From Marsupella aquatica (taxonomy: Eukaryota; Plantae; Marchantiophyta): a stretch of 64,000 nucleotides of DNA. Location of the stretch: the NCBI GenBank assembly GCA_973895155.1, contig OZ316895.1:2467659-2531658 (forward strand), given 5' to 3'. The position numbers and the translations under genes are program-made. Positions 1-64,000 of this stretch are shown here, one piece after another. The notes below the pieces were generated by a model. That model saw only the letters and a program-made list of their open reading frames with translations. It was not told where the DNA came from and did not search any database. Position 1 is the first letter of the stretch, and each line of letters opens with the position of its first letter.

Positions 1-3000
1 CTCCAATTCGAGCGGGTCCCCCGAGCACATTGCCACTTCAGCACTGGCAAGCAACCCCCTCGACCGATCCTCGACCAGAAAACCAGAACAGCCAACACCA
101 GCCCTAGACTGGTTGGTACCCTCACTTCCTTTTACACTACCTCATTCTTCACTCACTGCGAACTGTGTCCCTCAGATCTGCGATTTTGCACCCAAACGTA
201 CGTAAACGGCGGGAAGCCGCGCTCTCTCTATCTACGCTTCTTCAGTCTCAAAGAGCTACAGTACTACTCCTCATCCAAATACGGTACCACACTACCACGC
301 CTCAAATCAATCAAATCAAAAGGATCATAAAAGGAAGAGAGTTCATCTTATTACTGTACAGCACCGAGTACTCTGCTTACTCCTTGCCGAACCTGTTACT
401 CGGTTAGTCTACAGCTTATCACAGTGCTCCGTAAGCAGATTTGAATTCACAGAGGAATAGATTCGTAAACTCTCTAAACTCCAACCGTAGATCCCTAGAT
501 GGAAGGCCCACAGTTATTCCATCGAATCCGCACTGCTGTTTTATTTATTTTATTTTTTCGAAAAGAGGTGTTTAAATCGGCACGTTTACACCAATGAGTG
601 GAGCCGAGGACTGTATCGTGCCTAGTAAAAAGCAGACGAGGGCGACCGGTTTCAGGTTCGGGTGCGCTGCGTTTATGGCAATCTGACGTTCGGGTACGAA
701 GCTGTGGGGCGTAGGGTCATAAGGGTCACGGCTGTGTGGGACGAGCTGTGTGTTTTTGGGCCAAGGACGAGGAGGACGTCTTCCGGGGGACGTCCCTTCC
801 GAACGATGCGCGTCGTGGTGAACGCAAGGTCTGTTTGTTGGTTCGTCTGCGGCCTTCAGCCCATTTGCAACGGGAATATTTGCCCACCACGAATTTGAAC
901 TCGTCACCGCTCATTCGGATTCTTCAACGTTCGATAGGCCTGTACTGCGTACAGCAACCACGTACAGCACTATACTCTACTGTGTACGCTTTGACATACC
1001 ACACAAATACCTCAGTTCATTTTGAATGAATTCAAAGCTAGGGCAAGGTTTCCTGGCATACACTTGGATGTGGTCTCCATTAAAACCTTAGCACTTGAAT
1101 AGATACTCAAAATGTTTGTGCATTCGAATGGGTCTGGACTGCATCCTAATCTCTCTGAGTCTTGTGACCTCAACCATCAATGCAAATGGAGGTCTGAAGA
1201 GCCGGTTGGTTTTGCCATTGCATTTCTTGGTAAAAAAAGTGGTGGTCTGCAGCTCGGATTTGGCTAGTAGAGCACTCAAAGCAGGGTTGTAAGTGAGTTG
1301 CCGCCAAGCACATAAAGAGGTTTCAAGGCTAGGATGTAACTCTTTATAGGGTACAAAATGTACCTAACAAGGCTCATAGATCTATCCAATTAGTTTGTGT
1401 ACCCCTTGTGTTATGCTCGCGAGTAAACTAATGTATGCTCTCTCACAAAGGTTGTTAGAGCTCAATCTTCATGCACCACCCTTTGCATCTTGTAAGCAGG
1501 CATCAATGTCATCTGGTAGCACTTCAAGCCAAACAATTCCAACAATAATTGTGATGAGCTCATACTCAAGCTTATAAATTAGCTTGACAGGCAAGAGACT
1601 TGGCCTATAAATAATGACATGGATCACATTTTTGGGTTTTGGCATTACTAGTGGTTGCATGAGAGAAATATATACATAATAATCCTTATTAAACTCAAAC
1701 TTCTCACCCCAAGTTCTTTCCCCTCTTGCCCACCCAACCTTCCACCTCATTTTTTCCCACAATCCTATCATTCTCACTTTTTATCTTTTTCGGTTCATTC
1801 CCTTCAATCTCTTTCATCTGATTGGTTTGATGAGGGTCATCAGAGAGTTTGGGGAATCCATTTTTTGCCAAATTTATTTCGTAAACAGGTCCCACAGCTC
1901 AGTAGTGACATAAAAACTCTCAGCCGAAACAAGCTTGAAAGACAAAATTATGGCTAAAGAACTCTTTTGATGCATCTCAGGATGCTAACATACCCAAGTA
2001 GCACAGAAATGATATCATGAAAACCCCAAAAGATCAGCTGCCTAACTTGAAGTATCATTGGCAGGTCTGAAATGCATTAATTATCAACATTTGATCTCGT
2101 TCATTCATTTAAGACATCCCATAACATGCATATTTATGGACCCCACTAAAGGTCCCTTCCAAAATTTGAGACTCCACAGCGCACCATGTCATCATGGCAC
2201 GTAGGAAGAGATCTGTTTTTGGATAAAATTAACTTTTACATTCATGTTTGTGGCAACTTTGCTATAAAAATTGGGACGCCATGCCGTAAAAAAGAATGTA
2301 AAAAATTGGCATGCAAATCAAAAGACAAAAAGATTGATGTAAAATTGCTCCAAGTAGCAGTTTTATTTACATTTTCATTTTATTCAAAACATAAAATTTT
2401 CCCAACAGTAATTTTTTATTTGATATTTTTGAGTCATATCATAATGAAAACTCACGTATAATACGACGTTGGAAAGATCTTGAAGAGATGGTCCTGATGA
2501 GCTCAACATTGTCACCATTCGATAAGAATTGAGTAAGAAAATAGATTTTACCCATGATTTTGTAAACTCTAACTGAATAGAAATCTTTGTTGTACATTCC
2601 CTGAAATGTTGACCCCTTCAGAATGAACCTAAAATTGACAGATTTTATTGAGTACTAAGGAGATTATGATTTTTAGAATTTCTTTGAGGCTTTTTGCTGA
2701 ACTTAACATTGAAAGATTTAGTTAAGTTCCGAGGAGATTATAAGTTTCCAATGTTAGAATTCTCTAGCTTTCCATTGAGTGTGACATTGGGGGATTTTAT
2801 CAAGTACTAAAGTGGTCATGAGTTTCTAAATTTCTCTAACTTTCAATTGATTCCAAATTCCACAATTGGAGATTTGTTTCCATGAAATTTTTTGTTTTAA
2901 ACAATTATGCAAAGTTAGTGATTTGATGACACCGATGACTTCTCTCTCTTCGTCTATCTGCGGGTAGGAATTGAAAAGTGATTACTCTCGATGCAACTTG

Positions 3001-4114
3001 AGTGCATAAATCCAGCATCCCTACGGTACTATGGAGGAACCGTCGAGCACCGTTTTGCTGAAGTGGGCAATTAAGCTACCCACACATTAAACAGTGGTTC
3101 ACATTGCAACTAGTTTTGTGATTTATGTTAATTATGCAACCTTGGTAAGTTTGGCAACTGTTCCTAGTGTCAAACATTGACTTGTCCATTTTTGAATTTA
3201 TTTTTCTTTAGATTTGGAGGTCCATCTAGGCTTCAGATAACTGCCTCTAAACTAACATGGGGGTCCACAGATTAATTTATTGTGACCGTTATGCACCGTC
3301 ATCCACCATTCACTTTGTTAGCAAAAAATTGATCGTATGCATCAACCAATCAAATTGAATGGTAGAGTTAGACGTTGTGCTCAGCCCAAACAATAAATTA
3401 ATATAAAGAAATTTTTCATTACAATCCAAAAAGTAGATAAAACAGGTACTTTTTTATTCCACTCATTATTCTTTGGCATGGTAATTTCCAATTTTCTTAA
3501 CTTTTAATAGTTCCCAGGTCTACTTGTTTTGTTGGCTTTGCAACAAACACAACCATTTGTGTTTGTTTTTCACCACAAACATCATTGTTTGCATTTAGTG
3601 AGAATGCTGACATGGCGCAACCACATGCCACAAATTACAAGAGACTCATCATGGGGATCCATAAAAGGTGCTTGTTTGGGGGTAGGCATTCATCCATCTT
3701 TTGAGATTGGCCTGAGTCATGACAGGGCCCAAGTCACATTGTCACTTTGTACCCTTTGGTCTTGTTCATGTAGCTTCTCTTGCGGGTTTCCAGTCACCAA
3801 AATCCCAGGTGAAATTGATTATTTTTAACAAGAAGATACGCTTGAGAATTTTTACACTTTTCATTTGCCAGTTCTTGTTGGTCCACAATAATTTCTTATT
3901 CCAATGAGTTTCTCCTTGCAATACTTTTCTTTTGGCAAAAATACATAATTCCACTTGGTATCCAAAACAATTGCAAGAAATAACTCCATGGCATTCCACT
4001 TGGTATCCAAAACAATTGATATTTTTCTGAACAATATTTTTTTCGACAGGTGAACAACATGTTTCTCCAAAAGAATTCCAAAAACATGTGCCATGGTCCC
4101 CAGATTGAATTCAC

Positions 4115-4280
4115 GAGTATTCTTCTAGATCTTCACTTTGTGCAGACAAATGATTGATTCCTGGTTCTTAGTCTTGTTAATCCACTTCTTAGCGAATTCA
4201 AGAGTATTCTTCTTGATCTTCACTTTGTGCAGACAAATGATTGAATCCTGGTTCTTAGTCTTGTTAATCCACTTCTTAGC
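4115..4280. repeat. Two-copy tandem duplication, ~88-bp unit
   Basis: gagtattcttct(a/t)gatcttcactttgtgcagacaaatgattga...ccacttcttagc occurs at ~4115 and ~4203. Confidence 0.85.
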
Positions 4281-4319
4281 CCACAGTGCACAGTTACTAT
4301 CTCCCAAGCCTCCCACATT

Positions 4320-5640
4320 TCAGTTGCAGATGGTGAGGTTGTCAGTCATTTGGGGGTCATGAACGCAGAGTGATTGGATTCTTTTGTGGGATCTTCTCCC
4401 TAGTTGAGTCTCCTTTAGATGCAATTTGCTTGAAGTTAGTGCCCTTGGCTCTATTATTGGGGCAACAATAGTATGATCTATCTGGTTTTCCTCCAAGACC
4501 ACCACTACCATCATTCTCTCGGTTGCCAAAGTTGACTCCTTGCTATTTGCTACTTCTAGTTTCTTCTACTTTTGTTGTTGCCTGTTTTGGTGTGTACTTT
4601 TAGGTGTAGTATTTGGACCCTCCGTAGTGTTTTTGGCTGGTGAGCAAGCTGCTTTCTTCATGTTCTTTTGCATCTTGATCTCCAGTAAGTCGGGCACTAC
4701 TTCTCGCTGTGTGTTAGCTGATGGTGACAAACACACAAGTTGACCATCAAATGAAATTGTTACCACCAGTAAAGGCTCCCCTTCAGTGTTCACCCTTTTG
4801 AGTCTTGTTTGCTTCTCTATTCTCAGGTAGGTCTGAATTACCTGTGCTATTGTGCCGTTGTTGAATTTCCTTTTCTTCATGGAGCCTGTTGTCAAATTCT
4901 CCCTCCTCTAGTACTTTTAACACTCCATAGGGATTGGATGATTTGTAGTGATTGTTATCTTTTTTGTCCTGTTTGTTCCTAGTCCCTCATAGCTAGCCTA
5001 CTGGCAGAAGCCCATTTTGAGTGGCTGGTTGTTTCTGAGTCCCTGCTTTGTTGCCATTTGTTTCCCCTGGCCCTCCCATCTCCTTTTGCTCCTTGCCTAG
5101 TTTGCTTGGGCAGTGCATGGAGATGTGTCCCCTTTGTTTACATCCAAAGCATGCATCAGGTAGGGTGTGGTAAATCACACCAACCTTGTAATTACCCACC
5201 CTGGGATGGCAACATTGATATTCTACCAAGTCCTCAGGAAGGTTGCAGGGCACCCAGCCCCTGATGTGGGAGAATTTGTTTCTTGATTTATGAGTCTGAG
5301 CATATAAGAGTGTCCCTACCTTAGCAAGCATTTGGTTGATGTAGTACTCAAAAGAAGGATTCGACAAGGGAAGATCAATCCAAACAAGAGCTCTTGGGGA
5401 CTTCATAGCTTTGGCGTCAAAATCTGGCGTCCGTGACATGGCTACCACGATTCTCTGCCCCATGTTCAGATCTGGTTCTCAATACGGTTCCATCAAGATT
5501 TTGTTCTGATCTTCAGCATTTGCAACAAAGATATGAAAAGCATATTGGGCTAGTACCCTGACTTGGTCAATCCCAATTCCCGTCCCTGCACTGATTATGT
5601 CGTAGACCCTAGTTGGATGAAATCATTAGTGAAAGGATGA
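4320..5640 (-). mobile_element. Degenerate non-LTR retrotransposon (LINE/L1-like) ORF1 remnant
   Basis: ORF 4993-5463(-) has 'LVWIDLP', then a Cx2Cx4Hx4C knuckle (CFGCKQRGHISMHC) and a low-complexity tail, typical of plant L1 ORF1. The frame is broken and the boundaries are approximate. Confidence 0.6.
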
Positions 5641-6860
5641 TTCCATTCTACTGCAAATGAGAATTTTGCTTGCAATAACATTACGATCAACAACAATCAT
5701 TTCACATCGCATTCCTTTTGAAGGTTGGTGAGGTGTTTTGGAGGAGTGTGCCAGCTGAGCTTGAAGATCTTCACTAGAGACGTGTTGTCCAGCTTCTATG
5801 TCTAAGTTTTGGTCGTAGGGATTGTTGTTCTCTTACTCTGCCTCCTCTTGTATTCCTCGTTTTCACTATCGCATTGATTGTTTTGCTCTTGATGGTCTTC
5901 TTCATCCCAGGTTCTACTCGTTGCACAAGCAACAGTGGCATAGGAAATATCCCAAGCTACAACTGATTCCCCAATATTTGACTGATTTGCATATCAGATG
6001 TGTGTCAAGACATCCACCAATGTTGTGTGTCCCTTCAATTTCTACTTTGTTGTTCAGGTCACTTCTTGCCTGAAACCCTGATATTGTAATGTCCTGTGTT
6101 TCTATCAAATCCATAGAATACTCAAAAGTAACCTAAGCTATAGCTCCCGAGCGCGATTGACTGATAAAAAATGGTATGTCCCGACATGTACAATTTGGTC
6201 TTGAAAATCTCCAGGCTCTTGTCCATCCTAAGGCATGTCCAGCTGCTTCATCGTTTGGCCCGCGGCCGAGCCCATGAGAGCCATCGCAATTGCCCTAAGG
6301 TTTCTTGGGTCAAGGCTTCAATTCCCAAATGACCAAGCCCTTCAAGATCACTCCATCATTCACTTTCCAGACTTTGCATTTCCAAAACTCAACTAGTAGT
6401 AAGCTAACTTTGACATTTGGTCCCTGTGTATCTAATGGAATTTGATTTTTGTTTGTTTCTTAAAAACTAATTGGGAAGATTGTTGCCACGAGGCTAACAT
6501 CATCAAATTCCATTGAGAATTGAGAGTCTTATGAATTTCCAATGATGACTAATAACCTGATGTAGAGCGCCCTAAGAAGACCTTAATCAAAGAAACCTTG
6601 GAAGATAACCTGAGTTGGGCAGAGAGATCAACTTAAAATCACAAGCACCACGTGCAATCCAAAAGTTGATCTTGGATTGGATTCGTAAGTCACCCTAAAG
6701 CTAAGTCAAATAACTGACAACTCACCCACCTTCTAGTGCTTTAGAGAAAATTCTATCGTTATCAGTGTGATTCCGTCCTGGTTGGGGTAGAATCATAACG
6801 ATACTTTTGAAATCCCTTAATATCAGATGCACGTGTGATTCAATCCATCCTGGTTGTCAA

Positions 6861-7190
6861 TGTCACACCATTCTGAGTAGTGTAGTAGTATATCGTGTTA
6901 TTAGAGTATGTACGTTTGGTATGAGTGCTATTGGAGCCGATAAGGTTCTGTCAGGTTTGTGTGAGAGGGTACTTCTCACTTGTGAGGCATTGAAAGGTCA
7001 TCTTTCAATGTTGAGCCTTGGAGAGAGAGGAGCTTGAGTGTGGCTATGGTGGTTGTGAGCTCCGCTTGTGTAACGTGGATTCCTTGAGTAGTGCAAGGTG
7101 CGTTGGCTTGACATACGTGTGTGATCGGATCGGTGCGGGATCGATGGGGTATTGTTGACCGAGATCGTTGTGCCGATTGTATGGAGATTA
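6861..7190 (+). repeat. Terminal repeat A1 (330 bp)
   Basis: Identical to 15980-16309 except T/C at 6898/16017 and 7053/16172. Confidence 0.95.
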
Positions 7191-7201
7191 CATTGAAAGA
7201 T
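7190..7201 (+). promoter_or_regulatory. Putative self-priming primer-binding site
   Basis: ACATTGAAAGAT at the end of A1 is the exact reverse complement of ATCTTTCAATGT at 7000-7011. No TGG-type tRNA PBS is present. Confidence 0.65.
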
Positions 7202-7460
7202 CACATTCGAAATCTGTTTTACGGACTGTGCGGACAGAAGTTCGATTGATTGAGTTGTCGACGGTTCGTGGTAGCTCGGATTGTGTGTTGTTATCGAACA
7301 GATCGTTGGTATCTTGACCTGTATCGTTGTTGTCCGATCGGCTTGCTTCTCGATCGATGTACAGATCTGTGATTGGTGACAGGTTTTGAGTTGGAGGTCG
7401 ATTGATGATTCGTGGAGGAAAGCGAATGTTGAGTAGATGTTGGACAGTGGAAGTCGATCC

Positions 7461-7550
7461 GTGAGGCTTCAGATCCGATTGCCGGCTACTGTGAGGCTTC
7501 AGATCTGATTGTCGGCTACTGTGGGGCTTCAGATCTGATTGCCGGCTATT
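7461..7550 (+). repeat. 3 x 30-bp tandem repeat in the retroelement 5' leader
   Basis: gtg(a/g)ggcttcagatc(c/t)gattg(c/t)cggcta(c/t)t at 7461, 7491 and 7521. Confidence 0.9.
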
Positions 7551-7788
7551 GTTGGACGATGTTGGCAAGGCGCAGGTGAAGCGACGGCTCTTTTCCTGAA
7601 GGAACGGAGCTGCCAATGCCCCATGCGACGATATCATCGTTTCAGTGAAAGAAACGAGGGTCAAAGGTGTTGAATCAAGCTGCTGCCAGTTCTGTGGAAG
7701 GGCTGTGTTTTTCATGAAGGAAATCGACAGTTTTCGGGAGCTTTTCGTGAAGGAAGTAGTCATTTTTGGGGTCAGGTGTGAGGCGCAC

Positions 7789-8029
7789 GAGGTCACCCAT
7801 CCCGAAAGTGCTCGCGTGAGGCGACGCGTGAGGTCACCCATCCCGAAAGTGCTCCCAACCGTGAGCGCGAAGTCACCCATCGCGAGCGCAGGCAGGCGCA
7901 AGGTTGAGGTCACCCATCCCGGGGCTATTCCGGGCTGTGAGCGCGAGGGGAGGCACAAGGTCGAGCGCGAGGAGGTCACCCATCCCGGGGCTATTCCCAG
8001 CCGCGAGCGCTTAACTGGCAAGTTCTCAT
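7789..8029 (-). promoter_or_regulatory. 5S rRNA-derived internal control region (A box-IE-C box) plus four extra C-box-like copies, antisense
   Basis: Minus strand 8029-7970 reads atgagaacttgccAGTTAAGCGctcgcggctgggaatagccccgGGATGGGTGACCTCCT, colinear without gaps with the plant 5S ICR as I recall it. GTCACCCATC recurs at ~7792, 7833, 7872, 7909 and 7975. Confidence 0.7.
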
Positions 8030-8748
8030 CCCACCTTGTGTACACACAAGCTTTGACAACTTGTTGTTTAGATTCAAGCGCCAGGGGGCTTTATACACTT
8101 CCCGGTTTGTTTAGAGGCCTATTCTAGGCCAAATCAGAGGCTGTTTGAGGGTTTTTGATACTTCTGAGTCCATCTAGACTCACAGATTGAACCAATTTTG
8201 CCTTGGTTCTCATCTACAACATTGGAGTGCCATTGTGAAGCCTATTATGAAGGCTCTTCCTTGAACCTTATGCACATTATCATATTGATTTGCATTTGCT
8301 TTTGTGTGGAGAGTTGAATGGTATCCATTCTTGTTTCTGGATCCTCTTCACACATGTTTCCTGTTTATGCGCCATGTTAGTTTCGTGTGGGCGCTTGATT
8401 CCATAGGAGTGATCCGGGTTTGCAACTGGACATTCTAGTGTGCTGTGTATTTCTCTCTTGGTGATGTTGGAGTGATGCCCAACACACCATGGTGAGTGCT
8501 TGTGGTGCTGACAGGGATAGATTGCCCTTAGGGTTAGCACATAGATTAGGTTAGGGTTGGTCACCACGGATTCTTCTGGTGCTGCTGGATTACCCGATGG
8601 ACGACGGACCGGTTTCACTCGGAGTGGGGCACAGTTTCGGCCAGCGGCATTGGTAGCAGTCAGCAGTGCAGCTTCAGACAGTGATTCTGATGAGGACTCA
8701 GTGACCAGTTCTCCTCATCATCAGGTGGTTGCACCTTTGTTGTGGGAT

Positions 8749-9800
8749 ATGGACGAGATGTACGGGGCTACAAAGGGCCCACGACGATACTCTGGTGCAG
8801 TTGGCACAATTGATGTGGATGACTTCATCCAGGAGTTTGATACGTGGTGCGATATGCAGACATTGCGTAATGTCACGTTGTTTACCCCTTTCATGGCATG
8901 GAAGGGATTATTCCAGCATTTGGAGGGGCCACCAATGGATGACTACCATGAGTTTTGGAAGGCTCATTTGGTTGAGATTGAGGCATGGAGGCAGCATTGG
9001 TCGCCTAATTACGTGTCCATCACCTATGGCACTAGTGCGGCTGCCCAACCAATTGCCACAGCTGCTGCTTCTTCTAGCAGCACTAGCCAGAGTGGCACAC
9101 CATCCACCAGCAGCACTCCAGCAGCATCCACCACTACTCCTGCCGGTGTGATTGTGACAGGAACTGGAGTTGCGCCAGCATTTAATCTTGTGGTGGAATT
9201 CTTTGAGGTACTGAAGCAGAACTATCAGGGTGTGAGAACTGATAAGTTGAAGGGTCTTCAGGAGTTCCAACGCAAGACTGGAGAGAGCCTACGTGAGGCA
9301 TACACATGTATGCGCAGATTGATCACTGTCACCAAGGGAGTGACAGAGGCTCAGGCAGTCCAGTTTTGGTATGCAATTCTGGACAGAGAATTGCGACGCA
9401 GAGTGAGAGATGTCACTCTGCTTAGGGATGCAGATTCCACATTAGCAGTTGTTTTCACCCTTTCTGAGCGCATTGAGCTCAACATGGTGAATGAGAAGGT
9501 GGTGACTTCCGGATTTGCCAAGGAAGCACCAAAGGCTGCATCTACATCCACACCACATCCTACTGCACGAAAGAGCCAGAGGGAGAAGCCTACTGCACGA
9601 GAGTCTACCAGCCAGAGACCTGTGCCCTCTTATGCTGGACAACAGTCAGGATGTTGGACCTGTGGTGGGGATCATGCACAGAGATATTGTCCAGATCATA
9701 GAGGATCAGGGGGAGCATCAGCGCCTGATCAGCGACAGTGTGATCATTGTGGAGCTCCTGGACACACCAAGGATAGGTGTTTCTCACTCCACCCTGAGTT
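8749..9800 (+). other. gag: Gag domain with two zinc knuckles
   Basis: Capsid-like 'FQRKTGESLREAY'; knuckles CWTCGGDHAQRYC and CDHCGAPGHTKDRC; RGG-rich tail follows. Confidence 0.85.
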
Positions 9801-10659
9801 ACGGAGAGGAGGATCCCGTACACATGATCAGGGAAGAGGAGGTAGAGGTGGTGGACGTGGTCGTGGCATGCCACATGCAGGGAGACAGGGAGGTGACGCT
9901 GCCCCTGCTATAACCATAGATCCAAAGGATGCTAAGATTGCTCAATTGGAGCAACAACTAGCTGCCATGGCTAGTTCCCAGGTGAGACCTAATTCTGGTG
10001 ATGGGGCATCTACATCCTATGGACCTTCCACATCCCATGGTCCTTCCACATCTTATGGAGCTGATGGAGACCTTGCCACCATGGGATTCATGTGTGGCAC
10101 TGCACATATTGATGCATCAACAGCTTTGACACGTGGGGCAGCCAAAACTCTTGAGCCCCGAGGAGCAGTAGTGGAGTTAGATCCACAAAGGGGGGATGCA
10201 CGTCGGCAGACAAAGCTTCCTCAGTCTTTTACATTGTCAGAGACAATTCAGACTGCCTCTATGAACCCGGTTCGGACAAACCCTGATGTGGGTAAGTTGG
10301 CAGAATCAGGTAGTGATGCAGCAGGGATGACATGTACCTTGCTGGGGGCGGCTACTGCCATAGTACGCACCCCATTATTTTCAGCGACAGACATGCTGAA
10401 CTTGGGAGTTGGTCCTGTAGAAGTGTTCAGATTGGCAGCTACACTCTGTGAGGACACTCCAGTGGTTGCTTCCCATGCAGAAGCAACTTGTAGTGTTGAT
10501 GCAGTGAAGACCATGCCACCTACTGCTACTAGTGAGACATGGCATGCAGCAGCAGCGAGGTTGGTGGATTTACCAGCACGCCCTGCATTTGAGAGGACTA
10601 GGTTTAAACCTAGTGTTGTGTCATTGGATAATCGGAGTGGTATCTTCCGATTAGTTGGG

Positions 10660-11010
10660 CCTTCTGGAGCAGTATACCAGCCAGAGAGAGTGTTACTGGA
10701 TACTGGTGCTCAGCCCTTGATGTTGGGGAAGTCTGCCATACGTGGATTGGGATTGCGTCCAGAGGATTTGGAGGATTGTCCCTTTCCCATTCAGACTTCA
10801 TTGGGGGGACCTACACCTACACAGCATATCACCAGGAGACCACTTGATTTGAGGATTCAGGAAGGTCATACCACAAATAGCTCACAGATACAGGCGCGAG
10901 CTATTCTGACTAAGGCAGAGTCATATGATGTGTTGGTGGGATGTACAGTGCTCTACCCCATGGGATTTATTCTTGATTTTTGGGAGGAATCAGTGTCATA
11001 TAGACCTGAT
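10660..11010 (+). other. Aspartic protease domain
   Basis: VLLDTGA active site at ~10690 and 'YDVLVG' motif. Confidence 0.8.
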
Positions 11011-11400
11011 TGGCAGTCAGGAGATGCTCGATTGAGCAAATTGCCAGTGAGATTTAGTGGACCTGTGGGAGGCTCTAAATCCACACCATTGTCTTTGGCA
11101 GCATTTAGTGGTGTAATTGCTGGACCTGATGATTTGATTGAGGGTAATGCGCATGCAGCCGATGTTCCACCATTGGAGGAGTCTCATGAGGAGCACATCA
11201 TGCGAGGGTTACCTGTTGGCAGTGTTGTGCCACCAGTGTGGGGCACTGCACAAGCCTTGCCACAGGCAGCAGCACGATTGGTACATGATGCATGGCGTCA
11301 TGCTTTTACACCACAGTCAGGAGTAGAGCAGTCTCTTGCAGATGGACCTGTGATTCTTTCACCATTGGATACCACTCCTATTGCTTGGCAATATCCACCG

Positions 11401-12345
11401 GAGGGTATTTGTTTGTTGGATCTTTTTGGTGGGATTAGCACTGGATTGGCTGTTGTTCTTCAGGCAGGAATTCCTGTGCGTCGTTATTTATATGTGGAGA
11501 CAGATGAGACAGCACGGAGGGTCTCATTGCGACATGTGGCTATGTTGGTGGATAGATATCCATAGTTGCTACCAGTGGATGCTGTTCGTGGTTATCAGCA
11601 TGCACTACCTGCTGATATTTCATTGCTGGGGGCGGATCATCTGCATTGTGTTGGCCCCATTGATTTGGTGATTGCTGGTTGGCCATGTCAGGGCCAATCT
11701 AGAGCTGGCGTTGGGCATGGACTTCATGATCCACGCTCTGCATTGTTTTGGGAGATGTTACGGGTGCTGCGTCACCTCCAGCTACATCAGACACAGTCTC
11801 CTGCATACATTTTGGAGAATGTGCCATTGTTAGGTGATGATCGTAGTCGGATTGTTGCCAGTGTTCACCAGGTGAGGTCTTGGATTGGACCTGCTGTGTT
11901 ATTGGATGCTGCACGTGTGGGTTCTCGTGCACATCGTCCACGCTTATGGTGGACTAATTTGATCCCATATGAGGTGTTGAAGCGCGCATTTGACAGTATT
12001 CCACGCTCACCAGCCTTAGTGGTGGATGATATTTTGGATCCAGGGCGTCGTGCACAGGGTGTGACCCAACCTGATAGACCTCCATTGGCAATGGTCAATG
12101 CAGTTGGGTGCCCACGTTGTGCATTACCCACTCTTGTAAGCCACTCTGCTTCATATGCATTCAGAGCAGGTGGCCCTGGACTTGTATGGCACACAGCTCT
12201 CCAGCAGTTAGTGGAGCCTATTGCTGATGAGAGAGAGCGTGCTATGGGATTTTTGACTGGCACCACTGCAGTTGCCTCTGTGTCAGAGGGTTTGCGGCGC
12301 CAGGTTCTTGGTCAAGCAATGGATTTGAATTGTTTGACTTGGATT
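11401..12345 (+). other. C5 cytosine DNA methyltransferase domain inside Pol
   Basis: Motifs in canonical order: I LLDLFGGISTG, II YLYVE, III ADI, IV IAGWPCQ (Cys codon 11686), V DPRSALF, VI ILENV, VIII HRPRLWW, IX ERERAMGF, X LGQAM. Confidence 0.92.
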
Positions 12346-12699
12346 ATCAGCTTGGGAGTAGCTGAATAGTTGCGGATGCGCTCTGCCGGAATTACTGATT
12401 GTCCCTTGGTGAGCTTGCGGTCCACTGAGACAGTATTGACCACAGCTGGGGGCGAGCAAACAGTCCATGGACCTATGACAGGATTGGCAGCTGGACAGAT
12501 TGTTGAGCAGGAAGAGACTGCTCAATCTACTGCTAAATAGCAATCATCGGCTATCTCTTCTACCCTACAAAGAGATATTAGGGATTTGGTGGAGAGTTGG
12601 GAACCACAGCTTGGCCCTAAGTTAACAGAGGAGGAGAGACGTCGCATGCATCGATTCCTGAAGAGTTATTGGAATTGTTTTGCATTCAGCATGAAGGAT

Positions 12700-13410
12700 T
12701 TGGGGACATTGAAGGGCCCTGGTATTCAGATTGAATTGGCTAGTGATGCGCCAATCTTTCGTAGACCATACCGTTATAGTGACATGGAGAGAGCTCTGAT
12801 TCAAAGCAGAACTCAAGATTTGTTGGAGGCTGGATTAGTGGAGATTTCATATGGGGAGTATGCATCTGCCACAGTGATGCCAGCCAAGAAGGATGTGCAT
12901 GGCAATTACACAGATAGGCGCATGTGTGGTGATTACAGACCTATTAATCGCCAGACAAAATCTGATCGATATGCCATGCCCACACCTGAGGAGATCTTTG
13001 ATGCTGTGGGGCATGCAAAGGTTTTCAGTTCATTGGATCTGAGGGCAGGATACCATCAGCTTCCAATTAGGCATGCTGACAGGTCCAAGACAGCATTCTG
13101 GGGGATTGATTCTTATGGCAAAGATCGTTTGTATCAATGGTTATTCTTACCATTTGGGTTGAAGAATGCACCAGCTGAGTTCCAGAGAGTCATGGATCGA
13201 ATCCTTGCAGGTTTGGATTTTGTCAGATGTTATATTGATGATATTTTGGTCTATTCTTCTACTGTGGAAGAACATCAGCAGCACTTGCAGACTGTGTTGG
13301 AGAGATTGAGAGCACATGGGTTGAAGCTCCATCATAGCAAGTGTAAGTTCTTCCAAGACCAGATTGAGTATTTGGGCCACACCATATACCCAGGGGGATT
13401 GGGTGTACAG
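12700..13410 (+). other. Reverse transcriptase domain (Ty3/gypsy type)
   Basis: RMCGDYRPIN, FSSLDLRAGYHQ, KTAF, LPFGLKNAPAEFQ, YIDD (13231), IEYLGH. Confidence 0.95.
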
Positions 13411-13659
13411 CAGACTAAAGTGGAGGCCATTACACAGATTCCTTGTCCTACTGATGTGAGTAGAGTTCGTGCATTCTTGGGATTGGCGAGCTACTACAGG
13501 AGGTATGTTAAAGGATTTAGCCAGCTTGCTAAACCTTTGACCATACTCACTAAGTTGGATCAGGAATGGATTTGGGGTGATGACCAGGAGCATGCCTTTC
13601 AGGAGTTGAAGCAAAGGTTGGCATCATCCCCTATTTTGAGAAGACCCATTTCAGGCAGA

Positions 13660-14020
13660 CCATTTCAGCTACACACTGATTAGAGTGGAGTAGGACTTGG
13701 AGCAGTGCTGACTCAGAAGGATGATGAGGGGAATGAGTTTGTTGTGGCTTATGCCAGTAGATCAAACAATTCAGCAGAGGCTAAGTATAGCTCTTATGAG
13801 GGAGAGTGTTTGGCAACAGTGTGGGCTGTTGCACACTTTCGTTGCTACTTGTTTGGTAACCCCTTCACCTTGATCACTGATCATCAGCCTCTTAAGTGGT
13901 TAATGGAGTCTGACAAGCTTACAGGGAAGCTTGCACGATGGGCATTGTTGTTACAGGAGTATGATTTCCAGGTGGTGCATAGGCCTGGAAAAGTGAACTT
14001 GGATGCAGATGGATTAAGCC
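13660..14020 (+). other. RNase H domain
   Basis: FQLHTD*S, VAYASR, YEGECLA, TDHQPL, ADGLSR. Confidence 0.9.
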
Positions 14021-14419
14021 GCAATCCATGTACCAGTCAACAGGATGAGACTGGAGCCAGATGGCATGATGAGTCAGATAGGGAGATGGTGCCAGGATGG
14101 CATGCATCTGCCTTTCTTTGTTGGGTGCCAGCATACAGTGGATCTGTGGACTCTACCTCATTGGATGGAGTGGATGATGAGTCTTCAGATGTGGATGTTG
14201 GTGAAGTAACTTCTGGACAGTAAGATATTCACAATGATGTGAGAGTGTTGGAATATCTACGCAATAGTTCTATTGTTGGCAGTGTTGATGCCAAGGAACG
14301 TGACAGGGTTCTACAGAGAGCCAAGAGGTTTCGATGGGAGGGAAACCATCTTTTGAGAGTACTGCATGATGGTAGGATGTTGGTGGTACCAAAACCATCA
14401 CAACGAGTACATTTGGTGC

Positions 14420-15480
14420 GACATGCGCACGAGGAGTTGGGTCACTTTGGTGTGAAGCGCACTTACAGCTTGCTGCAGACGCAGTATTGGTGGCGTGGTA
14501 TGCACACTCATGTCCAGCAGTTGATAGCTAAGTGTGTGGTATGTGACAGAGTGAGAGCATCATTTAATGCTCCCACTCCCTAGTTGCACCCATTACCGAT
14601 CATGGGTTTGGGATATCGTTGGAGTTTGGATTTTGCTGGTCCATTACCTCTTACCCAACGTCATAATCGGTATGTTTTGGTCATGGTGGAGCACTTCTCC
14701 AAGTGGATTGAGCTAGTGGCGTTGCCAGATAAAGCCAGTGGAGGAGTTGCTGCTACATTTTTGGATCGTGTACTCAGTCATTTTGGAGCACCAGCTGAGG
14801 TGTTGACTGATCAGGGAACTGAGTTCCGTGGAGAGTTTGAGAGTTTGTGTGAACAAGCTCTGATTGATCATCGCACTACCTCTCGTGATCATCCTAAGGC
14901 AGATGGATTAGCTGAGAGAGTTGTGCAAACTGTGAAGAGAGGATTGCGTAAGTATGGCTTGCAGGTTGGTCATCTGGGAGATTGGGATCTCCAGCTACCT
15001 TGGTTAGCTATGGGCTACCGTTTCAGTTGGCAAGCATCACTTGCATCCTTCTCACCCTACTTTTTGCTCTATGGTAGAGAGCCAGATTTGCCAGCAGCTA
15101 TTCGTCGTCATGCTGCACCAGTTGTGAACTTGGATGATCCTGATGTTTGGGTCAAGGTGTGTTCAGAGAGAGCACGGGTATTTCAGAGAGTGATGCCCAT
15201 GGCTTTTGACAACCTTGCCATTGCCCAACATCGTGATACTTTGAGGTATGTCACTATTCGTGGAGGAGGTTACCGTGCAAGCATTCGACGATTTCATCCT
15301 GGTGATTATGTTTATTTGCAGCAGACAACACCCACGACACTTGATGTGACCGCAGGCCGGACAATCTTACGTGTGCGTGAAGTGTTGCCTTCTGGTGTCC
15401 TGATGTTGGAGGGACGCGATGGTATGGTTTGGAAGGATCATGTGCGCAACTGTGCACCATGTCACCTTCCCAACATTGAT
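14420..15480 (+). other. DDE integrase
   Basis: HHCC zinc finger (HEELGH...CVVC); catalytic triad in WSLDF / TDQG / AERVV; 'SPYFLLYGR'. Confidence 0.92.
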
Positions 15481-15525
15481 GGTACAGTAGATCCAAGCTT
15501 GGCACATGTTCGTGCTGGCTTGAAA

Positions 15526-15660
15526 TGTATGTTGTGTGGATCTGCTCAGGGAGCAGCTACTATGTTGATTTGTGATAAGTGTTCTAGAGGATGGCACATG
15601 TCATGTTTGACACCACCATTGCAGGTGATTCCTAGTGGATCATGGTTGTGTCCTCAGTGT
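15526..15660 (+). other. C-terminal PHD finger (C4HC3) on the integrase
   Basis: CMLC...MLICDKCSRGWHMSCLTPPLQVIPSGSWLCPQC. Confidence 0.92.
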
Positions 15661-15830
15661 CGGTGAAGCCGACTAGTTATCATTTGTGTTCTCTTGGCAG
15701 ATATGGATTGCAGGTAGGTGATCGATGGGGCTCACTTGCACCCGGCCTCCTGATCTTCACACCTAAAAAGGTGTATATCAACCTTGTAGAACTCATGGCT
15801 AGCTAGAGTTAGGGGACCTTACTCCCAGCT

Positions 15831-15840
15831 AGGGGGGCGA
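15831..15840 (+). promoter_or_regulatory. Polypurine tract
   Basis: AGGGGGGCGA directly upstream of repeat B1. Confidence 0.75.
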
Positions 15841-15841
15841 T

Positions 15842-15977
15842 TGTGGGTTTTGGACATGTGTGGACATGAGTTCCACTTGTATTCCATTCTCTTGTATTTG
15901 TGATGTGGTAGTGTGACTATGTCTGGATGTATGTGACAAGCGATGTATGTTGTGTAGCGATATGTATGCGCACGACA
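15842..15977 (+). repeat. Repeat B1 (136 bp)
   Basis: Identical to 16311-16446 except C/T at 15891/16360 and T/C at 15909/16378. Confidence 0.95.
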
Positions 15978-15979
15978 GC

Positions 15980-16309
15980 TGTCACACCATTCTGAGTAGT
16001 GTAGTAGTATATCGTGCTATTAGAGTATGTACGTTTGGTATGAGTGCTATTGGAGCCGATAAGGTTCTGTCAGGTTTGTGTGAGAGGGTACTTCTCACTT
16101 GTGAGGCATTGAAAGGTCATCTTTCAATGTTGAGCCTTGGAGAGAGAGGAGCTTGAGTGTGGCTATGGTGGCTGTGAGCTCCGCTTGTGTAACGTGGATT
16201 CCTTGAGTAGTGCAAGGTGCGTTGGCTTGACATACGTGTGTGATCGGATCGGTGCGGGATCGATGGGGTATTGTTGACCGAGATCGTTGTGCCGATTGTA
16301 TGGAGATTA
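15980..16309 (+). repeat. Repeat A2 (330 bp)
   Basis: Copy of 6861-7190, separated from B1 by the dinucleotide GC. Confidence 0.95.
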
Positions 16310-16310
16310 T

Positions 16311-16446
16311 TGTGGGTTTTGGACATGTGTGGACATGAGTTCCACTTGTATTCCATTCTTTTGTATTTGTGATGTGGCAGTGTGACTATGTCTGGATGTA
16401 TGTGACAAGCGATGTATGTTGTGTAGCGATATGTATGCGCACGACA
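16311..16446 (+). repeat. Terminal repeat B2 (136 bp)
   Basis: Copy of B1, ends in GACA followed by TSD TCAA. Confidence 0.95.
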
Positions 16447-17159
16447 TCAAGCCATATATGAGAACAATATCTTGCAAATCCCTTCCTTTCCTTTTTCTTT
16501 GATTTTAATGGTTTTTAAACATAGTAACTTAAAATATATAATGAGTATTCCACTTTATTAATCTGGCTTGTCTTTGCAAATTTTCTTTCTTTCTACTATG
16601 GAAAATATTAATCTTTCAATTTTCTAAATTCTTGGGAAACTCTCTTGGTTCCTTCACCTCCCCACCTGGCCAAGATTTAAAGCCTTGTTGTCATCTTCTA
16701 GTTACAGTGGTCCATGGCCACACTCTCTGCCATCCATGCAACCTCCTCCTTACAGTTCCCTTCCATGTGACCTCCCTCATCTATCTTGTCTATTTTGCAT
16801 AGCTATTATACAATTGAATTGCAAACTGAACTACTTAAAACTCAATCCAAAACTAGTGATACCCTCAACACTAAATGTCTGTCATTGCAAAATTCATAAA
16901 ATCTACTCTTTCAAAGGCAAATCAGGAATAATGCATGAACAAATCCAAAATAGTACTATCTTCCTCCGAACACAACGCCTGGGCATTGTGTTCAAAAATG
17001 ACATTTTGGGGTCCTAAAAGCAAAAAGTGGTTTTTCTTCAAACACATCAACATTAAAAGTAACCATATTCTTGTAACTGCCCAAACAAAATTTCCAGAAC
17101 AAAAGAAGCTAAGGACCCTCCTCTCTCCTCCCTTAGCATCACGTGGTTTGATAATGGCC

Positions 17160-18030
17160 TTCAGGTTGGGATCAGTGAAGTGTCATCTGAGTGACACTCC
17201 GAATGCAATGAGGAGCTTTTGAGAACAAGACCATTGTCTCTAAACTTTCCCCATCCAAGAGATACGGAAAATTGAATGAGCTCCGCAAAATTGCTTCTTT
17301 GTCTTATAGATGTTGTTTGGTTGTATAGTAGGATATGTTGAAGCCAACAATTTTTGTCATCCGTACCAAGCAAATAGATGGACTTGTGATCGATACGGGA
17401 TTGCTCTTGTAAGTGCACAGGAAGATTGTCACAACAAATGAAGGAGGGCTTCCTTTGTAAGGGCGCAGGGCAATATAGTCGCACACCCAAGAGACTTGTC
17501 CTGCTAGAAACAGACAAAGGGTTAGAAGCATCAATGAGGGGTTGTAATGAAGGATTTCCTGAAGACAGGATGTGCATTTGAAACATTGGCAGCCTCATCG
17601 TTCAGCTTGTTGTGTCTCATTTTGTGACAAACGGTTGGAGATGGAGACGTCGTAAGAAATTGGGGCTACATGTCATGGAGCTGCCTGATTCTTTCTCATG
17701 CCCGTCACTTCTCATCAACACAATTTGCTATGTAATTTGCTTATCTTGTTCAGATCGAAGATGGAAGCTTTTCTGAGATGAAGACATGGGATGTTTTTCA
17801 ATTTGGATGGTTGTACTCACATAAGCTAGGCCTGCACGAGTTATAGTGCGTAGACTCGGTCTCAGTCTGCAATTATAATGCTCCTTCATTGTGGACCAAT
17901 GAATAAGAAATGCTATCGAGCATACAATTTTTAGTTGTGGAAGTTTTGCAGAATTAGTTTGGAGACTTCGATAGAATTCTTTGGCCACCAAGGTAATTAC
18001 AGGAGTCCAAAAGAGCATTAACTTTATGAG
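17160..18030 (-). mobile_element. Highly degenerate LINE reverse transcriptase fragment
   Basis: Translations 'GVRLYCPAP' (cf. GVRQGCPLAP), 'LLGTDD' (cf. LFADD) and 'FRDNGLVLK' in the expected order; frameshifted. Confidence 0.55.
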
Positions 18031-21000
18031 TCGGACAGCTGCAATCGCACCAGGCCCGGGTGCAGTTGTCTAGAGGATCGCTTGTTGTTTCCTACTGGGC
18101 TGTTTCCTACTGGGCTGTTTCCTACTTGCCTCTTATTGCAATGCATCTTCTATGTACAGCAATTTGAGACTTATTTCCCCTTTTCAAAAAGCTCTGGACT
18201 GAAAACTTTACTCGTGTGTGTGTTGAGTGGACGTGATGGTCCGCTTTGGAACGAGCTAGGGGGTCCACAAACTAATTTTGGCAATAGGACATAGATCCTC
18301 TTGGCTCTCTTGGCTCTCTTCCCTTGTGTAATTTCAGTGTGTTGAATTACCTACACATTCCCAAACACTTTCTTTAAGATATCAGTTCTGTATATGACTT
18401 TTATTCGTGCTTACACCATAAATTAATTTCCTAACCTTATACATGACACCTAAACTCAAACACATTGTCATTTTTGAACACAGCGTCACAAGTCCAAAAC
18501 CATGTGACAAAATTTGAACACAACGCCTAGGGCGCTATATTTGAATATAGCACCCCCCGGACCACTATTCGAATATAGCGCCTGGGCCTTGTGTTAGGGG
18601 GAAGACAGGAGGGACACAGAATTTTTATACAATCCCTACCGAAAATCAAGCACAATTTGCAATCCTCACCTAGAGGACTATGGGCTCTTTATTTAGAACA
18701 ACAAAGCATCAAGGAGCTAGAAGAACACTATGTTATGAGCAGGACATTTCTCTTTTTCTGGCTGGACACTAAGTTAAGAATTTCTTGGTAGGGACTGAAG
18801 TAAAAATTGAGGATCTCCTTATGGAGAGATGTCCAAAATGAAAGCCCTCTGGCCTTTCTCTATGGCATCTCAACGGTAGAGGCTAAATAGGCTCACTGCA
18901 ATTTAGTGGTGGGCCCTGAAGATCAAATTTAATTCACCCACCCACGAGAGCATGGAAACACTATTCAGGACTACAGTAGTGGTGTCTTATTTCGGCATAT
19001 TTTGGTCACCAAATTTGGTCCATTTGCTGATACAGTACACCAAAGTTTCCCCTCGACTTTAAAGGTAACTTTGGTGTCCATCGTCTTGAACAAATGAACA
19101 ATGGTTCTCTCCATTTGTGCTGGCTGGTAACCAAATTTGCCCTTCAAAAGCTACGGGTACACATAGTTACCATCAAACTTAGTTTTTCCTTGAAATCTTG
19201 GAGTAGACTGGCATAGGTAGAGGAGTGGAAAAGGGGGGAGGTCTTGGAAGCTTCCCCCTATATATGGCCAGTGCTGGTTTAATGACAACAATAGAAACCC
19301 AAAAGTCATGATTATTAGCTATATTCAATTATGAATTTATGTAGTTCAATGACAGTTTGGTTGAGATTCTAGTCTGAACTTTTTTTCCCAGAAAGTTCAG
19401 AAAACACCCCTTTTGTCGGTTAGTTGTCTTCATTTTCTCGTCACAAGATTAGAAACTACTAAGTAATAACCCTTTGCCCAGACCATCATTGTCCTATCTT
19501 AGAAGGGCGGGACCCAACGAGTTTCCCTGGAAACCCTCCTCTAGAATCTAATTGCCTAATCTAATCTAATTAAGATGCCGAAACTCCCCATCTGGACGGC
19601 TTCACCAAAGACAAAAGAACCAGGTGGGTTAGGGAAAGACATCCAGTGCACTACGTTCCAAATTACGTAACACTCCAGCTAAGAGTGTCGCGCTCCAAAC
19701 CCCCTGGTGTGGGCCACTTGAGTAGCCCGCACGGTCATATCCAGATATCCACTCACATACAGCTGTGAAACCCGAGGGCGGTTTCGTGGGGCCCGCAATT
19801 TCAGTCCATCCGTGCGAGAGAGGTTTAGAAAAACTACCATCCGAGCCTTTCGCAGCTTTGACCGTGCCGGCCTAGTAGGCAAACGCTTCGTGCTCAGTCT
19901 TCCTGTCCGCGACTCGGTCGTTTCTACACGGGTAATAAAACAAGTTACGATCAACGACAGCCGTCCACGATTACGATGGACTGTCCCGATCAGATCGGTG
20001 TCTGCATTAACCCGTCACGGAAATACGTAAGGTATTGCCGCTCCTCTCTTTCCGCCCCACTACACTAGGGGTGCCCGCGGGCAAAAAACAAAGCGAGGCT
20101 GGTCAGCCGTCCGAGACATCGTGGCCGTCCAGTTTTGGATCGGACGGGTGGTAGTCAGGGACCCGGTTTATCAGAGAATTGATTCTGACCGGTGTGGCAG
20201 GGAGGAACAGAGTAGAAAGGGGCCCATCCGTTCGATGCTCGGAATTCGCAAGAGTTCGCTCCGCTTCGTTGTCGTCGATGCTCGTCGTCAATGTTGGACA
20301 ATCGCCGCCGTTCGCGCAGGAAGTCGTCAAAAGTCGAGCTCGTGGGGGGCGGGGAAGCGAAGGTGACAAGTCCGCCGCAGTTCCGGGCCATTTTTCGCGG
20401 TCTTGGGCTTGGGGTGCTGCTGCTCATGAGGAGGTTCTTTACTCTATAACTTCCGTCTCTCCATGCTTGTCGGATGCGTGATGCGTGGTTGCTATTCAAG
20501 CTTATTACGGTACTCGTGAATGAATGAAGCGTTCGCCGAGGCAGTGAGTGCAATCGAGTTTTCCGTTCGTGAGCTGTCCGTGACGCTCGAATCGTCGGTT
20601 GATTCGGTTGTGGTGCGCACGGAGTGTGGATTGATTGTGAGTAGTTTGCCGTGTGGGATTTGATTGCTGGCCTAGTCGAAGGTTTAGGGTTGATGCGTTT
20701 ATTGCGTTTCATCTTGAGGTGAGAATGGTGTGCGTGGTCTTGCCGTGTGCTGTCTAGGAAATGGATTTGGGACGCCCTGTTTTATATGGTGTTAGGTTCC
20801 GCATCTGGTTTTCGATGATTTTAGTTTTCCCGCCATTGTGACATTCTTAAAATAGTTTTCCGACGATTTGGTGCCGATCGTCATCTTGTTGAAGGGGAGT
20901 GTTTAACTAGTGCCTTGATCGAGCACCGCTGTCGCGTATCGTTTGCGTAAAGTGTGCAAGTAGGAAAGTGGTGTTCACAAAGTCAGCAGTTGGCCGTCGT

Positions 21001-22020
21001 TTGAGTCATCTTCTGTCTGTCGTTGGCGTTGGCGTTGGCTTTTGACCTCGGCGAGGAGGAAGAAATCCAGCGCTATAATATTACGATAATATTACGAGTA
21101 GCTCGTAAGAACGTTTTTGGTTTTGGTCACGAGGTTTTGTTCCCTTCTTCGTTAAAATCTTTATCATGAACTCAATTTGCCACATCAGCTGAACCTCGGA
21201 ATCAATGTCTAATCAGCTGTCAGATATTCTTGTTGAACTGTGAGCAGGTGCTGCAGAGGACGTCGGTGACTTCGGTGGGCCTTTGTGGTGGAGGAGAAGA
21301 AACTGGCTATTAGGAAGTCTCCGTGGGGGCTTTGTAGACAAGGGCACGGAACCTGAGAGTCATCTCGGCACCAGTGTTTTAAGGGGGTAAAGGCACTCTG
21401 CTAGGGAATGCTGGTAAAGAAATGCCGTGGCGAAATCCCTCAACCGAGTACGCATGTAGTAGGTGGATGTCACGGGCCAGTTCACGCACGAGGTAGGGAA
21501 ACTCGGCGTCGATTCACCCTGTACCGTTGCTGTGTTTGGACTCGTTTGAGTCGACTATAATCGAAGTTGGTTTACGAGTTCGAAGCTGACGGTCAGCTTG
21601 TTCCGCTGGGAAGCACATTCATAAAAATACTTAGCATCTGTTTGTGACTCCAACCCTCTCGGATTGCCCACGGAAGCTGTGAGCAGGGACGAGTCGTTTC
21701 ATCATGACCAGGTGCTTCGTCCGGGGGAGTGAGCACGATTGACAGGAATGAGTGCTCAGCAGGATGCCAACCCTCAGTTAGCTTGCTGGTGGAGTTTATT
21801 CAGCTCGCCTTAGCTCATGGTCGATCAGAGGGTTTATGCGTATCCAGGTTACATAACCCGTCTTAGGAGCGAAAGCGAAGTACTGTGTTGGATCCGTGGG
21901 TTTAAGACTTGGTGGGGGAGGATTATTGTTTTGGGAATCTTCGTTCAGCGTGACGTGTGGTCTTCGCAAAGGAGAAACTCATGCTGGAGAAGAGCATGCG
22001 TGACAATTTAAGTTCGGGTA

Positions 22021-23280
22021 ATGCCCCTAACCAGCTCTGCCGTGGATGCTTTTGGAGTCACGACCCTGGTGCTCGTCATTTTGTTGTGCTTCGTGGGAGT
22101 ATTCTGTGTGGCCTACGTCCTCCACTTTCGATCAAAGATACATAAAGAGCAACTCCTTGCGTTGCGTGATTTCAATTCGCTATGGGTGGTACGGATTATT
22201 ATGATAATTTTTGCGACGCTATGGGGACTCGTGGAGCTTCTTCGACTTCCTTTGATGAGGAGACATGGATGGGTGCTGCACGACATGAGTTTCCAGTGGC
22301 AGGCAAATATGTGCAGGACGTACATTCTTTTGTCGATGGGTCTCCTGGAGCCCTGCTATTTTCTCTCAGCTCTCTTTTTGGTGCAGGGCTCGCTTCGAAA
22401 TGCTCCATTCACTCCGAGAGGACGTTGGAATGGGAGGGTGATCGGTTTGATATTGCTCTGCTGCTTGCCTGTGTTTCTTGCTCAGCTCTTTTTTGTAGTC
22501 ATCACTCCCAGTTTCGAATTTCGACAAGGGTATAAAGTGGACAACGAAGGTTACGATGGAACTCTGCCGTATTATTTTACTAGAGCATTCGAGGAATTGG
22601 AAGAGCCCAAGGACCGCGTAGCAGTTTGCACATACCCCCTCTTCAGCACCCTGTCCCTGGGCCTTTTTGGTTTCTTTTATAATATTTATTTCCTGTATTT
22701 GGGTTGGAGGCTTTTCTCCATGGTCATCAACAGAAGACTGCAACTGAGGGTTTATGGCCTTGTTATGGCGGTGGTATTACTTCTGCCTGTACATGTCATG
22801 TTTCTCGGACTGTCGGTCTTGTCCAACCCTAGTGAGCCCGTTTTTGAGGCTATGGGATTCCTGGGATTCCTTACTGTGCTCGTCTGCACCACTGTAGGAG
22901 AGGGTATTTTGGTTGTAAGACCCATCGCTGATGCATTAGCAGTGCGGTGGGTTTTTGAAAGCGACGAGCGGAAGAAGAGGGGCACGCAAGGTGAGATACC
23001 GATAGAGCCGATTCTAGTCTCACTATCCTCTCTATCAGTTTTTGGAACGGAGATGGATGAAGCAGCTATAGGTGCTAGGCAGAGTCTCCTGGGAAAGATT
23101 ACTGTTACATCTAATGATCACCGTTCAGATGCCGACTTGATGGAGGTTGCCCTCATGCCAGTGGGAAATTCGAGGATCTCTTCAGCAGATACAAATGGCA
23201 TACTTAACTCTCCTCCTGATTCGCCTGCATTACCCGGAAAGCCCTTTACCTTTCAACACAACCTTCATGCTCTAGTGTAG
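22021..23280 (+). CDS. Conserved plant multi-pass (about 7 TM) membrane protein of unknown function, 419 aa, intronless CDS
   Basis: Long ATG ORF with about 7 hydrophobic segments. N-terminus 'MPLT...DAFGV' resembles an uncharacterised land-plant family. Probable 5' UTR intron 20719(GT)-21247(AG). Confidence 0.85.
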   Translation: MPLTSSAVDAFGVTTLVLVILLCFVGVFCVAYVLHFRSKIHKEQLLALRDFNSLWVVRIIMIIFATLWGLVELLRLPLMRRHGWVLHDMSFQWQANMCRTYILLSMGLLEPCYFLSALFLVQGSLRNAPFTPRGRWNGRVIGLILLCCLPVFLAQLFFVVITPSFEFRQGYKVDNEGYDGTLPYYFTRAFEELEEPKDRVAVCTYPLFSTLSLGLFGFFYNIYFLYLGWRLFSMVINRRLQLRVYGLVMAVVLLLPVHVMFLGLSVLSNPSEPVFEAMGFLGFLTVLVCTTVGEGILVVRPIADALAVRWVFESDERKKRGTQGEIPIEPILVSLSSLSVFGTEMDEAAIGARQSLLGKITVTSNDHRSDADLMEVALMPVGNSRISSADTNGILNSPPDSPALPGKPFTFQHNLHALV

Positions 23281-24042
23281 GAGAGAAAACCTGGGCATCG
23301 CCTTGATCTTTGAAGCTTTTCAAAAGGTTTGCCTTGACATTGGAAGCCTGTTACGAGACACTTTAGTACCTGTAGCTGTTCTCGGCACTCGCCATCCTTG
23401 AGCCCTGAAAGTGAAACAGGCTGTAGATTATTGTTTGGACGGAGCGGAAGTAGGAGAATTGGCTGGAGAATTGTTCCCATACTGAAGGATTATTTCTCAC
23501 TCCATTTACCATAAAAAAAGTTAGTCAGATTGATGGCTCTTCATTGGTCAGTATCGAATTGTCTCATGTTACATCATCTTCTTTACCCAAAGGGAACAAA
23601 GAATGAGAATAGCCAGCAGTGATGACGGATTTCTATCAGAAAAATATACAGTGAGTTGCATTGCTCGTCATGCAGTCGGTACCCCTGATATCGTTAATTC
23701 TTGCAATTCTATCAACTCTTCTGGACATCGGTCTTAAGCCAAAGTCTTCGTCGGCGTTGTGACTCTGAAGGTGTCAACCCGTTTTGACTCTGTTTCTCAA
23801 TCCACCGGACTCCTTGATCGTATAATTTACAAGACGGTGAAACTTGATCGTTATTTCGTCCTAGTTTTGGCTTCCCGTGGATACTTGCACGCAACCACGG
23901 TGCTTAAGTGTGGGATTGCGGTTGCATTTGTTCCAGGTATTGGTATATTTGTCTTTTCAGCTACAGGAGTTGATATACATCTGTCAAGATTTTGCGTACG
24001 GTAGCTAACTTCCTAGTTCATCATCGTTGGATTGAAAGTGGT

Positions 24043-24280
24043 AGTTCTCTCATCCTGAGCAGGAACTTGCTGTCATAGAAATACTTATCTGGAGGCCCCA
24101 GCTGGAATGAGTAAAGCTTTCGTCAGCAGCAGAGCATCCAAAGTGGTCCAACGGCAACCCCTATTATGGATTTAGTTCTCCCATCCTGAGCAGGAACATG
24201 CTGTCATAGGCTTACTTATCTGGATGCCCCAGCTGGAATGAGTAAGCTTTTGTTGGAGCAGAGTATCCAATGTGGTCCAA
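24043..24280. repeat. Diverged two-copy duplication, ~130-bp period
   Basis: tagttctc...catcctgagcaggaac...ccccagctggaatgagtaa...gcagag...tggtccaac at ~24043 and ~24172. Confidence 0.75.
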
Positions 24281-25395
24281 CTCTTAACACCTAGCCAGTT
24301 TCTGGACATTTGTTTAGTGTAAAGGCTCAATTGGCGCAGTCCATTGTGGAGCACGAAATTGTCAAAGAGGGTGGAGAGGCAACTTTAATGCACCAGACTC
24401 CTCCTAAGCACCAAATGTACAGCCCTCTACTCCAAAAGTTGGAGACCCAAGTAAGCGTCTTATCCGTACTAGATGATCTGTGGTACTTGAGTCGCAAAGC
24501 TACTAAAGTGTAATGTCCATCTAAACAACAAGGCCTACACCATTGATCCAGTAATATGATAACCCTTTAAATTTTGACGCATATTCAAAATGGGGGTGAT
24601 TTGAGTGATTTCAGATGAATAGAGTAAAACCTCCGGGTGGATCTTACTAATAAAGCTTAATGCAAAGCTAACTTCAAGGACTATTATTTAGAATGAAGCT
24701 CTCGTCCATAACTCTCAATAGGACAAAACTGAGGACAAAACTGAAAATGGAAGATGTACCAAAAAAAAAGGGATGGGAGCAAAGATTAATAAAACTTACA
24801 TTGACTATAAATAAGGACAAAACCAATAGTGACTTTCAATAAGACAAAATAGAAGTGAGGGTGAATAACAAAGGGATGGAGGCAAACATGAACAACAGTA
24901 TCTTTGTTTTATAAGATTTTTTTTGTTTTCATCTCTATTTAAGTTCACAGAACGGGGTGTAATCAGGCTAGTTCTCCTAAATCTAAATGGGACAACAGTT
25001 AGTACGATGCATGTACAATCCACGCAGATCACACTATATCATAGAGACTATCACAAGTAAAGACAAATGTAACAAACAACATTATTGGCTAGAAACTTAT
25101 GCTGGAAATGCAATGGGTTTCAGAACCATGAAGGGTTTTCTTGTTTAGGTCTCAAATTGAATGCCACTCCTCTTTGGATGTTAGAGTCTTTACCTCAGGT
25201 CCAACTATTGTGATATTTGATGCATGGGAAAGCAGTATCCTGCATGATGCAATGAGACCAACTTTGGAAAGTTGGGTGAAGAAGTGAGGGATCAATATGG
25301 CCATTCAGTGAAACACACTTCAAAATTTGGCCACAACTTTAGCATTTGCAACGAGATTGGCAGACTGTTTAGTGTGTTTGAATTTTTTTTGAGGC

Positions 25396-25810
25396 TGCTA
25401 TATGGTGGAATACCTTTTGGTTGTTCTTGTCTTATTCATGTTTCTTGTCATGTATTTTTATATGCATTTGACCTAGTGTAGGCTTTTGTTTTGTATCATT
25501 TCAAATTTAGTAATTTCTTCTAACCCCCTTAATTTTTTAAATGCCTTAGTTCCAATCAGGTAATTTAGAGTAAATGTTGATCTTTTTATGACTCTACTTT
25601 GCTCTGCTCAATTCGTCCTTATTTCTGAGAAGGAGAGACTCTCCACCAGGCTCAACGGAGCAACTAGAACTCAACAGTTTTATGTACTGTAGCTTATATC
25701 CCCATTGGGTTGATAACTTTACAATACTTATGGTTTATACATCAATAAGTGTCACCTACAAATACAACTCAAAATTAAAGGTTAAAAAGTTCAAGTATTT
25801 CTCTTTCAAC
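25396..25810 (+). repeat. Dispersed repeat copy 1 (probable transposon remnant)
   Basis: Reverse complement of ~50485-50908, e.g. ttatttctgagaaggagagactctccaccaggctcaac versus gttgagcctggtggagagtctctccttctcagaaataa. Confidence 0.8.
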
Positions 25811-28800
25811 TAATATTGTACCCACAGTACAATAGTTAAAACACAGTGTACAATAGTTAATGTAATTGTCTTTTTCAAAGTGAGAAAGTATTCTACCTCT
25901 CATTGAAAGAGAATCACTACAAGACAAATAAGCAAGCATGTTCCAGGATGAGCATGCTATATTTGAATTGTGGTAAGGTGGCACACCAATGAGTTGTTGA
26001 AGAATATAGCAAAATTGAGGGATATTGATTAGGATTTCTAACAGGGTGTAAGTAGCAATTGTGCCTTTTGTAACCAACACACACATGAGTAGCGACCCTT
26101 GTTCCTTGGAATGGGAACACTATAAATTTTAATACAGTAACTCCACAGATAGGGGGGAACAAGCAGCCCCAAAGGGAAGAGCACCAACAAACGCAACACC
26201 AGCAAGGTGGCCAGTCATCACAAAACCCAGAAAACACCCACGGCAAGAACCAGCGCTCAGGATCAACCGAGTAGACATGCAGACCCAGGAAACACAACAG
26301 GCCCAAGAAGCACAACTAACCCAAAATAGGAGGGCCATCATCTGAGACATCTAACCTACACCTAAGGGTGGCTTTACAAGAACTTGGGGGCAGCAGTTTT
26401 TTTTTCTAGGTGTACCCATTCATATGTGGCAACAGGCAAGGCCACTCTTCACTTTACATGAACTTGGGGGCACATTCAAGTACAACCATTACCAAACTTA
26501 GTGATCTGTCTCTTCTGGGTCCCTTTTTTTGCTGACGCGCACGTGATTTTGGTCAAAACTTGGACCTCCTCTTGAGGTACAACTTCCACCCAAATTTACA
26601 ATCAAAGAAAAAACAAAGTACAACAAATTTAAGGAAAGAAAAAGAGGTCTAAAGAGGACAAAAACCAACAAGGAAATTGAAAAGCAAGGGTAACCCTAAA
26701 AAAAGAGAAGAAGAGAAAGGAAAACTATCTAACACTTCACCAGTGGTAAAATCTAGTGTCCACATAGGAAAATGTGGCAAGAGCTAATGGTCCCATCCAG
26801 TGTCCTAAGTATATCAGCAAGTGGGACAGGAATGTATTCTAGGGGCGCAAGCGTCTGAGGAGGCACAGTAGCCAACCGCGAGGGATCGACAACAAATTTC
26901 TGAACCTTGAGCACGCTTAAAGGCCACTGAAATCATAAACTTATCAGCAATGATAAACGAATAAAGTGACAAAGAAATGCAAACCATGATCCACCTACTT
27001 CCCGGAAAACAAGAAAAGGGACAAAGCAGTCAATATACAAAAACCATCCCTAAACCCTGAACCTTATGTCCCAAAGAACACAAAACTGACATGACAATAC
27101 AAGAAACTATGTATGTATCGGCCATGTCCAATCAGACACAAAATTGACATGACAGTGCAATAAACAATACTGTATCACTATGTCCTTGGCTACTAACCAT
27201 AAAACGCTGGTACTACAATGCAAGAGCTGATAGGATTATTGGCTCAGACTTGGGTATTACCTTGTCAATTTCATGAAGAATTGAAGAGAGTTTTGAGTTC
27301 CTAAAGATTACTCCAATCACTCAGGGTCCACACATTGGGCTTCCAAAAGTTTTTGAGCACCTAACCTTGACATTCAGTGTCTCCCTCAACATCCAATCTA
27401 TTGTTTTTGGGCTGGATAGAAATGCATGGGAAAGATCTTTTCAATGAGCCTAATATAGAGATTTTAGAGACCATTTTCTTGCCTCATTTCATTCACCCAT
27501 GTAGTAAGTATTATATGAGCATAAAAGTGAAATTTGTTGCAATTTATCCAGGTTGCAAAAGTAAATATATCCAAGCATTTTGGCAAACATAGAAGCCCAT
27601 CCTAGCTTCAAATTTGGATGAAATTTGAGTTTGTCTTCAAGTATCAAGAAAGGAGAAAAACAGTAAAGATGGTAACAATGTAGTTTGTATTTGGTGTAAA
27701 ACTTGCATCATACTGCCATTACATAATTGCAAGACTGTTGCATATGGTCAAACCTCGAGGCACACCAGGTTAAGTTTTTGGTTTGGGTTTGGTTTCTACT
27801 CAAATCAAAATTTTAATGTTCTTTTAAAGCAATTGATTCCCCTAAAAAAATAGCCTTATGATTATTTCCATACCCATTTAGTTCAAAAACTAAACATTCA
27901 TTTCTTTTATTACTTTACCCGCTTACAAAACAATTCCATATATGCCAAAAGCCAAGCAATGGCGGGATGTTTATGTACAATCATTAGAAGCAAAAAAATA
28001 CTTCTTAAAGTTGCTAGGTGAGATATAGTTTATACACATTTGCTAGTTAACTCTTCACAACAGTACTTCAAATGCTCCAATTTCCCTTGGTGTCTTAACA
28101 GAGTCCTCTGATAAATCTCTGATGGGGAATTGAACCCCAAACTGCAAGTTGCAGCCTTCCAAGCAGAGAACCCCCCCACTAACCCTGCCCACCATCCCAG
28201 CACCCGAGCCATTTCAAAGACACAAACAAAAAATTTGGAAGAAGGTAAATATCTTCCGGATTCCTGTGCAATGGTTTACTTGTCACCTTGCAAAGAGATT
28301 TTCTTAACAAATATATCCTCTCCTTCCTCCTTGCACTGGTTTGGCCTCTGTCCACACATACAGCAGCAAACACCATGCAAGAGAATTGAAAGTAGGCCAA
28401 AACTGCCACCAGAGCACGCAACCTATACAGCTGAGGCCAAAAGAGCCAAAAGAGCCAAAAACCATCTTGAAGACAAGCCGAAACGAGAGCACACAGGAAA
28501 ACTCAGGCGAGAGGACAACAATAGCACAACGTCCGTGCGCAGGAAAGCTGAGGCGAGAGCAGAATTCAGCGTGAACCAAGAATAAGATTAGTAAGAACCA
28601 AGTATGAGATTACCAAATTACCCACTTCCAATGCCTTATTAGCTGGTTGTTTGTGGTTTCAGCCAGGACTTGTCCTAAACTTGCTGCCTCAAACTTGCAA
28701 AGTAACCTCCCTAAATTCATAATTATATGGGTGTAAAATCTTAGAAGTCCACTAAAGAGTGTTTCCGCTAGAAGACAAGAAAAAAACGAGTTCTAGGATG

Positions 28801-31800
28801 AGCCGGTTATAATGATTCACCTTTCAGTCTTTTGTCCTATTCAGGTTTTTGTTATGTATTGTTTGTGTTAATGTGTCTTAGACAAGGTGCATCTTCTGTA
28901 CAATTTGTATTCTGAATTTCTTTTTCCCCCTCTTAATGTTTTTTAATTTTGCCTATCTTGTTACAATATGTTGTTCAGATTATCCTTTTAATTTTAATCT
29001 ACTAGTTTTTGTTATGAATGATATTATTTTCTCAGATCTAACTAAAATCTCATATTTCATGGCGCATGTCTTCCCATGAATGCAGGAAAGAATAACTTAA
29101 GGATCCCCTTTTAAGTTTTCATCACAGTTCATTTCTAATTTTATGATTTTGAGGGACTTACGTGTCAGCACCTAAAGTAATTATTTGAGCAGTATTTGAA
29201 AAGCCCTCCACTTTATTGAAAGGATTTAGTAATATTTTAGAAGTTAAAAAGCGGGTTAAAAAGCTGTCTACTAGAAAAAGGACATGTAAAAAGTTGTCTA
29301 CTAAAAAATTGACATGGAGAGTGTACTTAAAAAGTGTTCCAATAGTTGGGAAGGCCTACAGTAGTGTTGTAAGGCCATGAGCGGTGAGAAGAGCATACCA
29401 AGTCACCCAAAACTAGTTTACTCTTGCTTTAAGGTCGTTCCTAAAAACTTAATCCCAGTGCTTCTAAGGAGTGATTAATTATTCGTCCAAACATGAAAAT
29501 CTGTTTGAGCAAAAAACAGGAGAAGACAAGCTAGCGTGAATTTTTGCATCTTTAGTTATCTTAAAGAAATTGGTTGCTGGTTTATCTAAAACCTTTTCTT
29601 ACCATTTGAGGAAGTTCGTTAAACTTGGAACAACCTTACTCTAAAGAGTTTTGTTTATGTTTGCTGCCAAAAATGCGACGTGTATAGCGTTTATATCTTG
29701 CATGACCTGCTAGAAATAAAGTTGCACTTCAAATAATGTACACTTGATCGTATTAATGGACTACTGTACCTTCGTGGTCGACAGTCCCAATCAAATCGCT
29801 GCATGGCTGCCGCGGTTAATTATGCACAGTTGCCACCCGCAGTTTCCAATCAGAGTGACTGCATGACTAGACTGCTACTGTAGTTGGCAGCGGTCGACGA
29901 TAAGTGTCGATACCATAAGGTGACTCGATGTTTCCAATGCTCGCCGATAAGGCAGTGTCCACTGTAGACGATCAGCTGACTCGATGCATGTCCCATGTTC
30001 TGGGTGTTTACGCACAACCCTCTACGACGGTGCAGTAGTTTAGGATTACTTCGCCTTTTCGTAGCGCTCACTTGAACTCTGTCGATCGAAATATCTCTCT
30101 GCAGGCCGTATCAAATTTGTCGATTGAAATATCTCTCTACTGGCCGTATCAAATTTGTGTGGATACAGGGACGGGACGATATGTTGTCGCTCGGATAGAT
30201 TTCTTCTCTATCGGGTGTTTGAGGGTCACGTGGGTCACATTTGGAATGATATCTGTTGCACTCTTTGCAGGAACGGATTCGTGTAGAAGTACTACATCTT
30301 TAATCAAATACTAGAGATCGCTAATTTCCCTTCCAAGTATTTCTTTGATGAGATTGATGCTTGGCTCTGCGCGTTGAAGATCCAGTCATAAGGGTTCTAC
30401 GCTCCTGGTACAGGACTCTCCGAAACTTGCATATCGGGACGATCCTGTACTCTTTTGATCTCTCAATTCATGATCGTTGCAAATCATGAGCCTGAGTGGC
30501 ACAATACTCTGGAATCACCGAGAGATAAACAAATCGCAGCTGACAGCCCTCGCAAGACTGATTGAAAGAACAAACTAAACAATAACCTCCACAATGAATC
30601 TGACCATCAGACTCCATCAGACTATTCTCATGAATGCAATAATCTAAGATGACAGTTGATTCAATGAAAGAATACGTATGAGAATAATCCAAAGAATACG
30701 TATGAGAATAATCCGAGTTCAGATCGAGTTTAGCTTGGAAGTCCAACTTGTTGCCATTTCCTGCCACATGCTGTACGTGGAAGAAAGAGCACGAAGAAGC
30801 AAGTGATCTACCTCGATAGTTGCTTCCAGAGTTCGAACAGGACTTTGACAGTGGCTACTTGGTCGCCAGGTTAAATACCTCGGTGACAGGACATAAATGA
30901 CCGAAGGAAAACGCTCAGTTAGGGAGCAGTCGACAAACTCGGCTATACAAAGGCGAACGTACGGTGCGAAAAACTCTATACGGGGAACAATTTAACGAAA
31001 ACGGTCTTAGAGACGGAGACTCTGATGATCAATTAGTCAATCTATCAAGCATCAGAAAGACCGAAGTCTCCCCCGAGGCAATTCCCTACAGACTAGATCC
31101 ATGTCAGGTTCATGATTTCTCGTACCATTATGAACGTCAGACATATTCCGACGGTAAGAAGGCACACAACTTCGACGTCGATAATTCTGAGAAGTGGATC
31201 AGACTTACTCCGATGGTGAGAACGCTCTACTCGTACTTGATAATATTGAACAGTGTGAATCCGAAACCAGTGTGAATCCGAAACCATTATCTTATTGCTT
31301 GAAGTGCTGTGTGTAGAGTCCTCTTAATATTACAAAACTGAAAGTATTGCATCTTGGACCATCTTGGGCATTACGCTGCGCGCCAACAACCACTAAAATG
31401 CAAATGGAACGCAGAGCAAAGCACGCTTGCACGACCGACTGTATACAATGCATAACACAGCACCCACGGTTGCGTTCAACTTCCAATTAGATATGATGAA
31501 AAAAATACGACGTGAGTCGATGACAAACGACTACTGGAGACTCAAGGGGACATTTGAGTCGCATTTCAATAAACAAGTTGGTGGATCAAGGTGTCAAAAT
31601 TACAAAACGTCGCAAGATATATATATTGAATGTACTTTTGTCATATAGCTCTTTCATAAGAGATGGTTTCAAAGGCTCTCCACCAGTGTTATCGGCTCCC
31701 TAGCCTACCTCCTCTACCACATCAACCACCTTGCACCAGAGGATTGTAGCAAGTGGAGCCTTTCGACCTCTGTCACCTATCCACTCTCTTTCCTAAAAAT

Positions 31801-31968
31801 ACCCACGTACACCTCCGCATCGGTAACTACAGTGATCTGTAGCTTCGAAAAAAGCCCCAGCCTTCAAAGCTCACTTTTCTGGTTCTACAAAACGCCAGGC
31901 TGAGCACAAAACACAACCTGAGCGTTGATTTTACAAGCCGATTTACATTCGAAACTAGTTCTCCACTC

Positions 31969-32129
31969 GCTGTTGAGAGTCATCCCAACTTCAATATTAC
32001 AACTATAGTGCTTTCCAAAGACCTTTTCTCTACTTGCTGTTGTTGAGAGTCATCCCAACTTGAATATTACAACTACTGTGTAGTCCAAAGATCGTTTCCC
32101 TACTTGCTGTTGTTGAGAGTCATCCCAAC
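31969..32129. repeat. About 2.3 copies of a ~71-bp tandem unit downstream of the DRM1/ARP CDS
   Basis: tgttgagagtcatcccaac at ~31971, 32041 and 32111. Confidence 0.8.
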
Positions 32130-32434
32130 CATCATTTTGCTAGCGCTTACACTTGCAACTAGTACTAACGTTGATCGTAGCGCCGCTACCTGCTAATGTC
32201 AATGTCTCCTACTATATACAACAAACCTTCTCCGAATCATCCTGGTCCATCCAGACGACGCGCAAAATGGGACATCCGAGAATGGCCCGCCAAAGATGCC
32301 GATGGCCAACCTGTACGTAACTCCAACATGACTGAATTCTGTGCTGCTCTTGCTATTCATTCCCTCCGAATCGGCTCATCTCTGCTTCACTTCAGCGCTA
32401 AGCGCTAGGAAGCAAACTTCAAGAATCACCTTAG

Positions 32435-34065
32435 TTAACGATATTCGGATTTGTGTTTCCCGCTGTACAGCCTGCACCAAGGGAGGGGAGCACCGCACGA
32501 GGCCAAAATTACTCGCCAAACTTATTACAATCCAGGCTATAACATGGTCCATCTGTATCGATAGGGCCGCATCATAAGGATCTTCAAATGTATGTACACT
32601 TTCATATATGTGTATACGCTCCTACAATAGACGACCTTGCCCCAGCTTAAAGGGCAATAGTCGCCACGGGATCGGATTGCATTGCAACGACGTCACTTGT
32701 CCAGGGCAGATATGACTACCCTGCAATTCCATCATGAGACCAATTTGGTCCTACGTCTATTAGATTGTGCGTTCCGAGAAAAAGAGACTGCCACACTGTG
32801 CAGCTCAAGGAAACCCACACTTTACTCAGACAAGACGCATCAGGAGCGAGCTTAATTCAGTGCAGAAGGTTGGCAGACTCACCAGTCATACACAGTGGGA
32901 GAAGAAGAATTGGGACTGACGTTGTCGAATTTAGCAGACCCCATCGTCTTCAATGCTCGATTTTGACCCGGGTGGAAGACGCTGCGCCAGACATTGTCTT
33001 TTTCTCTCGCGGCTGTTGATAAAAAACACAGCATGACGGTCAGCATTCCGATTTGGACCCAGCTACACTATTCGTTCATCCATGTTACTCGAGTACTCAA
33101 GACAGCAACATTGCGGTCGCCGTGGCGGGTGAACCCGCAATTACAGGGTAACGCTATGCTACCAAGTTCTGTCCCTGCGCGAAGTGAACTTCAGGAGAGA
33201 GAAGGCGCGACACTACAGGTCTTTCAATACTCGGTGCATGCTGTACCATGAAATCTGACCCTCACCAAATTTCAGGCAGAATGCAACTTACCAGGAGAAG
33301 CCACAGGACTCGACGCCATGGGAGAAGCAACAGGGGATTCAGTGGTAGAGTCGAAGCTGGTCCGAATCGATGGAGGTTTCTTGATCGAAATACTCTGGGT
33401 GATACGACGCGCTTCGCTCTCACTTCGCGCGAATTCACCACTTCGGCGGCGATCCATCATACTTTGAACTGATTCAGCGTCAGCTGTAAAATCCGCCGGG
33501 AATGGAAACGATCAGAGACGTCAAGAGCAGCAATCAAGATCGAGAGCGGACAGGAGGCAATTTGAAGAAAGCAGCTCTATAAGAGACTCTACGTAACAGG
33601 ACTGTACAGGGCACTTCAGCAGCCAGAAATGAAATTCCTATCTTATATCGCGAGAATGGCGTGATAGGCAAACGAGCATCTACTATGGGCAACATCATTG
33701 AGAGCAATACCATAACAAGGCATGCCTATAGGAAAGGATCAGAGACGTTCAGAGGATTCAATAGAAACAATCCCTATGAAGTCCACTATCTTTATCCAGC
33801 AGACACAAGACTCTGCATAATAGATCGGCACAGTCTGCGATCAATTCAAATCAAGACCTTCGCAGCTCATTTCACAACATGTACGCGATCCTCATTGGCA
33901 GTATTTTCGACGATACCAGCAACAAAACTCCAACAACTTCCCGCACGACGACCAGAAATAAGTACCTTCTTGGGGACCGCCTTGCTTATGTCGCAATTTC
34001 CCAAGCCCCTTGGTAGGCTGAGGTCCCGCAACGACATCATCCCACAGTTTATCCAGAAGACCCAT
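32435..34065 (-). CDS. DRM1: Dormancy/auxin-associated protein (DRM1/ARP family), 4 coding exons
   Basis: Exons 34065-33966 ([17 protein letters not shown]), 33483-33292, 33012-32883 ([10 protein letters not shown]...PTVYDW) and 32471-32435 ([11 protein letters not shown]). GT-AG sites with consistent phases. Symbol is family-level. Confidence 0.9.
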
Positions 34066-37000
34066 CCTCACGCAATCCGTCGGGCGATTTACTTCGATCA
34101 ACTCTCTCCGAAAATCACGGCCTCCAGTCTTCACTCACTCGTGAAGCTTCCAATGCCACAACGCAACAGGACAACAAGAGTCTTCCAACAGCATCAAACC
34201 AACTGACCAATCGATTGGCACGGCAAAGTCTTCGACGTACGTACGATTCAAGCGTTACCCACAATGGTACGACAAGAGTCCTCCAGCAAGAATCGAGCGC
34301 AGTAGCACCCACACAAGAACAGACGACGGTCTTGACGGGAGCAGAAGCAGATTGAGAGAGCACAGAAGGGAGAGAGGGTTTCCAGACTTCGGAGAAGAGC
34401 TCGATTATATATACACATCAGCTCCCCTGCCACCGGATAAGCTCGAGGGAGGGTGACTGTGTAAACCAGAGCAGTAAGTTACTACGCCGCTACTCAGGAC
34501 ATTACTAACCACGCATGCTGCGTGGCAGTGAGAGCGGGCCCCACAGTATCTATACGAGAACTCCCTTTTGAGACGCATCTTCAGTTTCCGTCGTATATTC
34601 ATCGAGGGCCCAGGTTTACCTTATTTGTACTGCAAGAGCACTCCCACTGGTCCGTGATCGAGTCCAGTTGGGACCGAATACACCTGGACTAGCCCAACTT
34701 TTTAGCAGGTGTATTAATATTGGGGTTTATTATGGGTATTGGATGACATATGTTAAGGGTCGTCGTATGATTTTTATTGCTCTTCTCTTATCAAGGCTTG
34801 TTATGTAGGCAGCTTTATATCTCATTCTTTTAAACCATATTTTGGGGTGTATTTGTAGGGTTGAAGTTGAGCACAATGCATAGTTGCAGGTGTCAAAAAT
34901 AATATCTGTATATGCAATTGCACCAGATAGACGAACCCCAACCATTTATCTAAGGTATGACCACTTAACATATATTTAGGGTCCTTCAGATGGGGTTCCT
35001 GTACGCCTCCCCGCTGCATGTCGCAATATGGTGGTCCACTCGTCCCATATGCTCCATTAAACATATACATCATAAATTGTCACATTTTAATAAACAATTA
35101 GGCATGACGCCAATTTTGGAGAAGCATTCGAACATCCTAGTCAGGAGGTTTTTCCTACCGAGGCTCTCACTCAATCTTCCACTCCCACAACCTAGCGGAA
35201 TAAATCCTGCGAAGACTGATTGACTATCGCACCCGGCCCTCTCACTTTTGGATCAAATGTCAAGGCAAGTGCACCCACGCTTCAGCTGTTCGTGTGTTCG
35301 CACCATGACTCCACACTTTTCCTCCTGTTTGCACCATGGTGAGTGTGAGCAGCGACAAGAGAGCCTCCATCTTCCCTATCATGGGGCAGTTATGTGTGCA
35401 CTGGTGCGAGTGCTCTAAGGTCTAAGAGGCAGACTAGCAGATACCGGTGACTCCCTGATACAGATACGATTCTTCGTGCTCAGATTCTACCATTACTGTG
35501 CTCCAGTGCTCAGCTTCTACCATTCCGTAGTTTGCAGAATTATATTGATTATTATATGCTGGCCATGCTCTCTTGCGCTTGAAGATATTTCAGTTTTAAC
35601 ATTAAAAAAACACAGAGAGGGCGCAGCCAGAGCGAGAGTTCCTGACGCTACTCTTTTAAGCCGGCAGGCAAAAGCCCGTTGGGTGTGATTGGCCTTTTGA
35701 TGTACTCCTGCCTTCTGGACTGTTCACTTCGTACACGGTCCGGAAAGCCACAGACTCCGTGCCACATACTCCGTGTCACATGGTGCCCCGGGACAACTGT
35801 TTCCTGTTTGTTCGCTTTTTGATATGGCCAATTATCAATTTGAGGTAGCATTTTCGATGTTAACAAATATCTCGACGGTGTTGATCTCTAACGACCACCC
35901 TGTGGAAGGGGTCTACCGCACCGCATCTAAAAATAGATATCTATTGAAATTTGGAAGTGAATGAATTTAGCTCACGTACTAGAATTCTGGGACGCAAAAC
36001 TTAAGAAAGTTCTAAGTATCTTGAAGTAAACATTGATTCTTCAGTGTATATATTATTCAAATAAAGAAGTAGACAAGGACAATTATACTATTCAAATAAA
36101 GAATTAAACAATGAGAATTGTATTTTGGAGTTGTCCCATTTCCAGGGATTGCTCTGTGTTAGTCTTCTCAGAGGTTTACTCTGTCGTAGAGGGAGGATCA
36201 GGGGACTTTCATAAGGTCAGGTGGATTCATTCAAGCTTGTCTAATGTAAATCGATCTCAATTGACAATCAGAATCATTCAAGAATGTGAGTTGTTGACAT
36301 TATGGTACCAGGGGCTAAGAAGGTTGGACTAGCATACCCATCCCCAAATCCCAGTCAACCTTTTGCCTCTGCCTAGGATGAGTTAAATGTGTGGATTCCT
36401 TGGCCTCCTCCTGTTTCCAGCGTTTCCAGGTAGGCTCGCTCTTATATTGCGTATTATTGGTTAGTACTAAGAGTTGAAGTTGGGGAAAATCCCAATAAGG
36501 CCCTCTAGCCCATTTCTTGGTCATCGTGAAGGTCACTCCTTTGTTGCTCTGGGCAAGATTTCATATAATCCCTTTTCTTATCTCTCAAGCACTTAGAGCA
36601 CACTCACATAGTATGCTCTCAACTATTTCATGAGATGTTGCCAGTACTTGTTGGTAAAGTTGGTTCTACAGTTTTGGTCCAGTTTGTAAACTACCTTCCC
36701 TTACTCTCTATTTTTTAATTTAAATCTAAATTGGGGTTTCAAGGCAAAATCAGAATCAAGAGGAGTGACTAGAACTAGGCTTCATTTGAAGAGAACTCTG
36801 GGCATAGTGTCAGTCCCATGATTGAAATGTTTATGTGTTCGAGGTTCTGGATAAGAGGGAAACAAATAGTTATCCTGAATTCAAGAGGGAACTATCTGAG
36901 CATTAAAGAAAACTAAACTAACCAACTGGCTGTGGTCAGTTGGCCAGGTAATAGCCTAGAACCCAGAGTTCCCTGGTTCAAACCCCCCTCCACATGCAAG

Positions 37001-40000
37001 GGTTGTGGGTGGGGTGTAGTGATATGAGTATTTGGGTTCTGGTCCAACCCTCTCTCCCTCCTGGTCCAGTCCCCCTATATGAACTCCTTTGTAAACTACC
37101 CTACAGAAGTGCATGGTCCAAAATTGGCAGTCTACCACTATTTAAGTTTTCAAGGCAAACAAAAGATAATGGCGATAAAAGTGGGGCTCTATTGGAAAGG
37201 CTGGGCTTCCACTCACCTCATTTTATGACAGTACTAGCTTAGAGTGGCATAAGAATGGGCAAGCACATTGTCTCCAATAAACACACCTTTTAAAGTAGAT
37301 ATTATCAAACAATCATAATTAGTAATGATGAGCTAGCATGTTCGCTGACGGAACGCGAACCTGTACCTATCCAATGTTTACTATTCAATTATGGGGAATC
37401 TACTTGCACATGCACTCCTAGATCTCATATTTACATTCAATCGTAGCCATTGACTACAATTGCAACTTGTCTCTGTGTTACCCATTCCCAATGAGGGACC
37501 AAGGAGTAAATAGCCCTTGAACAGACCAGGGAAGAGTGACGCTTACAGTACATAGTTACATGAAAGCTGAGAATTGGCAAATTTTCTTACTTAGCGTTTC
37601 AAGGTCGATATAACGTAGTGGCGATTGGCCCTCAATCCTGGGAGCCAATTGGTAACTTTCAAGGATAATTAGCCATCAAATAAAGAAAACATGATGGAGG
37701 ATCATGAAATCTAACTAGATCTGGACCCTTGGCTCAAAGGTGGCTTTTGGATAATTCGTTTTTTATTTCTACTGTTTCCCTTTGTAACTTTCACCAACAA
37801 GGTTTTGAGTTTACGTTCTGACAGAGGGTGGAGAATCAGGGTGGGGACCACACAAACATGGGCATTGCATGGCAGAAATTTCAGTAACTCTAAGACTTGG
37901 AGACAGAGTTACTTCTATTTGCTTAAAGGAAATAGATGAGAACTTTTTTGCCAAATCTCAGTATGCCTTTTCAAGTGTTACTGAGTAATCGCACAATGAT
38001 TTTTCTCTTTGTTAATTTCCAGTACATGTGTAGAGAAGAATCCGCAGATGATTTAGATTCGCACATTTTGATGTTTCTCCTCTACTTTTACCATAAATAA
38101 GAAAATAAGAAAACTCTGAGGCTTTTAAGTGCAACAGAGCACTACTGGCAATAATATCCTCTCAAACTCAAGTTAAGGCCCTCATTTTTCCTGGGCATTA
38201 CTATATTCTTGTAAAGGCGGAATATCAACAGCCAATTTGCATGTGGATGTTTGGTAAACTTGCTCCACATTCTCTGGGTGTAGAAGTAAACTTAAACTGG
38301 AAATTGGAGTTTCCTGAGCTAAAATTTCTGGATAAGACTTTTCTGAAAAAAGAAAGTACGGAATAAAACTTTTCGTGAAATTGTAATGCACGTGAACTTC
38401 TTCGAGCCTATTGGCCCATAGGACTTCAACTCCCAAAATATGCAGATCAGTATAATATCTTTGAGTCTGGTTATTAACAGTCAGAGGCATGGGCAGCAGC
38501 AGAAATTACCAAACTTGGTCAAGACACATTAACTAACGAACTAATAGTTTTGATTCCAAAAGGACAAGTTGGACACGAGCTTGGACAGTAGCTGAGTCCA
38601 AACTTTGACCAGAGCTAGTAACATGTGCTACGTACAAAACAATGCAGAGTCGAAGCTTTGCACCATGCCAGTTCCCAATCTACCATAATGATAATATATT
38701 CGTGGACCAAAGACAAAGAAGGACAAAACAACTACAATACAGTATCTAATGTAATTCTATAATTGTGCTTCCCATAGATCAATCCTTGATACACCACTCG
38801 CCATACTTGATTCCTTTTACGGGAATGTTTTATAGTGAAGACTAGCTTGCAGGGTCTAAACCCCAGTTCGAGAGTTCACGATCTTCTTTCGAGGAGTGCC
38901 TCTTGTACTTTAGTGGAGCTTAGACATTCACTATTCTTCCTTGGGGCGAGTAGTTGGACATGGAGGGACTACTCAAAATCACTTTCGGGACCCTCCTATG
39001 CACTTGACCTTGGAGCTTTACTAAGATTTTTGGTTTTTGTCTTTCCCCTTTACTGGGTCTCCTGCCTCCTCTTTTGTTTTTTTGGCACTGTGAAATATAC
39101 CAAAGACCAGCCCAAATACTATTGCTTACGCACTGGAAGGTTCCTTGTACCCGAGACTCCCAATGCCTGTGGCTCCTCACAAGCATAGTCTAATAATTAC
39201 AAAAAAAAGTATCACAGAAACTTTAGTTTTTGGTTTCACAGCAGAGAGTAGTCATGAAAGGTACTTTGATTGTCAGTTGTAGTACAGATTGGCACCCTTG
39301 GGACAAATATTGGTGAGAGTTTCTCACAGGTGATGGTGGCACCAGTTATTTTTAAGACTAAACTCAGTTCTTTATTTGGGCATTAGTTGGACTCTGAGAG
39401 TCTGTCACTTTTAAGGTGAAAACAGGTGTGAAGGAATCAACCTGAATGTTCAACAACTTTTAAGGCACAATTTTTTTTGCACTGAACCAGTAAAATCTTC
39501 GATCTACTTGCCAAATTTGGGGGACCAAAGAGTGTTCACACCTTTGTGTTGGGACAAATCTTGTGGACCTTGCTGAAACGGGGCAAACATGAAAGAACTT
39601 TGAAACATAGCTCTTCAAATGTTGCTCCTGGCTGGAAACCCTACAGGAGAGCGAAAAGACCCAAGCATTAACAAGTTATTTGAAGCGGATGGTTTCTACA
39701 CTGTTCATTTTGCTAAAGTTGATATTAAGCTTGTTCCTACGTCAATAGCCCACACATTGATGTTTAGAAGCAATACATAAATTTGCCTATGTGCAAGCAT
39801 TGGGTTTGAGTTATGTGACACCAAAAGTGTAGCTCCCATATGGTCCCTATATCATTTTGACAATTTCGAAGTCATCAGTGCAAACTTGGAAGGACTATTT
39901 CTAAAACTACCTACTTAAAGAAACAGATGGAAGAGCTTACTTAGCAAGCCTCTTGATCCTTTGCTGGCTTCATGCCTCTATATATTGTTTTTCACGACCA

Positions 40001-43000
40001 TAATACTGTGAGTTGTGTGTTAGGTAAAGCTTTCCTCTGGAGACAGTTATCCTAAATAAAGGCCTGAGGGTTTTCATTGTGGACATCTCCTCACTGAGAG
40101 AGTATTAGTGCCTACTCAAGCAAGAATGCGCTGCACATGACAGACTGCACTTGCAACTTTGTTGCTCTAGATAAATAGCACCCGATCTACAAACTAAAAT
40201 TTCTGGCAGAGACTAAGGTGTACAAGAAAATCCTCCATACACCCACCATTTACAAGAATAGCAACATGTTGCAACTAGGCTGGTAACTTGCTTAATATTA
40301 GCTAATGGCCGATGAGTTCATGTAGTCCACTTCATTATCCTAAAGCTATGACATACCTAATTGTTCTCTCTAGCAACCTACCCTACACTGGTACGTACTA
40401 TTAAATGGCTAGCATTTTGATAGCTGCTTCAGCCCAAGATAGCTATAATGCATGCATGCAGGCGGTTCCCTTTCTAGACGTCATTTGGTCCAGGTTTTGG
40501 GGTGAGGGAGCCCACCCTGGTCCCCCAAAAGAGCATGACGCTAAGGTGACTAGTCCCCTTTCTGTCAAGTGAGCCGTGTGGCAGGGTGATGTGAGACCTG
40601 AAACCCCTTTCTATTCCATCAAGTCATGGATATCATATAGAAATAAATTAAATTATCTTCCAGGCCTGGCAATGATGTTGCTTATGTCAACACGATGGAA
40701 CAGTGGTGATGTCCTTAAAACTGTCATTTGCTTTCACATGCCACGGTCAAAGGATGTTTTCTCCTGAAGATTCCTCTTGCCAACCTTTGAACCTTCTCTA
40801 CACTAGCCAGGCCAACACATTCAACTATGCCAGTGTTTCGTGAGTGACGTTCCGAATGATACTTATGCCCTGCATGATTTTTCTGGAGAAGAATTCATTT
40901 CTGAACAAGATTTGATCAGAATTCTCCTCTACTTTTACTAATATTAGTAAGCTAGAATACAAGCTATTACCATAGCATTCTGGGCAGTAACAGCCCCTCA
41001 AAACTCAAAACTGAAGGTCTCGCTTTTGGGGGTAATATATCTCACAGTGCCTTGTGGACCCGACTTCACTGTCCAGATCTGACTGAACATAGGTCTAAGG
41101 GTCATAATGTGACCTTACAAGTCAAGTAATGTTTCTTTTGCTAAACCCAGGGTTCTCAACTTGCCATATCCGGAACCTGCCCAAAACACAAAAGTAAACA
41201 CTGGTGACAGCCCTTTTCACTCAAGGGCACTGTCTTGATGCAGCTGGCGAATCAGTTTCTAGATTTCAATATTTAATTTTCACTCAGCAAATCAGATTTT
41301 TTTTGCAAATAAGACATAAAGGACTGTACAAGAATGAGAGGATAAAAATTGACAGGTCATTTGTCTTTCAGAGAGATACTAGATGGACCCCTATATTGAG
41401 AAGTGTTACTTAATGTACCCTATGAGGCCCCATGAGATTTTAGGACGGTTGATTTAAGGTCTATCAAGGGTATGAATCACTCATGGGGTCCATCAAGTAA
41501 AGATTTTGATTTTGGGGGTCCATCCGGAATATCTCTCTTTGTCTTTGGCTATACCTGATCTACAGTTCTATTAAGAGTGACTCCTGACTAAAAATGGTGG
41601 TCTGGTAGTGCATTTAATGTTTAATGTGTACTGACAGACTGAGCAAAATACTCAGAGGTTCTGTCACAGTAGACCACCGCAGGTCTAAACTTTTCTAAAC
41701 TTTGGCCACAACTATGTTAGCCAGATAAAGTGACCTCTCAATTCATATAAAGTCCAAGTGGATGGCTCACTTGATATGAAGGGTTGCGACAAAATCAAAA
41801 TCTTGGATGTATCCTGTCATTTGTTGTCCAGTCATTCTTGAAAGCCCCCAGTGGATCAGCCGATTATATGCTTTACTCTAAATACTCGGGCTGAGGGTGG
41901 TAAAGTCATTAAAATCTAGGTGAGATGGCTGATGCCTGCTCTCTCTTGCTCACAAGTCATCCCAGGGTTGCAAAATTCATTCACCCTGTGGCTTAGCTCC
42001 CGTGAGAAGCTTATTCCGGTGTATGGCTCTATATTTCAACCACCATAGCAATGCACAGAAATTGCAAGTCATATTGGATATACACCAGAAAGGTAATTCA
42101 CCTGCCTCTGTACCATTTATGGAAAACTCTATATGCTCCCAATTTCTCCTCACACGTTGTTCAATCTCTCTCTCGTTTTTTAAGGGGCTGTGGCCAAGGA
42201 CCTCATAAAAAAAACAATATACCAAAAGGGGGAAAAAATACCAAGGTTAAGGGGTTTCGGCCACCCGACTCAATGATTATATACCGTGAGATACATACTT
42301 TCTGAGTATTATGGCTGGCCAATCATATACAAATTGTAATTTCCGAGGTCTCATTAGTTGACCTCACTTCTTCCGGTCTAAAATCGATGGAAAATTGTGT
42401 GAAGTACGGCAGCTCATAAAGTACTACAATATCGGCGACAGACACACCAAAAGAAGTTGTACAAAAGCAAAAGATTCTTCAGGCCATTTAACAAAGGGAA
42501 TTTAAAATCTACGAGCTCCAAAAGTACTACTCAACGCTAGACATGCCAACACCATAGTTGTTGAAAAGCTCAAGATTCTCAAGTACAAGATGTACAATAT
42601 AGACACATACAGCCCATTAAGACCACAGACACCTAACTATTACGGAGATTGATGTCAGTCATTGTTTAGGATCACCTCATGGTTTGCATCCTCTTTAAAG
42701 TACTAACGACCACTGCTTAGAATACTCTTCAGTATTAGTCAAACTTGAAGGAAGGGGCTGGGCTTCCCGACTCGTCTTATTATGTTCCTTTTACAAACTT
42801 GCTTTTCACATCGATCCCAGTTTTGTGCGTATGAGTCATACACGAGCCTGAATGCCCGTTCTTGAATCTAATTAGATATGATGACTAACATATCATGCAT
42901 GCTATCTCTATCATGCACGTTCATCTTTTTTGAAATACATAATGTCCCATCCTTGTTTCCATGTAAATATGAATCTGATTAGACATCATGACAAATATCA

Positions 43001-43104
43001 TCATGCATGTTATCTTTATCATGACCCTCATCTTTTTTTAAATGCATAATGTCCAATCTTTATTTCCATAGACAAATTTGATGGAAGATTATGGTCTAGA
43101 GTCT

Positions 43105-43258
43105 TCACTCTAGAAACCTAAACCCTTTACTCTAGGTTTTGTTGGCACTCTAGAAACCTAAACCCCTTACTCTAGGTTTTGACCTAAACCCCTTACTCTA
43201 GGTTTTGTTTGCAGTTCACTCTAAAAACCTAAACCCCCTACTCTAAGGTTTTGTTTGC
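43105..43258. repeat. About 4 imperfect ~40-bp repeats containing ctaaaccc
   Basis: cactctagaaacctaaacccc...tactctaggtttt repeated. Confidence 0.75.
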
Positions 43259-43505
43259 GGTTTATGAGTAAGATGAGAAATGGAATAACATTAAAAAGTC
43301 TCATATGTTAGGATGGTCTCATAGTTTGGGTTCCTTTAGGATCATCTCTGACAGTAAGGTATTCTGTGCGTTCTGTTACCGGGGGGTTACCAAGCTCTTC
43401 TCAAAGTGCTGATGCTCTACATACCAAAACCCCTAGATTTCAACTGGAAATGAGCTCTCTATTAAACCCTGGAGTGTTACAGGATCCTGAAAGTACGGAC
43501 TATGC

Positions 43506-43765
43506 CTTCGAAATGGATACATACATTTTACAGATGCCATAGATGGATTGAAGTTAGCCTCAAAATGGACACATACATTTTACAGATGCCATAGATGGAC
43601 TGAAGTTAGCTTCGAAATGGATACATACATTTTGCAGATGCCATAGATGGACTGAAATTTGCTTCCAAATGGACACATACATTTACAGATGCCATAGATG
43701 GACTGAAGTTAGCTTCGAAATGGATACATACATTTTACAGATGCCATACACGGACTGAAGTTAGC
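43506..43765. repeat. Minisatellite, 5 x 52 bp
   Basis: aaatgg anchor at 43511, 43563, 43615, 43667 and 43718; unit ttcgaaatggatacatacattttacagatgccatagatggactgaagttagc. Confidence 0.92.
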
Positions 43766-44621
43766 AAAAATCATGGAGACATCATAACTGTTGTATCCCT
43801 ACACTACATTTGATTGGTGTTCAACTAAATGTTCTCTACATCGTTGAGAAGAACAACTAGACTCAGCCACTGTACTCACTTGAAAATTATCCAAGTGGTA
43901 TGGTGTGCTCCGATGGCAGCTTTGTAAAATGAACCAGTACAGCTTGCCTAACGCTTTTCTGACAGAAAACAATGGTCTTAAGTTTGGGAGCAAGCGGTGA
44001 ATAAGATGTGGTAGGTGTAGTCTGAATTCCAACGATAACTGTTTACAACAAACACCACTGCACTACAGAACTAGAGAGCATGGTTGGGATACAATCTTAA
44101 CTGACACTGATCAGTGACTGTGCTCCATAGGATTTCAAAGGACTTCCTGAACATGGAATTATACTGGCCAGAAATCACCTGAACATTCGCCAAACTGGAA
44201 AAATCCCGCTACAAGGAGATCCAGGGAGCAGATGAGCAGCCTTACATGCACTACATGTGTTGTCTCGGTCGAGTAGTCCAAAAAATCACTTTATTTTGCC
44301 AATTTTTCTTATAGTACAATACTAATCGCATGGGATGAAATCGCTACTCACAACAAGTAACAGGTTCCATCACGAACCTTCTACACTTGGGTGTGCATAA
44401 CGCTCACTGACTGAGACATTCTAACTAGCCACAGACCATTCAGGATACCAGGGTGTACAACAGGCAGTTGCCCACCCGTGCCCCCACAGAGCAGAACGGT
44501 CTTTCATAATTGTTTCGAGTGTGCACAGGTCAATCTAAGGTGACCCTGCAACTTCGGAAGAAGATGGCTGTCGGAAAATTAATCTCCGATTAACGCTTTC
44601 AAATTGTCTCGTTCATTGTCC

Positions 44622-47296
44622 TCACGCTGTAGGGCTTAATTTTAGAGAAGCACTGCAACACAGAAACACAACTGTTATTCTAATCACAAGTATGCATAGC
44701 GGACGTAAGATAATCAAACCCCAAGAACCGTTACGATGTCTGTTTTGTGTAAGTGAGATTCACAGAAGACCTACCCAGTTTCTAGATTTTTGTTCTCCAA
44801 TTACATTGATCGCGCACAGCAGACAATGATGTAGCTTCCTACAGACAAAAAGTTGCCTTAGCATTTACCTGTTAATACAATAGCGCTTCCCTGTTGGCCG
44901 AGGTCCGTCACTGAAAACATGACCTAAATGTGCATCACACTTGGCACACAGAACTTCTGTGCGTGGCATGAATGGGATTGACCGATCCGTTTCTGATTTT
45001 ACGTTTTTCCCAATAGGTTCCCAGTATGATGGCCATCCAGTACCACTGTCAAACTTTGTCTTTGAGCTGTAACAACCCTCGCACAATACCAACAGAATGA
45101 AGTCAAGACCCTCAAATTACTGAGGCTTGGGCGACCATAGCTAGATCAGTGGCAAGTACTATATTTCCTTGCTATTCTGTTCTGTGCCTATTGCTAAAAA
45201 CGTCAACAGAGGAAGGTCCAGTGCATTGAGTATCACTTAAGAAAGGTTTATCCTAGTCCTTTCCCTGAAAATAATCTTACAGTATTTCCGTATAGATTGA
45301 ATTTCAGGATAGGATGGCCTTCCAGCGAGAGTTCAGATACAAAACAGTGAAATACAGCGAATATGAAAATTGCAAAGGATCAGAAATTCATTCACAAAGT
45401 GAACAAGCATCTAGACGCCCACGTCATATATCCCTTGATAGATGATATACTACTGGAATGGAAACCTTACTCAAATAATGGAGTACTGCAACATACACAT
45501 AGATATGTTCCTGCCGTCTTTGTGTTCCAATATTCCCTGTACAAGTCCACCAATATCTCTGAGAAACTGTTGTCGACTTCAAGTTCAACATGATTGCTAC
45601 CTGTCAACTACAGAGTCCAAACCAAATAGTTGGTCCACACAAAAGAGGATCCAAAGTATTCATAATCTGTGGAAGCCCGCAGAGTTGACATCCTGGTGAC
45701 CTACCCTGTAAACGCTCGCTCTGTTCCTTTCTTCCGAGCAACATTAAACTGCTCGTTCGTGAGACGCCGCTTCCATTCCGAGTCGCTGATAGATGAATAG
45801 TTCTCCTCTGCATATGCCAAACTGATATGGTTAATTATGAAGAACCACAAGTATTGAAATGATAGTCAAGATCTAGAGATTTCACTTTACGGGCTTCAAA
45901 TGAGGTCAACGCAGTTTGTAACATAAGAAAATTCTATGGGTCGCTCACCAGTACTCGAGAACTCCTGGGCGGAGCTTTTCGCACTGTCGGGGTCTATTTT
46001 GTGGGTAGAGCTCGAGCTGCCCATAGCTCTTAACCTTTCACGACTCTGTCTAGTTTTGAAAGAGGCGAAATCAGCACCTAGGAGCCAATTTTGAGGAGAC
46101 AGAACCCGCTCTAAATGACGTGAAGGGCGGCTGCTCACAACTTCAATTCGGGAACCGCTCCCACCTGTCAGAGAACCCACTTCCACCACCACACAGAATC
46201 TGAGAAGGTGCTAAGAAACGAATTAGTTTGCATCCTTCAACCCTTCCAAAACATTCTTCCGTTGCAAGCTTAAATTCTGGGTTCAAGCCATTCGCATTTA
46301 TTCCAATCGACACGTCTTCTCGTTGCCTCTCTCTGCTATCTCTGCAGAGCTAAGAAATTGATGTCCTCAAATTTCTCAGGTAGGGATGTCCAAAGGGATG
46401 AGTTTTCTCCCCTCCAACCACGTCAAGTTCTGCTCAAGGGAGGTTTGCTGAAGTTTTCACAGCAACATCCTGAGGACGATCCACAAACTAATTCTTGCAG
46501 ACGAGAATTACCAAGAAAAAATCCTCCCTGAAGCCCTGAATTTGGATAATCAGGCAGATGGATGGCTCTATCAGAAAATACAAGTACAATTACAGCCCCC
46601 AGGGAATAAAATCTGTATATATTGTTCAATATGCTGAACCCTGGAGACTGATATATCTAGATAATTCCGTCTTCACTATAATGGCAGGACAACTTATCCA
46701 GATGCTCGCTCTAGTCATTCACCGTCGTCTTTGCAAAATTTCTTTTCCAGCGGTGTCCTTCAGACCTCTTTCAGTTTTGTCACAAAAAGTTTTCCTAAGC
46801 TTAAACATCACTCTCCGAAACAACCACATTGAAAATCTAGGGCCATGCCCATTTCCGAATTCACTAGAGCACTCGCGGTTGTCGGCAGGGAGGCGACAAC
46901 TCGAAGCCCCAAATTATAATCTTGGAGGGCCAGTCGATAGCCGACCCAAACCACGGAGAGAGAAAATGACCTCAACGGGGAGTAAACATGTAAAACCCAG
47001 AGATCAGCTCTGTTGCACGAAACTTTGTCTCTATGATTATAAAAACAGACCAGTCCAGATGCTCTCTTTCATATCCACGATAGTAGAAGCAATCTTCCTG
47101 ACCGAGCTGACCAAAACGATGAAGGAAATGGGAGACAGTCAATCATGCAGAAGTTCAAGTTGCTCCATTGCAAAGGTGATAGACATACCGTACTTGCGCT
47201 CGCCAATTCGCAGCCTCGCAATGCCCGAAATGGAATTCTTGCAACAGCAGCAGCTGAATAAGCGTAGACCCGAAGACGGGGAAACAAATCGCCCAT
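44622..47296 (-). CDS. MSRB1: Peptide methionine sulfoxide reductase B, plastid MSRB1-like, spliced
   Basis: Exons ~47296-47189, 46210-45949, ~45810-45705 (EWKRRLT...GTERAFTG), ~45537-45470 ([16 protein letters not shown]), ~45066-44869 ([11 protein letters not shown]...HLGHVF...RYCIN) and 44652-44622. First exon is inferred from phase. Confidence 0.9.
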
Positions 47297-50200
47297 GAAC
47301 TGGAGCAGCAGCAGCGTGGTGTGTCATCAGCGACATAAGGTGATCGACACGGAAACGGCCGCGTGAATCGACGTGGACCTTGCAAATTACGACAACCCAA
47401 CGAACCTTCGTGTCGACCTCCCTATCTTCTTTTCGCACTTTCTATAATAAAGGATACAAATTTCCCCGTCTTACTCTGACTCAAAGCATTCTGCGTCTCC
47501 GAAATCCTACAACTCTGTAATACAGTACCTCTTTTCCTTGGTCGTCAAAATCAGTCCAATCCAATCTTATTTGATTGCATTCAATTTACTTCAATTCAAT
47601 TCGATTCGATTCGACACTGTGAGAGTTAGCCGCAGACCAGGAACGATGGGAAGCCTCAGCCGATTTCGAGCTGGCAGTGCGAAGGGCAGAATCGATGGGA
47701 GTTTTTGTGGGTAAACAGAGAGAATGGACTGGTGGATGCAGACCGTGGTATGGAAGCTGATGCGAAAGCGATGAGAGGATGATGGAGTTTGGCGATCTGT
47801 TTCTGTGAGCACGTGAGGGACAAATGCGATTCTGGATTGGTCTCGTCAATTCGATGAAGGAGGGAGAGTGACCACAAGAGGAGGAGCACGTGGTGCAATG
47901 TGAGCGATTCAAACTCAGAAGGTAACAGAGGAGAAACAAAGGCAAAGAGCATTTCCGTTTGTTGTAAAGGACCTATTTACTGAAAATGGCCAAATAACAT
48001 ACAATGGAGTAAAAGGAAAGAGGTCCAGACATAACAGGAACCTCAAAAAGGACATGGAAAAAATCACGCCAACCTCAAAAAGGACAGGGAAAAATCATGC
48101 AAACTCCATAAACATAGAAAGAGTACCAAATTAATAAGAGATAACTTACTCACAAAGTAGAATTGCCTTATAACTGTTTTAATTTTTATGGTCTTGTTTG
48201 TTGGTGAAAACTGAACCCAGAGGCAGCCATTGTTTGGTGCGCTAATATTAGCCTAAATCTTATGTTGAAAAAGAACTGGCCAATAATACTCAGAAATGAA
48301 TTGTGAAAAAGTTGAATCCACGGTGATGGATGATTAGCCAGAAAGTACTATAAATTAACTATCTGTTGTGTAAAACTAGGTTTCATGTCTTCCTGTAGTG
48401 TAGTGTTCCTGCCCTCCTTATAGAGCTAGTTGTCGCTATAGCAAATATTTCAAACTAAGAAAAAATTGGGCTGCCTGATGCTGTTGAGCAATGAACCATT
48501 CATAGACAGCATAAACATGTAAAGAAACATAGTCAAAAAAAGAAGAAGAATGGACACAAGAGATATGTGTTTCACCTCTCCAAAACACTATGTCCACAAG
48601 AAACACAAAAGAATCTTGTTGCACTTTAGATGAGTTGGTGATACCAAGTTTCACAAGCTCTTTCTATCTCTCATACATCTCCTTAATAATGAGCCTAATT
48701 TCACTCGCAGTTAACTCTTGTTTCTGCATATACTAAGTAGTATATCTAATCTTCATCAGATATCTGATTAGGATTAGATTTATTATGTTACAGAGTAACT
48801 CTAGACCAAAGAATAGATGCATAACAAGACATTGTGGATAAGTGGTAATGAAACCTTTTGGTGTGAATTGTGTGCATACATATAGATCTATGCAATATCA
48901 AGATACATAATTATTTTGGCTAGAAAATTCATATTTGTAAGAAAATGGCGGATTGAAGGGAGACCCACCAGAGCAGTCACCACCATGCGGACGGGGACTT
49001 CTAGCTGCTGGCTAACTAAGCGCCAAATGAGAAGTCTAAGGGGCACTTTACAAGACGGGCGCAGCACTTCACTTCTCTTTTGAACTTGATATTTTTCATC
49101 TGACCCGTTCATTCAACCTGCCCGGGCTGATGCTGCTTTAGAAACCTATTGTGGTAAGTTGTGTGTCGGGGGTACCCAAACCTGCGTGTGCCCATGGTTC
49201 GGGTACTTTTAAACAGGCCTGGGGCTCTCAGCCAGGCGGAAGACTATCGCACCAAAGGAGGTGCGATAATGTTATGGCCGTCTTGCCCTTGCGATTTCCC
49301 ATTATTCACGGTAGTGGTTCAGCTGAAAATTCATGCTTCCTGCGAGCGATTCGAACTTGGGGGGCTGGGAGGGAGCTTTGAGAGAGGCTTCAAATTACAA
49401 ATTTCAAGTAGTTGCATTCTTCCACGTCCCTACCGTGGAAGATGACGACAATATATGGACCAACAGCTCCTCATCTGGGAGCACTTGTTATTCAATTTTG
49501 GATTTTCCAGGAAGAGATCGCAACAGTGTTGGAGTTCACGACAGTGTAGACATGGCAAGAATTGGTAATTTCTCTTCTTGGCATGAGAAGATGCGATCAG
49601 CACCTGTGCCAGATTCTCAATTTTCACAGGAATTTTCCCAAGGAGCCCACAATATGTTCAATGCCAAGTTTATGGCACTCATGAATGAACCTTTATTGGT
49701 TTCACAATTCTCTGCTCCTCAGTTGCTGCCCGTTGCTTCCTCTGCTCCTTGTTTCTCTCAATCAACGTCATTTGATCACTAGTTGTGCCTGGGAAATCCA
49801 TTCTGGTCCAAAGCAAACCAGGAAATTCCCTCTATGCAGATATGCCAAGCATCAGAGAATCCACGAGTAGCGCCTACAAGCGGTGAGGGGGCGATTGCTG
49901 GAAAGAAATGGGTAGCTGGGAAAAAGAGCTCAAAGAAGGCCAAGAAGGCCAAGAACATCGATGCTGATCAGGAAGGGGATGAAGATGTTGACTAATCTTC
50001 AACAATCGCTGGGAGGATGCAAATGTAATACAACTCAAAGTGATAAGACGATAGTTAGAGGTACATATGGCAAGAGATATTGAACATGATGTTCTGTGCT
50101 TGTATAGATGCAATGCTCAATGTGATGAACATGTACAATCACTGAGACAATCTATCATTGAAGTACTCGTTTTAATTTTGCTATGTATTTTGTAGAATAG

Positions 50201-50484
50201 ACCTATCCGTAAACTATGGGTTAATACTGGTTTTGATTATCAAATATTTTCCTATGCTTAACTTTCATTTTGTGTTGCTCTTGTCATGTTACAGTGTTAC
50301 TTTTTGTCGAGAAAGAGTTACCAGTCATGCATGCCTGTTTGAGAAAGTTTGCGGATAGATTCAATTGTTGTCTAAAGGTGCACAAAAGAGGCACCAAATG
50401 AAATACAAGTATACCGACAGGATTGATTTGTCACCAACCCTATGTCTGTAGAATTTCAGGATTTTTGTATGGTACAATTGTGTT

Positions 50485-50908
50485 GAAAGACAAATACCTG
50501 AACCTTTTAACCTTTAATTTTGAGCTGTATTTTTAGGGGCTCTTTATTCAGGTGACACTTATTGATGTATAAACCCATAAGTGTTGTAAAGTTATCAACT
50601 AACAGGGATATAATCTACAGTACATCCAACTGTTGAGTTCTAGCTGCCCGGTTGAGCCTGGTGGAGAGTCTCTCCTTCTCAGAAATAAGGACAAATTGAG
50701 CAGAGCAAACTGGAGTCTTAAAAAGATCAACATTTACCCCAAAGTACCTGAATGGAACTAAGGCATTTAAAAATTAAGGGGGGTTACAAGAAATTACTAA
50801 ACTTGGAATAATACAAAAAAAAGCCTAGACTAGGTCAAATGCATATAAAATACATGACAAGCAACATGAATAAGACAAGACAACCAAAAGGTATTCCGCC
50901 ATATAGCA
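50485..50908 (-). repeat. Dispersed repeat copy 2 (inverted relative to 25396-25810)
   Basis: Long stretches of reverse-complement identity with copy 1. Confidence 0.8.
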
Positions 50909-53900
50909 GATCACTTGGCAATACTTCACACAAATCTGGGAGTAAGTTAACTTGATCATATGTCTAGCTTGAATCTACTACATCAGTGTTTTTTATTAGA
51001 AATATTCAAAAATGCTATTTATCCTATTGAATTGGAGGATATTAAACGTCATAACTGATAAAGTAAGAAAAAGGGGGAAAAGAACTGGACATGAACAGTG
51101 AAATATTGAACATGCTTTTACTATCATGACAAATAGAGTTGAAAAATAAGGAAGAAGACGGAGGGTGTATGGTAATGCAGCAAATTGTACTATCAGGTGG
51201 ATTGTACTATATTGCATTTAGAAAGCAGGCTCCCAGAAATCTAGAGTTAAAGACTCAACTGTCAGCTTTAGTGCTTAGCATAGTCATTGAATGACTTGAT
51301 TGGGGGTGGAACGCACTAAAGAACAATTTCAAACAAAAACAATTAATTTAAGGGGTTCTTTCATCTTAAAAGTAGAGAATAGACTCCCCCAAAGCAAATC
51401 AAAAATTAAATACTTACTCTGGCAATCCACCAAGATGCACTTGTGACTGCCCATCTCTTTTATTCTGCAGGATCCTTGTCAGAGCATGGGTGATTGACAT
51501 ACAAGAACACCACCTGACCACATTGTAAAGCTCAATTGTGACCAAATTAGTGGCAATTTAGCAAATGCCCTTGAAATTAACAACAGTAACCCAGGCTCTC
51601 TAGCAGCAACAAGGCAGGGGTTTGAATTCAAAGACTGAGTAGCATGCATGAACAGCAAATGTAGGGGAGGGAGCAAGGACAGGGAGCTTCTACATCAGAC
51701 ACAGGAACTGTCCAAGCTGGGAGATGAAACATTGCGCAAGGAATTCACATGATTGCAGGGCAAGGAAGAAAGTTCACATGCTATTAAGAGTGACAGAGTA
51801 GTTGAACCTGCCCATCTGAGAGAGAATGGGGGAGTGTTGTCGAGTACCAATTGTCCTGTTGGCAAGTTTGGCAGCAAATGCAAAGGTAATGAGAACTTTC
51901 GAGAAGGTTATTTAGTCGTGTACGACTCAAAGTCTCTCTCGCTGTGAAAAGGTCGCTGTGAAAAGGAAACCCAAACTTTTGTACTTGCCCAGCCCAAGCA
52001 GAATGGGCAGTTACATACGAATCAGAATCTATTGTCTGGATTGAGAGTTTTGGCCGCACCTCCTCTTCACAGAAAGAGTAATGCGGAACATTGGCTTGCT
52101 CGGTAGATTCTCTTAATGGGGGGATTGAAAACTTGGGCAAGTATCAATTAATCTCTGGTACCTGTTTGGCCTGAACTGTCTGGATTTGTTGTGTGAGGTC
52201 TCATCTGAGTAAATTATGTTAGTCATTGGCTATTGCAGAGCAGTGGAGGGAAAGTTGATTCGAGCTGATTTGATTTGCCTCTATTTCTCTCAATTCTGAC
52301 CAATTACTCAAGGTTCCATATGAATGCAAAGGGCACTTTTCTAACCTGTTTTATTTTTCTCTGAATTACGACAATTCCCTCTTGCGTTCACGTAGACCTC
52401 TTTTCACGGTGCACATTCCTCCCTGATGACCCCTTCCACTATGTTCCCCTTCCACTGAGTTCCCTGCACCTCCTCTAAATTTTTAGTTAAAGTCCTATTG
52501 CAAGAGTGCCACTGTGAAACACTACAGACTGCACATCATGCTACATACTGTGTCGGAAATCCCCCCCCAGGTGTAGTGGGCCATCACAGGGCCGATTGAG
52601 TCCCAAATGCATCTTGGCAGACTGTTAAGTCCACAAGATGCCATAGGGGCCTGTTAAGTCCAAACTTGTGAAATTTCTAAGATTGCTTGTGTGAACTGAC
52701 AATACTTGTACATCTGGTTAGGACATGATTAAATATGGACTTGAATTTATGTCAACCTAATTACTTGAAAAATTCGTCACCAGCACCTAAGATTAGAAAA
52801 TTGTCAAACAATAAGAGTATTCATTGACCTTCATTAACTCGTTTGTCTCGGCTGCAAAGTATGATTAAAGTATGGCTCTTGTTCTTCACATTCATATAAG
52901 AAGGGATGACCGTTTAAGGGCCCCTTTCCTATTGGAGAATGACTCTGAGGGGATTCTAAATGCCAGTTTGTTTTCTATTTTGTAGAGACATTTCTACACA
53001 AGCATGCTCCATGCTGTGTACGTTGTTTCTTTGTCACCTGAGCTTTCACTTCGAATTAATGCCATCGGAATCAGATCTGTTCAATTAATGATGACTGAGG
53101 GACTGTTATTGATCTGCCTCTTTCAGATTTTCAGAACGACCTCACTGACTCACTTGAATGGGATCTATGTAATGATGAGCCAGTAAACAACCCTTTCAGC
53201 CTTATATGACATGCGGCACATCCTCTCGCAGCCCGCAGAGTCGCAGCTGTTTAAAATGCCGTCCCACCATGTTCCATCGGCGGCGAGGTAGTTGTTAATT
53301 AATCAATTCCCATCAATGGGATACGAAGGAGCTTTCATGGCAAGAGCTAGGTCCGGCAACAATAATAGTGGGCCGACAACATTGGTTCTCCTTGGGACCT
53401 TTCGGAGTTCGCCAGTTCGGACCATACTTGTGAAGTATAACAATAATTAATCGGTACATCCTCGTTACTAACTTGTCGTATCAAGCGAAGAAATCATCAT
53501 TTCTTTCCCAGGACTTCTTTCGTGAGGAATGAACGTTTAAACGGTCAAAATCAGTTCGTGTACTCAGTGATACAACACAGCTTCCGCCAATCAAGCTCCA
53601 TGACGAGACAGAGTACTTCAGAAGAGCTCATGCACGAGACAGTATACTTCAGAAAAGCTCATGCAGTTTTCGAACAATTATCGACGTACGGGAGTCAAAA
53701 GATTACTTTTCAATCAAATGATGGATTGGATCTTGATGACTTGGGATACTATATTGTACAGTCGTTTGGCGATTGAAATTCACAGGGCAGTCTGCCATTG
53801 TCCGCTTACATCGAGATCCCCACTCAGGCAAGACCGGTGCAATTAGACAGATTTTTTGCTGTGGTAGTTTCTAAGAAACTAAGTCTAGCTTAGTTTTGTA

Positions 53901-56684
53901 GTGGATGCTCTTTCTGGCATAAAATGCTCAAAATGCTACACGAGGAAACACGATGTGATTACGGGTGTGATTACAAAGAAGTGAGTATATCACAATCTTT
54001 ATCTTTGAGGTGGACAAGTACTAGCGTCGTTCCATTGTGTCTTTGGACGTGACTGTGATCACCCGAAAACACAAACTGGCTGTAACTCGCTGTATAAACT
54101 TTTCACTCGCACTTTAAGGCACACGATAAAACGATGGGTCACGCTGCCAGAGAAAATTGCACCCGAGGCAGGCACCGGTAGTATGGACGCATGACCAAAA
54201 GGGGATTATAATTCAATCATAATCCAAAGCGCAATCAAGTGTGTAAGCTTGCTACAACTTACTTGTAAGTGTAAAGGACAATTCTCCCGTTGTTGTCGGG
54301 TGTAAAGTGGAGTGTCCCCCGTGGCATGCCAATCTGGGCGAATCGTGCCACGACAGCAAGTTCGACAACCAACACGACAGACGGTGAACAGTCCATGCCG
54401 ATTGAATCTACGGTCCAGAACCACCCCTAGCAGTGCGCTCACCGTCGTCTGGACGACGATGTGGAGGGCATACCGTACTGCACAGTTCTTGGAACAGTTG
54501 GACGGCGAATTCCAACCACAGTTGAGGCAAATGGTTCAACAGGTGTACCAACTGCGAAGGATTGCATGCGTGCTGTTGTGGGGATGGTTGGAAAGACCAA
54601 ACGGTAACAGAAAGGGGTACTCGAGTATCTGTTGTTGCCTTGAAGGTTGTCTTTGAACTACATTCATTGAAAAATCTATCTATTATTGCTGAGCGGCTGT
54701 TGTTGCCCTAAGACATTTCATTTAAACAGTTACTACTACTACTGGAGCGGCTGTTGCCTCGAACGACTACATTGAATTCCATTCATTGATCGAAACAGCT
54801 GCTACTGGAGCGACCTTGGCAATAGAAATCAGACTTTGGTTGGTAACATCTGGACACTATACAGTAGGGCGTACCAGAGCGCCAGTGCCACGCTTACAAG
54901 GAAAAGAAGAAGTAAGTTGGCTTGTAACAGCACGTAACATAGATAGTTGGTATGGTCTATTATCAAACCTAATTAGGAGCTACAGTAGACTTCATGTATA
55001 GCGTGGATGTGAGAATTGCAATTTAGACGAGTTGTTTGACAGAGGAATGGCTAGAGGAAACAATGAGATACCTTCACATTCACGTTTACCTTACAAATTT
55101 TCAATACCCCGCATTTCTTGTGGGTGTAATTTATCAGAACCATTACGGACAAAAGCCGTTTGACGAGGATCACGTGCGTGCACCTTGTTTCTGGCAGGAA
55201 AATGGTTCCCAGGAAAATGGAATCAGATCTGGTCCTACACCACATGAGTCGTCAGTACCATCATTCTTTCACATTGGAAGGACTGGTATTCAATGTCCAT
55301 TTCTGTCAGGCTTTTTGAAATTCATGTCAGGCTTTTGTGACTTGAAAGTGATATTCTCAGTTTCCTTTCACTGCATATTGTGGGGTTGTGACTTTAAAGT
55401 GATATTCTCAGTTTCCTTTCACTGCAAATTGTGGGGAAGTTTCTGTTTACTGCAATCACGGATTTTCCTTGGATCTCGGTCTCTCGCCTGGAACGCACTA
55501 CAACTGTTCCCCATTTCTAGGCATGTGGATGAGGATGGGTGCTCTGACGTGACGCTAGGAGACTAGGCATAACCGAAACTCAGGAAGTAACAATTTCAGA
55601 AGCTCGGGGATAGTTGCGAGCCAAAGCCTGGATTACGGTTGAATAATAATCCCCGGTACTAGAACTGACTGATATAAACCGCCAGTTTCCACTTTCAAAA
55701 GTGGCTACTTTGTGGTGGGTTAGAATAAAGATAATGAAGAAAGGTACACGGTTGGATGCCAAAGTTATAACATGAACAATTTTACGACTCTTAAATAGAG
55801 GCTGCGGACATTCCTCCACAGTTTGCATTCTCAAGGATACTTTTGAGTGGCGAAGAATACAACACACAAAGAAAGACCCTTCAGTAGAAGATGATTTGAC
55901 TAGATGCAGTCTGAACTGCTGCAGTACCTCACGAGAGAATTCTTTACCAACCTGACTGCACTGAAAAACATGTTGAAGGAGTGCAATTTATGCAAGAGGC
56001 AAACCAACAAAATCCGACAAATCAGGAACATATATATTTTATTTACAGCATTACAGGGAATGAGTGTGTCAGGAAAATTGCTCATCGTGAACCTTCGGGT
56101 AGAAGCCTGAATGGCGAGAGTCCAGTTCACATATGGTAGGGCCACAACTAACAAAGACTAGTAACCAATCCTGTGGAGAAATGAGTGGTCAACTAGGTGA
56201 ATGTGTAAGGCCAAAACCTAAGAGGAGCGACTGTACTGTCCACTGCAAGTCACCCAGAAGAAATCACTATTGTCATCTGGATCTGATAACACACCGATAC
56301 TCCTGGAAATATACATAAATATCTGTTACTCTTTGCAATTTCAGCCGAAGGGACCCTTGATTAGGCGCAATGGGTCACTGCTGTAGAGCCAACTCCTCTA
56401 TGTAGAAGCCCCGTTCTCAAACACATAGGAAAAACCGTAAGTCAACCTATTAGCACCAAAGAAAAACTTAGTAGGGTTGTGCAGTAGAAGAAAAGCAATT
56501 GCAACATCTCCAGTTGGTGCAGCCTTTTTACATATGCACAACTCAATGAGGGAGAAAAGATTCTACATCCCGCCCCTGTTCGCAAAGGGGCAACCAACGA
56601 TGACAACATCACAAGCTGTCCGGACATAGAACATTGTGAAGACATTCCACGGTCGCCAGGCAGATTAACAGCAAATAACTTAGC

Positions 56685-59600
56685 TTAAGATGCAACAGCC
56701 ACATCACCGACACTTGGAACTACATCAGTGGTAGTCTTAGCAGCATGTTTGCTTGCTGCCTCCCGCTTTGCAGCACTGCTTAGAATCGGTATACTGGCTT
56801 TAAGCTTTTCACGTTTAGCCTTCACGACCTTCTCTTTTACATCTTCTGAGACTGCGGCAGTGCGGTTAACCTTTTCACCAGTTACGACACTCCCATCACT
56901 GTTCTCTGTGATTCCATTCGCTGTGTGGATGCTATTCTCTGCAGTTCCGTTCGTGGCTCCGTTGGAAGGCATTCCATTCGTAGCATGACTCGCGAAAGAT
57001 TCACTTCCAGGCGGGGCTGCATCACCTTTGCCATCTGCAACTGCTTCGGCACTAACTGTCTTCGCCTCCTTGCTCTGCACCGCAGAATCCGGCCCAGTTA
57101 AATCAATGCTATCGTCTTTGGCATCAGTCTTGACAGCCACTGACCCAGGAGCCTGAATCTTGGGATTCTCTAGTCGCCCGTTGCTCTTAGAGGATTTTAA
57201 AGTTTTGTCACTCGACGTCTTCGCAAGGCTCGTCTTTTTTACAGCGGCTTTCTTGGGAGCAGAAGCGTCTTTATTGTCATCTGAGTGGCCATTGCTCTTG
57301 TAGTCAGGCTCCGCACGACCAGATTTAGACAACCTAGACTCACGCTCTGACTCTGAGCCGATACCAGTACCGACAGCACTGCTGCGGCGCGAAGTACCCA
57401 ACTTCGGAGATTTCGCTCGAGTGGTTGGAATCTGCCATGCAAGAACAGAGGAAAAGATTAGCTTTCATAGTTTCCAGCGTTTAGCAAGAATCAGGCCTCA
57501 GGTTTGGCGAAGACATCCAGGATGTATCAGAAACAGCTTTAGGTTACAGCTATTTCAGCTTTAAAAAATCCAGTATTTCGAGAGGAGCCGGACATCTAGA
57601 TCTATACACTTAAAACGACTCATACCTTCTTGATCTCCACTTTTGGTGGAGGCGCTTCCTGATAAAAGGTTGGCATGGGATTAGCCTTGAAAGTCAGACT
57701 CTTTCGTAGCTCTCTAATTTTTGCTTCGGCCTCTTCCTGCAAATAAGAGGGCAAAATTGATATCTTCATGACTGATGATCGAACATAATGACAGTGTACA
57801 TGGGATCAATCCCTTGGTCCAAAGGCCAAACGCCAACGTTACCTACACATGATCAGTGAGTAAGTTCGTTTCTGTGGTATGGGTACAATGTGAAAAGCAT
57901 TGGGAGAGAGTGGAAGTAATTCTAACCTGAGTCTTGGCTTCAATCTGGGTTTTCTCTGCCTCCTTGGCACTTAATCTCTCTTCCAGCTTGTTGTAATACT
58001 GCACTCGCGAAGCACACACTGAAGTCAGGGGACTTGTTAGATATTCCTTTACATCACTGAAATACAAACTCGATTAAACTCGAAAAATTCTTGAAGGGGA
58101 TGTGCAAGGATTATTCCGATGTACCAGCTGGGCTATTATCACACTTCGACTAATGGTCTCTGCATTTTAGTCTAACGTACTGTCTTCCGGAGGTAGCCTC
58201 CGTATGATCATATTCATACCTCTCGGCGTTTCTCAGCCCGCTCATCACACTTGAACTGAAAGCTGCTTGCACTGGTGGTGGGCTGGTTTGGTTTAACCTT
58301 CAAAGCAGGATATTTCGTGGAACCCTGTCGAGCATCCTCATCAGAGGATGATGGAGCAGGTGCAGATTTCACCCGGCCAGTGCTCTCCTGATACCGTCTG
58401 ACGAAAGACGTCGACTCATCAGTAAATCCCAAGACCACATCGGAGGAAAATAACGACGCTGTCTTCATGGTGAGAATACAAATCTATCCTAACTTGACCT
58501 GAATTTTATCGTCGTTGTGGTGAAACGATTTTCCATGGGAGACATTCCTAGGAAAAGCCGCAAAAACAAATCTGAATATTTCAGGGCAAAGCGACGTCAG
58601 CTAGTCCTAACACTTACTTTATTGGTTCAGGCTTTGTCACAGCCGATGGTTTCATGGTCGTCTTCCCTGGGGCCTAGACAGTTGATTCAAGAATGTTAGT
58701 CATTCTTTCAATACCTTGAAGCAATGGAATGGTCAAGGACATATATACACAACTCGTGACAGATTGACGATATGAGAATTACGAATAATTTTTAATTAGT
58801 TTCAAAACCGAATTCCTGAGGTACTCAATGAATCACAAGCTGCCATAAAAGTTGCTTTCCAAGTCTGACAAAACAGCGAGGCAACGAAGAAGAAGACTAT
58901 CCAACCGGTCCCTAACACACAAGCTTTGCAAAGACCTTTTTTACTGGAGGAGTATTCTTTGCTCCTTCTGCGTCGGGAACACGTCCACCAAGAGAAGCTC
59001 GTTTGTCGGTTGCCAAAGCGAAAGGTTGGGGCACAGTCAGTTTTGTACGAGATTGGACTCCATTTAATAGCCGGGTAACGATAGCTGGCGTGGTGGGTAG
59101 AGATCGCGGTTCACCATCAACCGCGCCATCTCCATGTCTCTTTCTCTTTGGTGTTCCATCTAACTCTGTCTTACTCCCATTCTTGATCGTAGGAGTTGGA
59201 GCACTTGACGCACGGACCTTTGATACCCGAATCGTTGGCGTTGGTCCTTTTCTGTTGACGGTGGCTCCTGTTTTTTGACCCTTCTGTTCCCCTCCATTGG
59301 CCTAGAATGCGCACAGCACAGAGTCAGCAGAGAAGCTGCGACAAGCTGAGCACATGAAGAATTACATACTGCATCCAGGTGCAACGCATATCAAACGTTG
59401 AAACGAGACCCAACGGAGCGAAGATCGACTAAAAGTACAGGACTGATTGAAGAGTTTCGCGCGACCGAATGGTGAAGTCAGTCAGTTTCAGAATCGAGCT
59501 GGCCGTCCCGATCAAAGAGGGTGAACGCCCCGATATACTGATATAAGGTAGATTGAATGTAGCTGACGGTACAACACTGATCTGAAGAGAAGCATACCTT

Positions 59601-60026
59601 GGCGTCCCGCAGGTCTCTGCCGCCAGCGTCTTCCTTTCCTCCGTTTACTCCCTCCATCTTACCTGTTGCTTCAACATCCTCTCGAATTTTAAGACCTTCA
59701 CCAGCTTCAAACTCTTCAGCTAAGAGCAGAAGCTTTTGAAATTCACTTGTGGCGGTTAGATGCTCACCGTTCTCTGCTCCAGCTTTGACACCGTGACTAA
59801 TTACATGCTTCTCGTCTCCTTTCTCGTCGGTGCCTTCTTCACAATGCTGATCGCCATCACTCGTGACGCTATTGATCGCGATTTCCTTTCCAGTCATACT
59901 GGCATTCAGATCCAATGCGTCGTCTACATTCATACTGTCCTCCTGTTCCCCGTTCTGTGCTCCGGAAAAGTCTAAGGTCCTTGCTACAGGGAAAAGCTCT
60001 GGTTCATTGCATACCGAATTGCTCAT
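56685..60026 (-). CDS. WVD2-like (WDL) microtubule-associated protein with TPX2/KLEEK domain, multi-exon
   Basis: Exons encode FQFKCDERAEKRRE / YYNKLEERLSAKEAEK / EEAEAKIRELRKSLTFKANPMP...PPPKVEIKK / IPTTRAKSPKLG. Last exon ends at 56685. Start at 60026 and the middle exons are less certain. 5' leader probably extends to ~62.5 kb. Confidence 0.88.
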
Positions 60027-63000
60027 GTTATTGCAGATGTCCCCTGGATACTACTTGAGAGAAACTTGAAGCTCTTGAGAAGCCTCTTGTCACCCTCACT
60101 CTTAAGAGAAGAAGAATGCCATCAATCTGCGTGCAAGCACAAATGATCATCAGAAATACAATGCCAAGTAGACGAACGTGAAGAACCCTTCCCAAAGTGA
60201 TGGTTGATGATGGGGAAGAATCAAGCAGGAAAGGCGAAACACCCAGTCGTATAACAGCGACTTCTTAACATGTACTGTACAGTACTCCGAGACGACAGCC
60301 CGACCCTGTTCTGGCCATCGTTGAGGAAGACTAAGACAAAACAGGTAAATGCTACACGAACCATCAAAATTCATCCCATATATCCACAGAATTCAATGAA
60401 GCCAGCAAAAACCTTAACCGCACCATAGAGAGCGGCTATGTATCACGAACATGACGGATTTCGTGAAGATAACAGAAAATTCAAGATTGAAAGCGTCTCT
60501 GCCGTAGCGATACTCTCTCGAGGAACGGAAAACGAAGTCTATTTCACTGAGTGAGTACGAGATAGGATCACGGAGAGCACTGGTAAGTTTCGAACGTGGT
60601 CGACGGTCGGTCTGCAACTAAAGCGCAAACGGGCTGCTTCGAAGCAATGATAGCGAATCCAGAAGAACGCAGTGCGACTTCGATCTTTACAAATACGAAC
60701 ATAGCATTGATTAAAACCGAACGCGTGGTGAGTGAGATGCCCCGACTGACCCCTTAGAAGTTCCGAAGCAAAATGTCGCTTGAAGTACCGACCGAGGCAT
60801 CAATACTGTTCGTTCTGTCCTAGAGTTGCCCTACGTCTCTATTGCAGAGGAGCAAGCCTTCGGTTTAATGTTCCGCGAAAAGAAAGGACATGGATAAGGA
60901 ATTTGCCGTTCGAATCGGCAAATCGCGCCTGTCAAAGCTGTGTCTTGATCTTAAGAGAATGGGTTCCAAACTAATAGACCGCGCCCGACAATCTCCTACA
61001 TTATGTCAATGAACATCGTATCCATCCAGGCAAGCTAGGCCAGAGGAGCTAGGCCCTGAATATCGGACATATCACCTAGCAGACGGCTTTCACAATCATC
61101 AGCTGGGAGCAATCTAGCAGATCGCCTCAATCAAGCTTACTTCGGGGTTTACAGGACAGATCCATGGTGCTGATGGATTACATTGCTTGCGATGTTGCAG
61201 AAACCACAAAGTCACACTGCAGGACACGCACAAATTCCGAGCATCCAAAAGTAACTGCTAACTGCATCTGATACGAGATTTAGCTCTTCAAAGTGTCGTG
61301 ACGTAGTGATGCGCATCGACCTCGAAGAAAATGTACAATGCCACTCATTCCCCAGAGTAGCCTGATCAGACACTCGACAAACACATGGCGATTCAAACCT
61401 ACCCTCAGACATTCCTCTCAGATAACTCAAACCCAAGGCCGTCATATCCACAGCCGTATCGGCGAAGGTGTCGATCCAACAGCCTTCCGTACCCCTCGAT
61501 TCTGCTTCTCATCTTTCTCAGAGAACATATACAAATTCACAGACTGATCGCCAGAAGAATTCTTCATTTACAACACAAGAGGACCTGCAATCGCTTCTCT
61601 CGGCTGATCGCTCTTTACGATACCATGAAGGAAATTGTTTCATGGTTTACCTGATGTCCAGCGGTTGGCCGCATCACCTTCGTTCGCCACTCATCTTCGA
61701 AATGCGGGGCTCAGATTGGGCACGGCTACTGAACAGGAGGAACGAATGGGAAACTGAGCTGGGCACAAACACGGAAATGATAATAGATCGAGCTCAAATG
61801 GCAGACTAGTCAGGGCGCGAATGCGAAATCCGGGAGAGACGACAGAGTAAGGATCAGCTCCAGAGACAAACGGGCGAAGAAGAGAAGCTGCAGAGGATAA
61901 TGCGGAATCCAGGACACAAGAACTGGCAACAGAACCACTCTCAGAGGACGCCGTGAAATCGGATGGGAATGATGGATGACAGTGGCGTCCGATCCGGACG
62001 ATGCCAAACCGGGGCAGGCAGGAAGGCAGGCAATCAGAAACGGTCCTTCCAGAGTACAAATGTCCAACGAATGCAAAATTGAAAAGGATGAATCGAGATA
62101 CGTACGAATAAAAAAACCCGGCGGCACACCGCACTGAACCAAACACGCGACAGCCAGTCGTCCCAGTGACAGTAGAAAACCGGCGTAGCAGTAAGACGAG
62201 ATCGACTTTCACCTCGGCAGCAAAATCGTGGCGATGATTCACAACTCCGCACGAGACAAGAGCAGGGCCCGGTCAGAAACTCGAAGGGAAAACCTGACAC
62301 CTCAGGAAGCTGCCTAAACGGGACCGATAGGACGAATCAACGAAGTGAGCAACGATCATTAGCGCTGAAGGGCCCAGCTCCGCAGGGAACAGAAGATAGA
62401 ACAAGGAATGCGCATAAGCATATGGACCAATAGAGCGATGGATGATGATCGACGTGCGAAACAATGAGGCAAGGAGCGATCGTGGCGAAGGAACGCAAGG
62501 GCTAGAGTAAGAACTTGTCGGTCAGTGGGTTGCTCAGTGCAGAGCTCCTGAGGCCGTGCAGAGATACGTTTGCTCGCAGAGATGGAAGTAGCGCTCGGCA
62601 AGCGACACAGGGAGGGAGGGGGCCAGGGGGGGAGGAGGGGGGAGATCGTACGCGAGGTGTGCGGGAGATGCAGCTGGTTTGGAGCTTACTGCCAATGTCA
62701 GGCAGACGAGAGAAATGCTCATGCGCGGGAGAGAAAGCCCGCTCTCTCTTTTTCGTCACATCAATCCCTACAGTTCGTACTACTCACTACTACTGGAGCG
62801 GACTGCTGTCCTGCATAGCGGCAAGAGCAGGGTAAAAACAGGCTCGGTAGGCGTCGGGAGCGAGGCTTCCAGGCTCGGCGAGAATCATAGGGTACGCTTT
62901 CCAGGTTTGGCAGGGGTTTCTAACCTCGGGGGGTTGCTGGCTCGGACCGGTAGACCGCCAACTGTCCCAGGTTTTTCAAAAAATTACCCCCCTTTTTTGG

Positions 63001-64000
63001 ATATCGCGTACCACGAGGAGTTTCCAATGAGTTGGTCGTGAGTCGTGACTCAGGTGGCGAGCGACCAGCCGGCCGTGGCTGGGGCTGGGGTGAGGGTGGA
63101 GACTAATCCAAGTGCGGTTTCATACAGTTAGTGTGAATTAGGAACGAATAGTTATCACGCTTCCACCTTTCTCCTGGAGTTAGGGTGGGTGTCCGGGTTT
63201 CCATGTTGCACTAGAGGATCAAACCAGTGGACTCTCCCAGTTTTTCTCTGAGCATTGGAGACCAGTGAAGATTGATCCATGGGAATAATTTGAGGGTCCT
63301 GGTCCCGCCCATCATGCCCTTGTGAGATTCTTCTCCTTAAGTTGTCACTGGCCATCAGGGTTCAAGGAGAACAAGAGAGTGGATATTTTTTACTTGCTTG
63401 AGAAACATTTTGGATTTATTTTAGTACCCTAGATTCACCAGGTTTTGCATGGCGGCTATAGGGGGGTTTAACCTGACTCCTGGCACCTTTTCTGCTCAAA
63501 CTTAACTCCAAACAACTTTTCACCTTTCATACTCCTCCTACACCCACAACTATCAGGCATTGTCATTGCCCTTGGGCTTCGCTAGTGCAAAACTTGAATT
63601 GCAAACAAGCAATCCCCAAACAAAACCTGGTGGATCCAGGTTTACAAAAGTAGTCAATAATGCTCCAAAGAAAACTTTTAAGGTACAATACATTATTGTC
63701 ATCCCAAATGTGGTGGTTTAAGTGGCTTTGGTGTGCTTTGAACCTTGGCATGAGCTAGGGCACACACTACAAGGGGTGGCCATTTTCCCACTGCCCTTAG
63801 AACCTTGCTCTGTGGCGTTACATTGCATTTAGGACACACGGGTAACACTCATTGTGCCCCAGCTTGAGGCAAATTGGGAAGAAACCCTTCCTAGATAGGA
63901 GTAGGGGTGGGATTCAAAAGGCCCTAGCTAGTGGTGGCGTTGGGGATGAGGGTGTGGCGCTGGAGCTTTCGCGTAATGACGCCACATGAGTTTCAGATCG

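Follow-up and report, generated by a model that had tools for sequence, protein, structure and literature searches.

How does a retrotransposon with a Ty3/gypsy-type integrase come to be bounded by split direct repeats? In the standard view, integration of LTR retroelements starts from the termini of linear cDNA, with LTR circles being dead ends, and split-repeat tyrosine-recombinase retroelements are not known to have a target-site duplication (TSD). Here we analysed a stretch of 64,000 nucleotides from the liverwort Marsupella aquatica (the window), in which a sequence comparison revealed an element with the order A1-pol-B1-GC-A2-B2, TGTC...GACA ends and TCAA duplicated at both sides (Table 1). 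This confirmed the layout, termini and perfect TSD given in an initial annotation of the locus. Its coordinates for A were also correct, while both B copies had been placed 2 nt late and start at 15840 and 16309. Our analysis suggests that the inserted ends of this element probably arise from a palindrome inside an ordinary LTR.

Structure of the element in the window

The two A copies (330 nt) and the two B copies (138 nt) each show 2 differences, and the nucleotide A at 15840/16309 is shared. No further A or B copies were found in the 64,000-nt window, and random flank positions match over 4 bp at a rate of 0.006, which estimates how often such a TSD arises by chance. Outside the element, a 422-aa ORF at 22012 gave no Pfam match.

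Table 1 Features of the element and its borders. Coordinates refer to the window; the last column gives the basis of the assignment.
Feature	Position	Strand	Basis
Left TSD, TCAA	6857..6860	.	sequence
A1, right LTR part (predicted distal U3, R, U5); TGTC at host junction	6861..7190	+	
Predicted transcript start and self-primer, ATCTTTCAATGT	7000..7011	+	12/12 complement of 7190-7201
Putative self-priming-type primer-binding site (PBS), ACATTGAAAGAT	7190..7201	+	complementarity
gag-pol, single frame: gag, protease, DNMT3-like, RT, RNase H, integrase, PHD	8545..15666	+	
DNMT3-like C5 cytosine methyltransferase domain, stop-interrupted, start approximate	11400..12366	+	PF00145, E 5.5e-11
Reverse transcriptase (RT) and RNase H	12910..13962	+	PF00078, PF17919, PF17917
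Integrase H2C2 finger and DD34E core (D 14629, D 14809, E 14914)	14392..14916	+	Pfam (H2C2, rve)
C-terminal PHD finger	15526..15660	+	PF00628, E 3.8e-11
Polypurine tract (PPT), AGGGGGGCG, immediately 5' of B1	15831..15839	+	sequence
B1, left part of 3' LTR (predicted proximal U3)	15840..15977	+	
Palindrome GACA-GC-TGTC, uncut in 3' LTR; proposed integrase attachment site	15974..15983	.	conserved in related families
GC spacer between B1 and A2	15978..15979		
A2, right part of 3' LTR	15980..16309	+	
A2/B2 junction (GGAGATT + ATTGTGG), predicted cDNA-end join	16309..16310	.	PBS and PPT positions
B2, putative left part of 5' LTR, relocated to right end; GACA at host junction	16309..16446	+	
Right TSD, TCAA	16447..16450	.	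sequence

Support from sequencing runs, which may include the source of the window itself, was obtained junction by junction, as no single record spans the whole element. Contigs crossed from unique host DNA into A1 in four of four runs, reaching 27 nt into A1, and across the B2-host junction in three of four, reaching 27-29 nt into B2; both fall short of our bridging threshold of 31 nt. The A/B junction was bridged by at least 31 nt on each side in runs X2 and X3. Within the window's own family, B exits at GACA into unrelated flanks in 39, 22, 40 and 41 contigs of runs X1 to X4, and none of the 24 loose ends listed out of 330 was a left end. Another class of loose ends among those listed, located before 16304, comprised 17, 9 and 6 contigs in X1, X2 and X4 with an agreement of about 0.55. 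These could be diverged A copies that retain the A/B join, or something else.

Coding capacity and RT tree

The element is a defective member of a Ty3/gypsy family, its gag-pol frame being interrupted by six internal stops (11563, 12367, 12538, 13681, 14221 and 14581). Zinc knuckles of gag are visible in the translation, and the Gypsy domain set is present in the order PR-RT-RH-IN, with a protease match that is weak (E 0.008) and under Pfam's cut-off. The integrase core has Ty3 Gag-Pol as its best non-PHD match in the PDB, and the top PDB matches of the methyltransferase domain are DNMT3A (E 2.3e-08). In agreement with the initial annotation, the integrase is of the DDE type (rve match in Pfam) and no Pfam match to a tyrosine recombinase was detected across the 20 ORFs of at least 100 aa in the element; the other 14 stop-to-stop ORFs of this size gave no Pfam match at its cut-off. 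A chromodomain match is likewise missing from the element, whose C-terminus carries a PHD finger. This finger, the DNMT3-like domain and an additional A...B form of the family, described below, go beyond the initial annotation.

In an RT tree, the window element and nine related loci fall into a 59-member group that holds the PHD/DNMT proteins (support 0.86). In this tree, which was built without named Tcn1, Chlamyvir and Phygy references, the group stands apart from four chromodomain carriers. DD34E spacing was found in 32 of 32 polyproteins of the PHD/DNMT group, while 45 of the 47 other polyproteins have DD35E, and the DNMT3-like domain lies inside the Pol frame in all four related A...BAB loci with both ends.

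Layout across related loci

We compared the element with 80 related loci on metagenome contigs, in which repeats may be collapsed; named relatives come from liverworts and Sphagnum, and a scan of viral contigs for related loci yielded 0. B-NN-A-B was present in 27 of the 80 loci, representing 20 distinct flanks, and B was directly followed by host DNA in 21, so that this A...B form is about as common as A...BAB. Among the 20 flanks, L034/L035 is weak, as its B copies agree at 72% and its end is unclear, and L033 is truncated by a contig end. The layout count leaves aside 32 loci, namely contig ends near the integrase, loci without a repeat match, truncated or deleted ends (L026, L037, L042, L052, L059, L066, L075) and three loci with B-NN-A-PBS and no host junction (L012, L038, L048).

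The conventional arrangement BA...BA, for which copies were to be scored according to the initial annotation, was not seen: B preceded A1 in none of 15 distinct visible 5' ends (L075, L054 and L055, with degenerate or truncated A1, being excluded), and neither a host-B-GC-A left end nor a complete B-GC-A followed by host was present among the related loci. Two colinear terminal LTRs of the canonical kind were found neither in the window element nor at the visible ends of its relatives. A perfect 4-bp TSD was detected in six of ten loci with both ends, at a chance of 0.006 each; L039 has none, L003 and L073 match at three of four positions, and L046 shows an imperfect 7-bp duplication. The same layout occurs, with TSDs, in families at about 75% and 52% integrase identity. 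Moreover, six sequence families (the window's, L003, L039/L073, L012, L038 and L048) have the GACA-NN-TGTC core in common, although their repeats otherwise differ. The 20 distinct insertions and the TSDs bear out the earlier claim that A...B-A-B is the integrated unit, and this arrangement is a family trait and not a one-off.

Priming sites and definition of the LTR

By sequence, the PBS follows the 5' repeat and the PPT precedes the 3' repeat, which is the canonical Ty3/gypsy placement. A PPT 5' of B1 was seen in every family inspected, with a G-run at this position in related families. The predicted self-primer lies about 30 nt past a TATA box in related families, while no clear TATA box was seen in the window copy. 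None of 2000 control 36-mers matched the self-primer complement, which measures 12 nt in the window and the L003 family, 15 nt in L039/L073 and 14 nt each in L012, L038 and L048; the pairing is kept between families although the sequence differs. For 2 of 15 A1 copies, the best complement lies elsewhere in A. Single-sequence folding of 7000-7215 did not place the helix between the 5' end and the PBS in the window's minimum-energy fold, and its pairing probability depends on the folded length (0.02-0.61 for the window, 0.83-0.98 for L039 and L073).

With a PPT before B1 and a self-priming site after A1, reverse transcription should yield an ordinary LTR of the composition B-GC-A; an LTR composed of A+B is ruled out by the same two positions. 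The predicted cDNA ends of three families (ATTG...GATT, AGTT...TTTC and ATAC...CAAT) do not contain both TG and CA motifs. The inserted ends are likely to derive from the palindrome GACA-GC-TGTC inside the LTR rather than from the cDNA ends. The initial annotation had proposed convergence on split repeats, a view not upheld by this anatomy, which predicts a normal B-GC-A LTR opened at an internal site.

Variability of the A2/B2 junction

In the L062 family, 8 of 15 distinct copies deviate from an exact A2/B2 join: deletions remove 1, 2, about 7 or about 210 nt, a gain of 2 nt matches the PBS start and a single G matches the PPT. No deviations were seen at the junctions A1/PBS (0 of 9; Fisher p 0.009 versus A2/B2) and B1/A2 (0 of 15; p 0.002). 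One of five copies in the L017 family contains a 19-nt filler at A2/B2. The A/B junction is situated in AT-rich sequence, where 4% of the region's 12-nt windows have equally many indels and one A stretch exceeds the junction in indels.

Proposed mode of integration and alternatives

Based on this anatomy, we consider it likely that the integrase cuts the palindrome inside the LTR instead of processing the cDNA ends, which would then be end-joined. The RNA would begin at about 7000 in A1 and prime itself at 7190-7201 in a Tf1-like manner. After transfer of the minus strand to A2, the plus strand would be primed at the PPT, and the resulting linear cDNA, [B-GC-A]-pol-[B-GC-A], would have no TG...CA pair at its ends. 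The integrase would subsequently nick both strands of GACA^GC^TGTC in the 5' LTR after CA and insert the two CA-3' ends 4 bp apart, giving the TGTC/GACA ends and the 4-bp TSD that are observed. Finally, host end-joining would link the two original cDNA ends to A...B-GC-A/B, either before cutting, in a 2-LTR circle, or after insertion, as repair of a chromosome break. A...B copies may stem from 1-LTR circles, from cutting at both sites or from recombination between B1 and B2, and the terminal redundancy for another round would be kept only in A...BAB copies. A free 2-LTR circle would offer the same site twice, and the mirror form A-B-A...B should be about as frequent as A...BAB and account for roughly 7 of 15 5' ends, yet it was seen at none of them. 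This absence could be due to the 5' LTR being completed earlier in reverse transcription. In a more far-reaching version, the DD34E-PHD integrase would be a site-specific endonuclease on the internal GACA-GC-TGTC, with a covalently closed 2-LTR circle as obligatory precursor instead of a dead end and cDNA ends that no longer serve as integrase substrates, end-directed integration having been abandoned in a clade that ranges from green algae to bryophytes; we put this forward tentatively, as somewhat less probable than its opposite.

The missing mirror form would also be accounted for by DIRS/PAT-like templating, in which RNA running through B2 is copied by template switches into A...BAB or into a circle closed at B/A and the integrase performs the final step only. 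We regard this as unlikely, since a PPT preceding B1 together with self-priming downstream of A1 constitutes a standard LTR scheme; under the standard retroviral RT mechanism, RNA beyond A2 would go uncopied. On this route the A2/B2 junction would be inherited, not newly made, which agrees with the exact junction of 7 of 15 copies, whereas its coincidence with both primer-defined ends in three families and its end-joining-like scars speak against it. The layout itself is the same as that of split-repeat tyrosine-recombinase elements (PMC5890265), which also speaks for templating.

Somewhat less probable still is that a host nuclease or RT/RNase H forms the TGTC and GACA ends, for instance where the palindrome acts as a further site of priming or stopping, and that the integrase is conventional. 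An ordinary integrase should leave TG...CA ends and a 4-bp TSD, and the GC spacer has the same length as the usual integrase-processing overhang of 2 nt. However, no second purine tract or primer site was found at the palindrome, the two halves of a single site have to arrive at opposite element ends, most simply when held together in one complex, and the clade has its own DD34E spacing. That the locus is a one-off aberrant insertion or a mis-assembled conventional two-LTR element has been largely refuted and is very improbable. In its favour are the short reach of the junction contigs into the repeats, the lack of a spanning record and the whole B-NN-A LTR followed by PBS, not B, in L012, L038 and L048. 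The latter run into their own leader, which indicates tandem, circular or collapsed copies. Against it stand the recurrence of the layout with TSDs in diverged families, the missing host-B-GC-A and B-GC-A-host junctions and the layout already in print for Klebsormidium (PMC5890265).

Cutting at the internal palindrome, the reading we prefer, implies that a whole plant clade appears to uncouple the ends made by reverse transcription from those used by the integrase. If true, a naturally occurring integrase would be available that can open an internal site of 10 bp and leaves a 4-bp TSD on insertion, and the old question whether circles are integration precursors would become directly testable. 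Software searching for two colinear LTRs would lose B2 of A...BAB copies and miss A...B copies entirely.

Comparison with known systems

Contrary to what had been suggested, this kind of element is not undescribed, an outcome that the initial annotation had itself named as refuting. According to one sentence in the legend of Fig. 4c of de Mendoza 2018, KnitGypsy-Dnmt3 of Klebsormidium nitens has DIRS-like repeats together with Gypsy domains and Dnmt3 (PMC5890265). Compared by description, these elements resemble ours in their Gypsy domains, a Dnmt3-type DNMT in the Pol frame and the order A-coding-B-A-B; the text accessible covers a single alga and is silent on TSD, termini, PBS/PPT, PHD finger and mechanism. 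Two integrase-PHD proteins of K. nitens (P0007 and P0053), taken in place of the paper's own sequences, match at 53-55% and share DD34E. What is new here are the PPT/self-priming anatomy, the internal palindrome as probable source of the inserted ends and the ragged A2/B2 join. If correct, our proposal would account for the DIRS-like repeats of KnitGypsy-Dnmt3. We found no description of the mechanism in the literature searched, which left out most subscription journals, Repbase, REXdb and GyDB.

PAT, Ngaro, TOC1 and SymbioDIRS-Dnmt3 share the A...B-A-B order, and their internal B/A mirrors the site opened on insertion. In contrast to these elements, ours has a DDE integrase, a protease, a PPT, a self-priming site and a 4-bp TSD and no tyrosine recombinase. 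A putative self-priming PBS, suggested by complementarity with mixed support from folding, is common to our element and to Tf1, sushi and Tcn1. The latter are classed as chromodomain-carrying Ty3/gypsy elements with two flanking LTRs in the accessible text of PMC7175516 and PMC6317226, whereas the window element has a PHD finger, no chromodomain match, DD34E and split LTRs. It further differs from canonical Ty3/gypsy elements in having DD34E instead of DD35E and in that TG...CA is not at the predicted, primer-defined cDNA ends.

The proposed reaction has a precedent in the foamy virus integrase, which cuts a palindromic LTR-LTR junction (PMC1180852), so that a DDE integrase cleaves a palindrome within double-stranded DNA and frees CA-3' ends, as suggested here. 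The foamy virus palindrome is the join of the cDNA ends and its cutting restores the normal order (PMC1180852), whereas the palindrome of the window element is situated about 140 nt into the LTR, the putative join of its cDNA ends is retained upon insertion and the order of the parts is permuted. Ginger DNA transposons, which have inverted repeats of 40-270 bp, resemble, by description only, our element in their Gypsy-like integrase, TGT termini, 4-bp TSD and, in one family, a PHD finger (PMC2836005). Their integrase has to free the ends it uses from uninterrupted DNA (PMC2836005), as we propose for the element of Marsupella aquatica.

Architecture and coding content of the element

The element (6861-16446) begins with TGTC, ends with GACA and is flanked on both sides by TCAA, and the dinucleotide GC lies between B1 and A2. 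Its repeat coordinates and flanks bear out the initial annotation, which had described an A...B-A-B layout with TGTC...GACA ends and a TCAA target-site duplication (TSD). Each inserted end consists of one half of GACA-GC-TGTC, a palindrome located about 140 nt inside the long terminal repeat (LTR) predicted as B-GC-A. Six internal stops in the coding frame indicate that this copy is broken. Despite these stops the paired repeats differ at just 4 of 468 bases, which suggests that the window copy may have been made from a template that was already broken.

Features of the element and of the surrounding window
Feature	Position	Remarks
A1	6861-7190	2/330 bases differ from A2
A2	15980-16309	2/330 bases differ from A1
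B1	15840-15977	2/138 bases differ from B2
B2	16309-16446	2/138 bases differ from B1
Single coding frame	8545-15666	gag, protease (weak match), C5 DNA methylase, RT, RNase H, H2C2, integrase core, PHD finger
Purine tract	15831-15839	directly adjoins B1
Predicted primer-binding site (PBS)	7190-7201	just 3' of A1; exact complement of 7000-7011 inside A
Copy of PBS 9-10-mer	6988-7010	just upstream of predicted transcript start
Antisense open frame	7188-8090 (minus strand)	300 codons, in leader; no Pfam match
Short tandem repeats	7461-7552, 7785-8010	3 x 30 nt; 4-5 copies of 21-39 nt unit; overlap antisense frame
Open frame	22012-23280	422 codons, several hydrophobic stretches; no Pfam match; probably a host membrane protein
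440-bp repeat	25395-25822, 50471-50909	two inverted copies, 87% alike

As previously stated, no tyrosine recombinase is visible; none was found in the other 14 element ORFs of at least 100 aa. The best relatives of the methylase among solved structures are DNMT3A, and the best non-PHD match of the integrase core is Ty3. The integrase has DD34E spacing, which is shared by 32/32 polyproteins of the PHD/DNMT group; 45 of 47 other hits have DD35E. In an RT tree of 129 sequences, built without named reference lineages, the window element and nine loci fall within a 59-member group (support 0.86) that is separate from the chromodomain carriers.

The insertion junctions were compared with contigs of four sequencing runs (X1-X4), which may include the source of the window. 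Unique host DNA continues 27 nt into A1 in contigs of all four runs and, among the matches listed, 27-29 nt into B2 in three of them, both lengths being below the bridging threshold of 31 nt. Within 15920-16380, B exits exactly at GACA into unrelated sequence in 39, 22, 40 and 41 contigs (X1-X4; agreement 0.36-0.39), and no left end is among the 24 of 330 rows listed for this stretch. X2 and X3 also supply contigs that bridge the A|B join; no record covers the whole element from end to end. Another 6-17 contigs per run (X1, X2, X4) join B to the last bases of A and carry different, partly related sequence before 16304; these are perhaps diverged subfamilies or short derivatives.

Distribution of the layout among related loci

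Among the integrase relatives, the names attached are those of Calypogeia, Marchantia, Sphagnum and Klebsormidium. Using 34 aligned integrases, 519 metagenome loci were confirmed and the best 80 of them retrieved. Of these 80, 32 were uninformative or atypical for layout; the loci come mainly from two families with ~75% and 52% integrase identity to the window. Downstream of the integrase, 27 of the 80 loci carry B-NN-A-B, with 20 distinct flanks, and 21 carry a single B followed by host DNA (L003, L004, L019, L046, L069, L074 and 15 more). B was found ahead of A1 in none of the 15 distinct visible 5' ends. The A...B-A-B architecture is thus real and family-wide, an integrated trait as had been proposed.

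Copies of the A...B type have one A, one B and no repeat, and are about as frequent as A...BAB. They resemble DNA transposons with short TGTC/GACA ends. Both ends are visible in ten loci (four A...BAB, six A...B). Scoring these for the 4-bp duplication, as had been recommended, gave a perfect TSD in six (L017, L045, L004, L019, L069, L074), including four of the six A...B loci; a single 4-bp flank match has a chance probability of 0.006. Three of four bases match in L003 and L073, L039 has no TSD, and L046 has an imperfect duplication of ~7 bp instead of 4; it sits in a repeat of which L017, L057 and L060 have intact copies. Three further loci (L012, L038, L048), which are tandem copies, 1-LTR circles or collapsed assemblies, show a complete B-NN-A LTR and then a self-priming site 3' of the integrase; in L038 and L048 the palindrome is lengthened to 14-16 bp.

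Predicted reverse transcription and integration

Related families have a G-run at the position of the purine tract. A complement as good as that of the predicted PBS occurred in 0/2000 control 36-mers, and the best 12-nt complement lies at the corresponding place in 13/15 A1 copies, six of them with 12/12 pairing. L012, L038 and L048 represent three further sequence families, in which the complement is 14 nt long and particular to each family. The complement site lies ~30 nt past a TATA box in two families and in L012; no clear TATA box precedes it in the window. Support from folding for the predicted primer pairing is mixed: strong in L039 and L073, length-dependent in the window. The copied PBS 9-10-mer forms a hairpin with the predicted transcript start (CATTGAAAG-GTCAT-CTTTCAATG), also present in L003, with the same arrangement in different letters in the L017 family and absent from the L062 family.

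The positions of the purine tract and the self-priming site predict a cDNA of the form [B-GC-A]-pol-[B-GC-A]. In 3/3 families examined, the predicted ends of this cDNA have no TG...CA pair, and a 12-nt primer would make A2|B2 the exact join of these ends in all three. The GACA-GC-TGTC core is common to six families with otherwise different repeats, and every copy of the L062 family (15/15) retains a spacer of 2 nt. At A2|B2, 8/15 copies of this family show an altered join, a raggedness to be read with caution since 4% of 12-nt windows of the region have equal indel counts; the same end of A shows no alteration in 9/9 A1|PBS contexts. The alterations comprise small deletions, a large deletion at a microhomology of 3 nt and a gain of 2 nt that matches the beginning of the PBS; the L017 family has a 19-nt filler at the join. 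Judged by sequence, they look like end-joining scars.

We infer that self-priming at the PBS yields this cDNA and that integrase would cut GACA-GC-TGTC inside the 5' LTR. Insertion through such an internal site is likely, and would depart from the standard LTR cycle. A...BAB could then arise by two routes. A 2-LTR circle might be opened in its 5' LTR; alternatively, linear cDNA might undergo the same cut and insertion, after which the host would join its two free ends. If repair went through B1-B2 homology instead, A...B would result. The strict version, with a circle as precursor of the insertion, is somewhat doubtful. About half of the insertions from a free circle would be expected to show the mirror form A-B-A...B, as against 0/15 5' ends observed, and this absence is the main unexplained result. 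A possible cause is that reverse transcription completes the 5' LTR earlier.

Comparison with described elements

The initial annotation had proposed an undescribed family, which is not borne out. The legend of Fig. 4c in de Mendoza et al. 2018 (PMC5890265) gives DIRS-type repeats with Gypsy domains for KnitGypsy-Dnmt3 of Klebsormidium nitens, and one sentence of a 2026 preprint (10.64898/2026.05.21.726589) mentions streptophyte Gypsy-DNMT3, so that family and layout were already known. In the accessible portions of these two sources we found nothing on termini, TSD or mechanism, nor did a literature search of incomplete coverage, repeat databases lying outside it, return an account of the mechanism. 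The architecture is mentioned once in print, and the mechanism appears to be undescribed.

Among published systems, as far as the consulted portions describe them, the order of PBS and complement corresponds, by sequence comparison, to the self-priming used by Tf1 (PMC7175516), which is also predicted for plant Tcn1 (PMC6317226). Ginger transposases illustrate that gypsy-like integrases are able to work as cut-and-paste transposases (PMC2836005, PMC6839031). The nearest published chemistry to cutting at an internal palindrome is that of the foamy virus integrase, which cuts a palindromic LTR-LTR junction (PMC1180852).

Follow-up and report, generated by a model that had tools for sequence, protein, structure and literature searches.

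A DNMT3-like cytosine methyltransferase domain inside a Gypsy-type retrotransposon with split repeats

The 64,000-nucleotide stretch of Marsupella aquatica DNA analysed here (the window) carries a DNMT3-like C5 cytosine methyltransferase (DNMT) domain on the forward strand at 11401-12345, inside a Gypsy-type element. Comparison with the sequences of relatives indicates that the domain has long belonged to the element, is inherited with it and is under purifying selection. We consider it probable (roughly 60%) that the DNMT3, made at Gag level and packaged, methylates extrachromosomal cDNA of the element itself, with CG as the probable target. What is new is the extension of the known range to land plants, a DNMT that is linked to Gag and followed by a stop that is probably read through, and repeats arranged in a way that hints at integration from a circle. 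Since 2018 it has been an open question why retrotransposons carry cytosine methyltransferases, and experiments are difficult in the hosts known so far; with several uninterrupted Gag-PR-DNMT gene models present in Marchantia polymorpha, the question becomes testable in a model plant.

Structure of the element

The element spans 9.6 kb (6861-16446) and has split repeats in the layout A1-ORF-B1-A2-B2. Its termini are TG...CA, flanked by a TCAA target duplication. A single frame (8545-15666) carries the domains in the order Gag-PR-DNMT-RT-RNaseH-integrase-PHD, in agreement with the first-pass annotation, which had placed the DNMT in the same frame as gag and pol. The features of the element, in window coordinates, are:

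6857..6860, + strand: left 4-bp target-site duplication TCAA; both flanks match
6861..7190, + strand: repeat A1, starting with TG; 330 bp, 2 mismatches to A2
7000..7011, + strand: predicted 5' end of the transcript (self-primer), a 12-nt perfect complement of 7190-7201
7190..7201, + strand: primer-binding site (PBS), complementary to the element's own 7000-7011
8749..12540, + strand: ORF1, encoding Gag (two CCHC knuckles), protease and DNMT; 1263 codons, premature TAG at 11563 and 12367
10681..10830, + strand: aspartic protease with DTG at 10699; PF13650 E 0.008, below the cut-off
12538..12546, + strand: conserved stop TAG-CAA-TCA in a readthrough context, from the alignment of relatives
12541..15666, + strand: Pol extension with RT, RNase H, integrase (H2C2 and rve) and PHD; stops at 13681, 14221 and 14581
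15526-15660, + strand: PHD finger, C-terminal, behind the integrase
15831..15837, + strand: polypurine tract (PPT), 2 nt 5' of B1; an equivalent tract precedes B1 in the relative family
15840..15977, + strand: repeat B1, ending with CA; 138 bp, 2 mismatches to B2
15976..15981, + strand: B1/A2 junction CA-GC-TG, proposed internal integrase attachment site, from the repeat comparison
15980..16309, + strand: repeat A2, from the repeat comparison
16309..16446, + strand: repeat B2, with the element end CA, from the repeat comparison
16447..16450, + strand: right 4-bp target-site duplication TCAA; both flanks match

Repeat A1 likely holds the promoter end, the transcription start and R/U5, and the RT carries YIDD at 13231. 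The window copy contains five premature stops (11563, 12367, 13681, 14221, and 14581) and is a young pseudogene; the insertion is considered young because the A and B repeat pairs show just 4 differences in 468 bases, all of them T/C. The 1.5-kb leader (7191-8748) includes tandem repeats of 30 bp and about 40 bp.

A 4-bp duplication was found in all seven sequences that hold both element ends, which represent six insertions. Three of these six (L006, L034, and L059) consist of A-ORF-B only, without A2-B2, a form that could be explained by a one-LTR circle, by recombination between B1 and B2 or by assembly collapse. The B1/A2 junction reads GACA-GC-TGTCA in the window, L001, and L019, and variants of it, mostly transitions, occur in five other loci. 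The element matches Ty3/Gypsy retrotransposons in its Gag-PR-RT-RH-IN order, DDE integrase, TG...CA ends, PBS, PPT and short duplication, but its repeats are split (A / B-A-B) whereas Ty3/Gypsy elements have two identical flanking LTRs. Split direct repeats are shared with DIRS/Ngaro elements, whose tyrosine recombinase is replaced by an integrase in the window element. A DIRS/Ngaro element is ruled out by the rve and H2C2 integrase domains and the 4-bp duplication, and no match to a recombinase profile was obtained in the nine element segments scanned. The profile scan also gave no chromodomain match at E<=0.1; a PHD finger was found behind the integrase instead. Nested insertion and assembly artefact are both ruled out by the recurrence of the same layout in many loci.

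The 12 bases behind A1 are complementary to 7000-7011, and at none of 1215 control positions does complementarity reach 10 nt. The PBS thus appears to be complementary to the 5' end of the element's own transcript, provided that transcription starts where we infer. The relative family has a PBS of different sequence that pairs with the equivalent aligned position, i.e., the site covaries, and the pairing site lies about 25 nt behind a TATA-like box. This pairing is perfect in L059 and contains one or two mismatches in seven others; the site is deleted in L006 and L049. In the minimum-energy fold of the leader, the self-priming pair is formed in L059 and absent in the window. A hairpin inside repeat A (6988-7010) has a 5' arm that mimics the PBS and a 3' arm that is the self-primer, and the relative family has an equivalent repeat-A hairpin that differs in sequence.

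Tf1-type self-priming, as described in the available text of PMC4600332 and PMC6317226, shows this PBS arrangement, and a self-complementary PBS is common to the window element, Tf1/Tj1 and the plant element Tcn1 (PMC4600332, PMC6317226). As far as these texts describe them, Tf1, Tj1 and Tcn1 have ordinary paired LTRs, whereas the window element has split repeats, a PHD C-terminus and no detected chromodomain. A term search of the available text of the REXdb paper (PMC6317226) found no mention of methyltransferase, PHD or Marchantia.

The methyltransferase domain and its relatives

Translation of the frame revealed DNMT motifs I-X in canonical, unpermuted order with PC, ENV and RxR. The motif numbers are our own assignment of the peptides. 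Their positions in the translated frame are:

11425, + strand: motif I, LFGGI
between 11425 and 11677, + strand: motifs II, YVETD, and III, PADI
11677, + strand: motif IV, GWPCQG
11815, + strand: motif VI, ENV, preceded by motif V, SALF
11932, + strand: motif VIII, HRPR, preceded by motif VII, LDA
12229, + strand: motif IX, ERERAMGF
12307, + strand: motif X, LGQAM

The profile PF00145 matches at 11401-12345 with 42.9 bits (E 5.5e-11), above the curated cut-off of 22, the match itself being confined to the motif IV-V region of the domain. Among 33 PDB sequence matches, the best 29 are all DNMT3A/B/C. An AlphaFold2 model of the domain, with X at the internal stop, reached pLDDT 92, and its best fold match was DNMT3B (Z 28.7, rmsd 2.6 A, 278 aligned). 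DNMT3A followed with Z 27.9, then M.MpeI (25.1), HhaI (22.1) and DNMT2 (21-22), and the lowest values were obtained for DNMT1 (18.6), ZMET2 (17.6) and MET1 (16.9). Foldseek agrees on DNMT3 as the nearest fold, and a look-up of the domain in the ESM Atlas returned generic PF00145 clusters only. By sequence and modelled fold, the domain is closest to DNMT3; it is not a DRM, since its motifs are unpermuted. Host DNMT3 enzymes, i.e., animal DNMT3A/B and, in the available text of bioRxiv 10.1101/2021.02.12.428880, MpDNMT3b, have the unpermuted motif order and the fold in common with it. The window domain is about 25% identical to human DNMT3 and differs in being intronless, in lying in a transposon and in having no PWWP/ADD.

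The first-pass annotation had described a complete C5 methyltransferase and named the PF00145 profile as a check. The profile match, the motifs and the fold all bear out a methyltransferase, but completeness does not hold for the window copy, in which the internal TAG at 11563 breaks the domain; the second premature TAG, at 12367, lies just 3' of it. The window copy cannot encode the enzyme. Across 101 near-full-length homologous domains the catalytic residues are conserved (Cys in 95, the ENV Glu in 100 and the ENV Asn in 95), and both motif-VIII Arg residues are kept in 96 of the 101 each.

Named relatives, up to 77% identical, occur in the liverworts and mosses Marchantia polymorpha, M. paleacea, Calypogeia fissa, Riccia sorocarpa and four Sphagnum species, so that the land-plant occurrence which the earlier annotation expected to extend the known range is borne out by several hosts. 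More distant relatives were found in Closterium and the chlorophyte Hariotina, and the ids of further ones are presumably to be read as Mesostigma and Tetraselmis. In a 129-row tree with SH-aLRT support, built from retro-DNMTs only, without host or bacterial outgroups, the window falls into a 33-row clade (SH-aLRT 99) that includes all liverwort and moss rows. Within it, the window and the database proteins P0122/P0219 stand beside, and outside, a 26-row clade that holds the named liverworts and mosses. At least five Marchantia gene models, 1278-1281 aa long, retain the catalytic motifs, and several Gag-PR-DNMT models of M. polymorpha are uninterrupted, e.g., Mp4g09160, Mp5g06330, and MpVg00370. 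Marchantia homologues of ORF1 have their first Met at the equivalent position. Of the 15 cluster members listed, four have Mp_Vg ids (Mp_Vg00370, Mp_Vg00540, Mp_Vg00690, and Mp_Vg00480), a naming that we take to denote the male V chromosome of Marchantia.

The position of the DNMT is equal across the relatives mapped. In a second large group the order is RT-RH-DNMT-IN-PHD, which places the domain at two positions in related elements. This group comprises intact Gypsy-PHD elements (P0166, P0171, P0191, and P0242-P0269) and reaches chlorophytes through P0248 (Hariotina). Two further proteins, P0217 and P0218, from Closterium and with a Tetstr1 id, combine DNMT-like segments with a Copia-type RT (PF07727). 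No Klebsormidium name appears among the homologue matches listed (120 of 296 in one search, all 97 and all 64 in the others). Those matches and three cluster look-ups also hold no vascular-plant name, which is weak evidence of absence given the few rows that are named.

No account of land-plant members was found in the literature searched, which left subscription papers and Repbase outside its scope; the available text of PMC11982613 and of the Marchantia sperm preprint contains nothing on these elements. Bryophyte proteomes list these domains under hypothetical proteins or DNA methyltransferases, which can inflate counts of host DNMTs.

Purifying selection, for which the first-pass annotation had proposed a dN/dS analysis, is seen when the window is compared with its relatives: omega is 0.148 for the DNMT (n=32, 0.12-0.24; dS about 1.7), 0.124 for gag, 0.07 for RT and 0.067 for IN. 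These values come from matches of >=55% identity and >=90% length after removal of 11 duplicate loci, and they are non-independent estimates as the copies are related. Among copies within the relative family, omega rises to 0.59 for the DNMT and 0.42-0.45 for RT, RH and IN, which is what decaying copies should show, the DNMT being under the weaker constraint. When DNMT and RT trees of 49 elements were compared, 18 of the 19 strong DNMT splits recurred in the RT tree.

The conserved stop between DNMT and RT

According to the first-pass annotation, the DNMT lies in-frame between protease and RT. The frame is indeed shared, but a conserved stop at 12538-12540 parts the DNMT from the RT. To count this stop we drew on 80 metagenome loci with relatives, 79 of them with a DNMT end (all except L058); 26 of the 79 linkers were left out as unalignable or short of the site. 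The remaining 53 read TAG-CAA in 38 cases, TAA-CAA in 13, and TAA-TAA and GAG-CAA in one each, i.e., 52 of 53 have a stop. With duplicates merged, 43 of 45 loci read stop-CAA, compared with stops in 10 of 44 at a nearby Gln control codon and in 3 of 45 at a Trp control codon. Mere decay as the origin of the TAG at 12538 is ruled out by this conservation. The distant loci L043, L056, L062, L077, and L078 likewise have a stop-CAA shortly before the RT, with the frame verified in part only.

The database proteins agree with this boundary. P0122/P0219, whose DNMT is 88% identical to that of the window, stop at the residue where the window ORF1 ends, and many proteins of 1230-1450 aa consist of Gag-PR-DNMT plus a tail of 65-190 aa. 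Because the stop is conserved and the proteins of relatives end there, the DNMT is placed at the C-terminus of Gag-PR. Most likely, it ends the abundant Gag-PR product and RT-RH-IN-PHD forms a readthrough extension. The conserved stop alters the dose of enzyme to be expected: since Gag-PR ends after the DNMT, the enzyme would be made at the capsid level rather than the RT level. In the distant proteins P0162, P0202, and P0241, the DNMT runs into the RT without a stop.

The window context TAG CAA TCA fits the CAR YYA consensus, and the UAG-CAR-YYA signal is essential for readthrough in TMV, where its efficiency is about 10%; the available text of the same source lists candidate cases in rice Gypsy elements (PMC2754532). 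Readthrough of the TMV type is thus predicted for the window from identity of context. The main relative family differs from the TMV-type signal in having CAA CCC after the stop, with an ATG two codons on, and re-initiation is possible there. A stop at the gag end is also described for Tj1 in the text available to us.

Known systems, proposed mechanism and alternatives

Of the elements published so far, KnitGypsy-Dnmt3 of Klebsormidium nitens comes closest; the available text describes for it Gypsy domains, DIRS-like repeats and purifying selection (de Mendoza et al., 2018, PMC5890265). It shares with the window element the Gypsy domain set, a conserved Dnmt3-like domain, purifying selection and A-coding-B-A-B repeats. 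In KnitGypsy-Dnmt3 the Dnmt3 lies in the same Pol ORF as RT and RNase H (PMC5890265), whereas the DNMT in the window ends Gag-PR before the conserved stop. Its host is an alga, Klebsormidium, whereas the relatives of the window element are in land plants, and the self-priming site, the readthrough signal and the internal CA-GC-TG site of the window do not appear in the text seen on KnitGypsy-Dnmt3. Likened by description, the window element is probably its kin. SymbioDIRS-Dnmt3 of Symbiodinium also has A-coding-B-A-B repeats and a Dnmt3 domain, but is described as having a tyrosine recombinase in place of the DDE integrase and 4-bp duplications seen in the window. The kinship in kind that the earlier annotation drew to the DNMT elements of Klebsormidium and Symbiodinium is upheld. 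The accessible part of a later paper refers to the 2018 work for the occurrence of retrotransposon DNMT3s in streptophytes and dinoflagellates (Sarre et al., 2025, PMC12344493).

We propose that transcription begins near 7000 and that, in the manner of Tf1, the RNA serves as its own primer for reverse transcription at the PBS. The true LTR would be B+GC+A, with the polypurine tract and the PBS as its borders, and joining of the linear cDNA ends would generate the A2/B2 joint of a circle. The DDE integrase would cut the internal CA-GC-TG and insert the element with a 4-bp duplication, giving A-ORF-B-A-B. The enzyme, made at the capsid level via Gag-PR, would be packaged into the particle and methylate the extrachromosomal DNA before insertion, so that a new copy would arrive already marked. 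The PPT before B1, the self-priming site and the CA-GC-TG junction suggest integration by cutting of a circular intermediate. The repeats thereby suggest circular DNA as the substrate of a DDE integrase, a route ruled out for retroviruses, whose circle-junction model has been refuted with linear DNA as the substrate, as far as the available text goes (PMC11054761). If true, a transposon would write its own epigenetic state and break the linear-substrate rule. The full combination, a green-lineage Gypsy group still active in liverworts and mosses that self-primes, whose integrase cuts a circle at CA-GC-TG and whose Gag-level DNMT3 pre-methylates its insertions, is put forward tentatively and is doubtful as a whole.

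At silent sites of the window ORF, C has survived at 15 of 388 CG sites against 247 of 579 CHH sites and G at 22 of 280 against 259 of 395, with little effect on CHG. No CG depletion is seen in the neighbouring host gene, and in the relatives from metagenome loci both CG and CHG are lost. This pattern is suggestive and supports self-methylation, but it is non-diagnostic, since host CG methylation would produce it too. Unlike the ORF, the leader (7191-8748) and the A/B repeats are not depleted of CG (o/e 0.8-0.9).

The enzyme might instead have its main targets in trans, on host chromatin or chromosomal copies, and serve as a self-limiting brake or a modifier of the host epigenome. Expression at Gag level would give an excess of enzyme, the PHD finger of the element could read chromatin, and slowing of transposition is listed as a possible role in the accessible text of de Mendoza et al. 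(PMC5890265). The PHD finger, however, sits in the readthrough part beside the integrase and not on the DNMT, and fusion to Gag favours packaging, judging from retroelement biology in general; we regard action mainly in trans as rather unlikely. We give still less credence to a DNMT kept for some function other than cDNA methylation, for instance to bind or methylate RNA of the element or to bind the ends of DNA in the particle. A place in the abundant Gag-PR product would suit a structural or RNA-handling function, and the text of de Mendoza et al. available to us both raises RNA methylation for SymbioLINE-Dnmt and reports the KnitGypsy-Dnmt3 domain as inactive in a yeast assay, a result that the authors call inconclusive (PMC5890265). 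Against such a role, sequence and fold are nearest the DNA enzymes DNMT3A/B and not DNMT2 (Z 28.7 vs 21-22), and the catalytic residues are all conserved in homologues. SymbioDIRS-Dnmt3 domains methylated CG de novo in yeast, according to the same text (PMC5890265).

That the DNMT is a neutral passenger, i.e., a captured host fragment or nested insertion with the stop before the RT being just another mutation, would fit the five other stops in the window copy and the within-family omega of 0.59. Neutrality is hard to reconcile with an omega of about 0.15 at a dS of about 1.7, with agreement between the DNMT and RT trees, with the equal position in mapped relatives and with a stop kept in 52 of 53. 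On these sequence comparisons, the passenger reading is already contradicted by the stop, tree and omega data, and we give it next to no weight. Self-methylation of extrachromosomal cDNA by a packaged enzyme is the reading that we prefer.

Outside the element, the window contains an intronless gene for a 419-aa membrane protein at 22021-23280 (+), whose nearest Atlas clusters are UCP031277 (PF27754) in Streptophyta. An intron-containing methionine sulfoxide reductase B gene lies at about 44630-46030 (-), with SelR matching one exon at E 2.8e-29; we take it to resemble the plant plastid MSRB1. Together, these two host genes indicate a streptophyte, and likely a land plant, as the host. A repeat of about 420 bp, probably a small dispersed element, is present in two copies of opposite orientation that are 83-97% alike (25395-25810 and 50482-50909). 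At 43106-43253 and 43475-43765, there are tandem units with the plant-telomere-like CTAAACCC, which adjoin a 52-bp tandem array of about 5 copies.

Follow-up and report, generated by a model that had tools for sequence, protein, structure and literature searches.

A liverwort gypsy-type element with a Dnmt3-like domain whose integrated ends lie inside its replicative LTR

Introduction

According to the legend of Fig. 4c in de Mendoza et al. 2018 (PMC5890265), KnitGypsy-Dnmt3 of Klebsormidium nitens combines gypsy domains with repeats arranged as in DIRS. The element analysed here lies in a 64,000-nt stretch of Marsupella aquatica DNA (the window), and compared by published description the two are alike: each has a Dnmt3-like domain in the gypsy Pol frame and DIRS-like A-coding-B-A-B repeats. 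Unlike the present account, the excerpts of that paper on which we draw describe KnitGypsy-Dnmt3 without ends, target-site duplication (TSD), palindrome, primer site or mechanism. They treat the family as K. nitens-specific, whereas relatives of the window element also occur in Calypogeia, Marchantia, Sphagnum and Closterium. The repeat layout is thus already published, in one figure legend (PMC5890265); its internal att site and its self-priming seem to be unreported. A literature search, with subscription journals, Repbase reports, theses and bioRxiv supplements outside its coverage, found no such mechanism in print.

In PFV, integrase acts on the palindromic 2-LTR junction by cutting each strand after CA, which gives a 2-nt 5′ overhang (PMC1180852), and HIV-1 integrase likewise cleaves the palindromic 2-LTR junction (PMC1905944, PMC4372172). 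As these sources present it, the palindrome is the LTR-LTR junction itself, a normal provirus results and the reaction is a side path; 2-LTR circles have long been considered dead ends (PMC4372172). The window element would share with PFV and HIV-1 a DDE integrase that cuts a palindrome after CA to give processed ends. It differs in that its palindrome sits 138 bp within the LTR and its end-to-end junction is non-palindromic, and no ordinary-ended copy occurs among those surveyed.

Split direct repeats (A1-B1-A2-B2) with the insertion point at B/A are described for the tyrosine-recombinase retrotransposons PAT, Toc, Kangaroo, Ngaro and Viper (PMC4157794). The window element shares split direct repeats with PAT and Ngaro as described there and differs by its DDE integrase, polypurine tract (PPT), primer-binding site (PBS) and 4-bp TSD, and the likeness to tyrosine-recombinase elements is probably convergent. 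Tf1/Sushi and Tcn1 chromoviruses are reported to have a self-priming PBS that is complementary to LTR sequence and not to a tRNA (PMC6317226). At the level of sequence, the PBS of the window element is likewise complementary to its own LTR; unlike the chromoviruses as described, the element has a PHD finger in place of the chromodomain, a DNMT domain and split repeats.

Ty3/gypsy elements are characterised by TG..CA ends and a TSD of 4–6 bp (PMC12440569), and both features are found here (TGTC..GACA and TCAA). A complete LTR at both ends with PBS and PPT as its borders, in the Ty3/gypsy style, is not: the ends lie inside the LTR that PPT and PBS define. Two described groups were considered and set aside. 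Troyka elements are given as having CG..CG ends and a 3-bp TSD and as restricted to animals (PMC12440569), against TGTC..GACA and 4 bp here. Phygy is credited with an NCGN insertion preference (PMC6317226), and none of eight TSDs in our set, in which the old copies have decayed, is NCGN. Gypsy-7a_cRei, with a PHD finger and what its description calls ‘LTR subparts’ (PMC9940879), and REM1, a Chlamydomonas gypsy element with a PHD finger (cited in PMC8557442), may overlap with the window element.

Structure of the element

The gypsy-type element is 9.6 kb long, spans 6861–16446 and reads A1-PBS-internal-PPT-B1-GC-A2-B2 (A-internal-B-GC-A-B); its 3′ end is the region covered by a preliminary description. 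The repeats, TSD copies, predicted self-primer, PBS, leader repeats, coding domains and PPT are all on the forward strand; the palindrome and the A/B junction are given without strand. A repeat search placed the two copies of A at 6861 and 15980 and the two copies of B at 15840 and 16309. Compared base by base, A1 (6861–7189) and A2 (15980–16308) differ at 2 of 330 positions and B1 (15840–15977) and B2 (16309–16446) at 2 of 138, all changes being C/T. The element opens with TGTC (6861), closes with GACA (16446) and is flanked by two copies of the 4-bp TSD TCAA (6857–6860 and 16447–16450). The 5′ leader holds short repeats (7461–8012), namely a 30-nt unit present 3.1 times at 7461–7552 and a 42-nt family at 7788–8012.

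The PPT (AGGGGGGCG, 15831–15839) directly precedes B1, and the PBS (7190–7201) directly follows A1. As the preliminary description had proposed, the replicative LTR is B-GC-A, since PPT and PBS flank it, and the PPT, B1, palindrome and A2/B2 features are all present where that description placed them. The palindrome, GACA-GC-TGTC (GACAGCTGTC, 15974–15983), consists of the GACA that ends B1, a central GC (15978–15979) and the first letters of A2. Its TGTC half starts A1 and its GACA half closes B2, so the element ends are the two halves minus the central GC. The preliminary description had recognised this relationship and omitted the TSD.

Gag and Pol share a single frame (8545–15666) with six premature in-frame stops (11563, 12367, 12538, 13681, 14221 and 14581). 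The domain order is gag-protease-Dnmt3-like-RT-RNaseH-DDE integrase-PHD, within which Pfam matches give the Ty3/gypsy Pol order protease-RT-RNaseH-integrase. The aspartic protease (10681–10830) is a weak match (E 0.008, under the curated cut-off). Reverse transcriptase and RNase H (12910–13962) follow, the reverse transcriptase being of the Ty3 type with Ty3 Gag-Pol as its best solved relative (E 3.6e-101). Between protease and reverse transcriptase lies a Dnmt3-like C5 cytosine methyltransferase domain (PF00145, 11407–11964), whose top PDB matches are DNMT3A, DNMT3C and DNMT3B (E 1e-12), with DNMT3A the closest. After the integrase there is no Pfam match to a chromodomain, and a C-terminal PHD finger (15526–15660) is found there instead. 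No match to a tyrosine recombinase was found in the element's ORFs on either strand.

The integrase motif of Ty3/gypsy elements goes by the name D,D(35)E. The DDE integrase core of the window element (14614–14916) is closest to that of Ty3 among solved structures, and its second D and its E are spaced by 34 residues (14809–14916), one fewer than in Ty3, PFV and HTLV-2. The same spacing occurs in 50 of 50 pattern-matched relatives among 120 listed, including the K. nitens protein P0007; it is a clade marker, possibly tied to palindrome cutting.

The near-identical repeats surround a broken frame, which suggests a young insertion that moved in trans; the 64,000-nt window holds no second copy. 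Between the methyltransferase and the reverse transcriptase, positions 12443–12455 resemble the PPT and its upstream letters and are a possible central PPT. At one relative locus (L002), the methyltransferase match is inverted and lies between parts of the reverse transcriptase match.

Relatives of the element

The integrase-PHD region has 452 relatives at E<=1e-20 among 4,263 candidates. Those named among the 120 listed come from Calypogeia fissa (up to 85%), Marchantia, Sphagnum and K. nitens, whose proteins are 53–55% identical to that of the window. Matches to the methyltransferase add Closterium; among the 107 DNMT matches, which comprise long proteins only, K. nitens does not appear by name. 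Judged by its relatives, the element likely has a bryophyte host. A full RT-RNaseH-IN-PHD relative, P0201, is labelled as coming from a bacterial metagenome-assembled genome and is likely plant or algal DNA in a bacterial bin. A search of viral contigs for relatives gave no usable locus.

The copy survey covers the best 80 of 263 metagenome loci, and the relatives in it are old copies in short-read metagenome assemblies, mostly of one family. Fifty loci with a visible 3′ end were grouped by flank into 36 independent insertions. Ten intact 5′ ends were available, that of the window included; L065 and L032/L033 were left out because their 5′ ends are damaged.

Primer-binding site and A/B junction

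Primer-binding sites of the tRNA type start with TGG. The PBS of the window element has no such start and is, over 12 nt, the exact reverse complement of 7000–7011, the 3′ arm of a hairpin at 6986–7012. Among 8,600 other internal 12-mers, not a single one is complementary to a stretch of A. Such complementarity is a signature of self-priming, and we therefore read 7000–7011 as the predicted self-primer and 7190–7201 as its predicted site.

Because the PBS complementary to the self-primer directly follows, A ends at 7189. This settles a one-base ambiguity that the repeats alone leave at the A/B junction (16308–16309), where base A16309 is compatible with either A or B. The predicted right end of the linear cDNA is joined there to the predicted left end without gain or loss, as claimed in the preliminary description. 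A different reading, in which A ends in GATTACA within a TG..CA LTR, is contradicted by both the A/B junction and the self-primer match.

The PPT before B is conserved in relatives. Predicted self-primer and PBS covary, with three distinct PBS sequences, each of them matching the A of its own element: that of the window, that of L008, L017, L036 and L059, and that of L051. The five other loci thus have the same primer/PBS arrangement in other letters. The complementarity falls to 8 nt or fewer in 6 of 10 decayed copies, which counts against the model.

Of 14 independent copies in the L008 family, 12 have an exact A/B junction, a count made without the L005/L075/L078 family (too decayed) and without L001 (which lacks A1). 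At the junction L010 carries a single additional G, and L028/L030 carry an insert of 19 letters that ends in CG; both match the PPT end. The 19-nt insert includes 11 letters repeated from nearby A and resembles repair filler. In retroviruses, joining of cDNA ends leaves primer leftovers and filler at 2-LTR junctions. Both inexact junctions carry PPT-like leftovers and are therefore what end-joining predicts. The preliminary description, which had named variable or indel-ridden A2/B2 junctions as evidence against its model, had the direction of this argument wrong: when a minority of junctions is imprecise and retains PPT leftovers, this favours end-joining.

To ask where B2 comes from, we compared B1 and B2 in 12 of the 18 groups that end in A/B (L008 family, both B copies present). 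The two share transversions within a copy (within copies 0.75, between copies 1.44; permutation p=0.0003). B2 copied from read-through RNA, the origin named in the preliminary description as incompatible with its model, would descend from the B2 of the parent, and the within-copy sharing speaks against it. The data support a B2 remade from B1 and not copied from RNA.

Individual loci depart from the common layout. L051 reads integrase-PPT-B-palindrome-A-PBS-leader at 8600–9317 without terminal overlap. Such an order could stem from a 1-LTR circle or a tandem copy, or from an assembly that ran through the repeat. In L046/L050, at about 180–815 after the integrase end, B-GC-A-PBS is followed by the first ~170 nt of A running backwards to GACA, and the 5′ end lies outside the contig. 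Tf1 is an element that retains its primer, and the 3′ end of L046/L050 looks like a retained copy of the self-primer, folded back.

Ends of the element and its relatives

Stops at the palindrome are the rule among relatives. Of 36 independent 3′ ends, 35 stop at GACA or a single-transition variant of it, and L035 does so with two changes; all ten intact 5′ ends start at the TGTC position, eight exactly and two with one change. Ends made by reverse transcription were seen at 0 of 36 3′ ends and 0 of 10 5′ ends, so that copies ending away from the palindrome, which would have spoken against the preliminary description, are not a feature of the set. By type, the 36 3′ ends comprise 18 A/B ends, 17 with B only and one B-A-PBS-inverted A.

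TSDs are perfect over 4 bp in seven of eight copies with both ends intact, and L017 matches in 3 of 4 letters. Their sequences vary (TCAA, CATA, AAGG, TCTC, TACA, TGTG), and none corresponds to the GC core. The TCAA duplication in the window is the best sign that the element ends are integrase-made. Variable 4-bp TSDs and the lack of a tyrosine recombinase match together support the view that a DDE integrase made the ends, and the use of an internal att site by this integrase is well supported; the observation itself holds clade-wide.

GACAGCTGTC occurs once in the window. Perfect 10-bp palindromes number 78 there over 64,000 positions (0.12% per position), and the chance of one at a pre-set junction is about 1/800. 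Conservation of the palindrome in other families is a stronger argument than these odds. It is found at B/A in 30 loci, in every one as GACAGCTGTC or a C>T/G>A variant, and is common to families whose A repeats fail to align with that of the window; a thirty-first locus, L052, was left out because its match lies in flank DNA. L057 and L059 have lost the B/A palindrome by a deletion between two ATGAC microhomologies, at about 277 past the integrase end, and L059 keeps an intact 5′ end.

The family of the window itself is present in public sequencing runs. Of 376 loose-end rows for its 3′ block, the 24 listed include 5 in which 51 contigs, from runs X2 and X3 of one study, pass into differing flanks at 15977/8 or 16446/7. 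Other copies of this family therefore stop at the same GACA. Loose ends before 16304 appear in all four runs of the 3′-block survey of the family and were set aside. Logan contigs are too short to phase across A and so to reveal or rule out A-B-A-internal-B, and their summed depth is not copy number. Four weak joints in the window family skip 81–163 nt of the A end up to near the start of B (sides of 20–30 nt, single contigs).

Mechanism of integration

For LTR elements and retroviruses, the integrated ends are assumed to be those made by reverse transcription, and whether 2-LTR circles are real precursors is an old and contested question. This clade separates integrated ends from reverse-transcription ends. 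We propose, with moderate confidence, that self-primed cDNA has its ends joined into a 2-LTR circle and that the DDE integrase cuts an internal palindrome of this circle and inserts it. The transcript would run from inside A1 to inside A2, and its own 5′ end would prime reverse transcription to give linear B-GC-A-internal-B-GC-A DNA. Joining of the A end to the B end would then yield a circle or a head-to-tail dimer, with an identical product. A 2-nt staggered cut at the palindrome, preferably the PBS-side one, would leave CA-3′ ends, the GC overhang being lost in repair. The extra A-B would equip the inserted copy with a repeated R region, which would be required in the following round. Copies of the A-internal-B type could come from 1-LTR circles, from cutting of both palindromes or from later B-by-B deletion.

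The preliminary description had the cDNA circularise before the cut at an internal att site. Our analysis upholds the internal att site, used by a DDE integrase, and the joined appearance of the A/B ends; the closed circle before the cut is less secure. A 2-LTR circle has two palindromes, and cutting the PPT-side one would give A-B-A-internal-B. This mirror product is missing: none of the ten intact 5′ ends has B upstream, and the full-length copies comprise six of the A-internal-B-A-B form and no mirror form (one-sided binomial p=0.016; the six include L065, whose 5′ end is damaged). A symmetric circle therefore needs an added bias, with integrase preferring the PBS-side palindrome, or a later collapse of A-B-A to A. 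Such a collapse, whether it took place in vivo or during assembly, would mean that some of the 17 B-only ends derive from mirror forms. The B-only ends, 17 of 36, also weigh against the model. From integrated copies, the source of all our evidence, closure before the cut still seems the likeliest order and is moderately favoured.

The missing mirror form and L046/L050, which have a GACA end without an A/B junction and so indicate that integrase can finish an end without that join, keep two linear-first alternatives alive. One is that the left palindrome of the linear cDNA is cut, both new ends are inserted and host end-joining closes the A/B break, with no free circle. Ends, TSD and the mostly exact junction would come out alike. 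In linear DNA left and right are distinct, a possible reason for the lack of mirror forms, and L046/L050 fit this route as well. It would also break the chromosome at each insertion, so that junctions might be messier than 12 of 14 exact, it has to explain why the right palindrome is spared, and the literature offered no precedent; we consider it rather unlikely, at roughly one chance in a handful. In the other alternative, the reverse transcriptase itself makes the junction: the plus strand jumps from the right end to the left end and recopies B, giving nicked circle-like or extended linear DNA that is cut at the palindrome. Such a jump accounts for the 12 of 14 exact junctions and for a B2 that matches B1, and the 1-nt overlap in the window and the L008 family, where PBS and B both start with A, would assist it. 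Against it, B starts with G in L001, the 19-nt insert of L028/L030 resembles repair filler and the four weak joints skip part of the A end, and we hold it to be improbable. Both alternatives share with the preferred circle-first explanation its core, the use of an internal att site by the integrase.

Two further explanations fare much worse. In a route like that of DIRS, PAT or Ngaro, A2-B2 would come from read-through RNA and a tyrosine recombinase acting in trans would insert the circle at B/A. The A1-B1-A2-B2 layout is indeed that described for PAT, Ngaro and Viper (PMC4157794). Variable TSDs that do not match the GC core and the absence of a recombinase match in the element's ORFs on either strand make this route very improbable, and it also disagrees with the tracking of B1 by B2 within copies and with a PPT and PBS placed on either side of B-GC-A, in the manner of LTR elements. 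That an ordinary LTR element was rearranged just once, or was misassembled, would suit the single copy in the window, and we give this next to no credence: 18 of the 36 3′ ends finish in A/B, in at least three families besides that of the window, the full-length copies L005, L008, L023 and L028 carry TSDs, and runs X1 and X2, either of which is possibly the source sample, have contigs identical to the left junction of the window element (6700–6887).

It is about an even bet that the full circle-first scheme holds clade-wide in streptophyte algae, liverworts and mosses, with att moved inside the LTR, the 2-LTR circle as an obligatory precursor and a mechanism that picks the PBS-side palindrome. 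The selector would perhaps be the shortened D-34-E integrase or the element's methyltransferase. If this is true, the clade, with relatives in Marchantia, would offer a natural system whose principal route is circle use, readable both from genomes and from free DNA, and a DDE element would have converged on the split direct repeats of tyrosine-recombinase retrotransposons. Repeat-finding programs built around LTR pairs are likely to miss or mislabel such copies.

Other features of the window

Outside the gag-pol frame, 14 stop-to-stop ORFs of 146–422 aa (e.g., 22012–23280, 46540–47298 and 56685–57464) have no Pfam match at E<=0.001. A 52-nt unit is repeated in tandem in five copies at 43506–43765, and there are 16 further tandem rows elsewhere in the window. 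A dispersed repeat forms an inverted pair at 25416–25810 and 50482–50889, the two members being 83–90% alike in three blocks.
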